The position numbers and the translations under genes are program-made. Below, piece after piece: positions 1 to 64,000 of a stretch of 64,000 bases of DNA. The notes beneath the pieces are model-generated. The model had not been told where the DNA came from and made no database searches. It was given only the letters and a program-made list of their open reading frames with translations. Each line of letters starts with the position of its first letter. The stretch's first letter is position 1. Origin of the DNA: a virus. The stretch is taken from IMG/VR virus record IMGVR_UViG_3300042446_001732, positions 1 through 64,000 of that record; one strand, 5' to 3'.

Positions 1-260
1 ATAGGACTTGGATCTTGATCGGGTTACTAGGGTTCCGTTGATATGTGAAGCTTGAGTAGGGGGTACCGGTCAACCGCCTCCGCGTAGGAAACTACAATCT
101 CATTATTATAGATGACTGCTGTCACTCAGATGATGCTTTCAATTCACCGTGCATACGGTGAATTATGACCACAGTATCTAGATGATACTTAGTTCAGCTT
201 CGCTTTAAAAACAATGTGTGAGCGACAGCGAAACACATAGATGTGCGCAGCACATCTTGA
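1..260 (+). ncRNA. Putative structured non-coding RNA region, truncated by the window edge
   Basis: No ORF. Dense hairpins: 59-81, GTAG-GAAA-CTAC 84-95, perfect 10-bp stem 141-164, 214-238 with inner GACA loop, 8-bp stem 239-257. Confidence 0.4.
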
Positions 261-265
261 AAGTG

Positions 266-604
266 TTATAAGTTTTGATCTGGCCAGTCTCTAAACAGTG
301 CATGCTGTATGGTTGAGCAATCAACAAACTGATTGAATGATTTGTGTTTAACTTCAAGTTCGCCCTCTAAGGGTGCAACTCGTTTGAATGCTGAATCCAT
401 CTGAGCCATGCCTGTGAACTCCATTAGTATCATCCATTCAGGCATGTCTGCAATGCTACGGAATCCCATCTTGCAGCGTGTGATTCTGTAACTTTCCATC
501 TTGCCTTCGGAAATCAAATGATCAAAGAAACTTTTCATTCCCGTGACCCATTCAAGATCTGAAATGTCGCCGGCCTTGTTGGCCCAGATTGTATAAATGT
601 CCAT
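266..604 (-). CDS. Hypothetical protein, DUF6614-like
   Basis: 112-aa ORF, last gene of a tightly packed minus-strand operon. YRITRCKMGF..EF..MAQMDSAF resembles DUF6614 (from memory). Confidence 0.6.
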   Translation of the reverse strand: MDIYTIWANKAGDISDLEWVTGMKSFFDHLISEGKMESYRITRCKMGFRSIADMPEWMILMEFTGMAQMDSAFKRVAPLEGELEVKHKSFNQFVDCSTIQHALFRDWPDQNL

Positions 605-607
605 GTG

Positions 608-1042
608 TTACTCCAGTGGTCCTAGTATTTCAAACCCGTCCATGTCGGATTTGTACAAGTGTGCTTGTTCAAGATACAGGTATTGAAACCCACGGGCCTT
701 GTAGATAGCACACTCTGCTTTCATTGTTTCTATGCCCAGTCTCAGCCGGGGCTTGTGATATGTCCATGCAAATTGATCACACAAGGCATTGTGATCGTCG
801 TAGCGGCGGATCAGCGAAAACGCCACCAGACGATCCTCGTTGTAGTAGCCAATCACATCGGTCATTGGGTCTGTGTATCTACTGTCAAATATTGGCATCA
901 CACTAGCAAAGTGTTTGTACTTGCAGTAGTCTCTGTAGATTTGATTTAGCTTCACAATGTCAGGATTGAATAGATATTCCCACTTGACATTGATCTGGTA
1001 ATTGGTTTTGCTCAAGTCTATTCTAGCAAACTGATAGCTCAT
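608..1042 (-). CDS. GNAT-fold protein resembling the Arg/Leu-tRNA-protein transferase C-terminal domain
   Basis: YYNEDRLVAFS...FAWTYHKPRLRLG...ECAIYKARGFQYLYL...YK parallels the ATE_C/Bpt consensus (KLVAV...FYDP..SLG...EI.....G..Y.YLG...YK). Confidence 0.6.
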   Translation of the reverse strand: MSYQFARIDLSKTNYQINVKWEYLFNPDIVKLNQIYRDYCKYKHFASVMPIFDSRYTDPMTDVIGYYNEDRLVAFSLIRRYDDHNALCDQFAWTYHKPRLRLGIETMKAECAIYKARGFQYLYLEQAHLYKSDMDGFEILGPLE

Positions 1043-1545
1043 GATCGGGGGTCCGTTCTGTGATTGAACAATGTTGTTAGATAATCATTGGGCCAGGATT
1101 CGTAAAATCCTTTTGAATGCATTTGTGCTGCTGCTGTGTTCAGTTTGCTGAGACTTTGTAGCATGGCCAAGGCATAGGTGCCTTGATTCATGCTGATGCC
1201 GTTGACAATTTCAGCATCTGCAGGATGATCTTCCAACACCAGTAAATCATTCGCTAACAAAAAATCCTGGTTGGCTTGCTCTAAGCTAGAATGAAACAGA
1301 TCATACTTCCATTCTGCAGGATCATAAGCATAGATTATGACTTCTGCTGTGCCCAAGCCGTCTCTACAACGATTGCGCAGATCAAAATACGGGTCTGAAC
1401 CAATTACAATTTTGACTGTGCCCGACAGTCGTGCTTTTCTAGCAAATGGGCAAGGAGCCCAGTTGCCCAGTGCAGGATGCGGAACTTCTACAAAGTTCTC
1501 TACCCAGTGCAAAATATCTTGGGTAACTTGAGTGGGGTCTAGCAT
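1039..1545 (-). CDS. DUF1415-like protein
   Basis: N-terminal W(VENFV)...CPFA motif plus a central HP motif; 4-nt overlap with the next gene. Confidence 0.55.
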   Translation of the reverse strand: MLDPTQVTQDILHWVENFVEVPHPALGNWAPCPFARKARLSGTVKIVIGSDPYFDLRNRCRDGLGTAEVIIYAYDPAEWKYDLFHSSLEQANQDFLLANDLLVLEDHPADAEIVNGISMNQGTYALAMLQSLSKLNTAAAQMHSKGFYESWPNDYLTTLFNHRTDPRS

Positions 1546-1730
1546 TAGAAAAATGGCAGTTTGCTTTTCTTGGTGGTTTCCAAATTGTCTTTGATAATAG
1601 CCGAAATCATCTTGCGTTCGTTGGGACTCAGTGCCAACACTTGATCATAAGTTATGCCACCACGCATGTACCATGACATTTTTAAACTTTCATTTCGGAT
1701 ACTATCGGCCTCCCGCTCCATGCCGTCCAC
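1545..1730 (-). CDS. gp51-like short ORF; probable -1 frameshift extension of the upstream gp26-like gene
   Basis: Its frame stays open upstream to the T-TTT-TTC heptamer at 1775-1781; LSPNER-type motif. Confidence 0.6.
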   Translation of the reverse strand: MDGMEREADSIRNESLKMSWYMRGGITYDQVLALSPNERKMISAIIKDNLETTKKSKLPFF

Positions 1731-1759
1731 TATGTCGGCAATTTCTTCAGCATTAGATG

Positions 1760-2602
1760 TCAGGAGGCGGGTGCGAAAAAACTTGTCATATCCAAGGTCA
1801 AGGGCTGTTCGTAGACGTTATCGCATTCGGTGCAAGTGATACCAACTGGTTTGATTTCAGAATTTTGACGCAGTTCAATCACACAGTCTCGTATCTTGGT
1901 AAACAAGGCTCGATCGCAGTTTTTCAAAAAATCGTCAATGAATTCAGGCTCACTCACAATAGCACTGGGAGTTCGAATGCTAGCAATGCTCCACTTGAGT
2001 GCTTTGAGCGTGAGCTCAGTTATCTTTTTTAGAACCTCTTGCATTCTAAGAATTTTTTCTTTTTCTTCCATGTCTGCTGTTGGCAACAGTTGCATCATCT
2101 TTTGTTCTTCAAACTGCTCTTGATTGGTTATATTCTGACTTTCGTAGTTCATGGGACGGAATGTAATGGTTAAATCACCATGAACCATGGGCTCATCAAA
2201 GTCAGCACTTTTCAACTGATCCAACACAGTTCGCAGGTCTAACACATAATCATCTTCGTGTGTGCAGTTGGGGCATTTGGTGCCAATTTCAAGTTCATGC
2301 CCGTAGCTGGCAATTCGTATGGCAGTCAAAATTGCATTGAGGTCTGGTTGTGGAATTTTCCAAGCATCCTTGATACTGGGTACACAGCTTTGTATTACAC
2401 TGACCACTGCTTGCCCATTGAATAGGCCGTCGGGAGTTCTGTAGGTGATTTCGTCAATGGCAGTCATGGGCAACACAGGCAATTCTCCATTGCCTGGCAT
2501 GTCCAAGGCCCCTGCAGGCCAGTGCTTGCCGCCAGTAGGCAATCGCAAGTAAATTGCAGGCTGTCTAAAGTATTGTCGCAAAGGGTTAGAAGTCTGGGTC
2601 AT
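1760..2602 (-). CDS. gp26: T4 gp26-like baseplate hub assembly / tail chaperone protein
   Basis: LP.G...V.PMT..DE N-terminus, D..AIL.AIR.AS.G motif, two CxxC pairs, ends SFF; divergent from the tape-measure-like gene. Confidence 0.7.
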   Translation of the reverse strand: MTQTSNPLRQYFRQPAIYLRLPTGGKHWPAGALDMPGNGELPVLPMTAIDEITYRTPDGLFNGQAVVSVIQSCVPSIKDAWKIPQPDLNAILTAIRIASYGHELEIGTKCPNCTHEDDYVLDLRTVLDQLKSADFDEPMVHGDLTITFRPMNYESQNITNQEQFEEQKMMQLLPTADMEEKEKILRMQEVLKKITELTLKALKWSIASIRTPSAIVSEPEFIDDFLKNCDRALFTKIRDCVIELRQNSEIKPVGITCTECDNVYEQPLTLDMTSFFAPAS

Positions 2603-2610
2603 AGAACACC

Positions 2611-2618
2611 TATAAATA
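2611..2618 (+). promoter_or_regulatory. T4-type late promoter TATAAATA
   Basis: Exact T4 late consensus 24 nt upstream of the ATG at 2643. Confidence 0.7.
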
Positions 2619-2624
2619 TACTTC

Positions 2625-2632
2625 TACTTATA
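2625..2632 (-). promoter_or_regulatory. Late promoter variant TATAAGTA for the minus-strand gp26 operon
   Basis: One mismatch to the consensus, in the 40-bp divergent gap; TAAGTA also precedes the ORFs at 11478 and 37551. Confidence 0.5.
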
Positions 2633-2642
2633 GGCAATAAAA

Positions 2643-5522
2643 ATGGCTGAAATAAATCGCGAAGCAGAAGAGTTAGCTAGGATAATGGCGCAGGTCAACC
2701 TGGAGATGAACCGGTACGGGCAGCTGACCAAAGAAACAGCCGACAAGAAAAAAGATCTTGAGTTTCGGGCTGCCACCGGTCTACACAACATTACTGAAGC
2801 GACCGACAAAGGGGCAGACGCTGTAATCAATCTTGGCAAAGCCATGATGGGGGCTGCATCGTCAATGTACCAAGGCAAAAAAGGTGCAGCAGCGTTCAAC
2901 AGCAGTGTTGATTCACTGACCACAGCAGCCAAAGCAGCGGCTGCTGGTCTGCTGCTTCTCGGAGGTCCGTTGGGTTTACTAGCAGCAGCAGTAATGGGTG
3001 GTATAGCCGCTCTGGGTGCGTATACCAAAGCTGCCAACGAAATGGGCGACAAGCTCTACGAAGGATATCAAGGTCTAGCTGAGTCGGGTGCAGCAGCCAG
3101 CGACGGTATGACTGGCCTGTTTGAGGATGCCAAAAAGTTAGGTCTCAGCATGGGCGAGCTTGGCAAGTATACTGAACTGATTGGTGCAAATTCCAAAGAC
3201 TTAGCATTGTTGTCAAGTAGTGTATTTGAAGGCCGCAAACGATTTGCTGACATGGGCAAAGCAATGGAGCCGTTCAAAGAATCGTTGATGAATGCTGGTC
3301 TAAGTCAAGATCAAATTAACGCTGGTAGTATGCAGTATCTGCGTTTGCAAACACGCATTGGTCAGAGTCAAAACAAAACTACAACAGAGTTAGCCGAAGG
3401 AGCTAGAAAATACCTAATAGAACAAGATGCGCTAACCAAACTCACAGGTGCAACTAGAAAAGATAACGAAGCTGCCCTTGAAGAAGCTAGATCTCAACAA
3501 CGTTTTCGTGCCAAATTGGATGCCATGCGATCAAGTGGCGATGCAGGACAAATTGCAGCAGCTGATGAACTGGAAAAAACTTATGTATTATTAAGGTCTC
3601 AAAGCAAACAAGCAGCACAAGGTTTTGGAGACTTAACCACTGGCATGATGAACACTGAAGCAGCACAAAAACTCTCAATGAGCACCAATGCTGAAGCTCA
3701 GCAAGTGGCTGGTAAAATGGTGGCAGGTCAGATAAAAGCAATTGACGGCACTCAGCAGATTGCAAGTGCTGCTGGCCGGGTGACCAAAGATTTCAACATG
3801 CTGTATCAAACAGGTGTTGGTGAAGACTTTTTGTTGCCAATTAAAGAAGGTGCTGAGCTAGGTCTGTTGGCGCAAAAAGACTTAAACAAATCCTACGAAC
3901 AAATTAAAGAAGACCAAAAGAAACAAGGTCAAGAAGGTGGCGCAGCAGCAGACAAACTGGTAGCGGCACAAACTAAACTACGAATAGCACAGCAAGCAGG
4001 CAATGAAGCAACAGAGCGATTTGTGCTTGCAGGTGTTGAACCTGCAACCAAGGCCATGACAATACTGGCAAAAACAACCACGGCTGGTGTTGATAGTCTC
4101 AACAAGCTGTTTGGTATTACTCCGTCTAAGGAAACACCTGGTGCACCTCGTGGGCCCGACCTTACAAAAGCCACAGCTGAACTTGATGCTTCAACTGAAA
4201 AAGCCAAGTTGGCCAATGAACGAGCAGCAGCAGCAGAAAAAGATGCTAATTTAACACGAGCAGAAAAAGACAGAGTCAAAAAAGAAGCTCGTGAATCTGA
4301 AGCAGCAGTTATGCAAGACGTTTTTAAACAACGAGAAGCACAACTGAGAGAACAAAATGCACGAAGAGCAGCTCGACGAGCAGGCACTGCTGCACCAGCA
4401 GGTGGGGGAGCAGCGCCAGCAGCAGGCGGAGCAGCACCAGCAGCAGGTGGCGGAGCAGCACCAGCAGCAGCGGGTGGTGGAGCAGCAGCACCAGCAGCAC
4501 CAGTGCCAACTGGTCCGTCTGGAACACAAGGGGAAGCAGCAACACCGGTTGCTCCCAAGGCAGCTCAAGTTTTATCTTTTGGTTCTGGTTCAGGTAGTCA
4601 ACAAAATTTTGCTGGACTCGACGACAGATTAGAAAGTGCAGTAACCAAAGCTGCTGAACAGTACAATGCAACCACAGGCAAAAAAATACAAATCAACAGC
4701 GCAAAAAGAGATCCTGAAAAACAAAAAGAACTGTACGATGCCTGGATTGCTGGGGGCAAACAAGGAATGCCAGTTGCTGCTCCAGGCACTAGCTTGCATG
4801 AAAAAGGATTAGCGGTAGACATACAAAACTACAACGATCCATCTGCAGTGGCAGCAATGAATCAGCAAGGGTTAAAACAAAAAGTACCCAACGATCCTGT
4901 GCATTTTAGCTTTGACGGTGGTGGTGTAATCAAAGGACCAGAGACTGGATACAAGCCCAATCTTACTCTACACGGGGAAGAAGCTTTTATACCTTTAAAA
5001 GACGGTGCTGTGCCTGTTAGTTTGAACTTGAAAGACGCACTGTCAGGCCCAACATTTGCTGGAATGAACGAGTATGCAGGTTACAATATGGGACCAATTA
5101 CCACCGACATTGATGCTGTTAAAAAACTTGCGGAAGCAGTTGGGGCATTTGACAAAACCAGTCAAATAATTACAGATCCTGCTACCTGGAAACAAATTCT
5201 ATCGTCTGGCTTGGCCACAAACTATAACTTGGTCAATGCTGAGTTGGGTACCAAGAGTTTGCCAGGACTAGACCAAGACATGGCTGACCGACTGAAAGAA
5301 ATTAAAGAACAAGGCAATACCACAACAGAAGCAGCACTCAAACAGGTTGGTGAAGAACTTAAAATAGCCTTGAGCAGCATGGCAGAGAAGTATGCTGTGG
5401 CGATGACCAGTCAAGCCCTGTCGATTAACCCATCTGAAATAACACCCCTGTTGCAAGAACTTGTATCTGCTACCAAAAACGGCGTGGATGTACAGCAAAA
5501 GATACTGGCAACCAACTACTAA
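2643..5522 (+). CDS. Tape-measure-like tail protein with an M15 (VanY-type) Zn-peptidase domain
   Basis: Long Ala/Gln/Lys helical region, hydrophobic Gly/Ala segment, Ala/Pro/Gly linker, then INSAKR...SLHEKGLAVD...DPVHF (SxHxxGxAxD..H). Confidence 0.75.
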   Translation: MAEINREAEELARIMAQVNLEMNRYGQLTKETADKKKDLEFRAATGLHNITEATDKGADAVINLGKAMMGAASSMYQGKKGAAAFNSSVDSLTTAAKAAAAGLLLLGGPLGLLAAAVMGGIAALGAYTKAANEMGDKLYEGYQGLAESGAAASDGMTGLFEDAKKLGLSMGELGKYTELIGANSKDLALLSSSVFEGRKRFADMGKAMEPFKESLMNAGLSQDQINAGSMQYLRLQTRIGQSQNKTTTELAEGARKYLIEQDALTKLTGATRKDNEAALEEARSQQRFRAKLDAMRSSGDAGQIAAADELEKTYVLLRSQSKQAAQGFGDLTTGMMNTEAAQKLSMSTNAEAQQVAGKMVAGQIKAIDGTQQIASAAGRVTKDFNMLYQTGVGEDFLLPIKEGAELGLLAQKDLNKSYEQIKEDQKKQGQEGGAAADKLVAAQTKLRIAQQAGNEATERFVLAGVEPATKAMTILAKTTTAGVDSLNKLFGITPSKETPGAPRGPDLTKATAELDASTEKAKLANERAAAAEKDANLTRAEKDRVKKEARESEAAVMQDVFKQREAQLREQNARRAARRAGTAAPAGGGAAPAAGGAAPAAGGGAAPAAAGGGAAAPAAPVPTGPSGTQGEAATPVAPKAAQVLSFGSGSGSQQNFAGLDDRLESAVTKAAEQYNATTGKKIQINSAKRDPEKQKELYDAWIAGGKQGMPVAAPGTSLHEKGLAVDIQNYNDPSAVAAMNQQGLKQKVPNDPVHFSFDGGGVIKGPETGYKPNLTLHGEEAFIPLKDGAVPVSLNLKDALSGPTFAGMNEYAGYNMGPITTDIDAVKKLAEAVGAFDKTSQIITDPATWKQILSSGLATNYNLVNAELGTKSLPGLDQDMADRLKEIKEQGNTTTEAALKQVGEELKIALSSMAEKYAVAMTSQALSINPSEITPLLQELVSATKNGVDVQQKILATNY
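4381..4505 (+). repeat. Imperfect in-frame GCAGCACCAGCAGCAGGYGG repeats encoding a GGAAPAA linker
   Basis: Four to five degenerate copies visible in DNA and protein. Confidence 0.8.
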
Positions 5523-5540
5523 CACGGTAAATAACTCACT

Positions 5541-7310
5541 ATGGCAGAACAACAAAGTTGGAAAAAATATTTCAAAGTGGCAGACACGTCTGGCCAGCTG
5601 AGCCCTATATCGGGAAAAAATCAGTTTGGCTTGAACGGCTATCCCAGAAACGACGGCAACAGCTCAGGAGCACAAGCAGACTTTGTGTTTCGCAACTATG
5701 CCAGTCGATTGCCAGAAGTATATTCAGGACACCCCAACCGTATTGAGCGTTACAACCAGTACGAAAACATGGACATGGATTCAGAAATCAATGCATGCCT
5801 GGACATCATTGCTGAGTTCAGCACACAGCCCAATCAGTCAAATGGCACACCTTTTGAAGTGGACTACAAAGACAAGCCCACTGATCACGAAGTGGACATC
5901 ATTCGCAAGCAATTGCAGCAATGGGTCAAGCTCAACAAGCTGGGTCAACGCATTTTCAAACTGTTTCGTAACTGTATCAAATACGGCGATCAGATTTTTG
6001 TGCGTGATCCAGAAACATTTGAAATGTACTGGGTGGATATGAGCAAGCTGGCTCGAGTCATTGTGAACGAAAGCGAAGGCAAACGTCCTGAACAGTATGT
6101 GATTCGAGACATCAATCCCAACTTTCAGAATCTCAGCGTGGCAGCAAAAACCACCACTGACTACATGACCAACCCGGTGACAGGCAGCATCAGCGGCAGT
6201 TCAAACTACACCATGCCCAACGGTGGATCAGGTGGCGGCACCAACAACAGTCGTTTCATGCAGGCCATGAACGAAGTTTGTATTGATGCCAAGCATGTGG
6301 TACACATGAGTCTCAACGAAGGCTTAGATGTGTTCTGGCCTTTTGGACGCAGTGTGCTGGAACAGATTTTCATGGTGTTCAAACAGAAGCAACTGTTGGA
6401 AGACTCAATTCTAATCTATCGTGTGCAACGTGCTCCAGAACGCAGAATTTTCAAGATTGACGTGGGCAACATGCCCAGCCACTTAGCCATGGCGTTTGTG
6501 GAACGTGTGAAAAATGAAATGCATCAGCGCAGAATCCCCACCATAACAGGCGGCGGTCAAAACATGATGGACAGCAGCTACAACCCACTCAGTGTGGGTG
6601 AAGATTACTTTTTCCCCCAAGGACAAGACGGTCGTGGCAGCAGCGTAGAAACACTGCCTGGCGGACAGAATCTTGGTGAAATTGACGATCTGAAGTATTT
6701 CAACAACAAAATGGCCCGCGGTCTGCGTGTGCCATCCAGCTACTTGCCCACAGGACCCGACGACTCAGATCGTGTGACCAGCGACGGCAAAGTGGGCACT
6801 GCATTGATACAAGAATTCCGCTTTAATCAGTATTGCGAACGTTTGCAGGCCCTGGTGTGCGAAAAGCTAGATGACGAATTCAAGATGTTCTTGAAATGGC
6901 GTGGCTTCAACATTGACGCTGGCCTGTTTAATCTGAAGTTTAATCCTCCACAAAACTTTGCCAGCTACCGCCAAAGTGAACTGGACAACACTCGTATTCA
7001 GGCATTTCAGGGACTAGAGCCACTGCCCTACATGAGCAAGCGATTCATGCTGGAACGCTTCTTGGGATTGACTGAAGAAGAAATCAAACAGAACGAAGAA
7101 ATGTGGCGCGAAGAACGTGACAGCCCTGAAATGCAAACACAATCAGGGCAGGATCTACGAAGTGTGGGCATCACACCAGGCGCTTTGGAAACAGACATCG
7201 CTGCTGGGGAAGAAATGGCTGGAATGACGCCTGAAACTCCAGGTGTGCCAGCCACTACACCAGGCGCAGCAACTCCACCAGCACCCGGCGGCGCAGCCCC
7301 AACAGTATAA
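5541..7310 (+). CDS. gp20: Portal vertex protein
   Basis: LLEDSILIYRVQRAPERRIFKIDVGNMP, EDYFFP, TLPGGQNLGEIDD motifs. Confidence 0.97.
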   Translation: MAEQQSWKKYFKVADTSGQLSPISGKNQFGLNGYPRNDGNSSGAQADFVFRNYASRLPEVYSGHPNRIERYNQYENMDMDSEINACLDIIAEFSTQPNQSNGTPFEVDYKDKPTDHEVDIIRKQLQQWVKLNKLGQRIFKLFRNCIKYGDQIFVRDPETFEMYWVDMSKLARVIVNESEGKRPEQYVIRDINPNFQNLSVAAKTTTDYMTNPVTGSISGSSNYTMPNGGSGGGTNNSRFMQAMNEVCIDAKHVVHMSLNEGLDVFWPFGRSVLEQIFMVFKQKQLLEDSILIYRVQRAPERRIFKIDVGNMPSHLAMAFVERVKNEMHQRRIPTITGGGQNMMDSSYNPLSVGEDYFFPQGQDGRGSSVETLPGGQNLGEIDDLKYFNNKMARGLRVPSSYLPTGPDDSDRVTSDGKVGTALIQEFRFNQYCERLQALVCEKLDDEFKMFLKWRGFNIDAGLFNLKFNPPQNFASYRQSELDNTRIQAFQGLEPLPYMSKRFMLERFLGLTEEEIKQNEEMWREERDSPEMQTQSGQDLRSVGITPGALETDIAAGEEMAGMTPETPGVPATTPGAATPPAPGGAAPTV

Positions 7311-7318
7311 ATACTGGC

Positions 7319-7537
7319 ATGATACTACAAGAATTTTGGTCAAAAGAACCTGAAGCATATCAGGACCTGGCTCAAGACAATAGCCAGCTACAGCTGGGTG
7401 ACCTGCGTAAAACTCATTTGACCCTGCGTCAACTCAGCAAGCTGAGAAAAATGAATGATATCAGAACTGTAGAATACAAAGAAAAACTCAAACTGGTGCG
7501 TCAACAGTATGCACCACCGCCAGCACCAGTAGTCTAA
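7319..7537 (+). CDS. Small head-module protein
   Basis: 72-aa ORF between portal and core genes, with TATAAATA 5 nt upstream. Confidence 0.65.
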   Translation: MILQEFWSKEPEAYQDLAQDNSQLQLGDLRKTHLTLRQLSKLRKMNDIRTVEYKEKLKLVRQQYAPPPAPVV

Positions 7538-7640
7538 TTGTTGCAAGCAATTTGCAATTTATAGTCTTTTTGACTACTTAAAACACCGCTTTTATCTCAC
7601 CTGTGTAAATAACAGCACACTTTACTATAGGAGTTTCCTT

Positions 7641-8441
7641 ATGAACAGATTTGAACAATTGATCGAATACGTGATCAATGATGAAGACAAAAAAGCTCAA
7701 GAGCTTTTCCATGACATCGTAGTGGCCAAAAGCCGTGAGATCTACGAAAGCATGATGGACGAAGAGCAGGCAGAAGAGCTCGACGAAGGCACCGACGACA
7801 TTGAAGAAGGTGCCATGGGCGGTGACGCTGCTGACAGCCTGATTGATGATGTCGAAATGGAAGAAGAATCCGACATCAACATGGAAGGTGAAGAAGATGA
7901 CATGGGCGATGACATGCCTGTAGATGACATGGGCGATGACATGCCTGGTGATGACATGGGCGGATCCAGCGAAACAGCCACCAAAGACGACATCATGAAC
8001 CTGGAAGACAAGCTGGACGAACTCATGGCTCAATTTGAAGACATGATGGGCAACGGCGACGACATGGGTCCTGAAGAAGGCGGCGATGCCATTGAAATGG
8101 ACGACACAGAAGAAATGGACGACCAAATGGGCATGATGGAAGCTCTGCAATTAAAAGCAGCCCCGAAGCCAGTTACTTCTGAAGAAGGCAACACAAACAA
8201 AAAGTCTACTGTAGCTGCCAACTCAGGCGCACGTGGTGCAATGGCCAAACCAGTTCACACTGGTGCCAACGAAGGCGGCCACCATGACACCTCAGCATAT
8301 CGCAACACTACCAAAGACCTTGGTGTTACACCAACACAAGATGCTGGCAAGGGCGCATTTAAAACTGCTGCTCCGAAGCCAACAATGTCACAAGCCAGTG
8401 GCGTAAACAACAAGAGCCCAATACCAAGCGGTAGAGGTTAA
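7641..8441 (+). CDS. Acidic prohead core protein (gp67/68-like position)
   Basis: Very Asp/Glu/Met-rich with DDMGDDMP repeats; AGGAG SD; lies between portal and protease. Confidence 0.65.
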   Translation: MNRFEQLIEYVINDEDKKAQELFHDIVVAKSREIYESMMDEEQAEELDEGTDDIEEGAMGGDAADSLIDDVEMEEESDINMEGEEDDMGDDMPVDDMGDDMPGDDMGGSSETATKDDIMNLEDKLDELMAQFEDMMGNGDDMGPEEGGDAIEMDDTEEMDDQMGMMEALQLKAAPKPVTSEEGNTNKKSTVAANSGARGAMAKPVHTGANEGGHHDTSAYRNTTKDLGVTPTQDAGKGAFKTAAPKPTMSQASGVNNKSPIPSGRG

Positions 8442-8446
8442 TTAAA

Positions 8447-9088
8447 ATGTCGTCAAAGTATCTAAGAGAAGATCTTACATTTAGCCAGGCTCGCATCGAA
8501 GTCATCACTGAAGACGATGCAGCCAGCGGCGGTAAGAACCTCTATCTCAAAGGTATCTGTATTGAAGGCGACAAGCGTAATGCAAATGAGCGTATCTATC
8601 CTCTGCGAGAAATTTCTCGTGCAGTTGACACTATAAATCAACAAATCCGAGAAGGCAATTCCGTCTTGGGCGAAGTTGATCATCCAGATGATCTCAAGAT
8701 CAATCTAGATCGAGTGTGCCACACTGTTGAAAACATGTGGATGGATGGCCACGCTGGTTGCGGAAAGCTGAAAATTTTGCCCACTCCCATGGGTAACTTG
8801 ATAAAGACTCTGTTGACGTCAGGTGTAAAACTTGGCGTATCCAGCCGCGGTAGCGGCAATGTAGACGACAGAACAGGACATGTAAGTGACTTTGAAATAG
8901 TCACTATAGATGTGGTTGCCCAACCCAGCGCACCAAACGCCTATCCCACAGCTATCTATGAAGGCTTGCTCAACATGAAGCATGGTCATAGAGTGTTGGA
9001 GATGGCTCGCGAGTCTGGTCAAGGCGACAAAGTGCAAAGATACCTGAAAGAGGAAGTAAAACGCCTAATCAGGGATCTTAAAATCTAA
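8447..9088 (+). CDS. gp21: Prohead core protease
   Basis: N.N.R.Y, GEVDHP, LGVSSRGSG, D.VAQPSAPNA motifs. Confidence 0.96.
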   Translation: MSSKYLREDLTFSQARIEVITEDDAASGGKNLYLKGICIEGDKRNANERIYPLREISRAVDTINQQIREGNSVLGEVDHPDDLKINLDRVCHTVENMWMDGHAGCGKLKILPTPMGNLIKTLLTSGVKLGVSSRGSGNVDDRTGHVSDFEIVTIDVVAQPSAPNAYPTAIYEGLLNMKHGHRVLEMARESGQGDKVQRYLKEEVKRLIRDLKI

Positions 9089-9100
9089 GGAGAACCAGGC

Positions 9101-10189
9101 ATGTTTGATGCTATTAAACCATTGCTAGATAGCGGCCTGATTAACGAAGACGTTAGCCGAGAACTCAACGAAGCTTGGGATCAAAAGTTAAACGAAGCTC
9201 GTGAATCAGTTCGTGTGGAATTGAGAGAAGAATTTGCACAACGCTATGAGCATGATAAGTCAGTCATGGTCGAAGCCCTAGATAAGATGGTAACAGATGG
9301 TCTTGCCACTGAAATTCAAGCTGTAGCCGCTGAAAAGCGTGCTCTAGCTGAAGATCGCGTCAAGTTCCAAAGCAAGATGAAAGAGTCCGCACAGAAGTTT
9401 AACGGCTTCTTGGTGACAAAACTTGCTGAAGAAATTGGCGAACTGCGTAAAGACCGTAAGATGCACGCTGAAGGACTCGAAAAACTCGAGAACTTTATGG
9501 TGCATGCTCTTGCTCGTGAAATTCAAGAATTCGCACAAGACAAACGTGATGTGGTGGAAACCAAAGTGCGTTTGGTGCGTGAAGCACGTGGCAAACTCGA
9601 ACAACTCAAAGCACGATTTGTAAAAGAATCCGCTGAAAAGATGACTCGAGCTGTTAGCCGTCATTTGAAGGCAGAACTTACACAATTGCACGAAGACGTA
9701 AAAATTGCTCGCGAGAACAATTTTGGTCGTCGTATCTTTGAAGCATACGCTGCTGAATTCGGTGCTACTCACCTAAATGAGAAAGCCGAAGTCAAGAAGC
9801 TGTATAACTTGTTATCAAACAAAGATCGTCAATTGGCAGAAGCCATTGAGCTCACTGAAAAGGCGAAAGTCCTCATTGAGCGCAAGGAACGCGAAGTGCG
9901 TATGATCAAGGAATCCAACTCACGTCAAAGTGCAATGGATGAATTGCTGAGTCCTCTTAACAAAGAGAAAGCAGATGTCATGCGCAATTTGTTGGAAAGC
10001 GTACAGACAAGTCGTCTGAAAAACGCTTTTGAGAAATATCTACCAGCAGTGTTGGAAGACAGATCAGTTAAAGCCCGCAAAGTAATTTCTGAACAAGTCA
10101 CCGCAGTAACTGGTGATAAAACTGTACCAGAAACTCACCAAGAAGAACGCAGCAATGTGATCGACTTGAAGCGCCTGGCAGGTTTATAA
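9101..10189 (+). CDS. gp22: Prohead core scaffold protein
   Basis: Coiled-coil, Glu/Lys-rich, between gp21 and gp23; RIFEAY motif. Confidence 0.85.
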   Translation: MFDAIKPLLDSGLINEDVSRELNEAWDQKLNEARESVRVELREEFAQRYEHDKSVMVEALDKMVTDGLATEIQAVAAEKRALAEDRVKFQSKMKESAQKFNGFLVTKLAEEIGELRKDRKMHAEGLEKLENFMVHALAREIQEFAQDKRDVVETKVRLVREARGKLEQLKARFVKESAEKMTRAVSRHLKAELTQLHEDVKIARENNFGRRIFEAYAAEFGATHLNEKAEVKKLYNLLSNKDRQLAEAIELTEKAKVLIERKEREVRMIKESNSRQSAMDELLSPLNKEKADVMRNLLESVQTSRLKNAFEKYLPAVLEDRSVKARKVISEQVTAVTGDKTVPETHQEERSNVIDLKRLAGL

Positions 10190-10211
10190 TCATTTTATAG
10201 AGGAGACTTAA

Positions 10212-11408
10212 ATGTCACAAGAACTACTAGAAAGCCGCTGGGGCGAAACCAAAGAAGCACTGCTTGAAGGTTTGAATGGAACCAAGCGCAACAGCATGGG
10301 TGTTATCCTTGAAAACACTCGTAAGTACCTGAAGGAAAACGCTTCCGCAGGTTCCACAGCAGCAGGTAACATTGCTACATTGAACCGCGTGATTCTTCCC
10401 GTGATTCGACGTGTGATGCCAACTGTTATTGCTAATGAACTGGTCGGCGTTCAGCCAATGACTGGTCCAGTTGGTCAAATCCACACTCTACGTGTGCGTT
10501 ATGCCCAGAGCTTGACTGACACAAGTGCAGCAGCAACCAGCGTACAAGCTGGTGAAGAAGCATTGAGCCCGTTCAAAATTGCCACAGCGTACTCCACAGT
10601 ACCTGGTGCAACTAGCACAGCTACTAATTACACTGGTGGCGCAACAGCTACCATGGAAGGTACTGGCGGCAAGCAGATCTCCGTACAGATCTTGAAACAA
10701 GCTGTTGAAGCTCGCACACGTAAGTTGCAAGCTCGTTGGACATTTGAATCTGCACAAGACGCACAAGCCATGCACGGTATTGACGTTGAAGCAGAAATCA
10801 TGGCTGCTCTTGCACAAGAGATTACAGCTGAGATCGACCAAGAAATCCTTCTCAGCCTGCGTTCATTGGCTGCCACTGAGTTCACATACAACCAAGCTAC
10901 CGTTTCTGGTACTGCTACATTCGTTGGTGACGAACACGCTGCTTTGGCCGTGTTGATCAACCGTGTTGCTAACCTGATCGCCCAACGTACACGTCGTGGC
11001 GCTGGTAACTACGCTGTTGTTAGCTCTGCTGCTTTGACAGTGTTGCAATCTGCAACTACTTCTGCTTTTGCTCGCACAACAGAAGGCACATTCGAAGCAC
11101 CTACAAACACCAAGTTTGTTGGTACACTGAACGGCGCTATGCGTGTGTTCGTTGACTCTTATGCTAGCGACACTACACCAGTGTTGGTTGGTTACAAGGG
11201 TTCTTCAGAAGCTGACGCTCCTGCATTCTACTGCCCATACATCCCGTTGATGAGCAGTGGTGTTGTACTGGATCCGTCAACATTCGAACCAGTCGTGTCC
11301 TTCATGACACGTTACGGTTACATTGAATTGACTAACACTGCTAGTTCGTTCGGTAACGCTGGTGACTATGTCGGCGAAATCGCTGTGTCGAACTTGTCTT
11401 TCAGCTAA
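10212..11408 (+). CDS. gp23: Major capsid protein
   Basis: GVQPMTGPVGQI, RKLQARWTFE.AQD, EITAEIDQE, YCPYIPL, FMTRYG motifs. Confidence 0.98.
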   Translation: MSQELLESRWGETKEALLEGLNGTKRNSMGVILENTRKYLKENASAGSTAAGNIATLNRVILPVIRRVMPTVIANELVGVQPMTGPVGQIHTLRVRYAQSLTDTSAAATSVQAGEEALSPFKIATAYSTVPGATSTATNYTGGATATMEGTGGKQISVQILKQAVEARTRKLQARWTFESAQDAQAMHGIDVEAEIMAALAQEITAEIDQEILLSLRSLAATEFTYNQATVSGTATFVGDEHAALAVLINRVANLIAQRTRRGAGNYAVVSSAALTVLQSATTSAFARTTEGTFEAPTNTKFVGTLNGAMRVFVDSYASDTTPVLVGYKGSSEADAPAFYCPYIPLMSSGVVLDPSTFEPVVSFMTRYGYIELTNTASSFGNAGDYVGEIAVSNLSFS

Positions 11409-11435
11409 TCACTGCAAGGCTTTTCAAAAGCAATC

Positions 11436-11460
11436 AAAAACCCGCTTCGGCGGGTTTTTT
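11436..11460 (+). terminator. Rho-independent terminator after the capsid gene
   Basis: AAAAACCCGC-TTCG-GCGGGTTTTTT, with a C(UUCG)G tetraloop. Confidence 0.92.
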
Positions 11461-11477
11461 GTTGACTAAGTATTTGC

Positions 11478-12419
11478 ATGATAGAATTCTTAGATCCCAC
11501 TCGTTTTTATACCAATAGACAATACTTGACACAATGGTTTCAAGCTGACACTCTATGTGTTACAGACAACGACTTTGAAAATGTTGAACATACCCGACAG
11601 CTATTAGAACAACATTCCAATCACAATCGTATTTTAGATATCACACACAATCCTTTTCCTGACAATAAATTATCATTAAAATTCACACCAATACTGACCA
11701 ACAACTTTGAATTTTTTTACAAGCCGCAGGCAGGAACAACTTTCTTTCCGTTGTTTCTTTGGATGTATAGTTTGAGAAATCCATTATGGTGGGATACTTT
11801 TTGTTTTGATTCAGGCACAAACAAAACTCAAGCTCTCATGTGTCTCAACAATCGTCCAAGACCACACAGAACTCAAGTATGGGCAGAATTCAATCAGCGA
11901 GGAATTATTGATCAGTGTGTGTTCAGTTTCACTGAGCCGGTGTATTACGAAAAAGATCAGTATTCGTATCCTTATCCATTGATGATTGCTGGTGAACAAC
12001 ATGATCCCAACCGCAACGACATAGGTGTGGGACACTCTGTGTATGGTGATTGCGCTGTGAATTTGATAACAGAAACTGCAACAGATTTAACTTATGTCAG
12101 CGAAAAAACTTGCAAGCCGTTTGTGGCAAGACAAATTCCTGTCCTAGTAGGTAGCACAGGCATTAATCAATTTTTAACTGACATTGGACTAGACATGTTC
12201 TCAGACGTTGTGCCTTGGACAACCTGGGATCATGAACCGGACCAGGATCTACGTATCAAAAAGATCATGGACTTTGTTGAATCGTGGTTGAGATCTGGAA
12301 CCATGCTTGAAGATTATGGTCAACTACTGCCTAGAGTTCAAGCAAACAAACAGTATTTCCACAGTGATCAATTTAGAACACTGTTGCTGCAACAGATGTC
12401 AAACCTTGTACCAGCTTAG
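11478..12419 (+). CDS. Putative glycosyltransferase-like protein
   Basis: CLNNRPRPHR and NLITET...VSEKTCKPF...P motifs recall the GT10/GT-B nucleotide-sugar-binding region; similar to the ORF at 38432. Confidence 0.5.
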   Translation: MIEFLDPTRFYTNRQYLTQWFQADTLCVTDNDFENVEHTRQLLEQHSNHNRILDITHNPFPDNKLSLKFTPILTNNFEFFYKPQAGTTFFPLFLWMYSLRNPLWWDTFCFDSGTNKTQALMCLNNRPRPHRTQVWAEFNQRGIIDQCVFSFTEPVYYEKDQYSYPYPLMIAGEQHDPNRNDIGVGHSVYGDCAVNLITETATDLTYVSEKTCKPFVARQIPVLVGSTGINQFLTDIGLDMFSDVVPWTTWDHEPDQDLRIKKIMDFVESWLRSGTMLEDYGQLLPRVQANKQYFHSDQFRTLLLQQMSNLVPA

Positions 12420-13547
12420 ATACTGAGCAATTTTTTTAGTAACACTGTTCCAGTCACCGCGAGCAGGTTGTCTAAACAATCTAGCACTGGAGTACCAGGG
12501 GCTAGAATCTCTATCCAGTAACCAACGCCAGTCTGTGCTGTAGGCATTGAGCATGAGCCATGCTGGCCGGCCCAGAGCGCCAGCCAAATGAATCACCGCG
12601 GTGTCCACTCCAATTACAACATCAAGGTGCATCATCAGCGCAGCCGTGTCTGCAAAACTTTGTACACCACCTGGATAACAAGTGACACCAGCAGCAAGCA
12701 ATGCTTGTTCTTGATCAGGCTCTGCGTCAATCTGTAGGTTGATCCATTCGTATTGTGAATTATTTTTGATCATTTCCAGCATGATTTCAAATGGCACACT
12801 CTTGTGTTGATTCAACCATGAGTCTCTGCGACCACTCCAGCAAAACCCCACTCGCATGCGCTTTTTTGGCCCAAGACGTTGTTGCCATGTTTTCATAGCA
12901 GCAACATCAGCATTGAGATAACTTTGAACTCGCGGCAAGTTTTCTACAGTGACTCCCAGTATTCCTGGAATACTCATGATTGGCACCCACATGTCAAAGT
13001 CGCCTGGATCATCGTTGTAGGTGCCCACCCATGACAAGATTTCACTGCGACTCAGCATGGGCACTAGACCATCAGTCACTTGCAGCTTGACTCGGGCACC
13101 CATGGCATGTAGGTTGTAAACAAATCGAACAAACTGGATGTTGTCTCCGTGTCCTTGTTCTCCTACTACCAGTATTGTTTTGTTCTTGAGATCTTCACCA
13201 CGCCATCGTGGCTGCAAAAACTTGGGTTCTGTGCCAGCTAGGTGCTCGTAGTTCCAGCGACTTTCGTATGCTGGCCACCCCTGTGCATAATCACCCATCA
13301 ACAAATAGCACACAGCTAGATTAAATTTGGCAGTGATATTGTCTGGTGCTAGAACTGCTGCGGCTTGTAAAAATGGCACGGCTCGTCGGGGATGACCAAT
13401 TTCTCGCATGACGTTGCCATAGTTGTTGAATGCAGCACTAGATTCTGGATCTTGTACAAACGCCAACGCATAACATTGTAATGCTCGTTCGGGTTGATTT
13501 TCAGCACGAAGCTGGTTGCCTTGTTCAATAAGTTCAGTAGTATTCAC
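12399..13547 (-). CDS. TPR-repeat glycosyltransferase (GT9/heptosyltransferase-like C-terminus)
   Basis: N-terminal TPRs, EQGHGDNIQFVRF, DVVIGVDTAVIHLAGALG, DWRW...SPWY motifs. Confidence 0.85.
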   Translation of the reverse strand: MNTTELIEQGNQLRAENQPERALQCYALAFVQDPESSAAFNNYGNVMREIGHPRRAVPFLQAAAVLAPDNITAKFNLAVCYLLMGDYAQGWPAYESRWNYEHLAGTEPKFLQPRWRGEDLKNKTILVVGEQGHGDNIQFVRFVYNLHAMGARVKLQVTDGLVPMLSRSEILSWVGTYNDDPGDFDMWVPIMSIPGILGVTVENLPRVQSYLNADVAAMKTWQQRLGPKKRMRVGFCWSGRRDSWLNQHKSVPFEIMLEMIKNNSQYEWINLQIDAEPDQEQALLAAGVTCYPGGVQSFADTAALMMHLDVVIGVDTAVIHLAGALGRPAWLMLNAYSTDWRWLLDRDSSPWYSSARLFRQPARGDWNSVTKKIAQYLSWYKV

Positions 13548-13687
13548 GTGATATTTACACTCTGTAGGTAGTCCATTTTACATTTTTGCTAAATACTTGT
13601 CAACACAATCAGGTGTTTTATGCTGAGATTAATACCCACAGCGTAGCGACTAGAACTCGCATCGGACTTCTTTAAGGAGAAAACAAA

Positions 13688-14458
13688 ATGGGTCGTCCTC
13701 TAAAAATTCAAAAAATATCTACCGGTTCCGGTAATGGTGGTGCCAGCGTTGGCATCGATCTAGGCTTTCCTAACTTTGGCAGCTTGACCAATCCAGTTAA
13801 AAACTCAGTTGGCAACATGACTGATGCTCAGTATCTGGGTGTGGTGGGTGGTGCTGGTCCAACTGACACTCCGAGCGCAACCAATCCCCGAGTTGACGTA
13901 ATTGTCAACATTCAATTGGCATCAGGTTCGGGTGCTGGTGTAGCACAAGGTTATATTATCCGTCAAAAGGGCAGCCGCAAGTACCTAGTTGGTGATGTAA
14001 CCAGCATTGCTGATGAAGATCTAGTGGTTGATAATGCATATATTATTACTTCAGTTGGAACTACCGACTGGGTAGCAGTAGGTGCTCCTTCTAACTATGG
14101 TGTTGGTACTGTTTTCACTTGCACAGCCGACGCTGGTGCAGGTACAGGCACCGCTAATCTTGTCGGCGTTTGCGTCCTGGACAACGATACAACTCCAGCA
14201 GTTGGGTTAATGGCAATCACATACACCAACAACGATTCCACAGCTACCCCAATCAGCAAGTTGACCAACAAATTCTTGTTGGACTTTGCTGGCGGTTCTG
14301 GATTCTCTCAAGCTGAAGTGACCAATGACGTTCGTTTTTCTGCCAACTTCTTCACAGACGAAGGCACGGTTATCAAGTCTGGCACAACTGCTGTGGCCAA
14401 CGTTTCTGGACAACAGAACTTGTTGGACGTGGTCATTGTTGACAACGTTACTTCCTAA
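13688..14458 (+). CDS. Probable virion structural protein
   Basis: Strong AAGGAG SD, own TAAATA motif (13590) and downstream terminator; Gly/Thr/Val-rich. Confidence 0.65.
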   Translation: MGRPLKIQKISTGSGNGGASVGIDLGFPNFGSLTNPVKNSVGNMTDAQYLGVVGGAGPTDTPSATNPRVDVIVNIQLASGSGAGVAQGYIIRQKGSRKYLVGDVTSIADEDLVVDNAYIITSVGTTDWVAVGAPSNYGVGTVFTCTADAGAGTGTANLVGVCVLDNDTTPAVGLMAITYTNNDSTATPISKLTNKFLLDFAGGSGFSQAEVTNDVRFSANFFTDEGTVIKSGTTAVANVSGQQNLLDVVIVDNVTS

Positions 14459-14473
14459 TTGATTTAGGCCCCG

Positions 14474-14507
14474 AATCCTCTCAGCTACATACTGAGAGGA
14501 TTTTTTT
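14474..14507 (+). terminator. Terminator hairpin that also covers the SD of the next gene
   Basis: AATCCTCTCAG-CTACATA-CTGAGAGGATT followed by a T run, then ATG 14508. Confidence 0.8.
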
Positions 14508-15095
14508 ATGAGCAGAGCATTTGTATTAGGCAACGGAATCAGCCGCCAAGGACTAGATTTAGAACTGTTAAAACAGTTGGGACAAGTTTACGGTTGCAAC
14601 GCTATCTATCGAGAGTTTGTTCCAAATGTGCTGATCAGCACAGACACTCCTATTAGCAAAAGTATACAAGAATCAGGTTATTCACAAAACCACATGATGT
14701 ATACAAGAAAACCATTTCCTGCCTTGGGCGCACTGCAAATTCCTCAAGAATATTATGGATTTAGTTCTGGTCCAGCTGCTGTTGCAATAGCAGCGCTAGA
14801 TCGAAATGCTGCAATCTACCTAATAGGATTTGACATGGGCCCGACACAATCTGGCAAATTCAACAACATCTACGCTGACTCAGAGTTTTACAAAGCCAGT
14901 TCATCGGTGCCAACTTTTGTTGGTAACTGGGCAAATCAACTGGTAAAAATCTGCAAAAATTTTCCCAAACTCAACTTCTACAGAGTAATGGGCAGCACCA
15001 CTGCTGCGGTAGCAGCTCTTGACAACATACCCAACTTGTATCACATGCCTATGGAAGACTTCTTAAACAGAATAAATAACACAAAGGAACTCTAA
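14508..15095 (+). CDS. Hypothetical Rossmann-like protein (Maf/DUF115 or sialyltransferase-like)
   Basis: AFVLGNGISR, YGCNA, SSG..A, IYLIGFD motifs. Confidence 0.5.
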   Translation: MSRAFVLGNGISRQGLDLELLKQLGQVYGCNAIYREFVPNVLISTDTPISKSIQESGYSQNHMMYTRKPFPALGALQIPQEYYGFSSGPAAVAIAALDRNAAIYLIGFDMGPTQSGKFNNIYADSEFYKASSSVPTFVGNWANQLVKICKNFPKLNFYRVMGSTTAAVAALDNIPNLYHMPMEDFLNRINNTKEL

Positions 15096-18000
15096 ATGTC
15101 TATCTATAAGCGTGTCAGTGGGAATCTTGTTGTCCAAACAGTTGGCAATACAGATTCTATCACATTTCAAGGCCTAACCGCCAACACTGCCACAGTTATT
15201 ATTGATGGCAATTTAACTGTTTCTGGCGACGTTGCACTGACTGGTAATATTGCAGGTGACAAGATTTTTAACGGCACCACCAGCATTGAAATTCCCGTAG
15301 CCAGTGGCAATGCAAATATCAGTGTAAGCGGTACCGCCAATGTGTTTGTGGCCAATAGTGCTGGAATTGTAGTCACAGGAACATCAAGTGCCAGTGGCAA
15401 TGTCACAGGCGCTAATATCAACACAGCAGGTTTAGTCAGTGCCACTGGCAATGTCAATGGTGGCAACTTGAATATAACCACTGGCAATATTGTTCTCACA
15501 AGATCGTCAACTGCTACCACATCACCAACCATTAGATTTACAGATTCAAACACCGCAGTAAGTTCGCTAGGCGCAAACATTGGATCGTTTGAATGGTTTG
15601 CTTCTGACGCAACTGGTGCTGGACCTCGTGTGACTGCCGCAGTCAAAGCCGTGTATGCTGACGCTGGCGGCAATGCAAACGTGCTTATCCAAACTGCCAG
15701 TGGAGCAAGTTTAACTGATCGTATTGTGGTGCTGGGCGCCACTGGCAACGTTGGCGTTGCAAATTCTGCACCATTACATACGTTAGCAGTGACTGGAACC
15801 ATGTATGGATCTTCTACTCTGACTATTGTAGGCAATGTCGCTGGAGGCAATGTTTCAACGGCTGGACTAGTAACAGCAACAGGCAATGTGACTGGTGGCA
15901 ATATCAACACAGGTGGCTTGATCACAGCAACTGGAAATATTTCTGGTGGCAATATCAGTGCTGCTGGCAGTATAGTTGGTGGTGCCGGCGGTGTCAGTGT
16001 AACTGGTAATGTCACTGGTGGCAACTTGATTATCAATGGCACAATGAGTGCGTCGGGTAACTTAACCACTACAAATATTTCTGCAACCACTCTAGACGCC
16101 AGCGCCAATATCACTGGTGGCAATATCAAAACAACAGGTATTTCTAATGTTGGTACCAGCATTGTAACCGGCACTCAAACAGTAACTGGCAACATCACAG
16201 GCGCCAACGTCAACACAGGCATCTTGAGCGCATCTGGCAACATACTTGGATTAAATGTCAACACAGGAGTGGTCAGTGCCACTGGCAATGTGATAGCAAC
16301 CGCAGGCGGATTCTTCATTGGCGATGGCGGATTCTTGAGCAATGTCACAGTGGCATCCAACGTTGCTGCAACACAGTTGGCCAATGGCACATCAAATTGG
16401 GCCATTCGCACTTCTGGTGGAGATATCACTGGCGATGTGGGCGGCAGTGCCAACGTGGCAATTCTTACAGGTTCAGGATTTAGCCTAACTGGATTCATGA
16501 GCGCTGCTGGCAATGTCACAGGTGCCAATGTCAACACAGGCGGTGTGGTCAGTGCTACTGGCAACATAATTGGTGGCAATGTGTCAGGAGCAACAGGCAC
16601 ATTTACCACTGTGATTGGTAATGCCAATGCTACCAGTTTGACCACGGGTACAGTCCCCAGCGATCGATTGACTGGTCAATATACCATCGACATCAACGGC
16701 AGTGCTATTACTGCAAACACTGTGACAATCAACGCACAGCCCAACATTACCAGTGTTGGCACATTAACCGTATTGTCAGTTTCAGGCAACATAACCGGTG
16801 GTAATTTAAACACCGGCGCACAAGTAATTGCCAGTGGCAACATAACCGGTGGTAATTTAAACACTGGCGCACAAGTAATTGCCACTGGCAATATCACTGG
16901 TGGAAATATTACCACCGCTGGTCAAGTATCAGTGACCGGTAACATAGTTGGTAGCAACATTGAAATTTCTGGTTCTATTAGAGATTCGTCCCAGTTAGAT
17001 CTTGCAACCACTGCTGGTAATATTGTGTTGACGCCAGCTGCTGGATCCAATGTACAAGTTGTTGCCAATGCAAATATTACTGCAACCACAATTTCAACCA
17101 GTACTGCTACAGGTGCACTGGTGGTAGCAGGCGGCGTAGGTGTTGCCGGAAATGCCTATGTTGGTGGCTTGATCAGTGCAACAGGTAATATTACAGGTAA
17201 TTTCTTCCAGGGCAATGGCAGTCAGTTGACTGGTATTGATGCCACATCAATTCAAAACGGCACAAGCAATGTTCGTGTGGTTAGTTCTGGTGGCAATGTC
17301 TCTGTTGGGGTGGGCGGCACCAGCAACGTAACTGTGTTTGCTACCACTGGACAAGTTACCACAGGATTGATCAGTGCTTCGGGCAACATAACTGGCGCGA
17401 ATATCAATGGAAATGGTTCAGGTCTAAGTGCAATCACCGGAGCCAATGTCACTGGCACCGTGGCCAATGCTACATTTGCAACATCAGCTGGAACAGCGAC
17501 TAGTGCAACCAGTGCAACCACAGCAGGCACAGTTACAACTGCTGCCCAGAGCAATATTACATCAGTGGGCACACTGACTTCATTGGCAGTTACTGGCAAC
17601 ATTACTAGTGGTAATTTGAGTGTGAGCACCGGCAATGTAACAGCTGGCAACATTGTTAATTCCAATGCCAACGGTGTTGGAAATATTGGTAGTGCATCTG
17701 TCTACTACAACACAATATTTGCTCAAGCAACATCAGCACAATATGCTGACTTGGCTGAAAAATTCCGTGCAGATGCTGCGTATGAACCAGGAACTGTGTT
17801 GATATTTGGCGGAACTCAAGAAGTCACTATATCCGCTCAGGACACTGATCGCAGAGTTGCTGGGGTCGTTTCGACTGATCCTAGTTATTTGATGAATTCA
17901 GGATTAAATGAAGAATTTTCAGTAGCAATTGCCTTGCAAGGGCGTGTGCCATGTCGTGTTGTTGGCCCTGTTCGCAAGGGAGACATGATGGTTTCTGCCA

Positions 18001-18116
18001 GCAACGGTCATGCCAAAACACACCAGGATCCTCCAACTGGTTCCATTATTGGCAAGAGTCTTGAAAACTTTGACGGTGAAACTGGCACTATTGAAATCGT
18101 TGTAGGCCGCGATTAA
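15096..18116 (+). CDS. Tail fibre-like repeat protein with a C-terminal intramolecular-chaperone-like domain
   Basis: ~17-aa GNITGGN repeats; C-terminal YADLAE...PGTVL...GRVP...KGD...IGK domain. Confidence 0.75.
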   Translation: MSIYKRVSGNLVVQTVGNTDSITFQGLTANTATVIIDGNLTVSGDVALTGNIAGDKIFNGTTSIEIPVASGNANISVSGTANVFVANSAGIVVTGTSSASGNVTGANINTAGLVSATGNVNGGNLNITTGNIVLTRSSTATTSPTIRFTDSNTAVSSLGANIGSFEWFASDATGAGPRVTAAVKAVYADAGGNANVLIQTASGASLTDRIVVLGATGNVGVANSAPLHTLAVTGTMYGSSTLTIVGNVAGGNVSTAGLVTATGNVTGGNINTGGLITATGNISGGNISAAGSIVGGAGGVSVTGNVTGGNLIINGTMSASGNLTTTNISATTLDASANITGGNIKTTGISNVGTSIVTGTQTVTGNITGANVNTGILSASGNILGLNVNTGVVSATGNVIATAGGFFIGDGGFLSNVTVASNVAATQLANGTSNWAIRTSGGDITGDVGGSANVAILTGSGFSLTGFMSAAGNVTGANVNTGGVVSATGNIIGGNVSGATGTFTTVIGNANATSLTTGTVPSDRLTGQYTIDINGSAITANTVTINAQPNITSVGTLTVLSVSGNITGGNLNTGAQVIASGNITGGNLNTGAQVIATGNITGGNITTAGQVSVTGNIVGSNIEISGSIRDSSQLDLATTAGNIVLTPAAGSNVQVVANANITATTISTSTATGALVVAGGVGVAGNAYVGGLISATGNITGNFFQGNGSQLTGIDATSIQNGTSNVRVVSSGGNVSVGVGGTSNVTVFATTGQVTTGLISASGNITGANINGNGSGLSAITGANVTGTVANATFATSAGTATSATSATTAGTVTTAAQSNITSVGTLTSLAVTGNITSGNLSVSTGNVTAGNIVNSNANGVGNIGSASVYYNTIFAQATSAQYADLAEKFRADAAYEPGTVLIFGGTQEVTISAQDTDRRVAGVVSTDPSYLMNSGLNEEFSVAIALQGRVPCRVVGPVRKGDMMVSASNGHAKTHQDPPTGSIIGKSLENFDGETGTIEIVVGRD

Positions 18117-18172
18117 CGGCCAAACCTAATTGGGCGGATCCTGGTAAATACATCAGATGACCAGGATTACCT

Positions 18173-21100
18173 ATGACACAACAGATAATTGACATCGGCG
18201 CTGAAGCAAATGACGGCACCGGTGAGCCGTTACGAGATGCTTTCAACGCTGTAAACGAGAATTTTACAGAGATATACACCGCTGGCCCTGTGGGCAGCAA
18301 TGTAGTAATCTCTGGAAATACCATTGCTGTAACTGGCATTAACAACAATCTTGTGCTGAAAGCCAATGGCATTGGAAACATCCAGGCCAACAGCAGCATT
18401 GTGCCCAGCATTGATGCGGTATACAACCTTGGCAGCTCTACTCTAAGATTCAACACAGTCAACGCTGGCTTTTTTGTAGGTAATGGTAGTCAACTCACAG
18501 GAGTTACTGCTGCGGCAGCTACTAGTATTGCCAATGGCACGTCCAATGTTTCTGTGGCATCCAGCAGCAATGTTACTATAAACATTCAAAACACCAGCAA
18601 CACAGTGGTGTTTGGTCGGTTGAATTCTACGTTTAGTGGCAACATTCTTCCAGCTGCAAATGTAACTTATAATTTGGGCAGTGCAACTGCTGCCTGGAAA
18701 GATGCGTACTTTTCAAACAGTACAATTTATCTCAACAATGCTGGCATCTCTGCCAACGCAACTGCGTTTAGTTTTAGTACACCTGGCGGCGGCACCACAA
18801 TTCTCCAAGGCAATGGGGTCATAGCACCTTATGCCAATTCAAATGTAACTGCTTACTTGCCCACATACTCAGGCAACCTGGCCAGTCTGACTGGGCCTGT
18901 TACAACCACTGGCAATATCACTGGTGCGTATATCATTGGTAATGGTAGTCAACTCACTGGATTAGCAGCAACATACGGCAACTCAAATGTGGCAGCATAC
19001 CTGCCCACATACTCAGGAAATCTAGTCAGCTTGACTGGACCAGTTACTACCACTGGCAATGTTGGTGCAAATTATTTTATTGGTAATGGTAGTCAGTTAA
19101 CCGGATTGCCTGCAACATACGGCAACTCAAATGTGGCAGCGTACTTGCCAACCTATAGCGGCAACATTGGCTCGCTAACTGCTACAGGCAATATCACTGT
19201 GGTCAACGGTATCTTCAGTGGCAACGGCTCTGGACTCACTGGTGTTATAGCCAGCGGCAATGTTGGCGCAGCAAGTAAACTGCAGAACGGCACAACAGAA
19301 TTCAATATCCCCGTGGCCAATGGCAACGTGGTCGGCAACATTGGCGGTGTGACCAACGTTTACACATTTGCATCAACAGGAATGAGTGTTGTTGGTAATG
19401 TAACAGCAAACTATCTAATTGGTAATGGTAGTCAGTTAACAGGACTACCAGCATCCTACGGCAATGCCAATGTTGTAGCCAATCTGGCGGCACTGGGATC
19501 AAATCCAGTCAGCACCACTGGCAACGTGACTGCAGGATATTTTGTTGGTAATGGTGCTCTACTCACAGGTGTAGCTGCCAGTTATGGCAATACTGAAGTG
19601 GCTACATTATTGGCCGCATTTGGATCAAACACAATATCAACCACAGGCACAGTCACAGCAGGCAATGTCACTGGTGGTAATTTGCTAACAGCTGGATTGA
19701 TCAGCGCAACTGCTACTATCACCGGTGGCAACGTCTTTACAGGTGGATTGATTGTTGCAACTGGTAACGTTACTGGTGGTAATTTCGTAACCGGCGGTGC
19801 AGTAAGTGCATCTGGTAACCTTAGTGCAATTGGCAACGTCACTGGCGGAAACATTACCACAGCCGGGTTGATCAGCGCAACTGGCAACGTCACAGGTGGC
19901 AACATTACCACAGCCGGGTTGATCAGCGCAACTGGCAACGTCACAGGTGGCAACATTGCCACTGCTGGCCAAATTACTGCAACTGGCAACATCACAACCA
20001 CTGCCAACATCAGTGGTGGCAATTTGAGTGTGAGTGGTGCATTTGCTCCAGCTAGCATGACAGCCACAGGTAACGTGGCTGGTGGCAATTTAACAACTGC
20101 AGGCGTGGTAAGTGCAGCAGGCAACATTATCACAGCAGGATATTTTGTTGGTAACTTTGCTGGCAACATCACAGGCAACTTGGTTGTGCCTGGTTCCAAC
20201 ACACAAGTGTTGTTCAACAACCAGGGCAACGCAGGTGCCACAGCAGGATTGACATTTGATACTGCTGGACCAAACTTGCTTGCAGTGGGCGGAAACGTAC
20301 AAGCGGGTAATTTAACAACCGCAGGACTGGTAAGTGCTGGCGGCAACGTTGATGCTGGCAACCTAAACACCGCTGGCTGGGTGGTTGCAACTGGCAACAT
20401 AAACACTCTGGCCAATGTCAACGGCGCCAATTTGGTCGCATCAGGCCTGATCACAGCAGTAGGCAACATCAGCGGCGGTAACTTAAACGCTGCTGGACAA
20501 GTGAGTGCGACTGGCAACATCACTGGTGGCAACATTCTGTTTGGCATATTCAAATTACTTGGTACTGGTGAGGCACAAGTTGGTAATTTAACTGTTACTA
20601 ATGGCCCAGGTACTGGCAATATTGTTGCCGGTAATATTATAAGTGCAACTGGCAACATACTAACTGGCAGTAACGTAAGTGCAACTGCCAATGTGATTGG
20701 CGGTAACTTGGTAACCGGTGGCCTGATCAGTGCCGCTGGCAACATCACAGGCGGCAATATATTGGCTGGGGGTGTTGGTACTCAAATCAGCACAGGCGGC
20801 AATGTAAATGGTGCAGCGTTTAATGGTAGTGTATATTTTGGCACTGGTATAGTAACAGGCACCGGCAACGTCACTGGTGGTAATATTGCAGTTTCAGGTG
20901 TGTTGTTATCCACCAACACAGTTTCAGCAACTGGTAATGTGGTCGGCGGCAATATTAACACAGGTGGAAATGTTTCTACTTCGGGCAATGTCATAGCCCA
21001 GGATATTAGAGTTGGACCTGGCATTACTGGCGGTACCATAAGTGCGCTAGGCAACATTACCAGTGCCAACACATTGAACGCAGTTGGTTTGAGTCTGAGT

Positions 21101-24100
21101 GGCAACGTTGTAAGTGCATTGGTTTCAGCTGCAAACATCACAACCACTGCTAATATCAGCGGCGGCTTTATTCTTGGCAATGGATCACTGTTAACAGGTA
21201 TTCCTGCAAGTTATGGTAATGCCAACGTAGTTGCCAATTTGGCTGCGTTAGGGTCAAATCCAATAGTAACTACTAGCAACATCACTGGTGGCAATATCTT
21301 GACTAGCGGCACAATAACTGCGTCTGGCAATATTACCGGTAGCTATTTCTTAGGCAACGGCGCTTTACTATCAGGCATTGCAGCAGGAACACCTTCAAAG
21401 ATTCAAAACGGTACCAGTGAAGCCAACATTGGTGTCAGTGGCGGAAATGCAAACATTTCAATTGGTGGTACTGCCAACGTTGTAGTTGTGGCTACCACTG
21501 GAATCGCAATCACTGGCCTAGCATCTGCTTCAGGCAACATCACTGGCGGCAACATTGCTACTGGCGGTCTTGTTACTGCAACTGGAAATTTAAACACCAC
21601 GGCAGGTGTACTAGCAACAGGAAACGTGCAGGGTGGTAATGTTATTAGTGTTGCGTTGATACAGGGTGCAACAGTCAGTGCCACTGCTAATGTTATTGGT
21701 GGAAATTTAAACACTGCTGGATTGATTGCTGCTACTGGTAATATTACAGGTGGTAACCTGAATGCCACAGGGTTGAGTCTAAGTGGAAACGTTGTGAGTG
21801 CGCTAAACGTAACTGGCAACGTAGCAGGTGGTAATGTTAACACAGCTGGACAAGTAAGTGCCACTGGCAACGTCACTGGCGGTAACATTATTACCTCAGG
21901 GTCTGGTGGAAACATCTCTGGTGCCAATGTAATTTTGGCAACCACTCTCAGTGCCACAGCCAATGTGATTGGCGGCAACGTTACCACTGCTGGATTGATA
22001 ACTGCTACAGGTAACATTACCGGCGCCAATATCAACGGCAATGGATCTGGACTTAGCGCACTAACTGGTGCTAATGTCACTGGTACAGTGGCCAATGCCA
22101 CATTTGCAACTTCAGCTGGCAGTGCAACAACTGCTACTAGTGCAACTACTGCAACCACAGCTGGTACAGTAACAACAAATGCACAGCCAAACATCACATC
22201 AGTTGGCACGTTAACATCAGTAAATGTTACAGGCAACATCAATGGTGGCAATGTAAACAGCACATTTTTTGGTTCAGGTGCAGGATTAACATCACTAACT
22301 GGCGCCAACGTTACAGGCACTGTGGCCAATGCCACATTTGCTACATCAGCTGGCAGTGCAACCACTGCTGCCACTGCTACCACAGCTGGTACAGTGACAA
22401 CAAATGCACAACCCAACATCACATCAGTTGGTATTTTGACTTCAGTAAGTGTAAGTGGAAATGTTACTGGCGGTAATTTAGACACTGCTGGATTGATCAC
22501 TGCTATTGGCAACATCACTGGCGGCAACATCAACGGCAATGGATCAGGACTTAGCTCCATAACCGGTGCTAATGTCACAGGCACAGTGGCCAATGCTACA
22601 TTTGCTACATCAGCTGGCAGTGCAACCACTGCTGCCACAGTAACCACAAATGCACAACCTAATATTACCAGTGTTGGTACATTGACCAGTGTCACAGTGA
22701 CAGGAAATGTAGATGGTGGTAATGTCAGTACAGGCGGTTTAATTTCAGCCACTGGTAACATCACTGGCGGCAACATCAACGGCAATGGATCAGGACTTAG
22801 CTCCATAACCGGTGCTAACGTCACTGGTACAGTGGCCAATGCTACATTTGCAACAAGTGCAGGTAGTGCAACCACGGCTGCCACAGTGACTACGGCAGCA
22901 CAACCTAATATCACCAGTGTTGGCACTTTGAGCAGTGTGGCTGTGACTGGCAACGTTGTAGGTGGCAATTTAATAACCAATAGCGGATTTGTGTTTGCTA
23001 CTGGCAACATTACCGGCGGTAATATTCTTACTGCTGCTTTGGTACAAGGTGCATTGGTTTCGGCCACTGGTAATATCATTGGTGGCAACGTAATCAGTCA
23101 AGATATAGTGCAAGGTACCAGTTTAAGTGCAAGTGGAAATGTCACAGGTGGCAACTTGACCACAGGCGGCGTGATCACTGCTACTGGCACCATTACAGGT
23201 GGTAATGTTAGTACTGCTGGATTAATTACCGCTACTGGTAATATCACTGGCGGTAACTTGTTGACTGGTGGCTCAATCACTGCCACTGGCGGCGTACAAA
23301 CAGCCAATGTCAATTCAAGCGGTTTTGTAACTGCTACTGGCAATGTAACTGGTGGGAACATAATCACAGGTGGATTAGTTACAGCAACTGGCAACGTTAC
23401 TGGTGGAAATGTTACCACAGGTGGCCTGGTAGTTGCAACGGGCAATATTGCCGGCGCCAACATATTTGCAACAGGTGATGTCAGCGCCACTGGTAATCTA
23501 AACGCAACTGGCAATGTCAATGCCACTAACTTTGTTGGTACCTTGGTTGGCAACATTGCACTGACAGGCAGCAACAGTCAGGTATTGTTTAATCTCAACG
23601 GAGTTATTGGCAGCGACTCAGGTATTGTGTATGATTATATTGCCAATGCCCTTACAGTAGGTGGCAATGTTTCCACAGCCAATGGCGGTAGCTTGAACGT
23701 GTCTGGATTGATTAGTGCAAGTGGAAATATTACTAGTGTTGCCAACATTGCCGGCGGCAATATCAGTTCAAGCGGACAAATTGTTGCAACTGCTAATATT
23801 ACTGGCGGCAATATTCTTACTGCTGCTTTGGTACAAGGAGCCACAGTAAGTGCAACTGGCAACGTTGTTGGCGGCAATGTCAGCACAGGTGGATTAGTTA
23901 CAGCTACCGGCAATATTGCAGGTGGCAATGTTAATACAGGTGGACTAGTTAGTGCTACCGGCAATATTGCAGGTGGCAATGTTACAACTGCTGGTGCAAT
24001 CTCAGCTATTGGCAATATCAACGGCGGCAATATTACCACTGGCGGAATTGCACAAGCACTGACAATAAGTGCAACAGGCAATGTGATTGGTGGCAATGTT

Positions 24101-24550
24101 AATACCGGTGGTGTAGTAAGTGCTACTGGCAACGTTGCAGGTGGCAATGTTACAACTGGCGGATTGATCTTAGCTACTGGCAATATTACAGGTAGCAATC
24201 TCAATACAGGTGGATTAGTAAGTGCAACAGGCAACGTTGTTGGTGGTAATGTCAGCACAGGTGGATTAATAACAGCCACTGGCAATATTACTGGTGGCAA
24301 TGTTACAACTAGCGGAATTGCACAAGCACTGACAATAAGCGCAACAGGCAACGTAATTGGTGGCAATGTCAATACAGCGGGGTTAAGTTTAACAGGCAAT
24401 GTGCTGAGTGTGTTGAATTCTACTTCAAATATCAACACCACGGGCAACATCACTGCCAATAATATAACAGGTACAACTAGCATAAGTATTAACGGACAGA
24501 CATTGGCCACAGTCGATGACGCAACTGCCCTGGCAATAGCATTAGGATAA
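18173..24550 (+). CDS. Giant (2125-aa) baseplate-anchored fibre-like repeat protein
   Basis: N-terminal IGAEANDGTGEPLRDAF..VN.NF (T4 gp9/gp10-type motif), then dozens of ATGNITGGN repeats. Confidence 0.75.
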   Translation: MTQQIIDIGAEANDGTGEPLRDAFNAVNENFTEIYTAGPVGSNVVISGNTIAVTGINNNLVLKANGIGNIQANSSIVPSIDAVYNLGSSTLRFNTVNAGFFVGNGSQLTGVTAAAATSIANGTSNVSVASSSNVTINIQNTSNTVVFGRLNSTFSGNILPAANVTYNLGSATAAWKDAYFSNSTIYLNNAGISANATAFSFSTPGGGTTILQGNGVIAPYANSNVTAYLPTYSGNLASLTGPVTTTGNITGAYIIGNGSQLTGLAATYGNSNVAAYLPTYSGNLVSLTGPVTTTGNVGANYFIGNGSQLTGLPATYGNSNVAAYLPTYSGNIGSLTATGNITVVNGIFSGNGSGLTGVIASGNVGAASKLQNGTTEFNIPVANGNVVGNIGGVTNVYTFASTGMSVVGNVTANYLIGNGSQLTGLPASYGNANVVANLAALGSNPVSTTGNVTAGYFVGNGALLTGVAASYGNTEVATLLAAFGSNTISTTGTVTAGNVTGGNLLTAGLISATATITGGNVFTGGLIVATGNVTGGNFVTGGAVSASGNLSAIGNVTGGNITTAGLISATGNVTGGNITTAGLISATGNVTGGNIATAGQITATGNITTTANISGGNLSVSGAFAPASMTATGNVAGGNLTTAGVVSAAGNIITAGYFVGNFAGNITGNLVVPGSNTQVLFNNQGNAGATAGLTFDTAGPNLLAVGGNVQAGNLTTAGLVSAGGNVDAGNLNTAGWVVATGNINTLANVNGANLVASGLITAVGNISGGNLNAAGQVSATGNITGGNILFGIFKLLGTGEAQVGNLTVTNGPGTGNIVAGNIISATGNILTGSNVSATANVIGGNLVTGGLISAAGNITGGNILAGGVGTQISTGGNVNGAAFNGSVYFGTGIVTGTGNVTGGNIAVSGVLLSTNTVSATGNVVGGNINTGGNVSTSGNVIAQDIRVGPGITGGTISALGNITSANTLNAVGLSLSGNVVSALVSAANITTTANISGGFILGNGSLLTGIPASYGNANVVANLAALGSNPIVTTSNITGGNILTSGTITASGNITGSYFLGNGALLSGIAAGTPSKIQNGTSEANIGVSGGNANISIGGTANVVVVATTGIAITGLASASGNITGGNIATGGLVTATGNLNTTAGVLATGNVQGGNVISVALIQGATVSATANVIGGNLNTAGLIAATGNITGGNLNATGLSLSGNVVSALNVTGNVAGGNVNTAGQVSATGNVTGGNIITSGSGGNISGANVILATTLSATANVIGGNVTTAGLITATGNITGANINGNGSGLSALTGANVTGTVANATFATSAGSATTATSATTATTAGTVTTNAQPNITSVGTLTSVNVTGNINGGNVNSTFFGSGAGLTSLTGANVTGTVANATFATSAGSATTAATATTAGTVTTNAQPNITSVGILTSVSVSGNVTGGNLDTAGLITAIGNITGGNINGNGSGLSSITGANVTGTVANATFATSAGSATTAATVTTNAQPNITSVGTLTSVTVTGNVDGGNVSTGGLISATGNITGGNINGNGSGLSSITGANVTGTVANATFATSAGSATTAATVTTAAQPNITSVGTLSSVAVTGNVVGGNLITNSGFVFATGNITGGNILTAALVQGALVSATGNIIGGNVISQDIVQGTSLSASGNVTGGNLTTGGVITATGTITGGNVSTAGLITATGNITGGNLLTGGSITATGGVQTANVNSSGFVTATGNVTGGNIITGGLVTATGNVTGGNVTTGGLVVATGNIAGANIFATGDVSATGNLNATGNVNATNFVGTLVGNIALTGSNSQVLFNLNGVIGSDSGIVYDYIANALTVGGNVSTANGGSLNVSGLISASGNITSVANIAGGNISSSGQIVATANITGGNILTAALVQGATVSATGNVVGGNVSTGGLVTATGNIAGGNVNTGGLVSATGNIAGGNVTTAGAISAIGNINGGNITTGGIAQALTISATGNVIGGNVNTGGVVSATGNVAGGNVTTGGLILATGNITGSNLNTGGLVSATGNVVGGNVSTGGLITATGNITGGNVTTSGIAQALTISATGNVIGGNVNTAGLSLTGNVLSVLNSTSNINTTGNITANNITGTTSISINGQTLATVDDATALAIALG
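19850..19956 (+). repeat. Near-exact 51-bp in-frame tandem duplication
   Basis: AACATTACCACAGCCGGGTTGATCAGCGCAACTGGCAACGTCACAGGTGGC occurs twice in tandem. Confidence 0.9.
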
Positions 24551-24554
24551 ACAA

Positions 24555-24887
24555 ATGGCAAATACATTCACAAGAAAACTCAGCAGAGGAGTTGGAACCA
24601 CAGCAGCAGCTATAGGCAGCTATACCGTGGCTGCCAACACAACTGTTGTGATTGTTGGACTTACAGTGACCAACACATCTGGCAGCGCTATAACTGCCAA
24701 CGTATTCATCTATGATGGTGCGGCCAACACTTCAGTTGTGACCAATGCACCCATCAGTTCAGGTGCAAGTTTGGTGCCAATTGGCGGCGATCAAAAGATT
24801 GTGCTGCTCACAGGTGACTCTCTTCGAGTGCAAAGCAGCGCAGCATCCAGTGTTGATGCTATTTTAAGCATAATGGAAATCACCTAA
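24555..24887 (+). CDS. Small beta-rich virion protein
   Basis: 110-aa ORF inside the fibre operon. Confidence 0.65.
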   Translation: MANTFTRKLSRGVGTTAAAIGSYTVAANTTVVIVGLTVTNTSGSAITANVFIYDGAANTSVVTNAPISSGASLVPIGGDQKIVLLTGDSLRVQSSAASSVDAILSIMEIT

Positions 24888-27800
24888 TGAGCTATATTGG
24901 CATCAACCCTAATACACCGTTACTGAACACAAGTACGCAGTTTTTTAGCGGTAATGGTGCAGTAACGCAATATACCCTGGGTCGTGCTGTGGCATCGGCC
25001 AGTGACCTAGATGTCTTTGTTGGTGCAAATGCACAGGTACCAGGTGTGGATTATGTTGCTGGCAATACCACTATTATTTTTACAGTGGCGCCCGGAGTAG
25101 GCAGTGACAATGTTGCAATTACCTATCGCGGTGGTGCCTTAAACACACTTGACCTAACAGCCACAGTGTTCAATGCAGGATCAGTTGGCAATCCAAGCGT
25201 GTATAGTCTAGCAGCAAACAACACTGGCGTGTACTGGCCCAATGCACAAACCATGGCAGTGACAGTGAGCGGGGCCAATCGTGCCTTGTTCAATGCCACA
25301 GCAACTTCAACCAATTCTACCACTGGTGCCATTACCACTGTGGGCGGCATTGGTGTAGGCGGAAACATCAACACTGGCGGCCAAATCAATGTTGGAAGCA
25401 CAGTTGAAAGTGCAAATATTGCCACAGGCGCTCTTACAGTAAATGGTGGCGCCGGCATTGTCGGCAACTTGAATATTGGCGGCGACATTACCTGTGTGGG
25501 CGACTTTACCGTCAACGGAACTTTTACCACAACAGGCACAGACAGTCTGGACGTGAACGATCCGTTTATCTTTTTGGCCAATGCCAACCCAGGCGACACC
25601 TACGACTCAGGTGTGATTACTCAGTACTACGATGGTGCTAACACTCGATATTCAGGTTACTTTAGAGACGTAACAGATGGCAAGTACAAGCTGTTTGGAA
25701 ACTTGCTGACAGAACCAACCACCACAGTGGACACAGGCAACGTTAGTTTTGCCTACAATGATTTGATACTGGCCAACCTAAGTGCAACAGGCAACGTTAA
25801 CGGCACTTACATTCTTGGCAACGGCGCTTTGTTGTCAGGTATTTCATCTGATCAAAGTCAGATTTTTAGTGGCAACAGCAAAGTAACATTTGCTGGTGTC
25901 AACGGCAATATTATTGCCAATGTCAACAATACCACAATTGCAGTGATATCCAGCACTGGTATAGCAGTTACTGGAGTAGCATCTGGAACAACGCTGAGTG
26001 CTAGTGGCAATATCACTGGTGGTAATTTGATCAGCAACGGATCGCTTACTGCTGTTGGCAACATCAACAGCACTGTTGGCAATCTCAGCATGGGTAATGT
26101 TATTAGTGCAGGTGTAGTTTCAGCAACAAGCAACATTACTGGCGGAAACTTGATCACAGCCGGATTGATCACTGGCGGAAACATTGGCACTGGTGGTATT
26201 GTGACTGCCGCAGGCAATGTAACTGGCGGCAATATTAACACAACTGGCATACTGACTGTGGGATCCACAGTCAGTGCCACAGGTAATATTACAGGTAATT
26301 TCTTCCTGGGCAACGGTAGTCAGCTTACTGGCATTGATGCTACCAGCATCCAAAGTGGCACCAGTAATGTTCGTGTGGTTAGTTCTGGCGGTAATGTTGC
26401 TGTTAGTGTTGGCGGCGTTTCTAACATAGCAGTATTTGACACAACAGGAGAATTTGTAACTGGCTTGATCAGTGTGACTGGCAACGTCACTGGTGGCAAT
26501 ATCATCACCTCTGCACTAATACAAGGTGCTACATTAAGTGCCACTGGCGCAGTTACTTTTAGTACCACAACAGGCACAATTGGTCTTGGAACCAGCCAAA
26601 CAACAGGAACAACCACAATTGGTGGCGCAACACAAACTGGATTTATACAAGTAGGTCGGTCAACGCTGAATCAAGGTATTTTTATTGGCAACGGTGTCAC
26701 AGCATCTGCCAACACAAAAACACTCAGTATTGGTGAAAACGGTGGGGCAGGTTCTACCACAACCATTGGGATTGGTGCCGCATTAGGTGCAGGCTCAGCA
26801 ACATTTAACGCTGCAACTCCTGTAACAATTGCCAACACTGGCGGCAGTGCCCTAAGTGTTGCAGGCAATATCACCGGCGCCAATATTAGCACGTCAGGCG
26901 CAAGTGGCAACATCACTGGTGCCAATGTTGTATCAGCCACCACATTTACTGGCACCACAGTGAGTGCCACAGGCAATGTCACAGGCGGCAATATTATCAC
27001 CGCAGGTGTAGTGATTGCTGCGGCAGGAACTATATCAGCGTCAGGCACCGTCACTGGTGGAAATCTTGTGACCAACGGATTCATCACAGCAGGACAGTAT
27101 GTGTCTGCTACAGGCAACGTCACAGGCGGCAATATCAACACAGCAGGTCTAGTTAGTTCAACAGGCAATATCACAAACGGTATTGCCAACGTGCTGACTG
27201 GAAATGCAATTGTTACCACACTGGTTCAGGCAGCAAGAGTCAGTGCCACAGGCAACGTCAACGCCACTGGAAACATCAGCGGCGGCAATATTGCAATTAC
27301 TGGCAATGCATCAGCGGCCACTGCCGCAGCAGATACCAACACCACTCAACTGGCCACCACAGCATATGTAATTGGTCAAGCCAGTGCCACTACTCCAACC
27401 AGTATTGGAACAAACACTGTTGGAACCAGCACAAGATATGCCAGAGCAGATCACACGCACACTGGTGTAACCAGTGTCAACGGATCATCGGGCGCTGTTA
27501 CTGGCATTGCTACCACTGCTGGTAATCTGGCACAATTTGCTGCCACCACAAGTTCACAACTAGCCGGTGTTATTTCAGACGAAACCGGCACAGGTAACCT
27601 GGTATTTGCCAATACTCCAACTCTGGTCACTCCTGTAATTGGCGCAGCAACAGGTACAAGTTTGAGTGTCAGTGGCAACGTGACCACTGCTGGTATTGCC
27701 CTGGGTACTGGCAATCTTGTGGGCGGCAATATAACTGCAACCCATTTTGGATCAGGTGCAGGACTAACCTCACTTACTGGTGCCAACGTCACTGGCACTG

Positions 27801-28546
27801 TGGCCAGCGCGACCACAGCTGGTACAGTGACCACAGCAGCTCAGGGAAATATCACCAGTGTTGGTACACTGACTACACTAACAGTCAGTGGTACAATTAC
27901 AGGCAGCGATATAACCACTTCTAGAGCAGCCGCCCCGACCCAAGGTTACTACTATTTTGGAAACACAAATGCAAAATACATTGGGTACGATGGTTCTCAA
28001 TTTATAATAGTTGGGATGGGCACAGTTAGTACTAACAATACTAACCTCACAGTTGGAACAGCCACAGTCACACTGGGCAACATCACAAACGCCAACGGCA
28101 ACGGTGTTGGCAACATTGGTGCCACTGGCGGGTTTTTCAACACAGTATTTGCCAAAGCAACATCAGCACAATACGCTGACTTGGCAGAAAATTACTCAGC
28201 TGATGCTGACTACGCTCCGGGAACTGTGTTGAGTTTTGGTGGCACATACGAAGTCACCTTGTCAACTGAGTCAGCAGATTCAAGAGTGGCGGGCATAGTA
28301 TCTACTCATCCTGCACACTTGATGAACAGCACCCTCGAAGCTGAACATGTGGCTGCCTTGGCCTTGACAGGTCGAGTGCCTGCACTGGTTGTGGGCACTG
28401 TCCGCAAGGGTGATATGATGGTATCAGCAGGCAACGGTCATGCACAGGCCTGTGCTACACCTGCCATGGGCACAGTGATTGGCAAAGCATTGGAAAACTT
28501 TGATGGCAGTCAAGGCATCATTGAAATTGTTGTAGGAAGAATGTAA
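24887..28546 (+). CDS. Tail fibre-like repeat protein with a C-terminal chaperone-like domain
   Basis: Same repeat family and YADLAE C-terminal domain as 15096..18116. Confidence 0.75.
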   Translation: MSYIGINPNTPLLNTSTQFFSGNGAVTQYTLGRAVASASDLDVFVGANAQVPGVDYVAGNTTIIFTVAPGVGSDNVAITYRGGALNTLDLTATVFNAGSVGNPSVYSLAANNTGVYWPNAQTMAVTVSGANRALFNATATSTNSTTGAITTVGGIGVGGNINTGGQINVGSTVESANIATGALTVNGGAGIVGNLNIGGDITCVGDFTVNGTFTTTGTDSLDVNDPFIFLANANPGDTYDSGVITQYYDGANTRYSGYFRDVTDGKYKLFGNLLTEPTTTVDTGNVSFAYNDLILANLSATGNVNGTYILGNGALLSGISSDQSQIFSGNSKVTFAGVNGNIIANVNNTTIAVISSTGIAVTGVASGTTLSASGNITGGNLISNGSLTAVGNINSTVGNLSMGNVISAGVVSATSNITGGNLITAGLITGGNIGTGGIVTAAGNVTGGNINTTGILTVGSTVSATGNITGNFFLGNGSQLTGIDATSIQSGTSNVRVVSSGGNVAVSVGGVSNIAVFDTTGEFVTGLISVTGNVTGGNIITSALIQGATLSATGAVTFSTTTGTIGLGTSQTTGTTTIGGATQTGFIQVGRSTLNQGIFIGNGVTASANTKTLSIGENGGAGSTTTIGIGAALGAGSATFNAATPVTIANTGGSALSVAGNITGANISTSGASGNITGANVVSATTFTGTTVSATGNVTGGNIITAGVVIAAAGTISASGTVTGGNLVTNGFITAGQYVSATGNVTGGNINTAGLVSSTGNITNGIANVLTGNAIVTTLVQAARVSATGNVNATGNISGGNIAITGNASAATAAADTNTTQLATTAYVIGQASATTPTSIGTNTVGTSTRYARADHTHTGVTSVNGSSGAVTGIATTAGNLAQFAATTSSQLAGVISDETGTGNLVFANTPTLVTPVIGAATGTSLSVSGNVTTAGIALGTGNLVGGNITATHFGSGAGLTSLTGANVTGTVASATTAGTVTTAAQGNITSVGTLTTLTVSGTITGSDITTSRAAAPTQGYYYFGNTNAKYIGYDGSQFIIVGMGTVSTNNTNLTVGTATVTLGNITNANGNGVGNIGATGGFFNTVFAKATSAQYADLAENYSADADYAPGTVLSFGGTYEVTLSTESADSRVAGIVSTHPAHLMNSTLEAEHVAALALTGRVPALVVGTVRKGDMMVSAGNGHAQACATPAMGTVIGKALENFDGSQGIIEIVVGRM

Positions 28547-28938
28547 TGGCATATTTAGGTAATACACCGCAAACGGGACAATACCGTAAAATGGATGCTC
28601 TGACCTTTGACGGGATTGTCAGCACGTTTAACATCACTGTGGACGGAGTGGCATTTACGCCTCCCACTGAGTATGCCATGATGGTCAGCTTGAACAATGT
28701 GATACTGAACCCAGGCATAGGTTTTAGTATTTCGGGTGCAACCATAAGTTTTGCATCGCCTCCGGTGGCACTGACACCGTTTTTTGGATTAATTTTTGGC
28801 GACACCTTGTATACCGGTACACCAAGCGATGCCACAGTGACCGACAGCAAAATTGCAGTGGGCACTATCAGTTACGATAAATTCAGTAACAACACACAAG
28901 CGACACTGACAGCTAATCAAATCATATTTGGAGTTTAA
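28546..28938 (+). CDS. Small virion protein related to the N-terminus of the preceding fibre
   Basis: MAYLGNTP..FDG....F..V.LN.V...PG..F parallels MSYIGINP..FSGNG..Y..V.V....Q.PG.DY. Confidence 0.6.
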   Translation: MAYLGNTPQTGQYRKMDALTFDGIVSTFNITVDGVAFTPPTEYAMMVSLNNVILNPGIGFSISGATISFASPPVALTPFFGLIFGDTLYTGTPSDATVTDSKIAVGTISYDKFSNNTQATLTANQIIFGV

Positions 28939-28943
28939 TAAAA

Positions 28944-31900
28944 ATGGCACGACAAAGAATTTACGAATACGTCTTCGCACCTGGTACTTCAGGTTTGGGC
29001 ACTATCAAGGTCCCTGGACGTTATAATCTAGCTGACTTTTTGGCCATTTACAATACCACAGATCAGATCAGCATCTACAATTTTGGTAGCCAAACACAAG
29101 GTGGCACAGTGTCTTGGTCTGGGCAAGGCGGTACAGTGGACTTTCCTTATGCCTATGCTGGTGTGACCACCCTGAACCTGGAGTTTGACACCAGTTTGAT
29201 GAGCAGCAGTGACAAGCTCAGTGTGTATGTTGAAAGTCAAGATATTGAAACTCGCCCCTGGTCATTTGGTCTGGATGCCATTGGTCGTTCGCGAGTATCA
29301 AATCCCGAATCCTTGATTGACGCTGACTTTGAATACGGCTTGCAAAATACCAAATGGCAAAACGTTGCTTTGACCAACAATATCCCCAATTTCTACGAAG
29401 ACATTGGTCTGGACATTGCATACAACACTGATGGATATGTGAGTTTGATCTCGGGTGATGATGTTATTACCAGCAACGTAGACACATCAGTTCGACTAAG
29501 CAATCCAGGAACTCCCACCTGGCAAGCCAACAGTTACGGTTTGATAGTAAGTCAAACACAAGGCAATACTACTCCATTTGTCACATCCTCTGTGACTGCC
29601 AACATTGACAGTAGTGCAGAACGCACATTTCCTGTGATCAGCACCACTGGATTTGCTGCCAACGACAATGTGTTGCTAATTGGGCGTCCAGCCAGCGTGA
29701 CCACAACTACTGCTGTGGCAATCACCAGCACAGCCACTACCACAGTGGTTCTTACCAGTGCAGCAGGCATTGTGGATGGTTCATACATAATTGTAGAAAC
29801 AGACACTGCTGGAGTTTACGAAACCATGGCAGTGACCAACGTGGCTGTCAACACACTAACAGTCACTCGTCAGACCAACAATACCAACGGTGCAGGCGCC
29901 AATATTGCCAGCGGCAATGATGTACACATAGTCAGTTCGTTGGAAATGGCTCGAGTGTTTGAAGTCACAGACGGCACCACATTACAGTTGACCCGTGGTT
30001 GGTACAACACAACACCTGCAAACACATTGGAAATTGGTTCAGTCATACAAAAAATGTCCGGCAACGTGGAGCTGGTTAATATGACTGCTGTCAGCACAGC
30101 AGTGAATGGCGTGCAAACTATCACACGTGGACAGTTCAACACCACTGCACTGTCAGTTGCTGGCGCTGGATCTCCTGTGATTCGCATGACTGGTGTATTT
30201 TATAGCAGTGGATCAAACGCACTACCTGAAGTCACAGTAAATGCTGAAGCATCAGGTGTTGCTGCTGGAGATTATGTCACTGCTCTCAACACACAAAACT
30301 CCAACACCGAAGGTGTCAACTTTGTGAGTCAGGCCAACACTGACAATTTTAGTTACTATCCTCGTCGTGGACCAAATCTTGCCGCTGGATATCCACTCAA
30401 TCAGACTGATACCAGTATTCGTCAAGCATTTGCATACACCGGTGCTGACCTTGACATTGCGTCCATTACCAGTGACGGCGGCAATCCCAGCACCATCACA
30501 GTGACCACAACATATGCCCACGGTCTAGTGCCTGGCACACCTATACTGGTAAATCTAAGTTCAGGTAGCAACCAGTCCTATGCTGAAGGCAGCTTTTTTC
30601 TAATCAGTGTGCCCAGCACAACAACATTTACCTACACTGCCAAAACAGGTGCAGCGGTCAGCGGTTCCTTGGCAGGCATAATCAATGTGCGGTCAAACGC
30701 AACATTCTTGCCAAGACCGTTTGACGGTGGTGTTATCATGAGTTCTGGTTCGCCCACACGCGGCGCAACCGCAGTGCGTCAGACCAAGAAATACTTTCGT
30801 TACCAGTCTGGTAAAGGTATTTTGTTTTCATCAGGTACCATGCTCAAGCCAACGCTTGACATATTTGCATTGTCCGCTGACGGAACTGTGGCCAACAGCA
30901 ATATCACTGTCACAACAGATTTTGAGCACGGCCTCAATGCCGGGGCCACAGTGACCATCTCAGGCATCACTACCAGTGGCTACGACAACTCTGGATACAT
31001 TGTTACCAGTATTACCAGTGACGTCAGCTTTGTGGTACAAGCACAAGAAACGCTGGGCAGTGTTACCCCCGAACTGGGAATTCAGCCACGCTTGAACATA
31101 ACCAACTGGCACGGAAGTGCAATTCGTGCTGGTATTTTTGATGATCAAAACGGCCTGTTCTGGGAAGCAGATGGCATCAGCCTGAATGTAGTGCAACGCA
31201 GCAGCACATTCCAGGTGGCCGGCCTGGTCAGTGTGGGCGCAGGTTCTAATCTTGTGACCGGTGACGGCACATGCAGATTTCAGGATCAGTTGAACAACGG
31301 TGACGTGGTAGTGATCAGAGGAATGACTCACACTGTGACGTCTGTGCTAAATCAGAATCGTATGACTGTGATTCCACCGTTCCGTGGCATAAACAATCAA
31401 AATCGTGTGAAGATGAATTTGCGCAATGAACAACGTATTCGTCAAGTCGATTTTAACATTGATCCGCTGGATGGCACTGGAGTCAGCGGTTACACCATTG
31501 ACGCAAGCAAAATGCAGATGTTGATGGTTGAATACAGCTGGTACGGTGCCGGCTATGTTCAGTTTGGTGTTCGCGGACAAAATGGCGATTTCATAATGGG
31601 ACATCGTATTCCCAACAACAACCGCAACAATGAAGCGTACATGCGTTCGGGCAACTTGCCTGCACGATATGAAGCCATCAACGAAACTCCTGTGTCAAGC
31701 CTGGACGGTGCAATTAATGATGCAGTTACCACAATTAGCCTGCGAGATGCCACCGACTATCCTGCTGCCAGTGTGACTTATCCTGTGTTTGTGATGATTG
31801 ATTCTGAAGTGATCAAATATTCAGGCAAATCAGGCAATAATCTAACAGGATGCACTCGAGCAGCAACATTCACCCAGTGGGTGGAAGGCCAAAGTCGTAG

Positions 31901-32894
31901 CTTTACATCCAGCGCTGCTGCTAGCCATGCTGACAATACTGGTGTGATCTTGATATCTAACACATGTACTCCAGTGGTCAACCACTGGGGTAGTTCAGTG
32001 ATCATGGACGGCAGTTTTGACAACGACCAAGGCTATCAGTTTACATTCAACCGAAGCAACTACGGTTTGCCTGCCACAGTTGGAGCCAAACAAACTGTGT
32101 TTGCCATGAGACTTGCGCCCAGTGTGTCAAACAGTATCATTGGCGCTCTGGGTGATCGCGACCTGATCAACCGCGCTCAGTTGTCATTGACCGAAATGGT
32201 GATCAACATCACAGCTGGTCGCTTCTTGATTGAAGGTATTTTGAATCCCAACAACATTGACAGTGCCAACACATCCTGGTCCGGGCTCAACAACTTGGCC
32301 GGTGGATTCCAACCTAGCTTTACAGAGTTTGCAACTTCACCTCGATATACCAGTGAAACCACCGGCGGTTTGACCAGTTCTACATTTGGCGCAACTGGTG
32401 GCTTTACCAAGAGTGGCGTTAAAGTTGTGTCCAGCAGCGCAAAAACATTTGCAAACTTGGCACCGGTTAATGTTTCAAGTTCGGGTTCGGGCGCCAACCT
32501 AACTGTGCAACTTACCAGCACCGGCGCAACTTATACCAACAGCACTGTACAAATCACTGTGCAGGCCGCTGGTACAGGGTATGCAGTTGGAGATACCTTG
32601 AAGATTCTTGGTAATAGCCTAGGCGGTTCAAGCACCACCAACGACCTGGCACTGACAGTGGCCGCTGTCACAACAGAATTGGCCGGAGGAGAAAGATTGT
32701 TTGCTATTCCAATTTCAACCACAAACTCTGGTTTGTTGGACCTGAGCTCAGTTAAACAAATTGGTACTAGTGCAGTTCCAGGAACAGGAACTTATCCCAA
32801 CGGTCCCGAAGTGCTGGCAATTCAGATCACTGCATTACAGACAGCCAATGCAACCGGCGAGATTCAGGTACAGTTCCAGGAAAGCCAGGCCTAA
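28944..32894 (+). CDS. Large beta-rich virion structural protein
   Basis: 1316 aa, Thr/Ser/Gly-rich, repeated ITVTT..HGL domains; last gene of the fibre operon. Confidence 0.65.
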   Translation: MARQRIYEYVFAPGTSGLGTIKVPGRYNLADFLAIYNTTDQISIYNFGSQTQGGTVSWSGQGGTVDFPYAYAGVTTLNLEFDTSLMSSSDKLSVYVESQDIETRPWSFGLDAIGRSRVSNPESLIDADFEYGLQNTKWQNVALTNNIPNFYEDIGLDIAYNTDGYVSLISGDDVITSNVDTSVRLSNPGTPTWQANSYGLIVSQTQGNTTPFVTSSVTANIDSSAERTFPVISTTGFAANDNVLLIGRPASVTTTTAVAITSTATTTVVLTSAAGIVDGSYIIVETDTAGVYETMAVTNVAVNTLTVTRQTNNTNGAGANIASGNDVHIVSSLEMARVFEVTDGTTLQLTRGWYNTTPANTLEIGSVIQKMSGNVELVNMTAVSTAVNGVQTITRGQFNTTALSVAGAGSPVIRMTGVFYSSGSNALPEVTVNAEASGVAAGDYVTALNTQNSNTEGVNFVSQANTDNFSYYPRRGPNLAAGYPLNQTDTSIRQAFAYTGADLDIASITSDGGNPSTITVTTTYAHGLVPGTPILVNLSSGSNQSYAEGSFFLISVPSTTTFTYTAKTGAAVSGSLAGIINVRSNATFLPRPFDGGVIMSSGSPTRGATAVRQTKKYFRYQSGKGILFSSGTMLKPTLDIFALSADGTVANSNITVTTDFEHGLNAGATVTISGITTSGYDNSGYIVTSITSDVSFVVQAQETLGSVTPELGIQPRLNITNWHGSAIRAGIFDDQNGLFWEADGISLNVVQRSSTFQVAGLVSVGAGSNLVTGDGTCRFQDQLNNGDVVVIRGMTHTVTSVLNQNRMTVIPPFRGINNQNRVKMNLRNEQRIRQVDFNIDPLDGTGVSGYTIDASKMQMLMVEYSWYGAGYVQFGVRGQNGDFIMGHRIPNNNRNNEAYMRSGNLPARYEAINETPVSSLDGAINDAVTTISLRDATDYPAASVTYPVFVMIDSEVIKYSGKSGNNLTGCTRAATFTQWVEGQSRSFTSSAAASHADNTGVILISNTCTPVVNHWGSSVIMDGSFDNDQGYQFTFNRSNYGLPATVGAKQTVFAMRLAPSVSNSIIGALGDRDLINRAQLSLTEMVINITAGRFLIEGILNPNNIDSANTSWSGLNNLAGGFQPSFTEFATSPRYTSETTGGLTSSTFGATGGFTKSGVKVVSSSAKTFANLAPVNVSSSGSGANLTVQLTSTGATYTNSTVQITVQAAGTGYAVGDTLKILGNSLGGSSTTNDLALTVAAVTTELAGGERLFAIPISTTNSGLLDLSSVKQIGTSAVPGTGTYPNGPEVLAIQITALQTANATGEIQVQFQESQA

Positions 32895-33313
32895 CGAGTT
32901 GCAAAATCCTGTTCAAGCAACAGGATTTTGCTTTGTACCGCTTCAATGTTCACGGTGTTCCACAGTCCAGGATGCATGGGACGAGGCCATGTGCCAGCAT
33001 CTATCCAGGCCCAGCCCAGGTGCTCGTGATTGAGCACTGGGGTAAACTCATTGGCCACCACACAAACCCAGGTGTGATATTCAAATGCACTGTCAGCACT
33101 AGTGAACTTTTCCAAAGGTATGAGTCTTTCGTAGGTGGGAAAACTGCCAAGTTCTTCAATACACTCACGCTCCATGCCACCCAAGAGTGTTTCGCCAGTT
33201 TCTATTTTGCCACCAGGCAAGCCCCAAGCACCGGGATTTTTGTTGTCATTGCGAATCAAGTACAAGTAACGACCTGTACTTTTTGATCTAAACCAAACTC
33301 CCACCGCTTTCAA
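32891..33313 (-). CDS. Nudix hydrolase
   Basis: Nudix box GGKIETGETLLGGMERECIEELG; likely TTG start overlapping the gp15 stop codon. Confidence 0.9.
   Translation of the reverse strand: MKAVGVWFRSKSTGRYLYLIRNDNKNPGAWGLPGGKIETGETLLGGMERECIEELGSFPTYERLIPLEKFTSADSAFEYHTWVCVVANEFTPVLNHEHLGWAWIDAGTWPRPMHPGLWNTVNIEAVQSKILLLEQDFATR
32901..32935 (+). terminator. Hairpin terminator of the fibre operon, embedded in the convergent Nudix CDS
   Basis: Perfect 13-bp stem GCAAAATCCTGTT-CAAGC-AACAGGATTTTGC followed by TTTG. Confidence 0.6.
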
Positions 33314-34707
33314 AGAACAATGCTCCATTCGCCACCAGGATAGATACCTTGATAACTTTTGATCCACATTTCACCAGTCCAGTAGTACTGAAGACCTGTG
33401 GTCAAGTTTGTGACATATTGTCCTGCTGGCATGGTGTTGGCATTGAACACCACTTGCCAGTAGTTGCCAGAATATTCAATGATGTCATTGGCTTCTGCTA
33501 TGAGTGGTCGTCCATTGGCGCCAACCCAGGCAGTGGCATTGTATTGATTGTCAGCGCTGCCGGTGGATTCAGTCAGTAGGTATCGTTGTCCTTCCAGCGC
33601 ACTGTCAAGTCCGTCTAGCGGAGCACTGGCTTGTGGATTGATCACAGCGTCAATTGCTGCTAGAGTATTTTGAGGCACGGTATCAGGATCTGCATCAAAC
33701 AACATAAAACGTTCATCGTTGGGATCCAGGGCAATGGTACCAATCACTTCAGTGCCGTCGGGCTGTTCCAATCTGATTTGACTAATGCCAGGTCGCAAAA
33801 CACCATACACACTGACCACCGCTGGCCATTGCAAGTTGCTGGTAGATACCAGGTCAGGCGGTACGAGGCTGCTGTTAGACTGATCCACAATGGCACGTTC
33901 TTGCAGGCATTGCAGTTTATTACCAATCAGCACAACTTTGTAATTGTAAGGCGTGACTTTGACTCTGGTGCCCAGCAGCAAATCATTGTTGGTCACAGCA
34001 TCTTGTAGGTCTCCTTGCGCATCATACATGCTAGCAATCACACGCTCAATCACACCCAGTTTCTTGACCTTAGCAGGTGAACTGATCCAGATTGGAAGAC
34101 TGAATTTGAGAGTGGCAATGTCAATTGGATTTTCTGTGCCCATGGGAATTGTTCTTGATGTCCATTGTACTGAGTCTAATTCTACTATACTCAGGCTGGT
34201 CCAGTCAATATAATTGTCAGTGGATTGCACTTCCAGGCTAGGGTTGAACAAGGTAAGCATTTGTTCCAACAACTGCATCTTTTGATTGGTGTTGCTGGTC
34301 CAGATATCCAAGGTGATACCCAGTTTGTAAGGCACAGGCATCAGCCGTTCAATTGTGAATGCGTTGCCTTGTGTGGTTTCGTAGGTCTCAGTGTCCTGAT
34401 CGTAGGTGCGTTGACGAACATTGACCTTGCTCACAAAGTAAGGTTCTTGCATTCTTGGTCGATCATAGTCCAGACTAGACACATAAAATGTCATCAGCGG
34501 TGTGCTGGGCATGCTGCTGGCAGAATTTTCCTGAATAATTGTTTGTGCATTACGGCTAGCGTCACCGTAGCGAACAGGCACACGCAAAAGAGCCGCTTGA
34601 TCAGAATTGGCTTCACGTCCGTATTCAATTTGGAAGTTTGAAACTATCCTGGTAAACTGTAACAGGAAACGACGAATTTGTTCGTCATAAAAGAATTGTT
34701 GTGCCAT
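33310..34707 (-). CDS. gp15: Tail sheath stabiliser/terminator protein with a C-terminal extension
   Basis: FFYDEQIRR...VPVRYG, MPVPY.L...L.IW....Q..Q.LEQ...FNP motifs. Confidence 0.8.
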   Translation of the reverse strand: MAQQFFYDEQIRRFLLQFTRIVSNFQIEYGREANSDQAALLRVPVRYGDASRNAQTIIQENSASSMPSTPLMTFYVSSLDYDRPRMQEPYFVSKVNVRQRTYDQDTETYETTQGNAFTIERLMPVPYKLGITLDIWTSNTNQKMQLLEQMLTLFNPSLEVQSTDNYIDWTSLSIVELDSVQWTSRTIPMGTENPIDIATLKFSLPIWISSPAKVKKLGVIERVIASMYDAQGDLQDAVTNNDLLLGTRVKVTPYNYKVVLIGNKLQCLQERAIVDQSNSSLVPPDLVSTSNLQWPAVVSVYGVLRPGISQIRLEQPDGTEVIGTIALDPNDERFMLFDADPDTVPQNTLAAIDAVINPQASAPLDGLDSALEGQRYLLTESTGSADNQYNATAWVGANGRPLIAEANDIIEYSGNYWQVVFNANTMPAGQYVTNLTTGLQYYWTGEMWIKSYQGIYPGGEWSIVL

Positions 34708-34712
34708 AATGA

Positions 34713-36035
34713 TTAACCGCCGTTGTCGGCTCTGGGTTTGAGCAGTTCACTGAGACTCTGACGACTTGGCATAGGCCCACGATCAGTAGTGTTAACTGTA
34801 GCTGTGTTGTTCACAAAGCTGGAACGCAATGTTTTGTTGTCTGGTCCGTTGTTGAGGTCAGTGCGCACACTGTCATCAATTTTAACCCAGCGGATGCCGT
34901 CATATCTAAACAAGCGATTGGGCTTGTAGTCCAATCTCAATACATATGCCCCGGCCACGGGATTGGGAGGGAATGCCACACCTGGAGTAACAGGTAATCC
35001 ATTGGGTGCAATGTCGTCGCTGCCTGTTAGGTAGCCCAGAGTGTAGCCTTCGGCTCGTGGACTAGTGGCTTGACCGCCTTGTGTGCCGTCCACTGTGGTT
35101 GTTTCGTCTGCTGTCAAGCTAGCGCCTTCAGCCAGTGCAGGTTGATCATTCAACAGTGTTGGCACAATGTAGAATTTGGTAGTGTCATAGCCACTCAATG
35201 GCACTTCAACGTCAGCTTGAGTAAGAATAGCATCATTGATCTCTTCATCTTTGGTGCGGGTGCCTTGCACATCTGCAATGGTAGGCGGTGTGTACTCTTG
35301 CCAGTAAGTGGTATTGTTGATGGCTATGTCAGCTGGAGTGTTGATCTTGGCCTGATAATAAGTGTTGCCGTAGTTCACAATACTTCCAGCAGGATAGTAA
35401 TTGCCATTGTCCCAGATTTGTTCACTCACAAATGGTTTGTTGGTAATAGAATTGTACTCTTGTGCATCAGTGAGAGGCGTTGCCTTGACTCGCCACAAGT
35501 GCGGCAACCAAGTAACAGAAAAACCTTCACTAGCATATGCAGCATCTTGAATCACATAGTACTTAGGCAATGCAGCAGGCAATGCTGAATTTAATGGATT
35601 GTAATCTTTCAAGTTTGGAACTTCAATTACATCACCACTCATGAGTTTGCGACCAAACGAATCAATCATGTCATTGTAATGAAATGTAATAAACAAGGTA
35701 TCGTTGTTCAAAAACAAACCAAATTGAGTCAGGTCAAAGTCCACATCCTGTGTGTTGTACACACCACGCATGACATAGATGTCTGGATCATACACACGAT
35801 CTCTGTTTTCCAACAGCAACAGATCTTGTATGTTTAGTGGACTTAGAGTTTCGTATACTGGCTGAGTTGCGTCGGCATTGCCGCTCAGAGTAGAGTCTTC
35901 GCCACCAGTTTGCGGACCCATGTACTTGTGGACAAACATGTCCAGTCCGCCCACAGTGTACATTTCACTGATTGTGCGGTCCAAGAATTGGTAATCTCGG
36001 GTTCGGTTGGGGCGGAATAGGCTTAGACGTGGCAT
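34713..36035 (-). CDS. gp14: Neck protein, gp14-like, with insertions
   Basis: Adjacent to gp15; DLLLLENR, LTQFGL...D, GDVIE.P pattern. Confidence 0.6.
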   Translation of the reverse strand: MPRLSLFRPNRTRDYQFLDRTISEMYTVGGLDMFVHKYMGPQTGGEDSTLSGNADATQPVYETLSPLNIQDLLLLENRDRVYDPDIYVMRGVYNTQDVDFDLTQFGLFLNNDTLFITFHYNDMIDSFGRKLMSGDVIEVPNLKDYNPLNSALPAALPKYYVIQDAAYASEGFSVTWLPHLWRVKATPLTDAQEYNSITNKPFVSEQIWDNGNYYPAGSIVNYGNTYYQAKINTPADIAINNTTYWQEYTPPTIADVQGTRTKDEEINDAILTQADVEVPLSGYDTTKFYIVPTLLNDQPALAEGASLTADETTTVDGTQGGQATSPRAEGYTLGYLTGSDDIAPNGLPVTPGVAFPPNPVAGAYVLRLDYKPNRLFRYDGIRWVKIDDSVRTDLNNGPDNKTLRSSFVNNTATVNTTDRGPMPSRQSLSELLKPRADNGG

Positions 36036-36056
36036 AGTGTTGTATTTATGGGCAGG

Positions 36057-36085
36057 TTGACCAATAATTGAACAAGTGCTACAAT
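36057..36085 (+). promoter_or_regulatory. Sigma70-type promoter
   Basis: TTGACC-17 bp-TACAAT with an extended TG; ATG follows 6 nt later. Confidence 0.75.
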
Positions 36086-36091
36086 AGCTGT

Positions 36092-36364
36092 ATGAAAGTA
36101 GTTAAACTGAATCGCAGATTTCGCCAGTTCCGAGAACACGGACACACTGTGGGCTTGAGATTTCCTAGCTACACTGAATCTACACCATACGAAGCAGCAA
36201 CCAGGAAGAAATTGGGCGATGGCGGCTGGCAGCGGCATGATCTATGGTACAGTTACTTCGGGCATGGCCGGGTAGATGGGTACCGTCCGTACTGGATCAC
36301 ATTCCGCAATGAGTCAGATGCCACTTTGGTAGTACTTTCTACTGACTTGACCAAATTTTGGTAA
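36092..36364 (+). CDS. Hypothetical early protein
   Basis: Start reassigned to the ATG at 36092, downstream of the promoter. Confidence 0.6.
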   Translation: MKVVKLNRRFRQFREHGHTVGLRFPSYTESTPYEAATRKKLGDGGWQRHDLWYSYFGHGRVDGYRPYWITFRNESDATLVVLSTDLTKFW

Positions 36365-36375
36365 TCTGCTATAAT
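36347..36375 (+). promoter_or_regulatory. Sigma70-type promoter
   Basis: TTGACC-17 bp-TATAAT with an extended TG. Confidence 0.8.
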
Positions 36376-36400
36376 TACTGATATGATTAAAGGAGCCACC

Positions 36401-37543
36401 GTGAAATCTGCTGTAGCAAATAAACCCGTAAAATCTCTGAATCCACGCAGTGCAGACACCAATGTCATGGGACCAGAACCCACCTGGCGCGAACAGCCCA
36501 TCAGCAACAGGACCAGTCAAATGACTGCTGCCTTTTCCTGGTACAATTACTTTTACGGCAAAAAAGATGCTCGTGACATGATTGTGAACTATCTGGAACT
36601 GCATGGCCGTAAAGCAGATGTTCGTGCTCTCAAAGGTGTGTCCGATTCAGACATTCGACTAACTGCTGGGTGGTTGTGCAGAATGAGCATGGTGGGCCTT
36701 GACCTGTCTGAACACGAACAAATCAAACTAGACAACATGCTGAAAGAACTGGTCGCAGTCAAACAACAAGAAGGTTCAACAGAGTCCGCAGAACCTGTGA
36801 TAGCACGACTGACCATTCAGGATCGCCTGCGTGAAAAAGTAAGCGAGTGTGCCGGTGAACTGGACGGCATGTTTGATGAGTTTATTTTGGCCGGCGCCAA
36901 AATGAGTGCAGACTACAAGCCAATTATGTTGATCCGTGGCATGAACGTGGCACCACAAATGGTAAGTTCTTTGTCTGATATTTGGAAACGCAAGCAGGCT
37001 GAATTTGAAGAAGTTGCCAAAGGCAAAGACGCACAACTGGCAGAAGGCTACGGATATCTCAGCAAGATTCAGCTACGAAATGTGTTGAAGTTTTGCGAAA
37101 CTGTGATCAACGACTGCGGCGCATATGTGCAGATTAAAAAGGTTGAGCGCAAGCCACGTGCAGTCAAAGCAGTGTCGCCAGAAAAACGTGCAGCCAAGTT
37201 CAAGGTTGCAATGGAATTTGCTGATCTCAAACTCAAGGGATTGCCTGCCGCAAGCCTGGTGGAAAAAACAGAAGCCTGGCTGTATGATACCAAAAAGCGC
37301 AAGCTGATACACGTTGTGGCAGACTCACATGCAGGATCGTTCACTGTAAAAAGCAATTCCATCATTGGATTCAGTGTGTCGGAGAGCATGCAAAAGACTG
37401 TGCGCAAACCCGCAGAAGTTGTCAAAGCCATGCAGGCCGCAGGCAAGCCGGCTGCTAGAAAGATCTACAAAGATCTAACCACCACTGAAACAGGGTTCAA
37501 CGGACGTGGAACTGAAAACTTGATGGTGCTAAAGACCTGGTAA
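36401..37543 (+). CDS. Hypothetical basic protein
   Basis: Long ORF; AAGGAG SD before the GTG at 36401. Confidence 0.7.
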   Translation: MKSAVANKPVKSLNPRSADTNVMGPEPTWREQPISNRTSQMTAAFSWYNYFYGKKDARDMIVNYLELHGRKADVRALKGVSDSDIRLTAGWLCRMSMVGLDLSEHEQIKLDNMLKELVAVKQQEGSTESAEPVIARLTIQDRLREKVSECAGELDGMFDEFILAGAKMSADYKPIMLIRGMNVAPQMVSSLSDIWKRKQAEFEEVAKGKDAQLAEGYGYLSKIQLRNVLKFCETVINDCGAYVQIKKVERKPRAVKAVSPEKRAAKFKVAMEFADLKLKGLPAASLVEKTEAWLYDTKKRKLIHVVADSHAGSFTVKSNSIIGFSVSESMQKTVRKPAEVVKAMQAAGKPAARKIYKDLTTTETGFNGRGTENLMVLKTW

Positions 37544-37550
37544 GTAGTCC

Positions 37551-38429
37551 ATGCACAATATTACAAACAAAGTTGATTTTTACATTACCAATGTTTGTAA
37601 TCTAACTTGTGATCGTTGCAATAGATTTAACAATCACGACTTCCGCGGCTGGCAACGATGGAGTGATTACCAGGCTCAATACGAACAGTGGGGCAAGTTG
37701 GTGCAACTAAACGCTGCCACTATCATGGGCGGTGAACCTTTTTTAAATCCTACCTTGGGTGACTGGATAACAGGCATCAACAGAATATTTGATATTGATG
37801 TGCAAGTGTTGACCAATGGCACTCGATTCAATCAATCCAAGTCACTGTACGAAAAATTACTGTATAGATCTCCTCGCACAGGAGCAATGAACCATATTGG
37901 TGTGAGTTTGCATAATATTGCTGACCAAGAGCAATTGCTGGCTGACGTTCGTGCATTTTTCCCTGTGCCTTTTGAAGAATTTCCCAAAGGATCTTCCAGG
38001 AACTACTGGAACTCAGATTGGTTTTTCATTGACAACAATGGAGTAATGATCAACGTATACACAGTTAACGAATTTGGTGCTGCTGCTATCAGGCCAGCAC
38101 AGCAGCAATTTCATTTGCACAACAGTGACCCTGTGCAAGCACACAATACCTGTGCGTTTGCTCGCTTCAAGTCGTATCACTACATTCGTGGCCGACTGTA
38201 CAAGTGTGGACCAGTGGCCTTGATGTCAGAATTTGATCAACAGCATAGTTTACAAATCTCTGATTCAGATCGTGAGCTGCTGAATTCATACAAGTCATTG
38301 GGGGTTGATAATTTTGATCAGTATTATCAAGAATTTTTTAACAAGTTGGATCAGCCTATTGCACAGTGCAAATTTTGTCCGGAACAGTCTGAAATGCAGA
38401 CAATTTTTCCTATACGCAAGGGTCTGTAA
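37551..38429 (+). CDS. Radical SAM protein
   Basis: CNLTCDRC (CxxxCxxC), GGEP, TNG, C-terminal Cys cluster. Confidence 0.9.
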   Translation: MHNITNKVDFYITNVCNLTCDRCNRFNNHDFRGWQRWSDYQAQYEQWGKLVQLNAATIMGGEPFLNPTLGDWITGINRIFDIDVQVLTNGTRFNQSKSLYEKLLYRSPRTGAMNHIGVSLHNIADQEQLLADVRAFFPVPFEEFPKGSSRNYWNSDWFFIDNNGVMINVYTVNEFGAAAIRPAQQQFHLHNSDPVQAHNTCAFARFKSYHYIRGRLYKCGPVALMSEFDQQHSLQISDSDRELLNSYKSLGVDNFDQYYQEFFNKLDQPIAQCKFCPEQSEMQTIFPIRKGL

Positions 38430-38431
38430 CA

Positions 38432-39502
38432 GTGTTCCAGGATAGATTCTATCAAACACAACAAGGCGAAGTATTTGAACAAAGCCAGTGCATGCAGCAT
38501 GAGCATGTGTTGGCCAATTTCTTTTCTAGTATTCTAGTTAATCTTGAGTACTCAACAGTAGACCCAGGTCGCAGGATCTGGACCAGAAACAACAAAACAG
38601 TAATAGTGTGCTTGGCAGACGATTTTAACATCTGCGGCGCAAATTTATCAACGTCTCCTGGCAAATGGTTTGACGCTGACACAGTTGTGATAACAGATAA
38701 CTTGATCACTTGTGATACACAATACACTGTGCTTCGGGTGCCTGTTAGTTATTTTGGAGTGTTTGGATACACACCAGCACTACAAAATTTTACACCATCC
38801 CACAGGTTTCATTTGTCAGTGAATCGCCTTGACTCACAAAGACAATTGATACTGTTTGAACTGATTGCACAAAGCGGTGACCTTGATGCGGTACAGCAGC
38901 AGGATCTTGTCAATTTCAACGCTAGAGATGCCTATGAACCCAACAACAATGTGCAGGATCTACAACAAAATTTTGTAAAACATTGGCAGCCATTGGCTGA
39001 GTATTATACAGGAGTGTACGATCAACACTGGGACGCTGTATTAAATTCTTTGCCCTTGCTTACTCACAATTTTAGTATTGAACAAGCTGGGGTTGATGCA
39101 TACTTGAACCTGGTGGTTGAGACCTATGCAGGCAACACCACTATAACATTCAGTGAAAAGATATTCCGCGCTCTGGTAACGCCGGCACCCTGGGCAGTGT
39201 TTGCAGCACAAGGAGCAGTGCAGCATGTTGTGGATCTGGGATTTGATGTCATGTCAGATATTGTGGACCATTCATACGATCAATATGTACAAGATAACTG
39301 GCCGGGCCGTAACAAAATAGCAAATTATATCTCAGCCAATCTGTCTAATTATCACAGAATCCAGCAGATTGATGCTGCTGTGCTGGCAGCAAGATGCAAA
39401 CAAGCAGCAGAACACAATCAGCAGCGCCTGGCTGCATTGCGGGCACAATGGCCCGGCGATTTTGCACGGTGGCTTCCTGGAGTGATAGCGCAGCTTGAAT
39501 AA
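38432..39502 (+). CDS. Putative glycosyltransferase-like protein
   Basis: NLVVETY...FSEKIFRAL..P...GFDV..D.VDHSYD; similar to the ORF at 11478. Confidence 0.5.
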   Translation: MFQDRFYQTQQGEVFEQSQCMQHEHVLANFFSSILVNLEYSTVDPGRRIWTRNNKTVIVCLADDFNICGANLSTSPGKWFDADTVVITDNLITCDTQYTVLRVPVSYFGVFGYTPALQNFTPSHRFHLSVNRLDSQRQLILFELIAQSGDLDAVQQQDLVNFNARDAYEPNNNVQDLQQNFVKHWQPLAEYYTGVYDQHWDAVLNSLPLLTHNFSIEQAGVDAYLNLVVETYAGNTTITFSEKIFRALVTPAPWAVFAAQGAVQHVVDLGFDVMSDIVDHSYDQYVQDNWPGRNKIANYISANLSNYHRIQQIDAAVLAARCKQAAEHNQQRLAALRAQWPGDFARWLPGVIAQLE

Positions 39503-39525
39503 ATATAGGAACCGGAGTTTCCTTT

Positions 39526-40287
39526 ATGGCCGACAATACATTACCCCAGCTCAAGCAAGATCTTATTGATTATGTGGGGCTGCTGCTGGGCAATCAGATC
39601 ATTGATCTCGAACTAGATCCTGCACACTTTGAGGCTGCATATCAAAAGACCATTGGCACTTTTCGCCAACGAAGCAATGCAGCATATGAAGAAGCTTACA
39701 TTTTCATGGAGCTGATTCGTGACGTAAACATTTACACATTGCCGCAAGAAGTCACAAGTGTGCGTCAGATTTTTCGCAGAACATTTGGTGATGCCACAGG
39801 ACCGTTTGCTTCAAACTTTGATCCATTTGCACAGGCCAGCATCAACGTGTATCTCATGAACTTCAACGTGGCTGGTGGACTTGCTACCTATGACTTCTAC
39901 TCACAGTATGTGGAACTAGCTGCCAAGATGTTTGGCGGATTCATGAACTATACCTGGAATCCTGTGACCAAGAAATTACAGCTCATACGAGATCCAAAAG
40001 GCACCGGGGAAAATGTGCTGCTTTGGGCTTACCAGCTCAAGCCCGAGATTCAGTTGTTGACTGATCATCAAACTGGACAATGGATCCGTGACTACATGGT
40101 TGCTGTTTCCAAAATGATCATTGGTGAGGCTCGCGAAAAGTTCTCAACCATTGCTGGCCCGCAGGGCGGAGGTAGTTTGAACGGTGCTGCAATGAAGTCA
40201 GAAGCACAGGCTCAGATGGATGCGCTGTTGGAACAACTCAAATTGTATGTAGATGGTGCGCAGCCATTGACCTTTGTAATTGGCTAA
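39526..40287 (+). CDS. gp13: Neck (head-tail adaptor) protein
   Basis: LG...ID.EL, WIRDY..A..K...G..R.KF...GP.GG..LNG motifs. Confidence 0.85.
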   Translation: MADNTLPQLKQDLIDYVGLLLGNQIIDLELDPAHFEAAYQKTIGTFRQRSNAAYEEAYIFMELIRDVNIYTLPQEVTSVRQIFRRTFGDATGPFASNFDPFAQASINVYLMNFNVAGGLATYDFYSQYVELAAKMFGGFMNYTWNPVTKKLQLIRDPKGTGENVLLWAYQLKPEIQLLTDHQTGQWIRDYMVAVSKMIIGEAREKFSTIAGPQGGGSLNGAAMKSEAQAQMDALLEQLKLYVDGAQPLTFVIG

Positions 40288-41008
40288 CAAGCAAACCCTG
40301 ATGATTGGTTGCAGCTTTATGTCAAGGCTGCAGGCCCGTCATGCTGGAGACATGGGCATAAACGCCGCAAAATACCATGTGTTAGCCAGCCCGGGCACAG
40401 GCAATCAGGCCATTGCTGCCAGAGCCATGTATCAGTTGGCTCAGGAAGATTATGATCGTGTGGTAGTGTTGTGGTCTGGCATCAACAGAATAGACTTTCC
40501 AGTCAGCGAAGAACTGCAACGCACACAACACAACAACCCTGACGGTGATTGGGTGGCCAGCTGCAACATTGGCAGCATGGCCTGGTATCATTCAGGCGGT
40601 TTTTTGGGAACAGGCGTTTTTGGTGCAGTGCCAGAACCTGTGCAGATCTTCATGCGGGCACAGTATCTGGGATCAGAACCCAACAGCAAATACCTAAGCG
40701 AACTTACCTTGATCAGCATTGTAGCACTGCAAAGTTTGCTGAAGGCTCGTGGCATTGATCATCAAATGGCATTCATACACAATACCACTCACGGTGATGT
40801 TGGCCGACAACAAGAACATGCACACGGAATTTTGGATCACAGTTCACCCTTGGACAAACTGGTAGATTGGAGCAAGTTCAACATGAACAGCAATCCTTAT
40901 GAATGGGCCATGCGCCGCGAACAACTGGAAGGTGATCAATATCATCCTACCAGAAACGCCATGATTGACTGGTTTCGAGAACAAATGGGCATTGACATGA
41001 CCCAGTGA
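40280..41008 (+). CDS. SGNH/GDSL-like hypothetical protein
   Basis: GCSF, G.GN and C-terminal DQYHP blocks. Confidence 0.5.
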   Translation: MANKQTLMIGCSFMSRLQARHAGDMGINAAKYHVLASPGTGNQAIAARAMYQLAQEDYDRVVVLWSGINRIDFPVSEELQRTQHNNPDGDWVASCNIGSMAWYHSGGFLGTGVFGAVPEPVQIFMRAQYLGSEPNSKYLSELTLISIVALQSLLKARGIDHQMAFIHNTTHGDVGRQQEHAHGILDHSSPLDKLVDWSKFNMNSNPYEWAMRREQLEGDQYHPTRNAMIDWFREQMGIDMTQ

Positions 41009-41020
41009 TTGTGCTATACT
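40992..41020 (+). promoter_or_regulatory. Sigma70-type promoter for the nucleotide-metabolism trio
   Basis: TTGACA-17 bp-TATACT with an extended TG; ATG at 41027. Confidence 0.8.
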
Positions 41021-41026
41021 TGCAGT

Positions 41027-41548
41027 ATGCACCTAATGATTGACCTAGAAGGGCTGAGCACTGGCCCAGACACTACTATCCTTACTATTGCCGCACAAGC
41101 GTTTGATCCGTTTGGCAAAGGCTTCTATGAGCAATCTTACTATGCTAGAGTTACCTTGGAAAGTCAGGAAAATCGTGTAATTGATGATAACACTATTGCA
41201 TGGTGGGCAACGCAACCTGAACACGCTAGAGAAGAAGCATTTGGAGAACAAGATCGAATTCCACTAGATGAAGCACTAGACGGATTAGGCCGACTAATTT
41301 GGAACAGCAAGATGATTTGGGCACAAGGTCCAACTTATGACATGAATATTCTTGAGCATGCTTACAAGAGCTACAACAAGCCCCTGCCGTGGAAATACTA
41401 CATGGTGCGAGACAGTCGCACAGTGTTCAGCTTGTGGCCTGATCAGCCAATACCTCCAACTAGTCACCATGCTCTTGAAGACTGTCGCAGACAAATTGGT
41501 ATGTTGCAAAACACATTAACACATCTAAACGTAAAGGCATTGAAATGA
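41027..41548 (+). CDS. DEDDh 3'-5' exonuclease (Rv2179c-like)
   Basis: MIDLE, WW..Q, YD..IL, RD.RT, HHALED motifs. Confidence 0.85.
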   Translation: MHLMIDLEGLSTGPDTTILTIAAQAFDPFGKGFYEQSYYARVTLESQENRVIDDNTIAWWATQPEHAREEAFGEQDRIPLDEALDGLGRLIWNSKMIWAQGPTYDMNILEHAYKSYNKPLPWKYYMVRDSRTVFSLWPDQPIPPTSHHALEDCRRQIGMLQNTLTHLNVKALK

Positions 41549-42039
41549 ACATTTATCTTGACATGGATGATGTGGTAGCAGACTGGATGGCTCATGCACA
41601 GGACTTTTTAAAAATGCGATGGAATCATGAAACAAGTGAGCGTGTTCCGCAGTCAGACTGGGACAAACTCAAATCTGACACACATTTTTATCGCTCTTTG
41701 CCCTTGAAAGCTGGCGCACATGAACTGGTTGATTACTGCCGTGAATTGACACAGCACACCAATGGACACTTGCGGTTCTTGACTGCATTGCCACACGACT
41801 ACTCCATGCCATTTGCTGTGAGCGACAAAGTGTTTTGGGCACAGGAACATTTTGCGGATGTTCCGGTTACAATTGGTCCTTTTTCTTTTGACAAATGGCG
41901 TCATTGCAAAAATCCCACTGATATTTTGATCGATGATCGCACCAGCAACTGTGAAGAATGGATCAAGGCTGGGGGCCTGGCACACATTTATCGAGACTGG
42001 CCTGCTTGCAAAGCATGGTTTGAGGAAATTATCAAATGA
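41545..42039 (+). CDS. HAD-family 5'(3')-deoxyribonucleotidase
   Basis: LDMDDVVAD, LTA, K..W, LIDD...N..EW...GG motifs. Confidence 0.85.
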   Translation: MNIYLDMDDVVADWMAHAQDFLKMRWNHETSERVPQSDWDKLKSDTHFYRSLPLKAGAHELVDYCRELTQHTNGHLRFLTALPHDYSMPFAVSDKVFWAQEHFADVPVTIGPFSFDKWRHCKNPTDILIDDRTSNCEEWIKAGGLAHIYRDWPACKAWFEEIIK

Positions 42040-42560
42040 AAACATTACCTAAGTTACTAATTATTGGCAATGCTCGTCACGGCAAAGACACAGTGTGTGA
42101 CATATTACGTGAAGAATTTGCATACTCTTTTCGTTCCAGTTCAGACTTTTGCGCAGAAAAATTTATCTATGCCGAACTCAAACACAAGTACGGATACACC
42201 ACCTACGAGCAGTGTTTTTTGGACCGGCACAATCACAGAGCCGAATGGTATGACATGATACATGCCTACTGCAAAGATGACTATGCTAGATTGGGACGTG
42301 AGATTTTTGCTGAAAATTCAATCTACTGTGGCCTGAGAAACAAAGGTGAATTTCATGCCATGCGCAACACCAAAGTTTTTGACTACGCTATCTGGGTTGA
42401 TCGCAGCGATCATTTGCCTCAAGAAGACAAGAGCAGCATGACTCTGGAACCCTGGATGTCAGACTATGTGATTGACAACAACGGCACACTAGCGGACCTA
42501 CAAAGAAACACAATTGAACTGATCACACGTCTGGTTGCAGATCACCAGGCCGCCATGTAG
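42036..42560 (+). CDS. dNMP kinase-like P-loop protein
   Basis: GNARHGKDT P-loop, G.R...E, D.VIDNNGTL. Confidence 0.75.
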   Translation: MKTLPKLLIIGNARHGKDTVCDILREEFAYSFRSSSDFCAEKFIYAELKHKYGYTTYEQCFLDRHNHRAEWYDMIHAYCKDDYARLGREIFAENSIYCGLRNKGEFHAMRNTKVFDYAIWVDRSDHLPQEDKSSMTLEPWMSDYVIDNNGTLADLQRNTIELITRLVADHQAAM

Positions 42561-42870
42561 AATCAGATTTTGATAAATCAACTTCGCAGTTGCGGCACAC
42601 AGTTTTGAGATTTTTAGCTTCGCAATTGTTGAGATTGCTGTCTGCATGATATACCAACATTTGTGCTGAATACCGGGCCTTGAATCCGCAGCGATCGCAC
42701 TGCATTTTTCTCTTGTACCCAGCTGCTTCCCAGTTGGGTTTTCTTTTGGGCAAACCACGTTTTTTACGCAGACAATTTTCACACTTGCTTCGATAGTGTG
42801 TGATATTGTCTCGGTGATAGTTTACGGCACAAGGACGCTGGTTACAAGTTGTGCAAGTGGGTCTTTTCAT
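42523..42870 (-). CDS. Zn-finger / degenerate HNH-like protein
   Basis: Four CxxC pairs and H.D.N..N....NL..VC.NC; start at ATG 42870, 4 nt from TAAATA. Confidence 0.65.
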   Translation of the reverse strand: MKRPTCTTCNQRPCAVNYHRDNITHYRSKCENCLRKKRGLPKRKPNWEAAGYKRKMQCDRCGFKARYSAQMLVYHADSNLNNCEAKNLKTVCRNCEVDLSKSDSTWRPGDLQPDV

Positions 42871-42966
42871 GGGGTATTTATTGGCGGACCTTTGCAAAGG
42901 GCAGTGTAGAACACTGTTTTTTCAATATGCCTATAAATATCTACAACTTGAAAAGGAAACCACAAG

Positions 42967-45900
42967 ATGGCTCTAATCTCCCCCGGCGTAGAAGTAACAG
43001 TAATTGACGAAAGTCAGTACATCCCTTCAGCAGTTAACACAGTACCCTACTTTGTAGTAGCAACCGCACAGAACAAAGTTTCTAGTGATGGTATCACTGT
43101 GGCAGCTGGAACCACTGCTGCAAACGCTAACAAAACTTATTTGATCACTAGTCAACGTGATTTGGCAGCCACATACGGTGTGCCTTTCTTCTACAACACA
43201 ACCACTGGTACACCTATCAATGGTTATGAACTCAATGAATATGGTTTGCTTGCTGCTTACTCAGCACTGGGCGTTACCAATCGTGCATATGTTCAACGTG
43301 TGGACATTGACCTTACTGAACTCACAGCTTCTTTGAGTCGCCCAGTTGGATCAGCTGTAGATGGCACCTATTGGTTAGACACTGCAAACAGCCTCTGGGG
43401 TATTTTTGAATGGAATCAAACCACTGCTTCATTCACAAACATAACTCCTATTGTTATTACTAGTACTGCTGATGTTGTGAGCGCGGTTGGCGGCGACTAC
43501 ACACCACTTACCACTGTTGGCAATATTGGTGACTACGCTGTGGTGCCAATTGATAACTTTATTACTGGCTACTACAAAAACAGCAGCAATGCCTGGGTTC
43601 AGATTGGATCCACTGCTTGGCAAACCAGCTGGGCAACAATCACTGGCACCAATACACCATCCAGTTTGACTGTTGGTAACAACATGTATATCAATGACAA
43701 TTTGATCACAGTGGGTGCTACTAACACTGTGGCAGGTTTTGCTGCCTTGATCAACGCTGCTGCTATTGCAGGTGTTACTGCTGCTGCGGTATCTGGCAAG
43801 TTGGCAATTTATGCCAATTCAAATGCTACCAATGATGGTTCAACTGCAACCAACGGTGTGGTATCCATCCAAGCTGGTCCTAATTCAGGTGCAGCATTGT
43901 TGACAGCACTGGGCATCACAGCCGATGAGTATTTTGCTCCTGTTTACTTTCCAGGTTACAGCTATCAAAGTCCCCGTTGGAGAACCACAGATACAACCCC
44001 TCGCCCAACTGGCAGTGTGTGGAACAACGTTAGTAGTGCCAACAACGGATTGAATCTTTCGTTCAAACAATACAATGCAGCACTAGACACCTTTGTTGCA
44101 CAAGCTGTGCCTGCTTTTGCCAATGATCCGTTTGCATTTGGCACCCTAGACCCCAATGGTGGAGGCAAAAATATACCCGTTGGCACCACCTACGTTCAGT
44201 ATGATGCGCAACAGTATCTAACCTCTCCCAATAGTTCTTTTAACTTTTTGATACTTGAAAGACTTTCATTGGGTCAAGCAATATATACTGGTACCACAAC
44301 ACCTGTAGGTAATGCATTTACAGTTGGCAACAGTTTCACTCTAGCAGGTACTACTCAGAACAATCCACAGTCTCTTAATACAGCCACTGTCACCATTGGC
44401 GGCACCGGCACAGTGTCTGATTTTATCACAGCAGTCAGTCAGGCCAATGTGCCTCACGTAATTGCCAGTGTTAACTCTGCAGGCAACATTGTGTTTACAC
44501 ATGTGCTTGGCGGAACGATTGCGGTTACTCCCATCAGCGGAACGCCACTGACAGCCGCTGGATTCACCTTGGCAACTCCCAAAGCTCGTGAATCCAGCAC
44601 TGTTGCTAACACAATTGTGTTTAGTAATTTTGTAACCACACCACTGTTTACCTATACAGCCAGTGATACAGAACCTGATCAGGATCCAGCTGATGGACGT
44701 TTATGGTTCTACAGCACCGTGAGTGATGTGGACGTCATGATCCAAAACAATGGTGCCTGGGTGGGATATCAAAACGTCGTCAATGACGTTCGTGGTTTTG
44801 ATCTGTCACAGACCAATGCATCGGGTCCTATTATTGCAGCATCTGCGCCAACCACTCAAAATGACGCAGCATTATCGCCACTGGAATACGGCGATTTGTG
44901 GATTGATTCCAGTGATCTAGAAAATTATCCTGTGATGTATCGCTGGCAGCCAGTCAGCGGTGTTGACCAGTGGGTAGCAATTGACACCACTGATCAGGTC
45001 ACCGACAATGGGGTGTTATTTGCAGATGCTAGATGGGCACCCAACGGCACCACAGATCCTGTAGCAGATGCGTTTCCAACTATCATTAGTTTGTTAACCA
45101 GCAATTACCTTGACCTAGATGCCCCAGATCCTGCACTGTATCCACAAGGCATGCTGTTGTGGAACACACGCCGTTCGGGCTACAATGTCAAGAGTTTCCA
45201 GGCCAATTACTTTAACTCAACAACATTCCCTGACGACACATTGCCAGCTGAAACCAACACCTGGCTCACCGCCAGTGGCAACAAAACCGACGGTGCTATG
45301 TATTCAGGACGTCTGGCACAACGTAAAATGATTGTGGCTGCAATGAAGTCGGGTATTGACACCAGTACTGCTGCACGTGAAGAACAAAATCAGTTTAACA
45401 TCATTGCTACACCTGCGTATCCTGAACTGACACCAAACATGATTGCACTCAGCAACGAGCGCAACAACACACTATTTGTGGTAGCAGATACTCCAATGCG
45501 ACTTGGTGCAAGCGGCACGGAACTGGTTACTTGGGCAACCAATGACCTTGGCGCCGGCCTTCCAACTGAAGACGGCAACTCAGCAACCAGTAACTATGCT
45601 GGTGCATTCTACCCCAGCTGCCAGACCACAGACTTAGGAGGTAACTTGGTTGTTGCTCCACCAAGCCATATGATGGTACGTACAATTCTGCGCAGTGATG
45701 CTGTGAGCTATCCTTGGTTGGCACCAGCTGGTACACGTCGCGGTGTGATTGACAATGCCAGCGCAATTGGATACATTGACAGTGCCACTGGAGAATTCCA
45801 ACAAATTGGTGTGAGTCAAAGTGTCCGTGATATCTTGTACGAGCGTAACATCAACCCAATTACCTTTATTCCGGGCATTGGTATTACCAACTTTGGTAAC

Positions 45901-46248
45901 AAGACCACAACTATCACAACCACAGCACTGGATCGTATCAACGTTGCTCGACTGGTTGCGTTCTTGCGTGGACGACTTGAAGAAATTGGTAAACTGTTCT
46001 TGTTCGAACCCAACGACGAAATCACACGCAACGAAATCACCAATTTGTGCAACAGCTTGATGATTGACCTGATTGCTAAACGAGCAATTTATGACTACCT
46101 GGTTGTTTGTGACTTGAGCAACAACACACCAGCACGTATTGACCGCAACGAATTGTGGGTTGACATTGCGATTGAACCAGTGAAAGCTGTGGAATTTATC
46201 TACATCCCGCTGCGTATCAAGAACACTGGCGAGATTGCTGCTGGATAA
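42967..46248 (+). CDS. gp18: Tail sheath protein with large insertions
   Basis: SPGVEVTVIDES N-terminus; PWLAPAG..RG, INPI, DRINV.RL, I.P.KA.EFI C-terminus. Confidence 0.95.
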   Translation: MALISPGVEVTVIDESQYIPSAVNTVPYFVVATAQNKVSSDGITVAAGTTAANANKTYLITSQRDLAATYGVPFFYNTTTGTPINGYELNEYGLLAAYSALGVTNRAYVQRVDIDLTELTASLSRPVGSAVDGTYWLDTANSLWGIFEWNQTTASFTNITPIVITSTADVVSAVGGDYTPLTTVGNIGDYAVVPIDNFITGYYKNSSNAWVQIGSTAWQTSWATITGTNTPSSLTVGNNMYINDNLITVGATNTVAGFAALINAAAIAGVTAAAVSGKLAIYANSNATNDGSTATNGVVSIQAGPNSGAALLTALGITADEYFAPVYFPGYSYQSPRWRTTDTTPRPTGSVWNNVSSANNGLNLSFKQYNAALDTFVAQAVPAFANDPFAFGTLDPNGGGKNIPVGTTYVQYDAQQYLTSPNSSFNFLILERLSLGQAIYTGTTTPVGNAFTVGNSFTLAGTTQNNPQSLNTATVTIGGTGTVSDFITAVSQANVPHVIASVNSAGNIVFTHVLGGTIAVTPISGTPLTAAGFTLATPKARESSTVANTIVFSNFVTTPLFTYTASDTEPDQDPADGRLWFYSTVSDVDVMIQNNGAWVGYQNVVNDVRGFDLSQTNASGPIIAASAPTTQNDAALSPLEYGDLWIDSSDLENYPVMYRWQPVSGVDQWVAIDTTDQVTDNGVLFADARWAPNGTTDPVADAFPTIISLLTSNYLDLDAPDPALYPQGMLLWNTRRSGYNVKSFQANYFNSTTFPDDTLPAETNTWLTASGNKTDGAMYSGRLAQRKMIVAAMKSGIDTSTAAREEQNQFNIIATPAYPELTPNMIALSNERNNTLFVVADTPMRLGASGTELVTWATNDLGAGLPTEDGNSATSNYAGAFYPSCQTTDLGGNLVVAPPSHMMVRTILRSDAVSYPWLAPAGTRRGVIDNASAIGYIDSATGEFQQIGVSQSVRDILYERNINPITFIPGIGITNFGNKTTTITTTALDRINVARLVAFLRGRLEEIGKLFLFEPNDEITRNEITNLCNSLMIDLIAKRAIYDYLVVCDLSNNTPARIDRNELWVDIAIEPVKAVEFIYIPLRIKNTGEIAAG

Positions 46249-46257
46249 TCAAGAAAA

Positions 46258-46281
46258 AGGTGGGTGATTTTTCACTCACCT
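46258..46281. terminator. Hairpin between the sheath and tube genes (terminator or processing site)
   Basis: AGGTGGGTGA-TTTT-TCACTCACCT; no U tract on the + strand. Confidence 0.45.
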
Positions 46282-46314
46282 GATTCAGGTAAATAAACAC
46301 ATAGGAGATAACAA

Positions 46315-46938
46315 ATGGCAGTTTCATCATTACAGCGCATGACAGTACCTTTGGCAAGCGATCAAAGTTCGCCAACCCAGGGCCTGTTGATGCCCAAACT
46401 CAAATATCGCTTTAGAGTGATGTTTGAAAACTTTGGTGTGTCAAAACCCACCACCGAATTGACCAAGCAGGTCATGAGTTTTTCACGTCCAAATCCAACA
46501 TTTGAAGAAATTTCATTGCCAATCTACAATTCAACATTAAAATTGGCCGGCAAACATTCGTGGCCAGATGTCACATGCGAAGTACGCGACGATGCAGGCG
46601 GCTCTGTAAGCAAGTTGATTGGCGAACAGTTGCAAAAACAAATGGACTTCTTAGAAATGGCTAGTGCAGCGTCTGGTATTGACTACAAGTTTACTACTGT
46701 GGTAGAAATACTCGACGGCGGCAACGGCGCCAGTACTCCGGTGGTTCTTGAAACCTGGAATCTGTATGGCTGCTACATTAAAAATGCAGACTACGGTGCT
46801 CTTAACTACGGTGAAAGTGCTCCAGTGACAATCAACATGACCATCACTTATGACAACGCCAATCAAGGCGAGGGTGAGGGTGTTGGTACTTTGATTGGTA
46901 GAACTATTGGTGATGTGGTAACTGGCGCCGGAGCTTAA
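46315..46938 (+). CDS. gp19: Tail tube protein
   Basis: Follows the sheath gene; RFRV.F, AGK..W, W.LYGC...YG.L.Y...T.TYD pattern. Confidence 0.85.
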   Translation: MAVSSLQRMTVPLASDQSSPTQGLLMPKLKYRFRVMFENFGVSKPTTELTKQVMSFSRPNPTFEEISLPIYNSTLKLAGKHSWPDVTCEVRDDAGGSVSKLIGEQLQKQMDFLEMASAASGIDYKFTTVVEILDGGNGASTPVVLETWNLYGCYIKNADYGALNYGESAPVTINMTITYDNANQGEGEGVGTLIGRTIGDVVTGAGA

Positions 46939-46943
46939 ACTCC

Positions 46944-48122
46944 ATGGGCAGTTTTGGCCAAGACTTCGCTAAGGGTTTTTTTGGCACCGACAGCTTGCGT
47001 GATTATACTCACGCAAGCAAGGTCTTTCGCACAAATGCATACGAACTTAAACCTCGGTTCAAGTTTCTTTTTCACGTTAGCTTCACAGTCAACTATCAAC
47101 AGATCCCTGCACTCAAAGGTGCAATGGACATTGATGCGTTGACCAATCTCAGTTATGTGGTCAAAACCGCTGACCTTCCTAAATTCAATGTGACTCACGA
47201 ATACATGAATCAGTATAATCGTAAACGTCTGGTTCAGACCAAGATCAACTACGATCCCATAACTCTCACATTCCACGACGACGGCAGCGATACTGTGCGT
47301 AACATGTGGTACAACTACTACAGCTACTACTACAAAGATGCCAGTCAAAAGTATGGTAATGATTCAAACACCAATGGCAGTGCAGGTGCTAGTCAAAATC
47401 AACAAAATGGGTTTGGCGGCTGGGAACGTGATATCTATTCAGACAACCGACAGGTTAACGACTGGGGCTATATCGGCGAAGCAGTCAACGACGGCACCAA
47501 CACCACAACATCTGCAGGCGGCAAACCTGCATTTTTCCGCGACATTCGCATCTACGGATTTGACACCAACCACAAGTATGCTGAATACGTGATGATCAAT
47601 CCTATCATTACCAACTGGGCGCATGATCAGTATGATTACAGTGCTGGCAACGGCACCATGCAAAATACCATGACTGTAGCATACGAAAGTATCAAGTATT
47701 ACGCTAAAGCACCAAACAAATCTGCGGTGGGCTTTGGCAAACCTGAACACTATGACACAACTCGTAGTCCTATTGCTAGACCAGGCAGCACCAACAGCAT
47801 CTTTGGTCAAGGCGGCTTGTTGGATGTAGTAGGTGGTATCAGTGAAGACTTGCAAAGCGGATCAGTGTTGGGTGTGATTGGTGCTGTGCAAAAAGCTGGC
47901 ACATTCTACAACACCAACAAGCAATTTGGCGGCCTTAAAACGCTGGCCGTAAGTGAAGCCAAGGCACTGGGCAAAGATGTGTTGGTAGGAGCATTGCCAG
48001 CTGCTACTCGAGCAGTTGCCAGCAAGGCTGACGGCTGGATATTCCCCACTGCACAACAAACACGTCAAACCGCAGGTGCCGCAGCGGCAGCCAGAGCCAA
48101 CGGCGCAGGAACCCCACAATGA
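46944..48122 (+). CDS. Tube-fold baseplate/tail-tube initiator protein (gp54/gp48-like)
   Basis: LP.F......NQYN......YDPI.LTFHDD tube-like motif. Confidence 0.6.
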   Translation: MGSFGQDFAKGFFGTDSLRDYTHASKVFRTNAYELKPRFKFLFHVSFTVNYQQIPALKGAMDIDALTNLSYVVKTADLPKFNVTHEYMNQYNRKRLVQTKINYDPITLTFHDDGSDTVRNMWYNYYSYYYKDASQKYGNDSNTNGSAGASQNQQNGFGGWERDIYSDNRQVNDWGYIGEAVNDGTNTTTSAGGKPAFFRDIRIYGFDTNHKYAEYVMINPIITNWAHDQYDYSAGNGTMQNTMTVAYESIKYYAKAPNKSAVGFGKPEHYDTTRSPIARPGSTNSIFGQGGLLDVVGGISEDLQSGSVLGVIGAVQKAGTFYNTNKQFGGLKTLAVSEAKALGKDVLVGALPAATRAVASKADGWIFPTAQQTRQTAGAAAAARANGAGTPQ

Positions 48123-48481
48123 GCACAGTCAACGAAGTCAACCCAAGACTGGGACAAACAGTCAGAGTGTTTGATTCCTTTTATGCATTTGATATAAATG
48201 CGTCGGCTGCAGAATATGATGTGGTGTTTAGTTATTTTCAAAAACAAATGACCACAAAACAAGCAGCAGGAAACTTCACTGTGAGCCTGTTTAGAGTTGC
48301 TCAAGAAACTGGTATCCCAGCGCTGACCTTGCTGTCAGAGTTTGAAGGCACAGCAGGCGGAGTTAATCTCAATGTGCAATTGGCCTATTATCTCAACTTG
48401 ATACGTAATCGTGCCACTTTGTTGGGTGTGGGTGTGGCAGTGACACCCAACTATTATCCAGCTCGAGCAGTGATACAATGA
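48119..48481 (+). CDS. Hypothetical tail-module protein
   Basis: ATGA overlaps on both sides. Confidence 0.6.
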   Translation: MSTVNEVNPRLGQTVRVFDSFYAFDINASAAEYDVVFSYFQKQMTTKQAAGNFTVSLFRVAQETGIPALTLLSEFEGTAGGVNLNVQLAYYLNLIRNRATLLGVGVAVTPNYYPARAVIQ

Positions 48482-48909
48482 GTCATTGGGCCCAGGGCAG
48501 CTACGATGTGATAAACCGGGCCAAGTATGTGGGCAAAGGCATACCTAGATATCGGTCAGGCTGGGAACTCAGCTTCATGCGATTTTGTGACACCAATGAT
48601 CATATCTTGCAGTGGGCCAGTGAGTCAATTGCTATTCCATACAAGCATCCGCTGACAGGCAAAATGACACAGTACATTCCAGACTTTTTGATCACTTATC
48701 GTACAAGAACCAACACAATGAAAGCAGAGCTGATTGAAATCAAGCCCAAAAAGCAAAGTGTTATTGAATCAAAAATGAGCAGTCGAGATCGTGCTGTTGT
48801 TGCTATCAACTACGCCAAATGGGACGCTGCTACCAAATGGGCTCGCCGCAATGGTCTGAGCTTTAGAGTTATTACAGAAAATGACATGTTTCATAACGGT
48901 CGAGCATAA
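48478..48909 (+). CDS. gp4: Head completion protein (TnsA-like PD-(D/E)xK)
   Basis: YRSGWE..FM..CD, W.SE...IPY, Y.PDF, IEIKP, N.AKW.AA, F..ITE motifs. Confidence 0.92.
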   Translation: MSHWAQGSYDVINRAKYVGKGIPRYRSGWELSFMRFCDTNDHILQWASESIAIPYKHPLTGKMTQYIPDFLITYRTRTNTMKAELIEIKPKKQSVIESKMSSRDRAVVAINYAKWDAATKWARRNGLSFRVITENDMFHNGRA

Positions 48910-48924
48910 GCCACTAAATATGGC

Positions 48925-49425
48925 ATGACACGTAAACTCTCAGAACTGTTTGATCTACCTCCCACCACAGACGAAATAGACACTGCAATTCCTGATCTGC
49001 CCACCAGCAGAGAAACTTTGCAAGCGTTGGACACTGCTATTGACAAGATAGACACAGCATTACCAGCAGTTCGTGGCCTGGATTCAACCGACACAGAGAT
49101 GGACGAACTCAGTGATTTGGCCAAAAGCAGCTACAAAGATCTAATGGATCTTGGCATGCAAGTAGACAGCCGCTTTGCCAGCGAAATCTTTGGGGTAGCC
49201 AGCAACATGCTGGGCCATGCAATCACAGCAAAAACAGCCAAACTGGACAAAAAACTCAAGATGATTGATCTGCAACTGAAAAAGATGCGACTGGATCAAA
49301 CAGCCAAACCCGATGGCGACGACGGCTCAGGCCTTGTACAAACAGCACAAGGCGTGGTGTTGAGCCGTAATGATTTACTGGAACGTATCGTGGGTCGTAA
49401 AGATCAAAACGTTCAAAAAGAATAA
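48925..49425 (+). CDS. Helical protein, possibly the small terminase subunit
   Basis: Size and R...E...A..ML....K.L..Q pattern recall gp16 of marine T4-like phages; not adjacent to gp17. Confidence 0.4.
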   Translation: MTRKLSELFDLPPTTDEIDTAIPDLPTSRETLQALDTAIDKIDTALPAVRGLDSTDTEMDELSDLAKSSYKDLMDLGMQVDSRFASEIFGVASNMLGHAITAKTAKLDKKLKMIDLQLKKMRLDQTAKPDGDDGSGLVQTAQGVVLSRNDLLERIVGRKDQNVQKE

Positions 49426-49445
49426 ATAGAGCATAGGATACCGAT

Positions 49446-50054
49446 ATGAAACCATTTGCAAAATACCTAGCTGAAAGCGAACGTACCTACAATTATCGCA
49501 TCAAGATAGTTGGCGACGTGCCTTCGGACTTCTTTAGAGAACTTCAAGACAAACTGGCACAGTTTGACGTTGTTACAATGTCAAAGCCCAAGACAAGTCC
49601 AGTGCGTAAAGAGATTCCAGACTTTCCAGCTTTTCCCAACCAAAGCATGACCATTGTGGATGCAGAGTTCAAGTACCCTGCTATTGAACCACAAATCAAG
49701 CAGTTGGCACAGATACTGGGCATGGACCCTAATCGTATTGTGATGATGACCACACCCTACGAACAAAGCATGGACATTGAAGCTGAAAAGATCGGAAGTC
49801 AAAACAAAGACCTCCTAGACGATCCCACATATCCAGCCGATGATGCCCAACAACGTGCTCTCAAGAAAGACTACGGCGCAGACCCACATGATCATGTGGT
49901 GTTGAAGAATGCTTACAAGAGCAACTTTACTGTGGCTGGGGGAAAGACACCACCAGCAAAAACCACAAATGAATTGCCCATGGGCAATAAGAGCCCAATG
50001 ACCAATATCAAGCGTCAGCCCAAGCCAGCCACTGGCGCCAACCCAAGAGGATAA
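49446..50054 (+). CDS. Putative internal head protein
   Basis: N-terminus MKPFAKYLAE resembles the T4 capsid-targeting sequence. Confidence 0.5.
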   Translation: MKPFAKYLAESERTYNYRIKIVGDVPSDFFRELQDKLAQFDVVTMSKPKTSPVRKEIPDFPAFPNQSMTIVDAEFKYPAIEPQIKQLAQILGMDPNRIVMMTTPYEQSMDIEAEKIGSQNKDLLDDPTYPADDAQQRALKKDYGADPHDHVVLKNAYKSNFTVAGGKTPPAKTTNELPMGNKSPMTNIKRQPKPATGANPRG

Positions 50055-50058
50055 TATT

Positions 50059-52032
50059 ATGAGTTTCTTTTACGACCTAAACAAAAAACTAGATGGCATC
50101 CGTGCCACACCTGAAGTCACACACCAGCAACTAAACGAGCGTGATATGAGCCGTGCTGCCAAGGGCTATGAAAAATACGGCAAAGAGGGCATGGAAGCCT
50201 TGGCCAAGGCTGGACGCGAAGGCAAAGCTCTTGACCCTGTCCGCGCCAAGTATGACAAGTATGACAACACCGAAGTAGACGAAGGCGCCCACAGTCAGGA
50301 TGCCATGAAGTTGAATCCAGACTTTAACAAGATTGGCCGCAAGCCTGGCGTCATGGACCGTGTGGCCCAGGGTGTAAAAAAGATAGCTGATTTTGTAGCA
50401 CCTGGCGACGAAGACCTCATGCGTGACCTAGAACGCAAGAGCGGTGGCCGTCGCCCTACCAAAGAAGCTGCCCCAATGTCTGCCAAACAGAAATCGTTTG
50501 CTGCACTTGCTGAGCCTAAGGACAAGATCACCTTTGCCGACAAGATTGCTGGTGCCAAGAAAGAAGTTGACGAGATGCTGGGTGATGTTGCTGCCGAAGC
50601 AATGAAGAAAGCACTAGGCGGCGGTAAAGGTCGCAATGCTGAAATGGACGAAGCCAGCCAAGACAATGCATTCACTGCACACAAGCGAGCCCGTGTTGAA
50701 CAACCCAAAGTAGGCACAATCACTCATGGTTCCAAGCATGACGTAGAAGAAATTCCTGGCGGTCGCAGAGTCACTCGTCGCACTGATGCACAAGGTATCA
50801 GCGTTGGGGCCGATGATGACAAGCCAGCAGATGGCGAAAAGCGTGGACGTGGACGACCAAAAGGTCCTGAGAAAGCACCTGAGCGTGTGACTGGTGGTGC
50901 TACCAAGCACAAAGGCGGTCGACAAATGGCCAAAGAAGATGACAACGAAAGCGACGAAATCAAACAAGCAGTGGCCATGCTGAAGAAAGCTGGCTACAAA
51001 GTTAGCAAAGCCGCCGACAGTGCTGAACAAGTGGATGAAAAAGCCGTAAGCAAAAAACAACAAAAGTTCATGGGCATGGTGCATGCTGCACAAAAAGGTG
51101 ACAAGCCTGCCAGTGGAGCAGTTGCTAAAACAGCCAAGACCATGGGCAAAAAAGACGCAGAAGATTTTGCTGCAACCAAGCACAAGGGCCTGCCAGAAAA
51201 GAAAAAGCCTGAAGCCAAGAAAAAAGAAGTTGAAGAAACTTCTGACAACACACCAAGCAAGAGCTCAGGTGGCTTCAAGTTTGGTGGCGGCATCTACGAC
51301 AGCCTGAATCGTGACCTTGAAAATATGATTGCTGAAAGCATGAGCCGTCTTGACGAAAGCATGAGCATCAACATGAGCATGAACAACGACGAGCACGGTG
51401 GTCCAACTCGCAGTCTCACAGTCACAGCAACAGATGACGATGCAATGAAACTGAGTCAACTGTTGAAGAGTGCAGGACTTGGCGGAGGCGATGAAGGCTA
51501 CGGTGGTAGTGGAACACCTGACTGTTCATGTGGTGAACAACAAATGGACGAAGTGTCCATGAATCAGCCTGACTATCCTACCAATACTGAAACCAGCAAT
51601 GATGCACTGCAATACTCAGGTGGCCTGAACAAGCCCAAGTCAACTGGACAGACTACAATTCCTGTAATTGCCAGCCAAGAAGAACGTCAGTACACACAAG
51701 AAGGTTCTGACTATGACGACCTACAGGACAAAATACAATGGTTGATGGGTGCGCCAAATTATCTCAAACCCGACGAAGCCCGAGAAGCAGCAGCCTATAC
51801 ACCGGACACTGACAGTATCTGGGATGGCTATCGTGACGACACCAACGAAGATCCCATTGCTAGAATGATGGACATGGCTGGTGTCAAGAAAGCCAAGCCA
51901 GATTTTCTGGACGTTGACAAAGATGGTGACAAAAAAGAACCATTCAAGAAAGCAGCCAGCGAAAAAGAAAAACAAGTTGACGAAAGCATTTTTGCTATGA
52001 CAGCAAACTTGTGGAAAACCTACAAAGGATAA
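50059..52032 (+). CDS. Charged modular putative internal head protein with a DUF3008-like module
   Basis: AVSKKQQKFMG...DFAATKHKGLPEK module, DVDKDGD motif, many V/L/M-x-E sites. Confidence 0.6.
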   Translation: MSFFYDLNKKLDGIRATPEVTHQQLNERDMSRAAKGYEKYGKEGMEALAKAGREGKALDPVRAKYDKYDNTEVDEGAHSQDAMKLNPDFNKIGRKPGVMDRVAQGVKKIADFVAPGDEDLMRDLERKSGGRRPTKEAAPMSAKQKSFAALAEPKDKITFADKIAGAKKEVDEMLGDVAAEAMKKALGGGKGRNAEMDEASQDNAFTAHKRARVEQPKVGTITHGSKHDVEEIPGGRRVTRRTDAQGISVGADDDKPADGEKRGRGRPKGPEKAPERVTGGATKHKGGRQMAKEDDNESDEIKQAVAMLKKAGYKVSKAADSAEQVDEKAVSKKQQKFMGMVHAAQKGDKPASGAVAKTAKTMGKKDAEDFAATKHKGLPEKKKPEAKKKEVEETSDNTPSKSSGGFKFGGGIYDSLNRDLENMIAESMSRLDESMSINMSMNNDEHGGPTRSLTVTATDDDAMKLSQLLKSAGLGGGDEGYGGSGTPDCSCGEQQMDEVSMNQPDYPTNTETSNDALQYSGGLNKPKSTGQTTIPVIASQEERQYTQEGSDYDDLQDKIQWLMGAPNYLKPDEAREAAAYTPDTDSIWDGYRDDTNEDPIARMMDMAGVKKAKPDFLDVDKDGDKKEPFKKAASEKEKQVDESIFAMTANLWKTYKG

Positions 52033-52037
52033 TTATC

Positions 52038-52220
52038 ATGATGAAACCATACACAGAAATTCAAGCTCAACATGCACGTAACGAAGCCAGTGGATATGTA
52101 CCACCAGCATTTACTCCAGCAACTGTGAAACAAACTCCTGTGGAAATTCCTGGAGTCATGTATCAGTCTGCCAGCTTGTATCAACCGGTTGTGAGTCAAC
52201 CGCCTGAGGACAAGAAATAA
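52038..52220 (+). CDS. Small hypothetical protein
   Basis: ATG after an AAGGA SD; TAATG overlap with the next gene. Confidence 0.5.
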   Translation: MMKPYTEIQAQHARNEASGYVPPAFTPATVKQTPVEIPGVMYQSASLYQPVVSQPPEDKK

Positions 52221-52549
52221 TGCCTCAAGCAAATGTATACACAAGTGCATCGGCACAGGCCTGGTTCACAGACAAGGCTCGCATCAGCACTGGCAGTAAC
52301 ACTGTGACGTTTCAGGTTGAAGCGGTACAATTGACCTATCAGAATCCAGGCACAGGCAACTGGGCCAATGCAGGCACAGCGGTAGGCAACATCTACAGCA
52401 ATGCTGTCGCAATTCCGGCAAACAGTCGTCAAGACATCTATGTTGGCGTGGGCAACAAGCTCACAATAGCAGGCGGCAACGTTACTATTCAAGAACTTGG
52501 CACAGCCAGTTCTGCTACCGCTGGCGAGAATGGCATAGGCAACGGCTAA
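52220..52549 (+). CDS. Small beta-rich protein, probably virion-associated
   Basis: Coupled ORF in the late cluster. Confidence 0.6.
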   Translation: MPQANVYTSASAQAWFTDKARISTGSNTVTFQVEAVQLTYQNPGTGNWANAGTAVGNIYSNAVAIPANSRQDIYVGVGNKLTIAGGNVTIQELGTASSATAGENGIGNG

Positions 52550-52920
52550 TGCGAGCCAATGAGTTCATTGCAGAAGCCCATATTGGCCAGATTAGCAAAC
52601 GCAATCAAAACGCCACAGTGGGGCTGAACAAGTTTCGTGATCAGAAATTTGCTGATCGTGTGTATGAACTCAATCGTATCATGATGGCTGTGGCATCAAC
52701 TGATGGCACCTTTGTGCCTGATGTTGATGGTGAATCATGGGCAGGTCGCAACAATATTGCTGTGCCATACACCAAAGAAGAACAAAACATGCTGGCAAAA
52801 GCATTCCAAGCTGTGGGCAGTCATCACGAAGACATGAATCACGGTGATTTAAAATCTGCAGAGCATCCGGCTGTGAACACTATTAGCCCCATGCAGTCAT
52901 TCAAGGGCTATCCGCGATGA
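52549..52920 (+). CDS. Putative internal head protein (paralogue A)
   Basis: Begins MRANEFIAE; ends SP...F.GYPR. Confidence 0.6.
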   Translation: MRANEFIAEAHIGQISKRNQNATVGLNKFRDQKFADRVYELNRIMMAVASTDGTFVPDVDGESWAGRNNIAVPYTKEEQNMLAKAFQAVGSHHEDMNHGDLKSAEHPAVNTISPMQSFKGYPR

Positions 52921-53303
52921 GAGCCCGTGAATTCCTTAAAGAAGAAACAACGTTGCCTCCTGAACAAGGAGATCCAATGAATCATGTGTTTACCTTGCCT
53001 GGAGTAAAGTCTAGTGATCCGTACCAAATCTATAGACTGGGCGTAGCAATAGCCCGTGCTCGCAGCGATGCTGGCACAGATGGTATCACTGACAAATTAC
53101 CCAACTGGTCAGCACAAGCCGCTTTTGGTGAAGATGCTGTGATTGCTGGATTCAACGACAGTGCTGGTCCAGCAATTGACTATGCATTAAAAATGGCCGG
53201 CCTGCCTGTTAAAAAAGTTCAGATAAGTACTCCAAACAGCCTAGAGCCCGCCCTGGTAAATCGTCAAAGCCCTGTTAACGCCTTTGCTGGCTACCCTCGC
53301 TAA
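52917..53303 (+). CDS. Putative internal head protein (paralogue B)
   Basis: Begins MRAREFLKE; ends SP...F.GYPR. Confidence 0.6.
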   Translation: MRAREFLKEETTLPPEQGDPMNHVFTLPGVKSSDPYQIYRLGVAIARARSDAGTDGITDKLPNWSAQAAFGEDAVIAGFNDSAGPAIDYALKMAGLPVKKVQISTPNSLEPALVNRQSPVNAFAGYPR

Positions 53304-53347
53304 TCAATTTTTTTTTGCTAAATACTCCAACGAGGAATATTTAGATC

Positions 53348-53956
53348 ATGGCCAATCCACCACCACCATACGACAACATCACCGGCATTAGCCGTGCTGT
53401 GATGAAGGACAACGCACAAGAAACCATTGGCAATTACAATGGTGTTGCTCGCCCCAGCGAATTAGTAGTCAACCAACTCACACAAGATATCTATGTGGGC
53501 AACACCAATGGAAATTTAAATTTGGTAGCATACGGATCAGGCGTTACCAGCACCACAACATTCAACTCGCAGTTCACTGACGGATCAGGCACATTTGCTG
53601 GCGGCACTACCACAGCATCCTATGTGCGTATGGGTCCGCTGATGTATATACATGTGTATGTGGATTTTACAGGGGTTACCAACTTTGGCAGCACAGGATA
53701 TCAGATTACACTGCCCACACCTGCAATAACCACATTTAGACTGGCAGGCGGCAGTCTGCATCAAACAGCCGGTGCTGGTTCTCCTGCCCTGTATCATATT
53801 GCTGGCATTGTAGACGTCGTTGACAGCACCACAGTCATGAAACTATACTATTCTGGTAGCACCACTGATCTAGTTTGGAAATTCAACACTCCGGCCACAG
53901 GCGCCTGGCAATCGGGCGCACATTTTGATATCTCGGGTACTTACCAAATAGCATAA
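53348..53956 (+). CDS. Short fibre/spike-like protein
   Basis: About 60-aa N-terminus shared with the next gene; C-terminal Y.RMG......V.F....LP receptor-binding-like domain. Confidence 0.6.
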   Translation: MANPPPPYDNITGISRAVMKDNAQETIGNYNGVARPSELVVNQLTQDIYVGNTNGNLNLVAYGSGVTSTTTFNSQFTDGSGTFAGGTTTASYVRMGPLMYIHVYVDFTGVTNFGSTGYQITLPTPAITTFRLAGGSLHQTAGAGSPALYHIAGIVDVVDSTTVMKLYYSGSTTDLVWKFNTPATGAWQSGAHFDISGTYQIA

Positions 53957-53957
53957 C

Positions 53958-55355
53958 ATGGCCAATCCACCACCACCATACGACAACATTACCGGCATTT
54001 CACGTGCCGCAATGAAGGACAACGCCCAAGTTACCTTGGCCGAATACGACGGAAATGCCAGACCAGGTGAACTAGTAGTAGATCAAACCACAAGCATTGT
54101 GTATGTGGGCAACGCTCTAGGCGACCTAACAGCAGTAGCCACACCAGGTGGCGCAACAACCTGGGCACTGTTAAGCAACAAAGATGGTGCCGCAGGACCC
54201 ACTATCATAGCCCTGGGCCAAAATGCTGGGTTTGACGGTCAGGCCAATGCTGCCATAGCCCTGGGTGAGGCAGCCGGTGCGGGAGGCCAAAATTCAGCAG
54301 CAATTGCAATTGGACAAAATGCCGGGGCCAACACCACCCAAGGCTCGAGTGCTGTGGCCATTGGTGTCTCAACTGGATTTGATGCTCAAGGCCAGTACGG
54401 CGTGGCTATTGGTGCATTTACTGCAACAACTTTGCAAGGTGCTCGATCAGTGGCCATTGGACTCAGTAGTGGCCAAACCACACAAGGCACTGACGCTGTG
54501 GCCATAGGTCAATATGCTGGCAACGAAGTACAAAGCGTCTCAGCAGTGGCCATTGGTAACAATGCTGGTTATACTGGTCAAGGCATAAGTTCTGTGGCCA
54601 TTGGCCAAGGTGCTGGTTTGACCAATCAAGGTAATCAAAGTGTTGCAATTGGACAAAATGCTGGCGCCACCCAAGGATCAACAGCAGTGGCAATTGGTCA
54701 AAATGCCGGTGGCGGCGTTGCTTTGCAAGGTGATGACGCAGTGGCCATTGGCCACGGTGCAGGCGAAAATACGCAAGGTACTCAATCAGTTGCCATTGGA
54801 TTATACGCTGGCCAAAACACACAAGGTCAGTTAGCAGTGGCCATTGGTACCAATGCTGGCAATACCAGCCAGGGCAATAGTGCAGTAGCCATTGGTGATA
54901 ATGCTGGAATTGACAATCAGGGCGATCAGAGCGTGGCCATAGGCCAGCAGTCTGGCAATACCAATCAAGGCCCCCAGTCAGTGGCCATTGGTACCCAGGC
55001 CGGTTTCACTGGGCAGGGTGTGCTTGCTGTGGCCATTGGCATCCAGTCTGGTTATGACACACAGGGTGATAATTCGGTAGCCATTGGCCGCAATGCTGGT
55101 TATGTCACACAAGGTGCCAATGCAGTGGCCATTGGTAGCAAGGCCGGACCAAGCAGTCAAGCCAGCAACTCAATCATCATAAATGCCACTGGTAACAACC
55201 TGAATCAAACCACAGCCAACACATTCACAGTGAAACCTGTGCGAGCAGTGACCAGTGTGACTTTTGCCGCACCCACATCAGGATCAATACCTGCAGGATT
55301 CTCACCCATGTACTACAATCCCACCACAGGTGAGATTATTGTGATCACAACTTAA
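53958..55355 (+). CDS. Adhesin-like fibre with YadA-head-type repeats
   Basis: About 20 tandem ~15-aa QG..AVAIG..AG repeats. Confidence 0.75.
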   Translation: MANPPPPYDNITGISRAAMKDNAQVTLAEYDGNARPGELVVDQTTSIVYVGNALGDLTAVATPGGATTWALLSNKDGAAGPTIIALGQNAGFDGQANAAIALGEAAGAGGQNSAAIAIGQNAGANTTQGSSAVAIGVSTGFDAQGQYGVAIGAFTATTLQGARSVAIGLSSGQTTQGTDAVAIGQYAGNEVQSVSAVAIGNNAGYTGQGISSVAIGQGAGLTNQGNQSVAIGQNAGATQGSTAVAIGQNAGGGVALQGDDAVAIGHGAGENTQGTQSVAIGLYAGQNTQGQLAVAIGTNAGNTSQGNSAVAIGDNAGIDNQGDQSVAIGQQSGNTNQGPQSVAIGTQAGFTGQGVLAVAIGIQSGYDTQGDNSVAIGRNAGYVTQGANAVAIGSKAGPSSQASNSIIINATGNNLNQTTANTFTVKPVRAVTSVTFAAPTSGSIPAGFSPMYYNPTTGEIIVITT

Positions 55356-55363
55356 AATTTAAC

Positions 55364-55801
55364 ATGAAAAAATTACTTGCACTCTTGCTGATCGTGCCTG
55401 TGCTGGCTGTTGCACAACCCCGACAACGACCGGGCGTGACCTATGACGCTGTGATCACCAGAGTCATAGACGGTGACACTGTGGCTTTTCAGGCAGACTT
55501 TTTGCCTGCGCCACTCAAAAAAGAACTATCAATCAGAGTGTACGGTGTGGACACTCCTGAAAAAGGATTCCGTGCCCAATGCCCTAGTGAAGCACAGCGT
55601 GGAGAAGCAGCCACAGCATTTACCAAAGCTCAAATCAACGCTGCAACTAAGCGTCAAATCGTACTCATGGACTGGGACAAGTATGGTGGTCGTGTGCTGG
55701 GTGATGTGCTGTTAAACGGACAAAGCCTGCGTGGCATGCTGATACAAAATGGTTTTGCTCGTGAATACTACGGCGAAGCCAAAACATCCTGGTGCCAATG
55801 A
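55364..55801 (+). CDS. Thermonuclease (SNase-like) with a signal peptide
   Basis: VIDGDT, IRVYGVDTPE, DKYGGRVLG; MKK-hydrophobic-AVA leader. Confidence 0.92.
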   Translation: MKKLLALLLIVPVLAVAQPRQRPGVTYDAVITRVIDGDTVAFQADFLPAPLKKELSIRVYGVDTPEKGFRAQCPSEAQRGEAATAFTKAQINAATKRQIVLMDWDKYGGRVLGDVLLNGQSLRGMLIQNGFAREYYGEAKTSWCQ

Positions 55802-55819
55802 TCCGCCTGTAAATACAGG

Positions 55820-56962
55820 ATGACGAATTTTTACTGTGCAGCCCCTTGGCGTGGCCTGCATATCAATCCCCGAGGCGATGTAAAAACCTGTTGTGCTGGC
55901 GACCCCAACATGCTGGGCAATTTAAACACACAGACCATCGAACAGATCCTCAACAGTGATTTGATGACAGAAATTCGTGGCAGCATTGCCCAGGGCCAAA
56001 GTCATCAGTACTGTTCAAACTGTGTGCAAGCCGAGCGCCATGGCGGTGACTCCGAACGAGCCTGGCACAACCGTGACAATCCCAATTTTGATTTTGCCAA
56101 GGCCGGTGACAAATATCACTATCCAGTCATTGTTGATATTCGTTGGAACACCACTTGTAATCTAAGTTGCAACTATTGTATGGAATATTGCAGTTCAAAA
56201 TGGGCCGCGTTGAAAGGTATTCCTGTCAAGTCTGGTACTAGACCCTACTACGAACAAGTGTGTGATTTCATCGAGCAACATTATGAACACATTCACGAAG
56301 TGGCACTGGTAGGCGGCGAGCCGTTGTTGCTGCCAGAAAATAATCGCTTGCTGGACGTGATACCTAAAGATGCAGTTGTTACCTTGATTACCAATCTTAC
56401 CGGCGATCTTGAAAACAATCGAATATTTCAAAAACTAGCAAAACGAAATCGTGTTGGCTGGAGTATGAGCTTTGACAACATAGGCCCAAGATTAGAATAT
56501 GTTCGCTATGGCGCTGGTTGGGAAGAAATACAACGCAACCTTGCCCTGGTCAAAAATCTAATGACCACACAGGGACACTCAGGCGGCATACATGCAGTGT
56601 ACAACATATACAATGCCACACGCATCTGTGAACTGCGTGAGTTTGCCAAACAGACTGGAACCACTGTGCTATGGCAGAATCTTTTTCAACCCGACTACCT
56701 TGATCCATTCTTGCATGGTCCAACAGTTGCTGCCGAAGCAATTGCTGAGATTGAGCGCTTTTATGCATCAGGCATTGCTACCGCTGCTGAACGGGTGTTC
56801 TTTGACCGTGCATTGCAGAGCTATCGTTCAGTGACCCACCCACGGCCCAATATTGAACATCAGTTTGCACAGCATATTCAACAGATTGAAAATCAGTACC
56901 ACCCAGACTCAAAAGGACAGTTTACAAGTTTGTGGCCTGAACTAGCAACACTATGCAAATAA
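55820..56962 (+). CDS. Radical SAM protein with an N-terminal SPASM/twitch-like domain
   Basis: C..PW...G.V..CC...C..C, then CNLSCNYC and GGEP. Confidence 0.9.
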   Translation: MTNFYCAAPWRGLHINPRGDVKTCCAGDPNMLGNLNTQTIEQILNSDLMTEIRGSIAQGQSHQYCSNCVQAERHGGDSERAWHNRDNPNFDFAKAGDKYHYPVIVDIRWNTTCNLSCNYCMEYCSSKWAALKGIPVKSGTRPYYEQVCDFIEQHYEHIHEVALVGGEPLLLPENNRLLDVIPKDAVVTLITNLTGDLENNRIFQKLAKRNRVGWSMSFDNIGPRLEYVRYGAGWEEIQRNLALVKNLMTTQGHSGGIHAVYNIYNATRICELREFAKQTGTTVLWQNLFQPDYLDPFLHGPTVAAEAIAEIERFYASGIATAAERVFFDRALQSYRSVTHPRPNIEHQFAQHIQQIENQYHPDSKGQFTSLWPELATLCK

Positions 56963-57708
56963 CAACACCTTGGCATTTTGGAATACCGTATGCTGGCTAT
57001 ACCTCTGAATGGTTGCCCACAGACACCAAAGAAAATTTTCAACGGCTCATGCAAGAGCCCAAGCATCAAGAGTATTTTGGCAGCAAAGGGTGGGACCAGC
57101 CTGGTGCAATCACCTACAAAATAAACAGTCACGGATTTAGATCAGAAGAATTTGATCCTGCTGCGCCTAGTATAGTGTCATTGGGTTGCAGTTATACCAT
57201 TGGTATTGGCCTACCTGAACATGCTACCTGGTCACACCTGGTCGCGCAAGCCACAGGATTAAAAAACTACAATCTGGCCTGGGCTGGTACCAGTGCAGAC
57301 ACATGCTTTATGCAGGCGCAGTATTGGTTGCCTATATTGCGTCCTAAACTGGTGGTAATGGTGGCCCCTCCCAAACACAGATTTGATTTGATTTCAGAAG
57401 ATCCTACACTGCCACATGACACATACATGTCTTCGGGCGGATCGTGTGAATCATATCGTGACAATTTTGTCAAAACTTGGCTGCTGAATGATCGTAACGC
57501 AGAGTTAAATAGCTCACGTAATCGATGGGCAGTGCAAGGATTATGTGCTAACCTGGGCATTGCATGTTTGACCTACGATGCACATGAATGGTTTGCCAAG
57601 AGTCGTGAAGAATTAGAATACGCAAGAGACCACATGCACGCCGGCCCCCGTGGGCATCAGCTACTAGCAGAAAGAATCATAAATGATTGGCGCAAAAAAC
57701 ACACTTGA
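56953..57708 (+). CDS. SGNH/GDSL-like hypothetical protein
   Basis: NSHGFR, LGCSYT.G.G, NL...G, ARD..H.G..GH motifs. Confidence 0.55.
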   Translation: MQITTPWHFGIPYAGYTSEWLPTDTKENFQRLMQEPKHQEYFGSKGWDQPGAITYKINSHGFRSEEFDPAAPSIVSLGCSYTIGIGLPEHATWSHLVAQATGLKNYNLAWAGTSADTCFMQAQYWLPILRPKLVVMVAPPKHRFDLISEDPTLPHDTYMSSGGSCESYRDNFVKTWLLNDRNAELNSSRNRWAVQGLCANLGIACLTYDAHEWFAKSREELEYARDHMHAGPRGHQLLAERIINDWRKKHT

Positions 57709-59272
57709 TACGGTACTTGTAAAAGCACCTCATCGTAGAGAAACATATTCTGAGTCTGAGCTTGAAGATTTTGCCAAATGTGCAGATCCAGTCACAGGAC
57801 CCATGCACTTTATGGACAACTTCTTTTACATCCAACATCCCACACGCGGCAAGATGTTGTACCATCCTTTTGAATATCAAACAAGACTGATCAACAACTA
57901 TCATACCAATAGATTTTCAATTTCTCTAATGCCTCGACAAACAGGCAAGAGCACAAGTGCTGCGGGTTACTTGTTATGGTATGCTATGTTTGTACCGGAC
58001 GCAACCATTCTGATAGCAGCACACAAGTACCTGGGCGCACAAGAAATCATGCAGCGTATTCGTTATGCATATGAATTGTGTCCCAATCATATCAGAGCAG
58101 GCGCCACCAGTTACAACAAAGGCAGCCTGGAGTTTGACAACGGATCACGTATTGTGAGTCAGACCACAACTGAGAACACTGGTCGCGGTATGAGTATTAC
58201 GCTGTTGTACCTAGACGAGTTTGCATTTGTGAGACCCAGCATTGCCAAAGAGTTTTGGACGTCAATCACACCCACACTGAGTACTGGTGGTAAAGCTATT
58301 ATTACTTCAACTCCAAACTCAGACGAAGATCAATTTGCCTACATCTGGAAAGGTGCCTTAAAGACTCAAGATGAGTTTGGAAATCAACGAGCCAACGGCC
58401 TGGGCATCAACGGTTTCAAAGCATTTCGTGCATTCTGGCGTGAGCACCCAGACCGAGACGAAGTCTGGGCAGAGGAACAACGATCCCAGCTGGGCGAAGA
58501 ACGTTTTCGTCGAGAAATGGATTGCGATTTTGTTATCAACGACGAAACACTAATATCGCCGCTGAAACTGCTGGAACTGGAAGGCATTGAACCCACTCAC
58601 AAGTCTGGACAAGTACGCTGGTACAAACCCATACTCAAAGACAAAATGTATATTGTTGCACTGGATCCCAGCTTGGGCACAGGCAGCGATCCCGCAGCTA
58701 TACAAGTATTTGAAGCAGACACCACTGAGCAAGTGGCAGAGTGGCGCCACAACAAAACTGATGTGCCCACACAAGTTAAAATTCTAGCAGATATTGTGAA
58801 AGAAATACATGCAGTGACCAAAGACAACAAAAGCATTTATTATTCCGTGGAAAACAACACACTTGGCGAAGCAGCACTGATCAGCATCAACGAGTACGGA
58901 GAAGAGAATATTCCAGGTTATTTCCTAAGCGACAACAGTGTGCAGGGCAGCAGCGGCCGTAGAATCCGCAAGGGATTTACCACCACCAACAAAAGCAAGA
59001 TCAGTGCTTGTAGCAAACTGAAAATCCTGATAGAATCTGGCCGTATGAAGATCTACAGCAAACCCTTGCTGACCGAACTCAAAAGTTTTGTGGCCAACGG
59101 CACTAGTTATGCAGCCAAACCAGGCGAAACAGACGATCTTGTGATGGCCAGTTTACTGATCACACGCATGCTGATGCTGCTGCAAACCTATCATTCTGAC
59201 CTGGACTCGCACCTTAAAGATCATTCGGACAACGTGATTGAACCGTTGCCGTTCATCAGCATCATGCGCTAA
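57683..59272 (+). CDS. gp17: Terminase large subunit
   Basis: PRQTGKS Walker A, LYLDEFAF Walker B, ITSTP, nuclease D-P and DD motifs. Confidence 0.97.
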   Translation: MIGAKNTLDTVLVKAPHRRETYSESELEDFAKCADPVTGPMHFMDNFFYIQHPTRGKMLYHPFEYQTRLINNYHTNRFSISLMPRQTGKSTSAAGYLLWYAMFVPDATILIAAHKYLGAQEIMQRIRYAYELCPNHIRAGATSYNKGSLEFDNGSRIVSQTTTENTGRGMSITLLYLDEFAFVRPSIAKEFWTSITPTLSTGGKAIITSTPNSDEDQFAYIWKGALKTQDEFGNQRANGLGINGFKAFRAFWREHPDRDEVWAEEQRSQLGEERFRREMDCDFVINDETLISPLKLLELEGIEPTHKSGQVRWYKPILKDKMYIVALDPSLGTGSDPAAIQVFEADTTEQVAEWRHNKTDVPTQVKILADIVKEIHAVTKDNKSIYYSVENNTLGEAALISINEYGEENIPGYFLSDNSVQGSSGRRIRKGFTTTNKSKISACSKLKILIESGRMKIYSKPLLTELKSFVANGTSYAAKPGETDDLVMASLLITRMLMLLQTYHSDLDSHLKDHSDNVIEPLPFISIMR

Positions 59273-59282
59273 ATACACTATC

Positions 59283-62189
59283 ATGGCACAAGAACAGAAT
59301 ATTTCAACACAGCTCGATAACCTACTGGTCACTCGTAATTTCGCTCCAGAAATGCTGGATCGACAGGGCAAACCGTCTGAATCAGAAGACGCCAAAACAT
59401 TTACATTTGACTATGTGAGCGGCAGCGGCAAGAACTATGGCACCATGGTTGTTATTCTAGACTCTGAAAACGACATGAAAGTGTTTTACGGTGACAATCT
59501 GGGCAGAGCCATGGAAGGCGACGACAAAGACGAGTTCTTTGACTTTCAGCAACATCTCAGCAAGTTTGCTAGAATGCATCGTTGGACCTATACGGCCAAA
59601 GACCTAAACCAACTCAAACATACCATGCAAGGGCTTGCAGCCATACAAGAAGGCCTGTTTGAAGGCTACTATGGTACACGCAAAATCAGTTATGCTGGTG
59701 AACCCACCGAAGCTCGACTCATGATCAAACACAACCGCACACTGGGCGAAGCTGATGCACGTTTTCGCTATGTGGAAAGTTTGTTTATTGAAACTGCTGA
59801 TAGCCAACGATTTCGATTGCCTTTCAAGAATCTAGCTGGTGGTCGTGCCATGTTGGAACATGTGCGTCAAGGTGGCAATCCTTATGATGTGCGTGGTGTA
59901 CACATTGCTGAAATGGTCATGGAAATTGCCACACTGAGTCGTTTTAACCGTGCCAGTGCCAGTCGCATGCTAGAAGGCACTACAAAAGAATTGGTTACCG
60001 AAGCACAGACCTACTACAAAAGTTTGCGTGAAAATATCAAACGCATGGCCAGCCCTCGTGGCTATAGTGCATATTTTGAAACTTGGCATCCTGCCACCAT
60101 TGACGAACAACAAGATCTGGTAGAAGATATCAAAACACTGTTCATTGAACAGACCCTGGACACACGAATTGAGGCAGCACTGCCGCTGTTGGCCAGAATA
60201 CAACAACAAGGAAACGCTATGAAAGAAGCACAAATTTTTGAAAACTGGATCAACAGCCTAACCGAAGGCACCTGGAGTTTGCCCGAAACACCAGAACAAT
60301 TGAACAAACTCAAAGAACTCATGGCCACAGAACTCATTGTGGGACCTGATGCTACCAATGCCACAGAACAACTGTATGACTTGATAGGTGATGATATCTT
60401 GTTTGATCGACTGAGCGAGTTAGCTGACAGAGATCCCAGAGCCAATGTCTGGAATGACACTGAAGTAATGGATCGTATACGTGAACTAGGCATTGAAACA
60501 GAAACACAAGCACCTGCTGGTGCTGAGGGCGATGCAGCACCAATTGATACTGCCGCTGCACCAGCACCTGCGCCACAACAACCAGTGGCAGAAGGTCAAG
60601 GTGCCACTACCTACACTGTTGCTTACAAAGACCCCACCAAGCCAGGCAAATCACACAGCACTCAAGTCAAAGCCACCAGCGCAGCAGAAGCAAAAGCAGC
60701 GTTTCAAGAATGGGACACCACAAATCGATTCACTTACTTGGGTTCCAGACCCGATGTTGATACAGTTCGTGAAGGTGTAGCAGAAGCCGCAGAACTCAAC
60801 ACCATGTTGAAGTACGCTGGTGTGCCTGTGGCTGAAAGCCGAGTGCTGGACGAATCAGGAGAAACACTCACCCACATCCTGGATCGTTTCAAACACGAAG
60901 TTGCACAATTTGAGCAAGGTGCTGATCTTGATGACAATCTTTACGATGCACTGTATGATTACTATTCAGACAAAGGCGAAATTCCATATGGCATTGCCAA
61001 AGCTCGCACAGGTGATCCATACGAATGGATAACTAATCGCCTGGATCAAGAACTTGGCATCAATGAAAGCAACTCAGGCATGATCATGCCCGAAGCTGAT
61101 CCAATCTCTACATTTGAAGTCATGAGCGGATTCGCCGCTCCAGTAGCCGAAGGTTCGTGCAACAGCACCATGGAGGGCGAATACTGCCCAGAACACGGGC
61201 TAATGGAATGCGGCATGTACGAAATGGGCACTGTGGCAGGCGGCATGGCTCCTGTTGTAGGCGAAGGCAACGATGATCCAATCAACTACAACGGCGCCAT
61301 CACTGGCAGCTACTACGAAGGCAAACAGGATCCTTTGGTAAGACTAAAATCTTTGGCCAAGATAAAAGAAGGATGGAAAGGCGAGCTTGCTGGCGGAACA
61401 CTAGGTGGTGTGGGCGGAAGCGTTGCTGGTTCGGCATTGGGCGCACTTGCTGGCGGCCCAGTTGGCGCAGCAATCGGCGGAGTAGTTGGCGGTGCCGCAG
61501 GCGGTACTGGTGGTGCCATGATTGGTCGCGAAATGACCAAAGAAGAACAATTACATGAAATTGCTCCGTTAGTAGCAGCAGGTGCAAGAGCCATTATACC
61601 TTTGTTGGCCAAAGTTGGTCCCAAACTGGGTCGTATGGCATCTGGTGCAGGCAAATCTGGAGCAGAAGTTGCTGGAAAAGCAGCCACAGGCATTGGCCGC
61701 GGCACAGTAGACGTTGCCAAATCTGCTGCACAATCTGCTGCACAAAATGCAGATAAAATTGGGCTCGGGTTAGGTGCATACCAAGCCATCACTGATGTAG
61801 CAAACAATACAATGGGTGGCGTTGGCGAAGTGTACCGAGACATTGGTCAAGCCGCTGATGCAATTACACAAACAGTGGGCAATGCAATTGACGGAAAAAC
61901 TATTGCCGAACTGGCAGGAACCGCAGTAAAATATTCAATTCCAATTGGTATATTGCTAGCGGTGTTGTACGGCGGCAAAAAACTCATTGACCAATTGATG
62001 TCCGAAGACGCAGCAGATACTGGCATGGCCCTTGGCGGAATTGCAGGTGGATTAACCGGAGGACCTTTAGGGGCAGGTGCTGGAGTGCAAGCAGGCGGAG
62101 CAATAGGATCTTTAGTTGACGCTAACAAGAAAACATTCGAAGGCGATGCCATGCTGGCCAGAATAAAATCTCTGGCTCTGCTCAAGTAA
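59283..62189 (+). CDS. Large modular protein with glycine-zipper segments; putative processed head protein
   Basis: Start reassigned to ATG 59283, 7 nt after TAAATA; many xxE-G/S/A sites; GxxxG tracts. Confidence 0.65.
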   Translation: MAQEQNISTQLDNLLVTRNFAPEMLDRQGKPSESEDAKTFTFDYVSGSGKNYGTMVVILDSENDMKVFYGDNLGRAMEGDDKDEFFDFQQHLSKFARMHRWTYTAKDLNQLKHTMQGLAAIQEGLFEGYYGTRKISYAGEPTEARLMIKHNRTLGEADARFRYVESLFIETADSQRFRLPFKNLAGGRAMLEHVRQGGNPYDVRGVHIAEMVMEIATLSRFNRASASRMLEGTTKELVTEAQTYYKSLRENIKRMASPRGYSAYFETWHPATIDEQQDLVEDIKTLFIEQTLDTRIEAALPLLARIQQQGNAMKEAQIFENWINSLTEGTWSLPETPEQLNKLKELMATELIVGPDATNATEQLYDLIGDDILFDRLSELADRDPRANVWNDTEVMDRIRELGIETETQAPAGAEGDAAPIDTAAAPAPAPQQPVAEGQGATTYTVAYKDPTKPGKSHSTQVKATSAAEAKAAFQEWDTTNRFTYLGSRPDVDTVREGVAEAAELNTMLKYAGVPVAESRVLDESGETLTHILDRFKHEVAQFEQGADLDDNLYDALYDYYSDKGEIPYGIAKARTGDPYEWITNRLDQELGINESNSGMIMPEADPISTFEVMSGFAAPVAEGSCNSTMEGEYCPEHGLMECGMYEMGTVAGGMAPVVGEGNDDPINYNGAITGSYYEGKQDPLVRLKSLAKIKEGWKGELAGGTLGGVGGSVAGSALGALAGGPVGAAIGGVVGGAAGGTGGAMIGREMTKEEQLHEIAPLVAAGARAIIPLLAKVGPKLGRMASGAGKSGAEVAGKAATGIGRGTVDVAKSAAQSAAQNADKIGLGLGAYQAITDVANNTMGGVGEVYRDIGQAADAITQTVGNAIDGKTIAELAGTAVKYSIPIGILLAVLYGGKKLIDQLMSEDAADTGMALGGIAGGLTGGPLGAGAGVQAGGAIGSLVDANKKTFEGDAMLARIKSLALLK

Positions 62190-62191
62190 CA

Positions 62192-62372
62192 TAAATAAAA
62201 CAAAGAAGGGCGTGTAGTGGCATGCCCTTCCGTAAACAACTAGATAGGCAAAGTTCACTGCCGTTAGTGGTAGGAAACACAGACAGGCTGTGTTAAAATA
62301 ACCTTGTAGGCAGCATTTAAGCAAGTCTTAAATTTTTAAAATCATATTAACGCACAAGAAAGGCAACACAAT
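62192..62372 (+). promoter_or_regulatory. Structured 5' leader of gene 32
   Basis: TAAATA at 62192, four hairpins (62205-30, 62247-62, 62276-94, 62315-33), then an AT-rich tract. Confidence 0.55.
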
Positions 62373-63365
62373 ATGGCATCCTTAGCAGAAATTCGTGCCC
62401 GTTTACAGGCATCAGAGAACAAAGGTTCTAACAACACAGGCGGTGGCGACAAGTCAATTTACCCGCACTGGAACATGGAAGAAGGCCAAGCAGCCACACT
62501 ACGCTTCCTCCCCGACGGCAACAGCAAAAACACATTCTTTTGGGCAGAACGAGCAATGATTCGACTGCCATTCAATGGTGTCAAAGGCGAGATGGATTCA
62601 AAACAAGTCATGGTTCAGGTACCATGCGTTGAGATGTGGGGCGATGCTTGCCCAATCCTAGCAGAAGTACGCACCTGGTTCAAGGACAAGAGTCTGGAAG
62701 ACATGGGTCGCAAGTACTGGAAAAAGCGCAGCTACATCATGCAGGGTTTTGTGCGTGAAAACCCCATTGGTGACGACAAAACTCCGGACAATCCTATTCG
62801 CAAGTTTATCATTGGCCCTCAGTTGTTTACCCTGATCAAGAGCGCACTGATGGACCCAGAACTGGAAGAATTGCCAACTGACACCTTGCGTGGCCTGGAC
62901 TTCCGCATTGCCAAGACCCAAAAGGGTGGTTACGCAGACTACAACACCAGCAAATGGGCTCGCAAAGAATCGGCCTTGACTGAAACTGAGCAAGCAGCCG
63001 TCGATGCACACGGCTTGTTTGACTTGAGCACATTCTTGCCCAAGAAACCTGGCGATGTTGAGCTCCGAGTAATCAAGGAAATGTTTGAAGCAAGTGTAGA
63101 CGGTCAGCCCTACGACACAGAGCGTTGGGGTCAGTATTTCCGTCCTGCTGGTGTTAATGCACCCAGTGGCGCTGCTGCCAACAACGACGACGCAGAAGCA
63201 GCACCTGCTGCTCGCACTACGCCTGCGGCAAAACCTGCTGCATCTAGCCCTGCCTGGGAAGATGACGCAGCAGAAGCAGCAGCTTCCTTGGTCACTAAAC
63301 CAGCTGGCGGCAATCAAAAGGCCGAAGACATCCTTGCGATGATTCGCGCACGTCAAGCCAAATAA
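62373..63365 (+). CDS. gp32: Single-stranded DNA-binding protein
   Basis: LRFLP, C..CP, K.W.K.SY, G.DF...K...GGY..Y..SKW pattern; directly upstream of uvsX. Confidence 0.85.
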   Translation: MASLAEIRARLQASENKGSNNTGGGDKSIYPHWNMEEGQAATLRFLPDGNSKNTFFWAERAMIRLPFNGVKGEMDSKQVMVQVPCVEMWGDACPILAEVRTWFKDKSLEDMGRKYWKKRSYIMQGFVRENPIGDDKTPDNPIRKFIIGPQLFTLIKSALMDPELEELPTDTLRGLDFRIAKTQKGGYADYNTSKWARKESALTETEQAAVDAHGLFDLSTFLPKKPGDVELRVIKEMFEASVDGQPYDTERWGQYFRPAGVNAPSGAAANNDDAEAAPAARTTPAAKPAASSPAWEDDAAEAAASLVTKPAGGNQKAEDILAMIRARQAK

Positions 63366-63381
63366 GTCAAGCAACTTAACT

Positions 63382-63415
63382 ACACTGGGGCTATGGTCCC
63401 AGTGTTTCTATTTCT
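63382..63415 (+). terminator. Probable terminator after gene 32
   Basis: ACACTGGGGC..GTCCCAGTGT stem followed by TTCTATTTCT. Confidence 0.6.
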
Positions 63416-63426
63416 ATAGGTGATAC

Positions 63427-64000
63427 ATGGGAAAACCATTTGATATAAGCAAGTTCCGCAAGGAAATCACTAAGAGCATTGACGGCCTTAGTATCGGATT
63501 CAACGATCCAACTGACTGGGTTGGCACAGGTAACTATGCCTTGAACTATCTGATCTCAGGAGACTTCAACCGTGGTATTCCACTGGGCAAGGTCACTGTG
63601 TTTGCCGGAGACTCGGGCGCAGGCAAAAGCTACATTTGTTCAGGAAACATTGTGAAGAACGCACAAGAGCAAGGTATCTTTGTGGTCTTGGTTGACAGTG
63701 AAAACGCACTGGACGAAGCCTGGCTGCAAGCACTTGGTGTAGACACCTCAGAAAGCAAGTTGCTCAAACTGAGTATGGCCATGATCGATGACGTGGCCAA
63801 GACCATTGCTACATTCATGAGCGACTACAAGGCCTTGCCTGATGGTGAACGGCCTAAGGTAATGTTTGTGATTGACAGTTTGGGCATGTTGTTGACACCC
63901 ACTGATGTGAATCAGTTTGAAGCAGGTGAAATGAAGGGCGACCTGGGTCGTAAACCCAAAGCACTTACCAGCTTGGTTCGAAACTGTGTCAACATGTTTG
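63427..64000 (+). CDS. uvsX: RecA-like recombinase, truncated by the window end (absent from the ORF track)
   Basis: Manual translation MGKPFDISKFRK...GDSGAGKS (Walker A)...DSENALD...VIDSLG (Walker B). Confidence 0.93.
   Translation, partial: MGKPFDISKFRKEITKSIDGLSIGFNDPTDWVGTGNYALNYLISGDFNRGIPLGKVTVFAGDSGAGKSYICSGNIVKNAQEQGIFVVLVDSENALDEAWLQALGVDTSESKLLKLSMAMIDDVAKTIATFMSDYKALPDGERPKVMFVIDSLGMLLTPTDVNQFEAGEMKGDLGRKPKALTSLVRNCVNMF

Follow-up and report, generated by a model that had tools for sequence, protein, structure and literature searches.

A minimal ATE/Bpt-like GNAT domain in a conserved gene cassette of large uncultured myoviruses, with a putative role in arginine chemistry

The viral DNA analysed here (the window, 64,000 nucleotides in its whole length) carries a cassette of three small genes whose central product, ORF2, is a compact member of the ATE/Bpt aminoacyl-tRNA transferase superfamily. 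We give about even odds (a probability near 0.5) to the reading that this cassette is an arginine/guanidino-chemistry enzyme module lodged among the structural genes of large uncultured myoviruses. In such a module ORF2 would be a trimmed descendant of viral ATE/Bpt-like transferases of 225-270 aa and would most likely pass the aminoacyl group that a charged tRNA carries at its 3' end on to an amine acceptor. ORF1, by its predicted fold a minimal relative of the AglA/YqcI-YcgG thiolate-haem N-oxygenases, would probably oxidise the same substrate or its product via Cys32. ORF3 (DUF6614) would act as a tightly co-conserved accessory protein, and in some relatives a homologue of L-arginine amidinotransferases would be a fourth member.

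Gene layout and linkage of the cassette

The cassette comes from a large uncultured phage in which a gp26-like gene stands at the head of a series of co-directional minus-strand genes (Table 1). Read along that strand, the order is gp26-like gene, ORF0, ORF1, ORF2, ORF3 and then a hairpin, which together with its T-rich tail is conserved in relatives and likely marks the end of the operon. The stop codon of ORF0 overlaps the start of ORF1 (TAATG), the ORF1/ORF2 junction reads ATGA, and ORF2 passes into ORF3 through TAAcacATG with GGAG upstream. The original prediction, made from the bare letters of this DNA, had described three tightly coupled ORFs after gp26 on the same strand. The coordinates and tight junctions bear out the coupling, the strand and the order, but the genes do not follow gp26 directly, as the conserved ORF0 intervenes. 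ORF0 is present in 76 of 80 related loci and also in the long-form lineages, and found no family match in Pfam and PHROG profile searches.

Table 1 Features of the cassette and its surroundings in the window
Feature	Position	Strand	Description
Terminator-like hairpin	239..257	-	directly 3' of the ORF3 stop codon
ORF3	266..604	-	112 aa; DUF6614, best conserved of the cassette
ORF2	608..1042	-	144 aa; one GNAT domain, a minimal form within the ATE/Bpt superfamily
ORF1	1039..1545	-	168 aa; PCPFA Cys-loop protein, predicted AglA-like (YqcI/YcgG-type) sandwich fold
ORF0	1545..1730	-	61 aa; conserved small ORF in the gap from gp26 to ORF1
gp26-like baseplate hub gene	1760..2602	-	PF12322, E 1.6e-12; phrog_150 baseplate hub

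The ORFs of the cassette are real genes. At 90% identity, ORF2 homologues form about 3000 clusters and those of ORF1 about 1900, and the dN/dS ratios, which are approximate given that dS is saturated, come to 0.08 for both ORF2 and ORF3 and 0.16 for both ORF1 and gp26. Constraint on ORF2 and ORF3 is stronger than on gp26. The three cassette proteins are all acidic (pI 4.9-6.4). Bases 1-3000 of the window have no DNA match among GenBank phages (INPHARED collection), and neither NCBIfam nor PADLOC returned anything for ORF1, ORF2 or ORF3. There is no tRNA gene in the 98-kb record, and in 44 related loci none lies close to the cassette.

Co-occurrence of the trio, which had been proposed as a check, proved to be widespread: hundreds of contigs from uncultured phages carry the genes together. 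Of the close loci, 51 of 51 have ORF1 within 2 kb of the ORF2 homologue, as do 44 of 52 long-form loci; ORF3, counted in loci with enough flank, adjoins ORF2 homologues in 51 of 51 and 29 of 52, respectively. At least five layouts are represented, among them one in which ORF2 keeps its slot but is inverted and one in which ORF1 comes after ORF2. This gene neighbourhood makes a functional partnership of the cassette genes likely. The DUF6614 genes of bacteria (6 of 301 Pseudomonadota genomes) and bacterial DUF1415 genes have no ORF2-like neighbours.

An L-arginine amidinotransferase homologue adjoins ORF2, within the cassette itself, in about 20 loci from several lineages, with identities from 27 to 100%; no such gene was found in the window. 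Profile searches against the PDB match it to HsvA (E 1.9e-14), AGAT (1.9e-13) and SxtG (8.7e-12), and it keeps both the HID motif with the catalytic His and the GGIHC motif with the catalytic Cys, with Pfam and NCBIfam models scoring below threshold. A marine lineage carries between its ORF2-like and ORF1-like genes a further protein of 218 aa (phrog_3704, labelled 'ferredoxin'). We do not rely on the ferredoxin label, as two compared copies have only one Cys in common and there is no Pfam match; the protein also bears no relation to the 2OG oxygenase that cyanophage S-SCSM2R has at this place.

ORF2: fold, active site and tRNA-binding helix

ORF2 itself scores below threshold against the Pfam ATE_C model (14.7 bits against a cut-off of 25, E 0.049), so that this label in the original prediction is not reached by the protein on its own. 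Homologues of ORF2 score 25.0-33.8 bits against the same cut-off, short marine ones among them (25.0 and 31.3 bits), and phmmer from ORF2 reaches proteins of 225-268 aa that pass it. When the profile of the ORF2 family was run against the PDB, the best five matches were all Ate1 (E 0.009-0.035) and no acetyltransferase was found; a single-sequence search returned noise only. The AF2 model of ORF2 (pLDDT 94.8) has the GNAT fold of the aminoacyl-tRNA transferase type, with MprF/aaPGS, Ate1 and Sba18/Sbb17 as the best Foldseek matches. In VIA, MprF 640-838 scored Z 15.2 and FemX Z 14.5, values that do not tell tRNA-dependent from CoA-dependent tandem GNATs, since VipF (14.5) and NMT (13.8) are also high. 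By profile, by its ATE_C-passing relatives and by fold, ORF2 belongs to the ATE/Bpt superfamily (PF04376 + PF04377). A best match to an ordinary acetyl-CoA GNAT, together with a lack of co-occurrence of the three genes elsewhere, had been named beforehand as evidence against this assignment. The best five PDB profile matches are instead all Ate1, ORF2 has no CoA loop, and the trio recurs widely.

The suggestion that ORF2 has only a C-terminal-like half is not supported: in the predicted structure it folds as one complete GNAT domain, and it starts at the beta-strand that closes the ATE_N region in longer relatives. The accompanying idea of a minimal transferase is supported, ORF2 being a single GNAT domain with neither ATE_N nor basic helix. 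ORF2 has no Cys cluster, none of the acceptor residues R80, Y25 and Y87 of ATE_N and no C-terminal extension, and no neighbour of ORF2 resembles ATE_N. A fusion search found no real fusion of ORF2 with ORF1 or ORF3; three candidates (P0256, P0321 and P0335) appear to be chimeras or repetitive calls. Among GenBank phages (INPHARED, tblastn) there is no relative of ORF2, of its short marine form or of the long form, and searches of the ESM Atlas returned only self-like viral clusters and weak DUF1415/DUF6875 labels. Long forms matched more than 529 viral contigs, and their matches in nominally bacterial genomes are, with the exception of locus L123, short MAG contigs with phage genes.

Residues of ORF2 were mapped onto KlAte1 through the profile-PDB alignment (chain index = residue number + 4) and the published enzyme (PMC9351520). 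The alignment equates W93 with W260, T106 with S273 and E110 with E277 of the arginine pocket; Y130-K131 is matched to the catalytic pair Y303-K304 (K305 in FemX) by motif position and not by aligned structure. In KlAte1, the Y303F and K304A mutants have no activity; of the changes at E277, where Bpt has Gln, E277K and E277A leave little or no activity and E277D is wild-type-like (PMC9351520). Conservation of W93, E110 and K131 extends over short and long families alike, and that of Y130 over most of them; within ORF2's own family Y130 is invariant and K131 occurs in at least 90% of sequences, and the catalytic Lys is nearly invariant among long forms. The donor pocket reads C88/T106/E110/L122 in ORF2 against S255/S273/E277/Y289 in KlAte1 and A/A/Q/L in Bpt, so that its acidic E110 is Ate1-like and its L122 Bpt-like. 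Because the Glu of the Ate1 arginine pocket is retained, the donor of ORF2 would probably be arginine or another basic residue.

The basic helix that follows beta-1 in aminoacyl-tRNA transferases binds the tRNA acceptor stem; it is conserved in the compared transferases and absent from other GNAT enzymes (PMC9351520). This helix is missing from ORF2, in which residues 11-32 hold 3 K/R, against 7-14 K/R in the segment of 30-36 aa of distant viral long forms. All three cassette proteins being acidic, none of them offers an obvious RNA-binding surface to take its place. The lost helix, the acidity of ORF2 and the failure of VIA to separate the two kinds of tandem GNAT would fit an ORF2 that no longer uses tRNA and serves the same arginine-modifying module as a GNAT with acyl-CoA or another cofactor, or as a non-catalytic binding subunit. 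We consider this unlikely. The CoA pyrophosphate loop Q/R-x-x-G-x-G/A between beta-4 and alpha-3 is absent from ORF2, which has L100-R-L-G103-I-E105 at that place (family consensus LRLGIxS). In addition, strong purifying selection maintains W93, E110 and the Y-K pair, residues important in Ate1 for the use of aminoacyl-tRNA, and the sequence profiles retrieve Ate1 and no acetyltransferase.

ORF1, ORF3 and the chemistry of the module

ORF1 yielded a confident AF2 model (pLDDT 95.1), and in a fold search of 48,161 chains the haem enzyme AglA (9ub3) was the sole match at Z of at least 5, with Z 7.6, a moderate value, against 4.4 for the next chain. The two superimpose with an rmsd of 3.9 over 151 of the 168 residues of ORF1. 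In AglA the haem is ligated by Cys44, and the enzyme hydroxylates the arginine conjugate made by the Arg-tRNA-dependent AglC (PMC12866846). The invariant residues of the ORF1 family are W14, C32, P33, A35, D106, H107, Y124, Q130, Y148, W151 and Y155. C32 sits in PCPFA, the axial Cys of the YqcI/YcgG enzymes (AglA, DcsA, GntA) lies in an FPC motif of the N-terminal loop, a YqcI example has DFPCFWG, and the equivalence of C32 to Cys44 is drawn from position only. These features make ORF1 a candidate thiolate-haem oxygenase. ORF1 does not have the C-terminal gating loop L2 of AglA (168 against 243 aa), and its family alignment contains no invariant Arg or Lys that could provide basic haem-propionate ligands. 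The profile of ORF1 matched nothing in the PDB, and PF08892 (YqcI/YcgG) has no match in the record at E<=10.

The best Pfam match of ORF1 is DUF6875, below threshold (18.7 against a cut-off of 24.5), and it also matches phrog_28122 and phrog_10325. The DUF1415 label given to it originally was judged by profile match and by the W...CPFA and FHP motifs. The PF07209 HMM does not match ORF1, and hhalign of the two covers only the N-terminal 33 columns (E 0.0014, 18% probability); the motifs are shared, W...CPFA being present in genuine DUF1415 proteins too. Members of the ORF1 family are also encoded by cultured cyanophages, HMO-2011 and roseophages, there without any ORF2 homologue.

The third label, DUF6614, is sound: ORF3 matches PF20319 over its full length (74.8 bits against a cut-off of 25, E 7.2e-21). 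In its family, 37 alignment columns show no variation even among sequences as low as 45% identity. Its profile found no relative in the PDB, and tblastn found none among GenBank phages (INPHARED). The anti-Druantia protein Druad1 is said to be 'DUF6614' (10.1101/2024.04.14.589459) and was set aside as a guide to the role of ORF3, being only 44 aa long and without homologues. Two longer DUF6614 proteins considered as fusions are singletons.

A split enzyme, in which ORF3 or ORF1 supplies in trans the tRNA- or acceptor-binding function that ORF2 has lost, would be consistent with the invariant basic stretch R40/R43/K45/R49 of ORF3 and with the equal and unusual conservation of ORF2 and ORF3. It also draws on the finding that the helix is absent from 28 of 28 ORF2 homologues that adjoin a DUF6614 gene, and that DUF6614 adjoins none of the 15 helix-bearing ones. 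However, the helix state changes only twice on the tree (two independent pairs, sign-test p = 1); the link is therefore essentially one evolutionary event, and the association has no statistical support. Sixteen helix-less homologues have no DUF6614 gene nearby, ORF3 has a pI of 5.1, and fused forms were not found. The notion that a neighbour supplies the missing part is also not supported by homology, with ORF1 AglA-like, ORF3 a DUF6614 protein, neither ATE_N-like and all of them acidic. We give the split enzyme little credence.

In bacteria with Aat, N-terminal Arg is a secondary destabilising residue, which would suit a role for ORF2 in N-degron tagging. It is, even so, quite unlikely that ORF2 is an N-terminal aminoacyl-transferase in the Bpt/Ate1 sense, marking host or phage proteins for ClpS/ClpAP-type degradation beside unrelated ORF1 and ORF3: it shares a superfamily with Bpt and Ate1 and keeps the catalytic Y-K pair and pocket Glu (PMC9351520), but the ATE_N domain whose R80, Y25 and Y87 recognise acidic N-termini is absent, the AglA-like and amidinotransferase linkage has no place in such a scheme, and the cassette lies in a structural operon rather than among early host-takeover genes.

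The reading as an arginine-chemistry module takes up the other option of the original prediction, which had ORF2 either tagging proteins or modifying a small molecule: the AglA-like partner and, in relatives, the amidinotransferase speak more for arginine chemistry on a small molecule or side chain than for N-degron tagging. More tentatively, and we would not rate it as probable, the cassette may constitute a self-contained pathway of three to four enzymes in large aquatic phages. A helix-less Ate1-like domain would draw arginine from charged tRNA, a haem-thiolate enzyme would then N-oxygenate the guanidino group, and amidino transfer would be added in some phages, giving late in infection a modified arginyl conjugate on a virion protein or small molecule. 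Were this true, no earlier example of a tRNA-dependent 'natural-product-style' tailoring pathway would be known from a virus.

Comparison with known systems

To our knowledge, few enzymes use aminoacyl-tRNA outside translation (Ate1/Bpt, Aat, FemXAB, MprF, cyclodipeptide synthases and some antibiotic tailoring enzymes), and we know of none described in phages. Likewise, we found no published description of the cassette. By sequence, the nearest relatives of ORF2 are Ate1 (KlAte1 7WFX, ScAte1 7TIF/8E3S) and Bpt, with a similar GNAT core (SLG-type motif, YLYLG, Y-K, Trp) and, in Ate1, a common pocket Glu. These enzymes measure about 235-520 aa against 144 aa and have a Cys/Zn (Fe-S) ATE_N acceptor-binding domain, the tRNA helix and a C-terminal segment, all of which ORF2 lacks. 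Its partners, an AglA-like protein and DUF6614, also differ from theirs, and its acceptor is probably not, as in Ate1/Bpt, an acidic protein N-terminus. By structure, the best matches are the second (C-terminal) GNAT of MprF/aaPGS, FemX and Sba18/Sbb17, at Z 13-15 over the whole of ORF2; these are tandem GNATs of 290-340 aa, whereas ORF2 is a lone domain. The optional fourth gene of relatives aligns its HID/GGIHC motifs with AGAT, StrB1, SxtG and HsvA (profile E 1e-9 to 1e-14).

A parallel in gene content is the argolaphos cluster, in which a YqcI/YcgG gene is paired with GNAT aminoacyl-tRNA ligases (PMC8976061). The AglC and AglA of Streptomyces monomycini, an Arg-tRNA-dependent GNAT and a Cys-ligated haem N-hydroxylase of the arginine conjugate, can be likened to the predicted pair of ORF2 and ORF1 (PMC12866846, PMC8976061). 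The likeness has its bounds: AglA is longer, at 243 aa, and has a gating loop and basic propionate ligands missing from ORF1, none of the Pfam models for the AglC/AglA counterparts matches the phage proteins, and phosphonate genes are absent at the phage locus. AlpF (342 aa), the PF13480-type GNAT of the argolaphos cluster, is presumably AglC. It is a tandem FemX-like GNAT and not ATE-like, unlike ORF2.

The ORF2 family is very abundant in aquatic viromes and its conservation exceeds that of the baseplate gene nearby. If active, ORF2 would be the smallest known scaffold of its enzyme class, would test how much of the tRNA-binding apparatus is dispensable, and would bring a new kind of arginine chemistry encoded by phages, with a target that could matter for virion maturation or host manipulation; should it have given up tRNA, an Ate1-type active site would have been re-used for something else.

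Gene order and conservation of the cassette

The source record (98 kb, the window being its start) has a CheckV completeness of 29%, and relatives of the phage reach 343-353 kb. The window encodes the structural proteins of a myovirus (portal, major head protein, tail sheath, gp26-like baseplate hub), and the three-gene string of the original prediction was confirmed behind the gp26-like gene, with the addition of a 61-aa ORF0 and with family labels of unequal strength. The junctions along ORF0-ORF1-ORF2-ORF3 are, in order, TAATG, ATGA and TAAcacATG. ORF0 is conserved beside gp26 across every lineage, and the stop-to-stop frames of both overlap in many loci.

Coordinates of the cassette and associated features (L-numbers, loci of relatives)
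Feature	Location	Strand	Remark
gp26-like gene	1760-2602	minus	first in gene order
ORF0, 61 aa	1545-1730	minus	between gp26-like gene and ORF1
ORF0/gp26 junction region	1545-1790
ORF1	1039-1545	minus
ORF2	608-1042	minus
ORF3	266-604	minus
terminator-like hairpin	257-239	minus	after ORF3
non-coding element	1-238	minus	downstream of ORF3 terminator
non-coding element	~4840-5170		L004, L010, L011, L020, L032, L044, L061, L062
late-promoter-like box TATAAATA	2611-2618
959-aa protein	2643-5522	plus	divergent from gp26
amidinotransferase homologue	L021:4432-5574		inside cassette
amidinotransferase homologue	L035:2775-4004		inside cassette
SET-domain protein	L107:4595-4969		precedes ORF2-like gene
phrog_3704 protein, 218 aa	L107:5423-6079; L095:3417-4076		follows ORF2-like gene, overlapping
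Bpt-like protein, 219 aa	L123:4587-5246
tmRNA-like calls (ARAGORN)	L196:1631-2027; L207:1878-2241		viral contigs
ORF1-family gene and oxygenase	L125 (S-SCSM2R 56301-57571)		cultured phage

The predicted co-occurrence of the trio was borne out, as all 51 close loci with 1.5 kb or more of flank on each side, out of 80 fetched, keep ORF1-ORF2-ORF3. With dN/dS of ~0.08 for ORF2 and ORF3 and ~0.16 for gp26 (dS saturated), the cassette is a real, abundant and strongly constrained phage gene set. Searches with longer viral ORF2 homologues (long forms) returned at least 529 matches on viral contigs; among 80 such loci fetched, ORF1 is adjacent in 69 and ORF3 in 48. Their commonest layout is gp26-ORF0-ORF1-ORF2-ORF3 with ORF2 on the opposite strand, and others have ORF2 then ORF1, co-directional and overlapping. 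The ORF1 and ORF2 genes also overlap in L082. A marine T4-like lineage shows the order ORF2-phrog_3704-ORF1-gp25-gp6, or lacks ORF1. Mapped on the ORF2 tree, adjacency to ORF1 shows five changes and adjacency to ORF3 four. ORF3 itself is a solid DUF6614 member (Pfam) with 37 invariant alignment columns, and its profile found no solved relative in the PDB.

Several further features accompany these loci. In the marine lineage the ORF2-like gene is flanked by a SET-domain gene (PF00856, E 3.7e-9) and by the phrog_3704 gene, whose product is labelled 'ferredoxin' yet lacks a conserved Cys pattern. The tmRNA-like calls lie ~2 kb upstream of a long-form transferase. The non-coding element is cut off in the window because ~200 nt run past the window start; it is near-identical between phages whose gp26 proteins share only ~55% identity, is lacking in some relatives, and gave no Rfam match and no tRNA. 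One hairpin in it, ATTCACCG/CGGTGAAT, is preserved in two variant groups through compensatory changes; a long-range helix displays some covariation. The 959-aa protein combines a long stretch of low complexity, rich in Ala/Gly/Pro, with a domain resembling an endolysin or peptidase (residues 654-775); it probably acts as tape measure or hub and carries a lytic domain.

Family, fold and active site of ORF2

The Pfam ATE_C model scored ORF2 itself below threshold (E 0.049). Run exhaustively against 1.8 billion representatives, phmmer returned 126 relatives, including proteins of 225-268 aa that align to ORF2 residues 7-139 and exceed the ATE_C gathering score. Short marine homologues also reach this cut-off (25.0 and 31.3 bits), and the five best PDB matches of a 24-member family profile were all the eukaryotic arginyltransferase Ate1. 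Despite its own sub-threshold score, these three independent lines (long relatives, short marine homologues and profile) place ORF2, as judged from sequence, probably within the ATE/Bpt superfamily of aminoacyl-tRNA-protein transferases. The ATE-like identification is further upheld by fold matches. Foldseek ranked MprF/aaPGS, Ate1 and the aminoacyl-tRNA-dependent peptide synthases Sba18/Sbb17 first for the AF2 model (pLDDT 94.8), and VIA-align gave Z 15.2 to MprF 640-838 and 14.5 to FemX, values which alone cannot tell tRNA users from CoA users (VipF 14.5, NMT 13.8). In tandem enzymes ORF2 always matches the second GNAT. The model is a single complete GNAT domain, and the idea that ORF2 is a C-terminal half found no homology support; nor did that of a split enzyme completed by a neighbour, as ORF1 is not ATE_N-like. 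No account of ATE-like genes in phages turned up in the literature searched.

ORF2 residues were mapped onto KlAte1 through the family-profile alignment, with the offset verified on four residues (chain index = residue number + 4), and were read against published mutagenesis (PMC9351520). W93, T106 and E110 correspond to W260, S273 and E277; the charged E277 recognises the Arg side chain, and its position is held by Gln in Bpt (PMC9351520). L122 corresponds to Y289, where Bpt also has Leu, and Y39...H44 matches Y173...H178 by spacing. Y130-K131 occupies the position of Y303-K304 (FemX K305), and KlAte1 Y303F and K304A are inactive (PMC9351520). W93, E110 and K131 are kept across short and long families, Y130 mostly, and no CoA pyrophosphate loop was found in the ORF2 sequence.

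Lost segments and tRNA dependence

Aligned with the long forms, ORF2 lacks an N-terminal region of ~55 aa, the C-terminal GFEWWTGxEW extension and the basic segment after beta-1, the helix by which aminoacyl-tRNA transferases bind the acceptor stem (PMC9351520, PMC10115844). This segment has 30-36 aa with 7-14 K/R in distant long forms, against 22 residues with 3 K/R in ORF2. Since short forms nest within long ones on the tree (99% SH-aLRT; quick method, root unknown), ORF2 is a trimmed derivative of longer transferases, and the description 'minimal' was right. What weighs most against a simple dependence of ORF2 on tRNA is the lost helix together with the acidity of all three proteins (ORF1, ORF2 and ORF3). 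Because the helix is gone, we put such dependence at about even odds. DUF6614 neighbours occur only beside helix-less transferases (28 vs 0), an association that is a lead rather than evidence because it represents essentially one clade with two independent pairs.

On a 149 kb contig of a Candidatus Magasanikiibacteriota MAG, MraY-like and Mpl/MurC-like ligase genes (neighbours identified by reading sequences) flank the gene for a Bpt-like protein of 219 aa that has the basic helix. The protein may represent an ATE-lineage transferase that acts on the cell wall of a CPR bacterium in a tRNA-dependent way.

ORF1, the amidinotransferase homologue of relatives and proposed cassette function

The PF07209 (DUF1415) and PF08892 models gave no match to ORF1. 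Its family shares the W...CPFA and FHP motifs with genuine DUF1415 proteins, and hhalign links the two over 33 N-terminal columns only (E 0.0014). W14, the P-C32-P-F-A loop and D106-H107 are invariant. Foldseek found no significant match to the AF2 model (pLDDT 95.1), the only full-length matches being chains of the argolaphos haem enzyme AglA. When 48,161 chains were searched independently of Foldseek, AglA (9ub3) was the sole match with Z of at least 5 (Z 7.6 over 151 aligned residues; runner-up 4.4). An ORF1-family gene is also present, with no ORF2 homologue, in S-PM2, Syn1, S-RIM44, S-SCSM2R, HMO-2011 and CRP-810, and in two of these lineages it adjoins a 2OG-Fe(II) oxygenase gene. In cultured S-SCSM2R and CRP-810 (L127) the two genes adjoin or overlap, in the former again beside gp25/gp6.

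In some relatives the cassette is interrupted, at either the ORF2/ORF3 or the ORF1/ORF2 junction, by an insert of ~1.1 kb, a coupled gene whose product (380-409 aa) matches L-arginine amidinotransferases by profile (HsvA E 1.9e-14, AGAT 1.9e-13, SxtG 8.7e-12, StrB1 7e-9) with the HID and GGIHC catalytic motifs aligned. It adjoins ORF2 homologues in ~20 loci of several lineages and layouts (27-100% identity) and is absent from the 98 kb record, including the window.

From the Ate1-type pocket Glu of ORF2, the AglA-type fold of ORF1 and the amidinotransferase of relatives, we infer that the cassette performs arginine/guanidino chemistry. These three pointers favour a tailoring pathway over N-degron tagging. 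AglA belongs to the YqcI/YcgG enzymes, ligates its haem through Cys44 and N-hydroxylates AMPn-Arg, a substrate prepared with ArgRS, tRNA and the Arg-tRNA-dependent enzyme AglC (PMC12866846). In the argolaphos cluster the YqcI/YcgG gene is paired with GNAT aminoacyl-tRNA ligases (PMC8976061).

Follow-up and report, generated by a model that had tools for sequence, protein, structure and literature searches.

The C-terminal motif of the protein encoded behind the large terminase subunit gene of a metagenome-derived phage occurs twice, with some 270 residues between the copies, which raises the question of how the intervening stretch (here called the cassette) came to lie there and what it may do. 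The window, i.e. the whole stretch of 64,000 nucleotides that was analysed, comprises positions 1 to 64,000 of IMG/VR record IMGVR_UViG_3300042446_001732, a record of 98 kb. The gene lies in the following setting.

57683-59272: TerL, upstream neighbour of the 968-aa gene (PF03237, 4.9e-15; phrog_36964, 7.7e-117)
59283..62189, plus strand: whole gene, 968 aa (P0001), from the open reading frame (ORF) list and translation, with ATG at 59283
59283..60527, plus strand: conserved N-terminal carrier domain, residues 1-415 (phrog_13484, tblastn, AlphaFold2)
61143..61223, plus strand: Cys box ..EGSCNxTxEGEYCPEHGLxECG.. (C626, C635, H638, C643), from family alignments
62373-63365: gp32-like SSB, downstream neighbour of the 968-aa gene (phrog_1192, 6.1e-63)

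P0001 begins with MAQEQNIS; according to the ORF list, an upstream TTG at 59238 likewise lies in the open frame. Judged from its sequence, P0001 is a virion protein encoded behind the terminase of a jumbo phage of T4 type, the source record being a metagenome-derived fragment. GAP32, PA5oct and a Vibrio phage show a matching gene order around a counterpart of 429-496 aa, which is labelled 'virion structural protein' in GAP32 and carries an ESI-MS/MS note in PA5oct. GAP32_270 and PA5oct gp278 share the order TerL, gene, SSB, UvsX and are homologous at about residues 120-310 with 27-33% identity, the region to which tblastn coverage by cultured jumbo phages (n = 27) is limited. The Rak2/GAP32-, PA5oct- and Vibrio-phage-type counterparts differ in being shorter (429-496 aa), in having neither Cys box nor cassette and in ending, unlike P0001, without a clear copy of the C-terminal motif, or tag.

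The profile phrog_13484 ('virion structural protein') matches residues 122-266 (3.3e-08). The AlphaFold2 model of the carrier domain (mean pLDDT 72.7) gave no solved fold with Foldseek against the PDB (best E 0.059, none at E<=0.001) or with VIA-align (best Z 6.5), and its BFVD matches are uncharacterised phage proteins only. One of these (E 9.5e-20) is named 'Large polyvalent protein-associated domain-containing protein', a domain that a Pfam scan found in none of 41 family members. Alignment of family members, once with 10 and once with 40 sequences, leaves C626, C635, H638 and C643 invariant; the Cys box is a possible metal knuckle. Close relatives range from 571 to 1391 aa; the long ones (n = 24, 804-1391 aa) contain no enzyme cargo, their Pfam matches being confined to glycine zippers and one weak DUF, and a distant orthologue (that of locus L017) has a C-terminal LysM peptidoglycan-binding domain scoring above the Pfam cut-off. 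Assignment as the portal protein, guessed from the position after TerL, was rejected, the portal being encoded at 5541-7307 (phrog_213, 1.4e-106). A tape measure protein was rejected on the position between TerL and SSB and on the range of lengths; the PHROG tape-measure match (phrog_167, 2.6e-07) covers residues 494-753 only.

The two motif copies delimit a length difference between alleles.

61317..61358, plus strand: first (internal) C-terminal motif EGKQDPLVRLKSLA, residues 679-692, placed by the P0006 and L086 stops
61359..62177, plus strand: in-frame insertion of 819 nt (273 codons) relative to allele L086, from blastn and a three-way DNA alignment
62139..62189, plus strand: second (terminal) motif EGDAMLARIKSLALLK with the stop, from the L086 alignment and a motif scan

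An earlier note on this DNA, made from the letters alone, had proposed a ~270-aa insertion and suggested asking whether relatives terminate at the first RLKSLA motif. The alleles P0006 and L086, both 97% identical, do end there, with their stops three codons past the first copy; P0006 (695 aa) ends ..EGKQDPLIRLKSLALLK, exactly at that copy. At the DNA level the single motif of L086 aligns with both window copies, which are spaced 819 nt apart: 61317-61352 matches L086 4873-4908 and 62160-62996 matches L086 4897-5731, each at 94% (blastn). The limits are ambiguous inside an imperfect repeat of about 17 nt. The 819 nt are an insertion relative to L086, by gain here or loss in L086, and amount to 273 aa; such a segment is not unique to this gene, occurring in 10-11 of 119 listed relatives. 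The first copy evidently marks the ancestral end of the protein.

The recurrence of the motif is real and not due to chance, since the pattern [RK][ILMV]K[SKEN]L[AS] lies among the last 12 residues in 117 of the 119 listed relatives; among 80 loci the tag stands at the extreme C-terminus in 75 of 78 complete genes. In P0001 the terminal core EGDAMLARIKSLA (residues 953-965) is followed by LLK and the stop. A recent tandem duplication was rejected: the copies (direct repeat D10, 61336-61357 versus 62155-62176, spacing 819) are only 82% identical over 22 nt, and they belong to different dialects, EGKQDPLVRLKSLA and EGDAMLARIKSLA, both of which are terminal forms in relatives. A motif copy directly precedes ..E/GWKGE (a slash marks the joint) in nine of 37 GWK-cassette proteins, in three dialects (counted by eye; a regex finds five), and P0126 carries EGQEDLDTIKRLLG both internally and terminally. 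The most plausible view of the two copies is that two units, each ending in a tag, have become fused. An assembly chimera or a decaying, functionless insertion is scarcely credible: although the record is metagenome-derived and mis-joining could also create flanking repeats, the exact protein represents eight member sequences on two contigs, P0007, which differs in its source and in its middle part, keeps the order motif-cassette-motif, and the frame is open over 273 codons with a cassette dN/dS of 0.10 against L160, i.e. under purifying selection.

Four parts can be distinguished within the inserted stretch.

61371..61559, plus strand: glycine zipper 1, GWKGELAGG..AMIGREMTKEEQLHE, residues 697-759, 63 aa, with IKE before it and LHE at its end
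61518..61559, plus strand: relic start and leader M-I-G-R-E-M-T-K-E-E-Q-L-H-E, residues 746-759, with candidate site LHE/I, from stand-alone N-termini
61560..62006, plus strand: core module, residues 760-908, the region common to distant matches (query 56-220 of P0125)
62007..62138, plus strand: second glycine zipper (zipper 2), residues 909-952; Gly makes up a fraction of 0.33 or more of 905-951

The cassette (residues 693-952) consists of 22% Gly and 18.5% Ala, and its 260 residues contain 27 overlapping GxxxG motifs versus five in the remaining 692. The motif copies, IKE (residues 694-696), LHE (757-759), the 63-aa zipper, an amphipathic segment, a hydrophobic helix and the second zipper all lie where the earlier note had placed them. 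PF13488 (Gly-zipper_Omp) matches residues 708-752 with 16.6 bits (E 0.0076), under the 25-bit cut-off; a Pfam glycine zipper family is matched by 14 of 41 family members at E<=0.01, and phmmer gave only SlyB (7ojf, E 0.24) among solved proteins for zipper 1. The core comprises, in order, an N-terminal hydrophobic/amphipathic helix IAPLVAAGARAIIPLLAKVGPKLGR (residues 760-784), a variable part rich in Ala and Lys, a helical unit and a hydrophobic helix ..KYSIPIGILLAVLYGGKKLIDQLMSE; YSIPIGILLAVLYGG spans residues 884-898, and Y896, G898 and K899 are invariant in an alignment of 22 sequences (A2). The Kyte-Doolittle mean exceeds 1.6 in two 19-residue windows, 760-778 (1.69) and 877-895 (1.76), and the hydrophobic moment over 767-784 is 0.59. 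Zipper 2 varies among relatives and is missing from P0028 and P0038. The two segments of transmembrane strength, the 14/41 Pfam zipper matches and the LysM orthologue were counted as favouring an envelope role, together with the published zippers of the effector Tde1 and of tape measure proteins described below.

The AlphaFold2 model of the cassette is all helix, with a mean pLDDT of 61.8 and low confidence for zipper 2, and supports the view of a hydrophobic, helical segment lacking a confident soluble globular domain. Residues about 845-909 are the only part modelled with confidence (pLDDT 85-97). A wide VIA-align search gave helical hairpins only (best Z 5.0, within noise for helical models); the ESM Atlas gave only unnamed viral clusters with scores <=0.82, and its own model has a pLDDT of 0.42.

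A search of 1.84 billion representatives matched the cassette to 137 clusters at E<=1e-3, of which 61 remain at E<=1e-10, and it is absent from 50,697 GenBank phages, Pfam and PHROGs; tblastn against cultured phages gave no match at E<=1, and the 98-kb record holds no further copy. The cassette is 77-87% identical in P0126, P0127 and P0129. In P0129 the value of 77% contrasts with about 30% for the carrier N-domain (241 aa), in P0127 the N-domain match is about 30% over 54 aa only, and the corresponding P0016 values are 86% for the cassette and 69% for the N-domain. By part, dN/dS against L160 is 0.07 for zipper 1 and 0.11 for the core. The 10-11 listed relatives with the cassette usually carry it at another site, directly behind the Cys box; in nine of ten listed GWK-start relatives it directly follows the Cys box or an added Gly-rich stretch (..MYE/GWK, ..TTE/GWK). 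Since the core is present in only 10-11 of 119 listed relatives and in one of 80 IMG/VR loci, the cassette is dispensable. In other phages it is fused to enzyme-type cargo such as the anti-defence enzyme Acb1 and an NMNAT-like transferase. The stretch amounts to one conserved module, exchanged laterally and here joined in frame to the ancestral C-terminus.

The origin of this module is suggested by stand-alone genes of 150-230 aa in which the core recurs with two hydrophobic helices. These homologues begin with a T4-like capsid-targeting leader ending in QLNE (start pattern M[KR]x..E[IF]..E..QQLNE/), which leads immediately into a hydrophobic helix and aligns with the internal MIGREMTKEEQLHE/IAPL of P0001: the true N-termini MRAYEIITEDQQLNE/F, MRASEFIKEEQQLNE/F and MKVNEVVNESQQLNE/W align with residues 746-759. 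Upstream of Met 746, a conceivable internal translation start, the bases are Gly codons (..GGTGGTGCC ATG). A regex finds leader-like starts in 38 of 137 cassette matches versus 0 of 119 carrier-family proteins, and the stand-alone copies of L009, L017, L030 and L034 lie amid leader-bearing genes near TerL. The body 760-908 thus appears to be a once separate gene with a hydrophobic helix at each end, and the module to have four parts: the GWKGE zipper, a fossil start and leader (MIGREMTKEEQLHE), the body, and zipper 2 with the second tag. The independent peptide cassettes of the earlier note are replaced by one conserved module, composed of a zipper, a former stand-alone leader-tagged gene and its own tag copy.

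The stand-alone forms, with their two hydrophobic helices, could instead point to a self-standing membrane effector (superinfection-exclusion, depolarising or holin-like) for which capsid loading would be a delivery route only; this corresponds to the toxin-like cargo of the earlier note. Its resemblance to small channel-forming hairpins (HCV p7, Z 4.7; TIM23, Z 5.0) is weak, every fold match scoring lower than what the tool gives as noise with helical models, and no lysis gene, endolysin or spanin was recognised beside it when the neighbours in 14 loci were read; this reading is distinctly improbable.

The joints of the cassette can be compared with those processed in T4. In the available text of PMC9026906, gp21 cleaves L/I-X-E sites behind their Glu, the leader directs proteins into the core, and an Asp at the last leader position stops processing but not targeting; a T4 leader reads MKTYQEFIAE/A (NC_000866). 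The IKE and LHE boundaries fit this rule and are candidate sites. Because P0001 contains 19 [LI]xE triplets, the motif alone is weak evidence. Glu 759 of LHE is at least 90% conserved (22 aligned sequences, A2). Among 37 GWK-bearing proteins, 36 have a Glu directly before GWK, and the remaining one starts eight residues ahead of the motif. The P3 residue before GWK is often neither L nor I (MYE, TTE, FKE, VAE), and the residue after QLNE is bulky (I/F/W) versus Ala after the T4 sites read.

If the Glu joints were mere module seams, P0001 might be an uncleaved 968-aa pilot or ejection protein with the cassette as its C-terminal membrane-insertion domain. Consistent with this are the PHROG matches to tape measure protein and tail-associated lysin (phrog_167, 2.6e-07; phrog_1047, 4.9e-06), which are confined to the zipper/cassette, the zippers near the C-terminus even of core-less members (L093, L109, L119, L133), the C-terminal LysM of the L017 orthologue and a parallel with the zipper-bearing C-terminal regions of tape measure proteins (available text of PMC10240207). 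However, such a protein would explain neither why QL[NDH]E is conserved nor why a fossil Met and leader stand before the core, the gene lies between TerL and SSB, away from the tail genes, and the spread from 571 to 1391 aa misfits a length-determining tape measure. We regard it as unlikely, though it is the strongest of the alternatives.

Three further features of the record bear on the proposed loading and cleavage.

8447..9085, plus strand: gp21-like prohead protease, presumed to do the processing (match to head maturation protease profile phrog_207, 1.3e-55)
9101..10189, plus strand: scaffolding protein with the C-terminus ..NVIDLKRLAGL, encoded in the gp22 position with the gp21-like protease on one side and the gp23-like MCP on the other
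52549..53303, plus strand: two small ORFs with T4-type leaders (MRANEFIAE/A.., MRAREFLKE/E..), the only two found by a regex scan of the whole 98-kb record

The MCP matches phrog_138 (5.7e-98) and PF07068 (Gp23). The leaders of the two small ORFs, set beside the T4 IPII/IPIII leader, suggest that this phage makes use of leader-based loading. In 121Q, BF, Muenster and Munch the homologues of the scaffold bear the annotation scaffolding protein, and homologue ends read ..IDIKRLAGLN, ..VDIKRLAGLN, ..DELRRLAGIK and ..LKELDVLSGINKK. The tag class [ILMV][KR].[LIM][ASL][GL][LIMV] occurs in two of the 104 ORFs of the record, the scaffold and P0001, in both at the extreme C-terminus, whereas 200 shuffles gave 0.035 on average and never more than 1. 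The terminal tag of P0001 and the C-terminus of the phage's own gp22-like scaffold share one motif class; the C-terminus of T4 gp22 lacks the motif.

A tag common to P0001 and scaffold would also suit a prohead membrane tether in the producing cell, with the helices in the inner membrane, the tag or leader gripping core or scaffold and the cuts releasing the head. The helices of such a tether would stay behind and never reach a new host. T4 proheads form on the membrane and come off after gp21 maturation (available text of PMC9026906), and the stand-alone leader leads straight into a hydrophobic helix. Nevertheless, the cassette is optional (10-11/119 listed relatives), and the fusions with Acb1 and the NMNAT-like transferase fit delivered cargo better than an assembly anchor, making the tether improbable.

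The reading that we prefer, to which we give slightly less than an even chance, combines tag loading, gp21-like cleavage and membrane delivery of the fused mobile module. The tag would dock P0001 inside the assembling prohead, as is assumed for the scaffold's own C-terminus. The gp21-like protease would then cut after the Glu at I-K-E696 and L-H-E759, and perhaps also at M-S-E908, with predicted products of a carrier ending in the tag-like ..RLKSLAKIKE, a 63-aa zipper peptide and a two-helix protein of roughly 150 aa. The hydrophobic pieces would remain in the head, exit together with the DNA and enter the inner membrane of the host, where they may help the passage of DNA or cargo or act otherwise on the envelope. 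Because it resembles a formerly separate load-and-cut gene, the module is probably freed in the capsid and sent to the host membrane. Counted against the mechanism were the carrier's lack of an N-terminal leader (0/119), the many [LI]xE triplets, the P3 mismatch, the bulky residue after QLNE, the end of T4 gp22, the poor cassette model with its noise-level fold matches and the dispensability of the cassette.

The T4 internal proteins are small, soluble and basic. P22 gp8, the 80alpha scaffold and SaPI1 CpmB have scaffold-type C-terminal capsid-binding peptides, and encapsulins use cargo-loading peptides. Likeness to T4 IPI, IPII, IPIII and Alt lies in the gp21-like protease, gp22-like scaffold and gp23-like MCP of this phage and in the T4-like leader and L-x-E site of the stand-alone core homologues; in contrast, the leader of P0001 is internal, a fusion relic, with none at the N-terminus, its presumed address is the scaffold-like C-terminal tag, and the cassette cargo is hydrophobic. 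With the P22, 80alpha, SaPI1 and encapsulin systems P0001 shares the principle of a short C-terminal helix common to the scaffold and another shell-bound protein, but its tag has no sequence relation to theirs, and binding to MCP or portal is only putative here. That a leader lets T4-like phages load diverse proteins is an idea found in the available text of PMC9026906 and PMC3012670.

The T6SS effector Tde1 depends on a glycine zipper to cross the membrane, and the C-terminal regions of tape measure proteins likewise contain zippers (available text of PMC10240207). As in the cassette, their GxxxG runs overlap a hydrophobic segment and the protein is delivered by a contractile injection machine, but there is no detectable homology and the cassette gene lies outside the tail module. 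According to the accessible portions of the sources, P1 DarA-Hdf is located on the inner capsid surface (PMC12810830), and the ejection proteins of SPN3US and phiKZ (PMC7411985, PMC5694885) and of podoviruses (PMC8954989) are head-internal and ejected. The likeness to these proteins lies in carriage in the head, partial processing by prohead protease and exit with the DNA; no sequence or fold relation to the cassette was found. A weak P22_gp7 match (E 0.0081) occurs in a protein of another locus, and a T7 chain (8e4g) gave Z 4.6, within noise. Literature searches, outside which subscription journals lay, found nothing joining glycine zippers with bacteriophage ejection and capsid and, in the accessible text on scaffold C-terminus, jumbo phage and prohead protease, nothing on the tag motif or cassette.

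Inner-membrane crossing of DNA and co-injected proteins in contractile-tailed phages is still poorly understood, as is the way in which giant phages select their head contents. A wider proposal, speculative and rather unlikely as it stands, is that jumbo phages with gp22/gp23-type heads use, in addition to the N-terminal T4 leader, a second and so far unrecognised address system in which a C-terminal copy of the scaffold tail loads exchangeable, protease-jointed membrane modules, with the GWKGE zipper and QLNE core forming or gating an inner-membrane passage for DNA and co-injected cargo. The core is a protein family new to Pfam, PHROGs and 50,697 GenBank phage records, found in at least 137 environmental phage clusters, in some of them fused to Acb1. 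The locus offers three handles on these questions: a natural, 97%-identical pair of alleles, of which only one has the cassette; exact cleavage products, predictable from a fossil leader and from joints bounded by Glu; and a 10-16-residue C-terminal tag, common with the scaffold, that may be a loading signal for foreign proteins.

The window covers the first 64 kb of a virus record (98,313 bases) with an estimated completeness of 29%; the record therefore derives from a jumbo phage whose genome is about 340 kb long. Present in the window are a T4-type head module, sheath and tube genes and, after the large terminase gene, the post-terminase gene encoding the 968-residue virion protein P0001.

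Head-module and terminase-region genes of the window.
5541–7307, portal
7641–8438, acidic protein
8447–9085, gp21-like protease
9101–10189, + strand, coiled-coil protein, gp22-like scaffolding protein, between the protease and the major capsid protein
10212–11405, + strand, gp23-like major capsid protein (MCP)
57683–59272, large terminase (TerL), followed by the post-terminase gene
59283–62189, + strand, post-terminase gene (P0001), followed by a gp32-like SSB and then UvsX

The order TerL, post-terminase gene, SSB, UvsX is also found in GAP32, PA5oct and a Vibrio jumbo phage, where the counterparts (429–496 aa; similarity to P0001 limited to residues about 120–310) are annotated as virion structural proteins, that of PA5oct bearing the note ESI-MS/MS. 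A gene run between the structural genes and TerL (53958–57708, + strand) encodes a protein built of YadA-head-like repeats (465 aa), a homologue of staphylococcal nuclease whose start is signal-like, a radical SAM/SPASM protein and a GDSL-like hydrolase (weak match). Three very large ORFs at 15096–28546 (+ strand; 1006, 2125 and 1219 aa), marked by periodic Gly-rich stretches (GNISGGNISAAG..), probably encode fibre or decoration proteins.

The elements of P0001 named in the earlier note were all located where it had placed them, namely two copies of an RLKSLA-type motif (residues 679–692 and the C-terminus) enclosing a GWKGE glycine zipper bounded by IKE and LHE, amphipathic and hydrophobic segments, and a second zipper. 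These parts form the cassette (residues 693–952), in which the amphipathic and hydrophobic segments belong to the core (760–908). The question it raised, whether relatives end at the first motif, is answered by P0006, which is 97% identical to P0001 and stops there. At the DNA level, L086 (an IMG/VR locus with a 97%-identical allele lacking the cassette) aligns with the window to 61352 and resumes at 62160, its single motif being aligned by both motif copies of the window; the difference is 819 nt (273 codons), in frame and flanked by imperfect ~17-nt repeats. In a search of 5.8 billion proteins, 8,000 candidates were scored, and 1,933 of them qualified as relatives at E ≤ 0.001. The motif (..ARIKSLAL[LI]K or ..RLKSLALIK) forms the terminus in 117 of the 119 relatives listed, of which 10–11 contain the cassette and only P0007 (N-domain 98% identical) has the order motif, cassette, motif; the regular expression also scores a second motif match in P0087, a protein without the cassette. 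Among the best 80 of 523 related IMG/VR loci, gene length ranges from 571 to 1391 aa, 75 of 78 complete genes are motif-terminated and the core occurs in one locus, L160.

GxxxG patterns number 27 in the 260 residues of the cassette versus 5 in the other 692. A phmmer search with residues 693–952 against 1.84 billion representatives gave 137 proteins at E ≤ 1e-3 (61 at E ≤ 1e-10). The cassette is more conserved than its carrier: identity to P0001 is 86% in the cassette versus 69% in the carrier for the relative P0016, and 77% versus 30% for P0129. Against L160, the dN/dS of the cassette is 0.10 (0.07 in the zipper and 0.11 in the core), and an artefact is hardly credible. In most carriers an invariant CCHC box directly precedes the cassette start (..CPEHGLMECGGMYE/GWK..). 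This box (61143–61223, + strand; C-x8-C-x2-H-x4-C, EGSCNxTxEGEYCPEHGLxEC), invariant across all family members read, is a possible zinc knuckle. A motif copy lies immediately upstream of ..E/GWKGE in nine of 37 GWK-bearing proteins, as judged by eye; these nine span three motif dialects, the internal and terminal copies sharing a dialect within each protein, from which it follows that the tag–cassette–tag order arose or spread repeatedly. That the cassette is modular, fused and under selection is a well supported conclusion. The earlier proposal of an insertion releasing membrane-active peptides is supported in part, the release itself being a more tentative matter.

The product of 9101–10189 ends in ..NVIDLKRLAGL; its homologues in 121Q, BF, Muenster and Munch bear the annotation scaffolding protein. 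The motif class [ILMV][KR]x[LIM][ASL][GL][LIMV] occurs in two of the 104 ORFs of the whole record, this scaffold and P0001, at the extreme C-terminus in both (shuffled proteins: mean 0.035, maximum 1 over 200 rounds). Scaffold homologues from two IMG/VR records end in ..IDIKRLAGLN and ..VDIKRLAGLN, and those of cultured jumbo phages in ..DELRRLAGIK (Cassandra) and ..LKELDVLSGINKK (..LDVLSGINKK; 121Q). The signature, kept in both uncultured relatives and cultured jumbo phages (L167, L168, L169, L170), may mark the end by which this scaffold family binds the shell or core. The C-terminus of T4 gp22 does not contain the motif, and that of T4 gp68 (..LKRRKALGLS) bears only a weak likeness to it. 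We infer that the tag directs proteins to the prohead interior; as such it would be comparable to the P22, 80alpha/SaPI1 and encapsulin peptides. Proteins of 66–72 aa with the motif class at the N-terminus (MDELDRMKLLAGIGN.., MDIERLKQLAGVNE..) are encoded at three other loci (L009:6458–6658, L027:3519–3737 and L012:3656–3862) and have no Pfam match.

The stretch common to distant cassette matches covers residues about 748–912, and these matches include stand-alone genes of 150–230 aa. Their products start MRAYEIITEDQQLNE/F.., MRASEFIKEEQQLNE/F.. and MKVNEVVNESQQLNE/W.., aligning column for column with the internal M-I-G-R-E-M-T-K-E-E-Q-L-H-E/IAPL of P0001 and resembling the T4 capsid targeting sequence (in the T4 record, MKTYQEFIAE/A in IPII and IPIII and MKTFKEF..ITE/A in IPI). 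The review PMC9026906 describes T4 gp21 as cleaving behind the Glu of L/I-X-E, the ten N-terminal residues of IPIII as enough for loading, Alt as processed at both ends, and the leader as a possible route by which T4-like phages package diverse proteins; in T4, an Asp in place of that Glu prevents processing. A leader-like start is present in 38 of the 137 cassette matches versus none of the 119 carrier proteins. Within the window, two adjacent small ORFs (52549–52920 and 52917–53303, + strand; 123 and 128 aa) start with MRANEFIAE/A and MRAREFLKE/E, near-copies of the IPII/IPIII sequence, and their products are therefore likely to be head-internal. In other phages the stand-alone core gene lies near TerL amid leader-bearing genes, and elsewhere the core is found in fusion with an NMNAT-like nucleotidyltransferase (cytidyltransferase), an Acb1 (anti-CBASS) domain or DUF6321 (P0224, P0221, P0212, P0172 and P0180), fusions that look like protease-jointed cargo chains. 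The aligned leaders, the frequency of leader starts, the leader ORFs of the window, the TerL-near neighbours and the fusions lead us to read residues 746–908 as a formerly separate, leader-tagged head-cargo gene now inside a larger chain.

Two cassette segments reach transmembrane-strength hydropathy (760–778 and 877–895), and residues 767–784 are strongly amphipathic. The Pfam glycine zipper family is matched by 14 of 41 family members at E ≤ 0.01. According to PMC10240207, the T6SS effector Tde1 requires a glycine zipper for its membrane translocation, and tape measure proteins have similar zippers in their C-terminal regions. An uncleaved pilot-protein tail, in which the candidate sites at IKE and LHE would stay intact, has a modest chance of being correct, a membrane tether of the prohead is improbable, and a stand-alone membrane effector is slightly less probable even than the tether. 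AlphaFold2 prediction for residues 675–968 (62 aligned sequences) did not give the soluble fold that, in an invariant segment, would have spoken against the earlier proposal: the model is all helix, with a mean pLDDT of 61.8 and only about 845–909 confident. Comparison of the cassette model with solved structures gave no hit above noise (best Z 5.0), nor did that of the N-domain model (pLDDT 72.7; best E 0.059 with Foldseek against the PDB, and best Z 6.5 with VIA-align), which matched only uncharacterised phage proteins in BFVD. In a distant orthologue (L017:8987–11383; N-domain 26% identical), a LysM peptidoglycan-binding domain scoring above the Pfam cut-off replaces the tag at the end, and that locus also encodes the core on its own, in a 151-aa gene that lies upstream of TerL.

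The best-supported reading is that the scaffold-like tag would load P0001, that cuts would follow after IKE and LHE, and that the hydrophobic pieces would reach the host membrane; jointly, these steps fall somewhat short of an even chance. A cut after the Glu preceding GWKGE would leave the upstream part once more tag-like at its end. P1 DarA-Hdf show (PMC12810830) that head-internal proteins can line the inner face of the capsid and be gone after DNA exit. The MCP is 97–100% identical across the 120 best clusters. In the same phage group the post-terminase gene, hypervariable within an otherwise very uniform population, has a mosaic middle and a length anywhere between 571 and 1391 aa.
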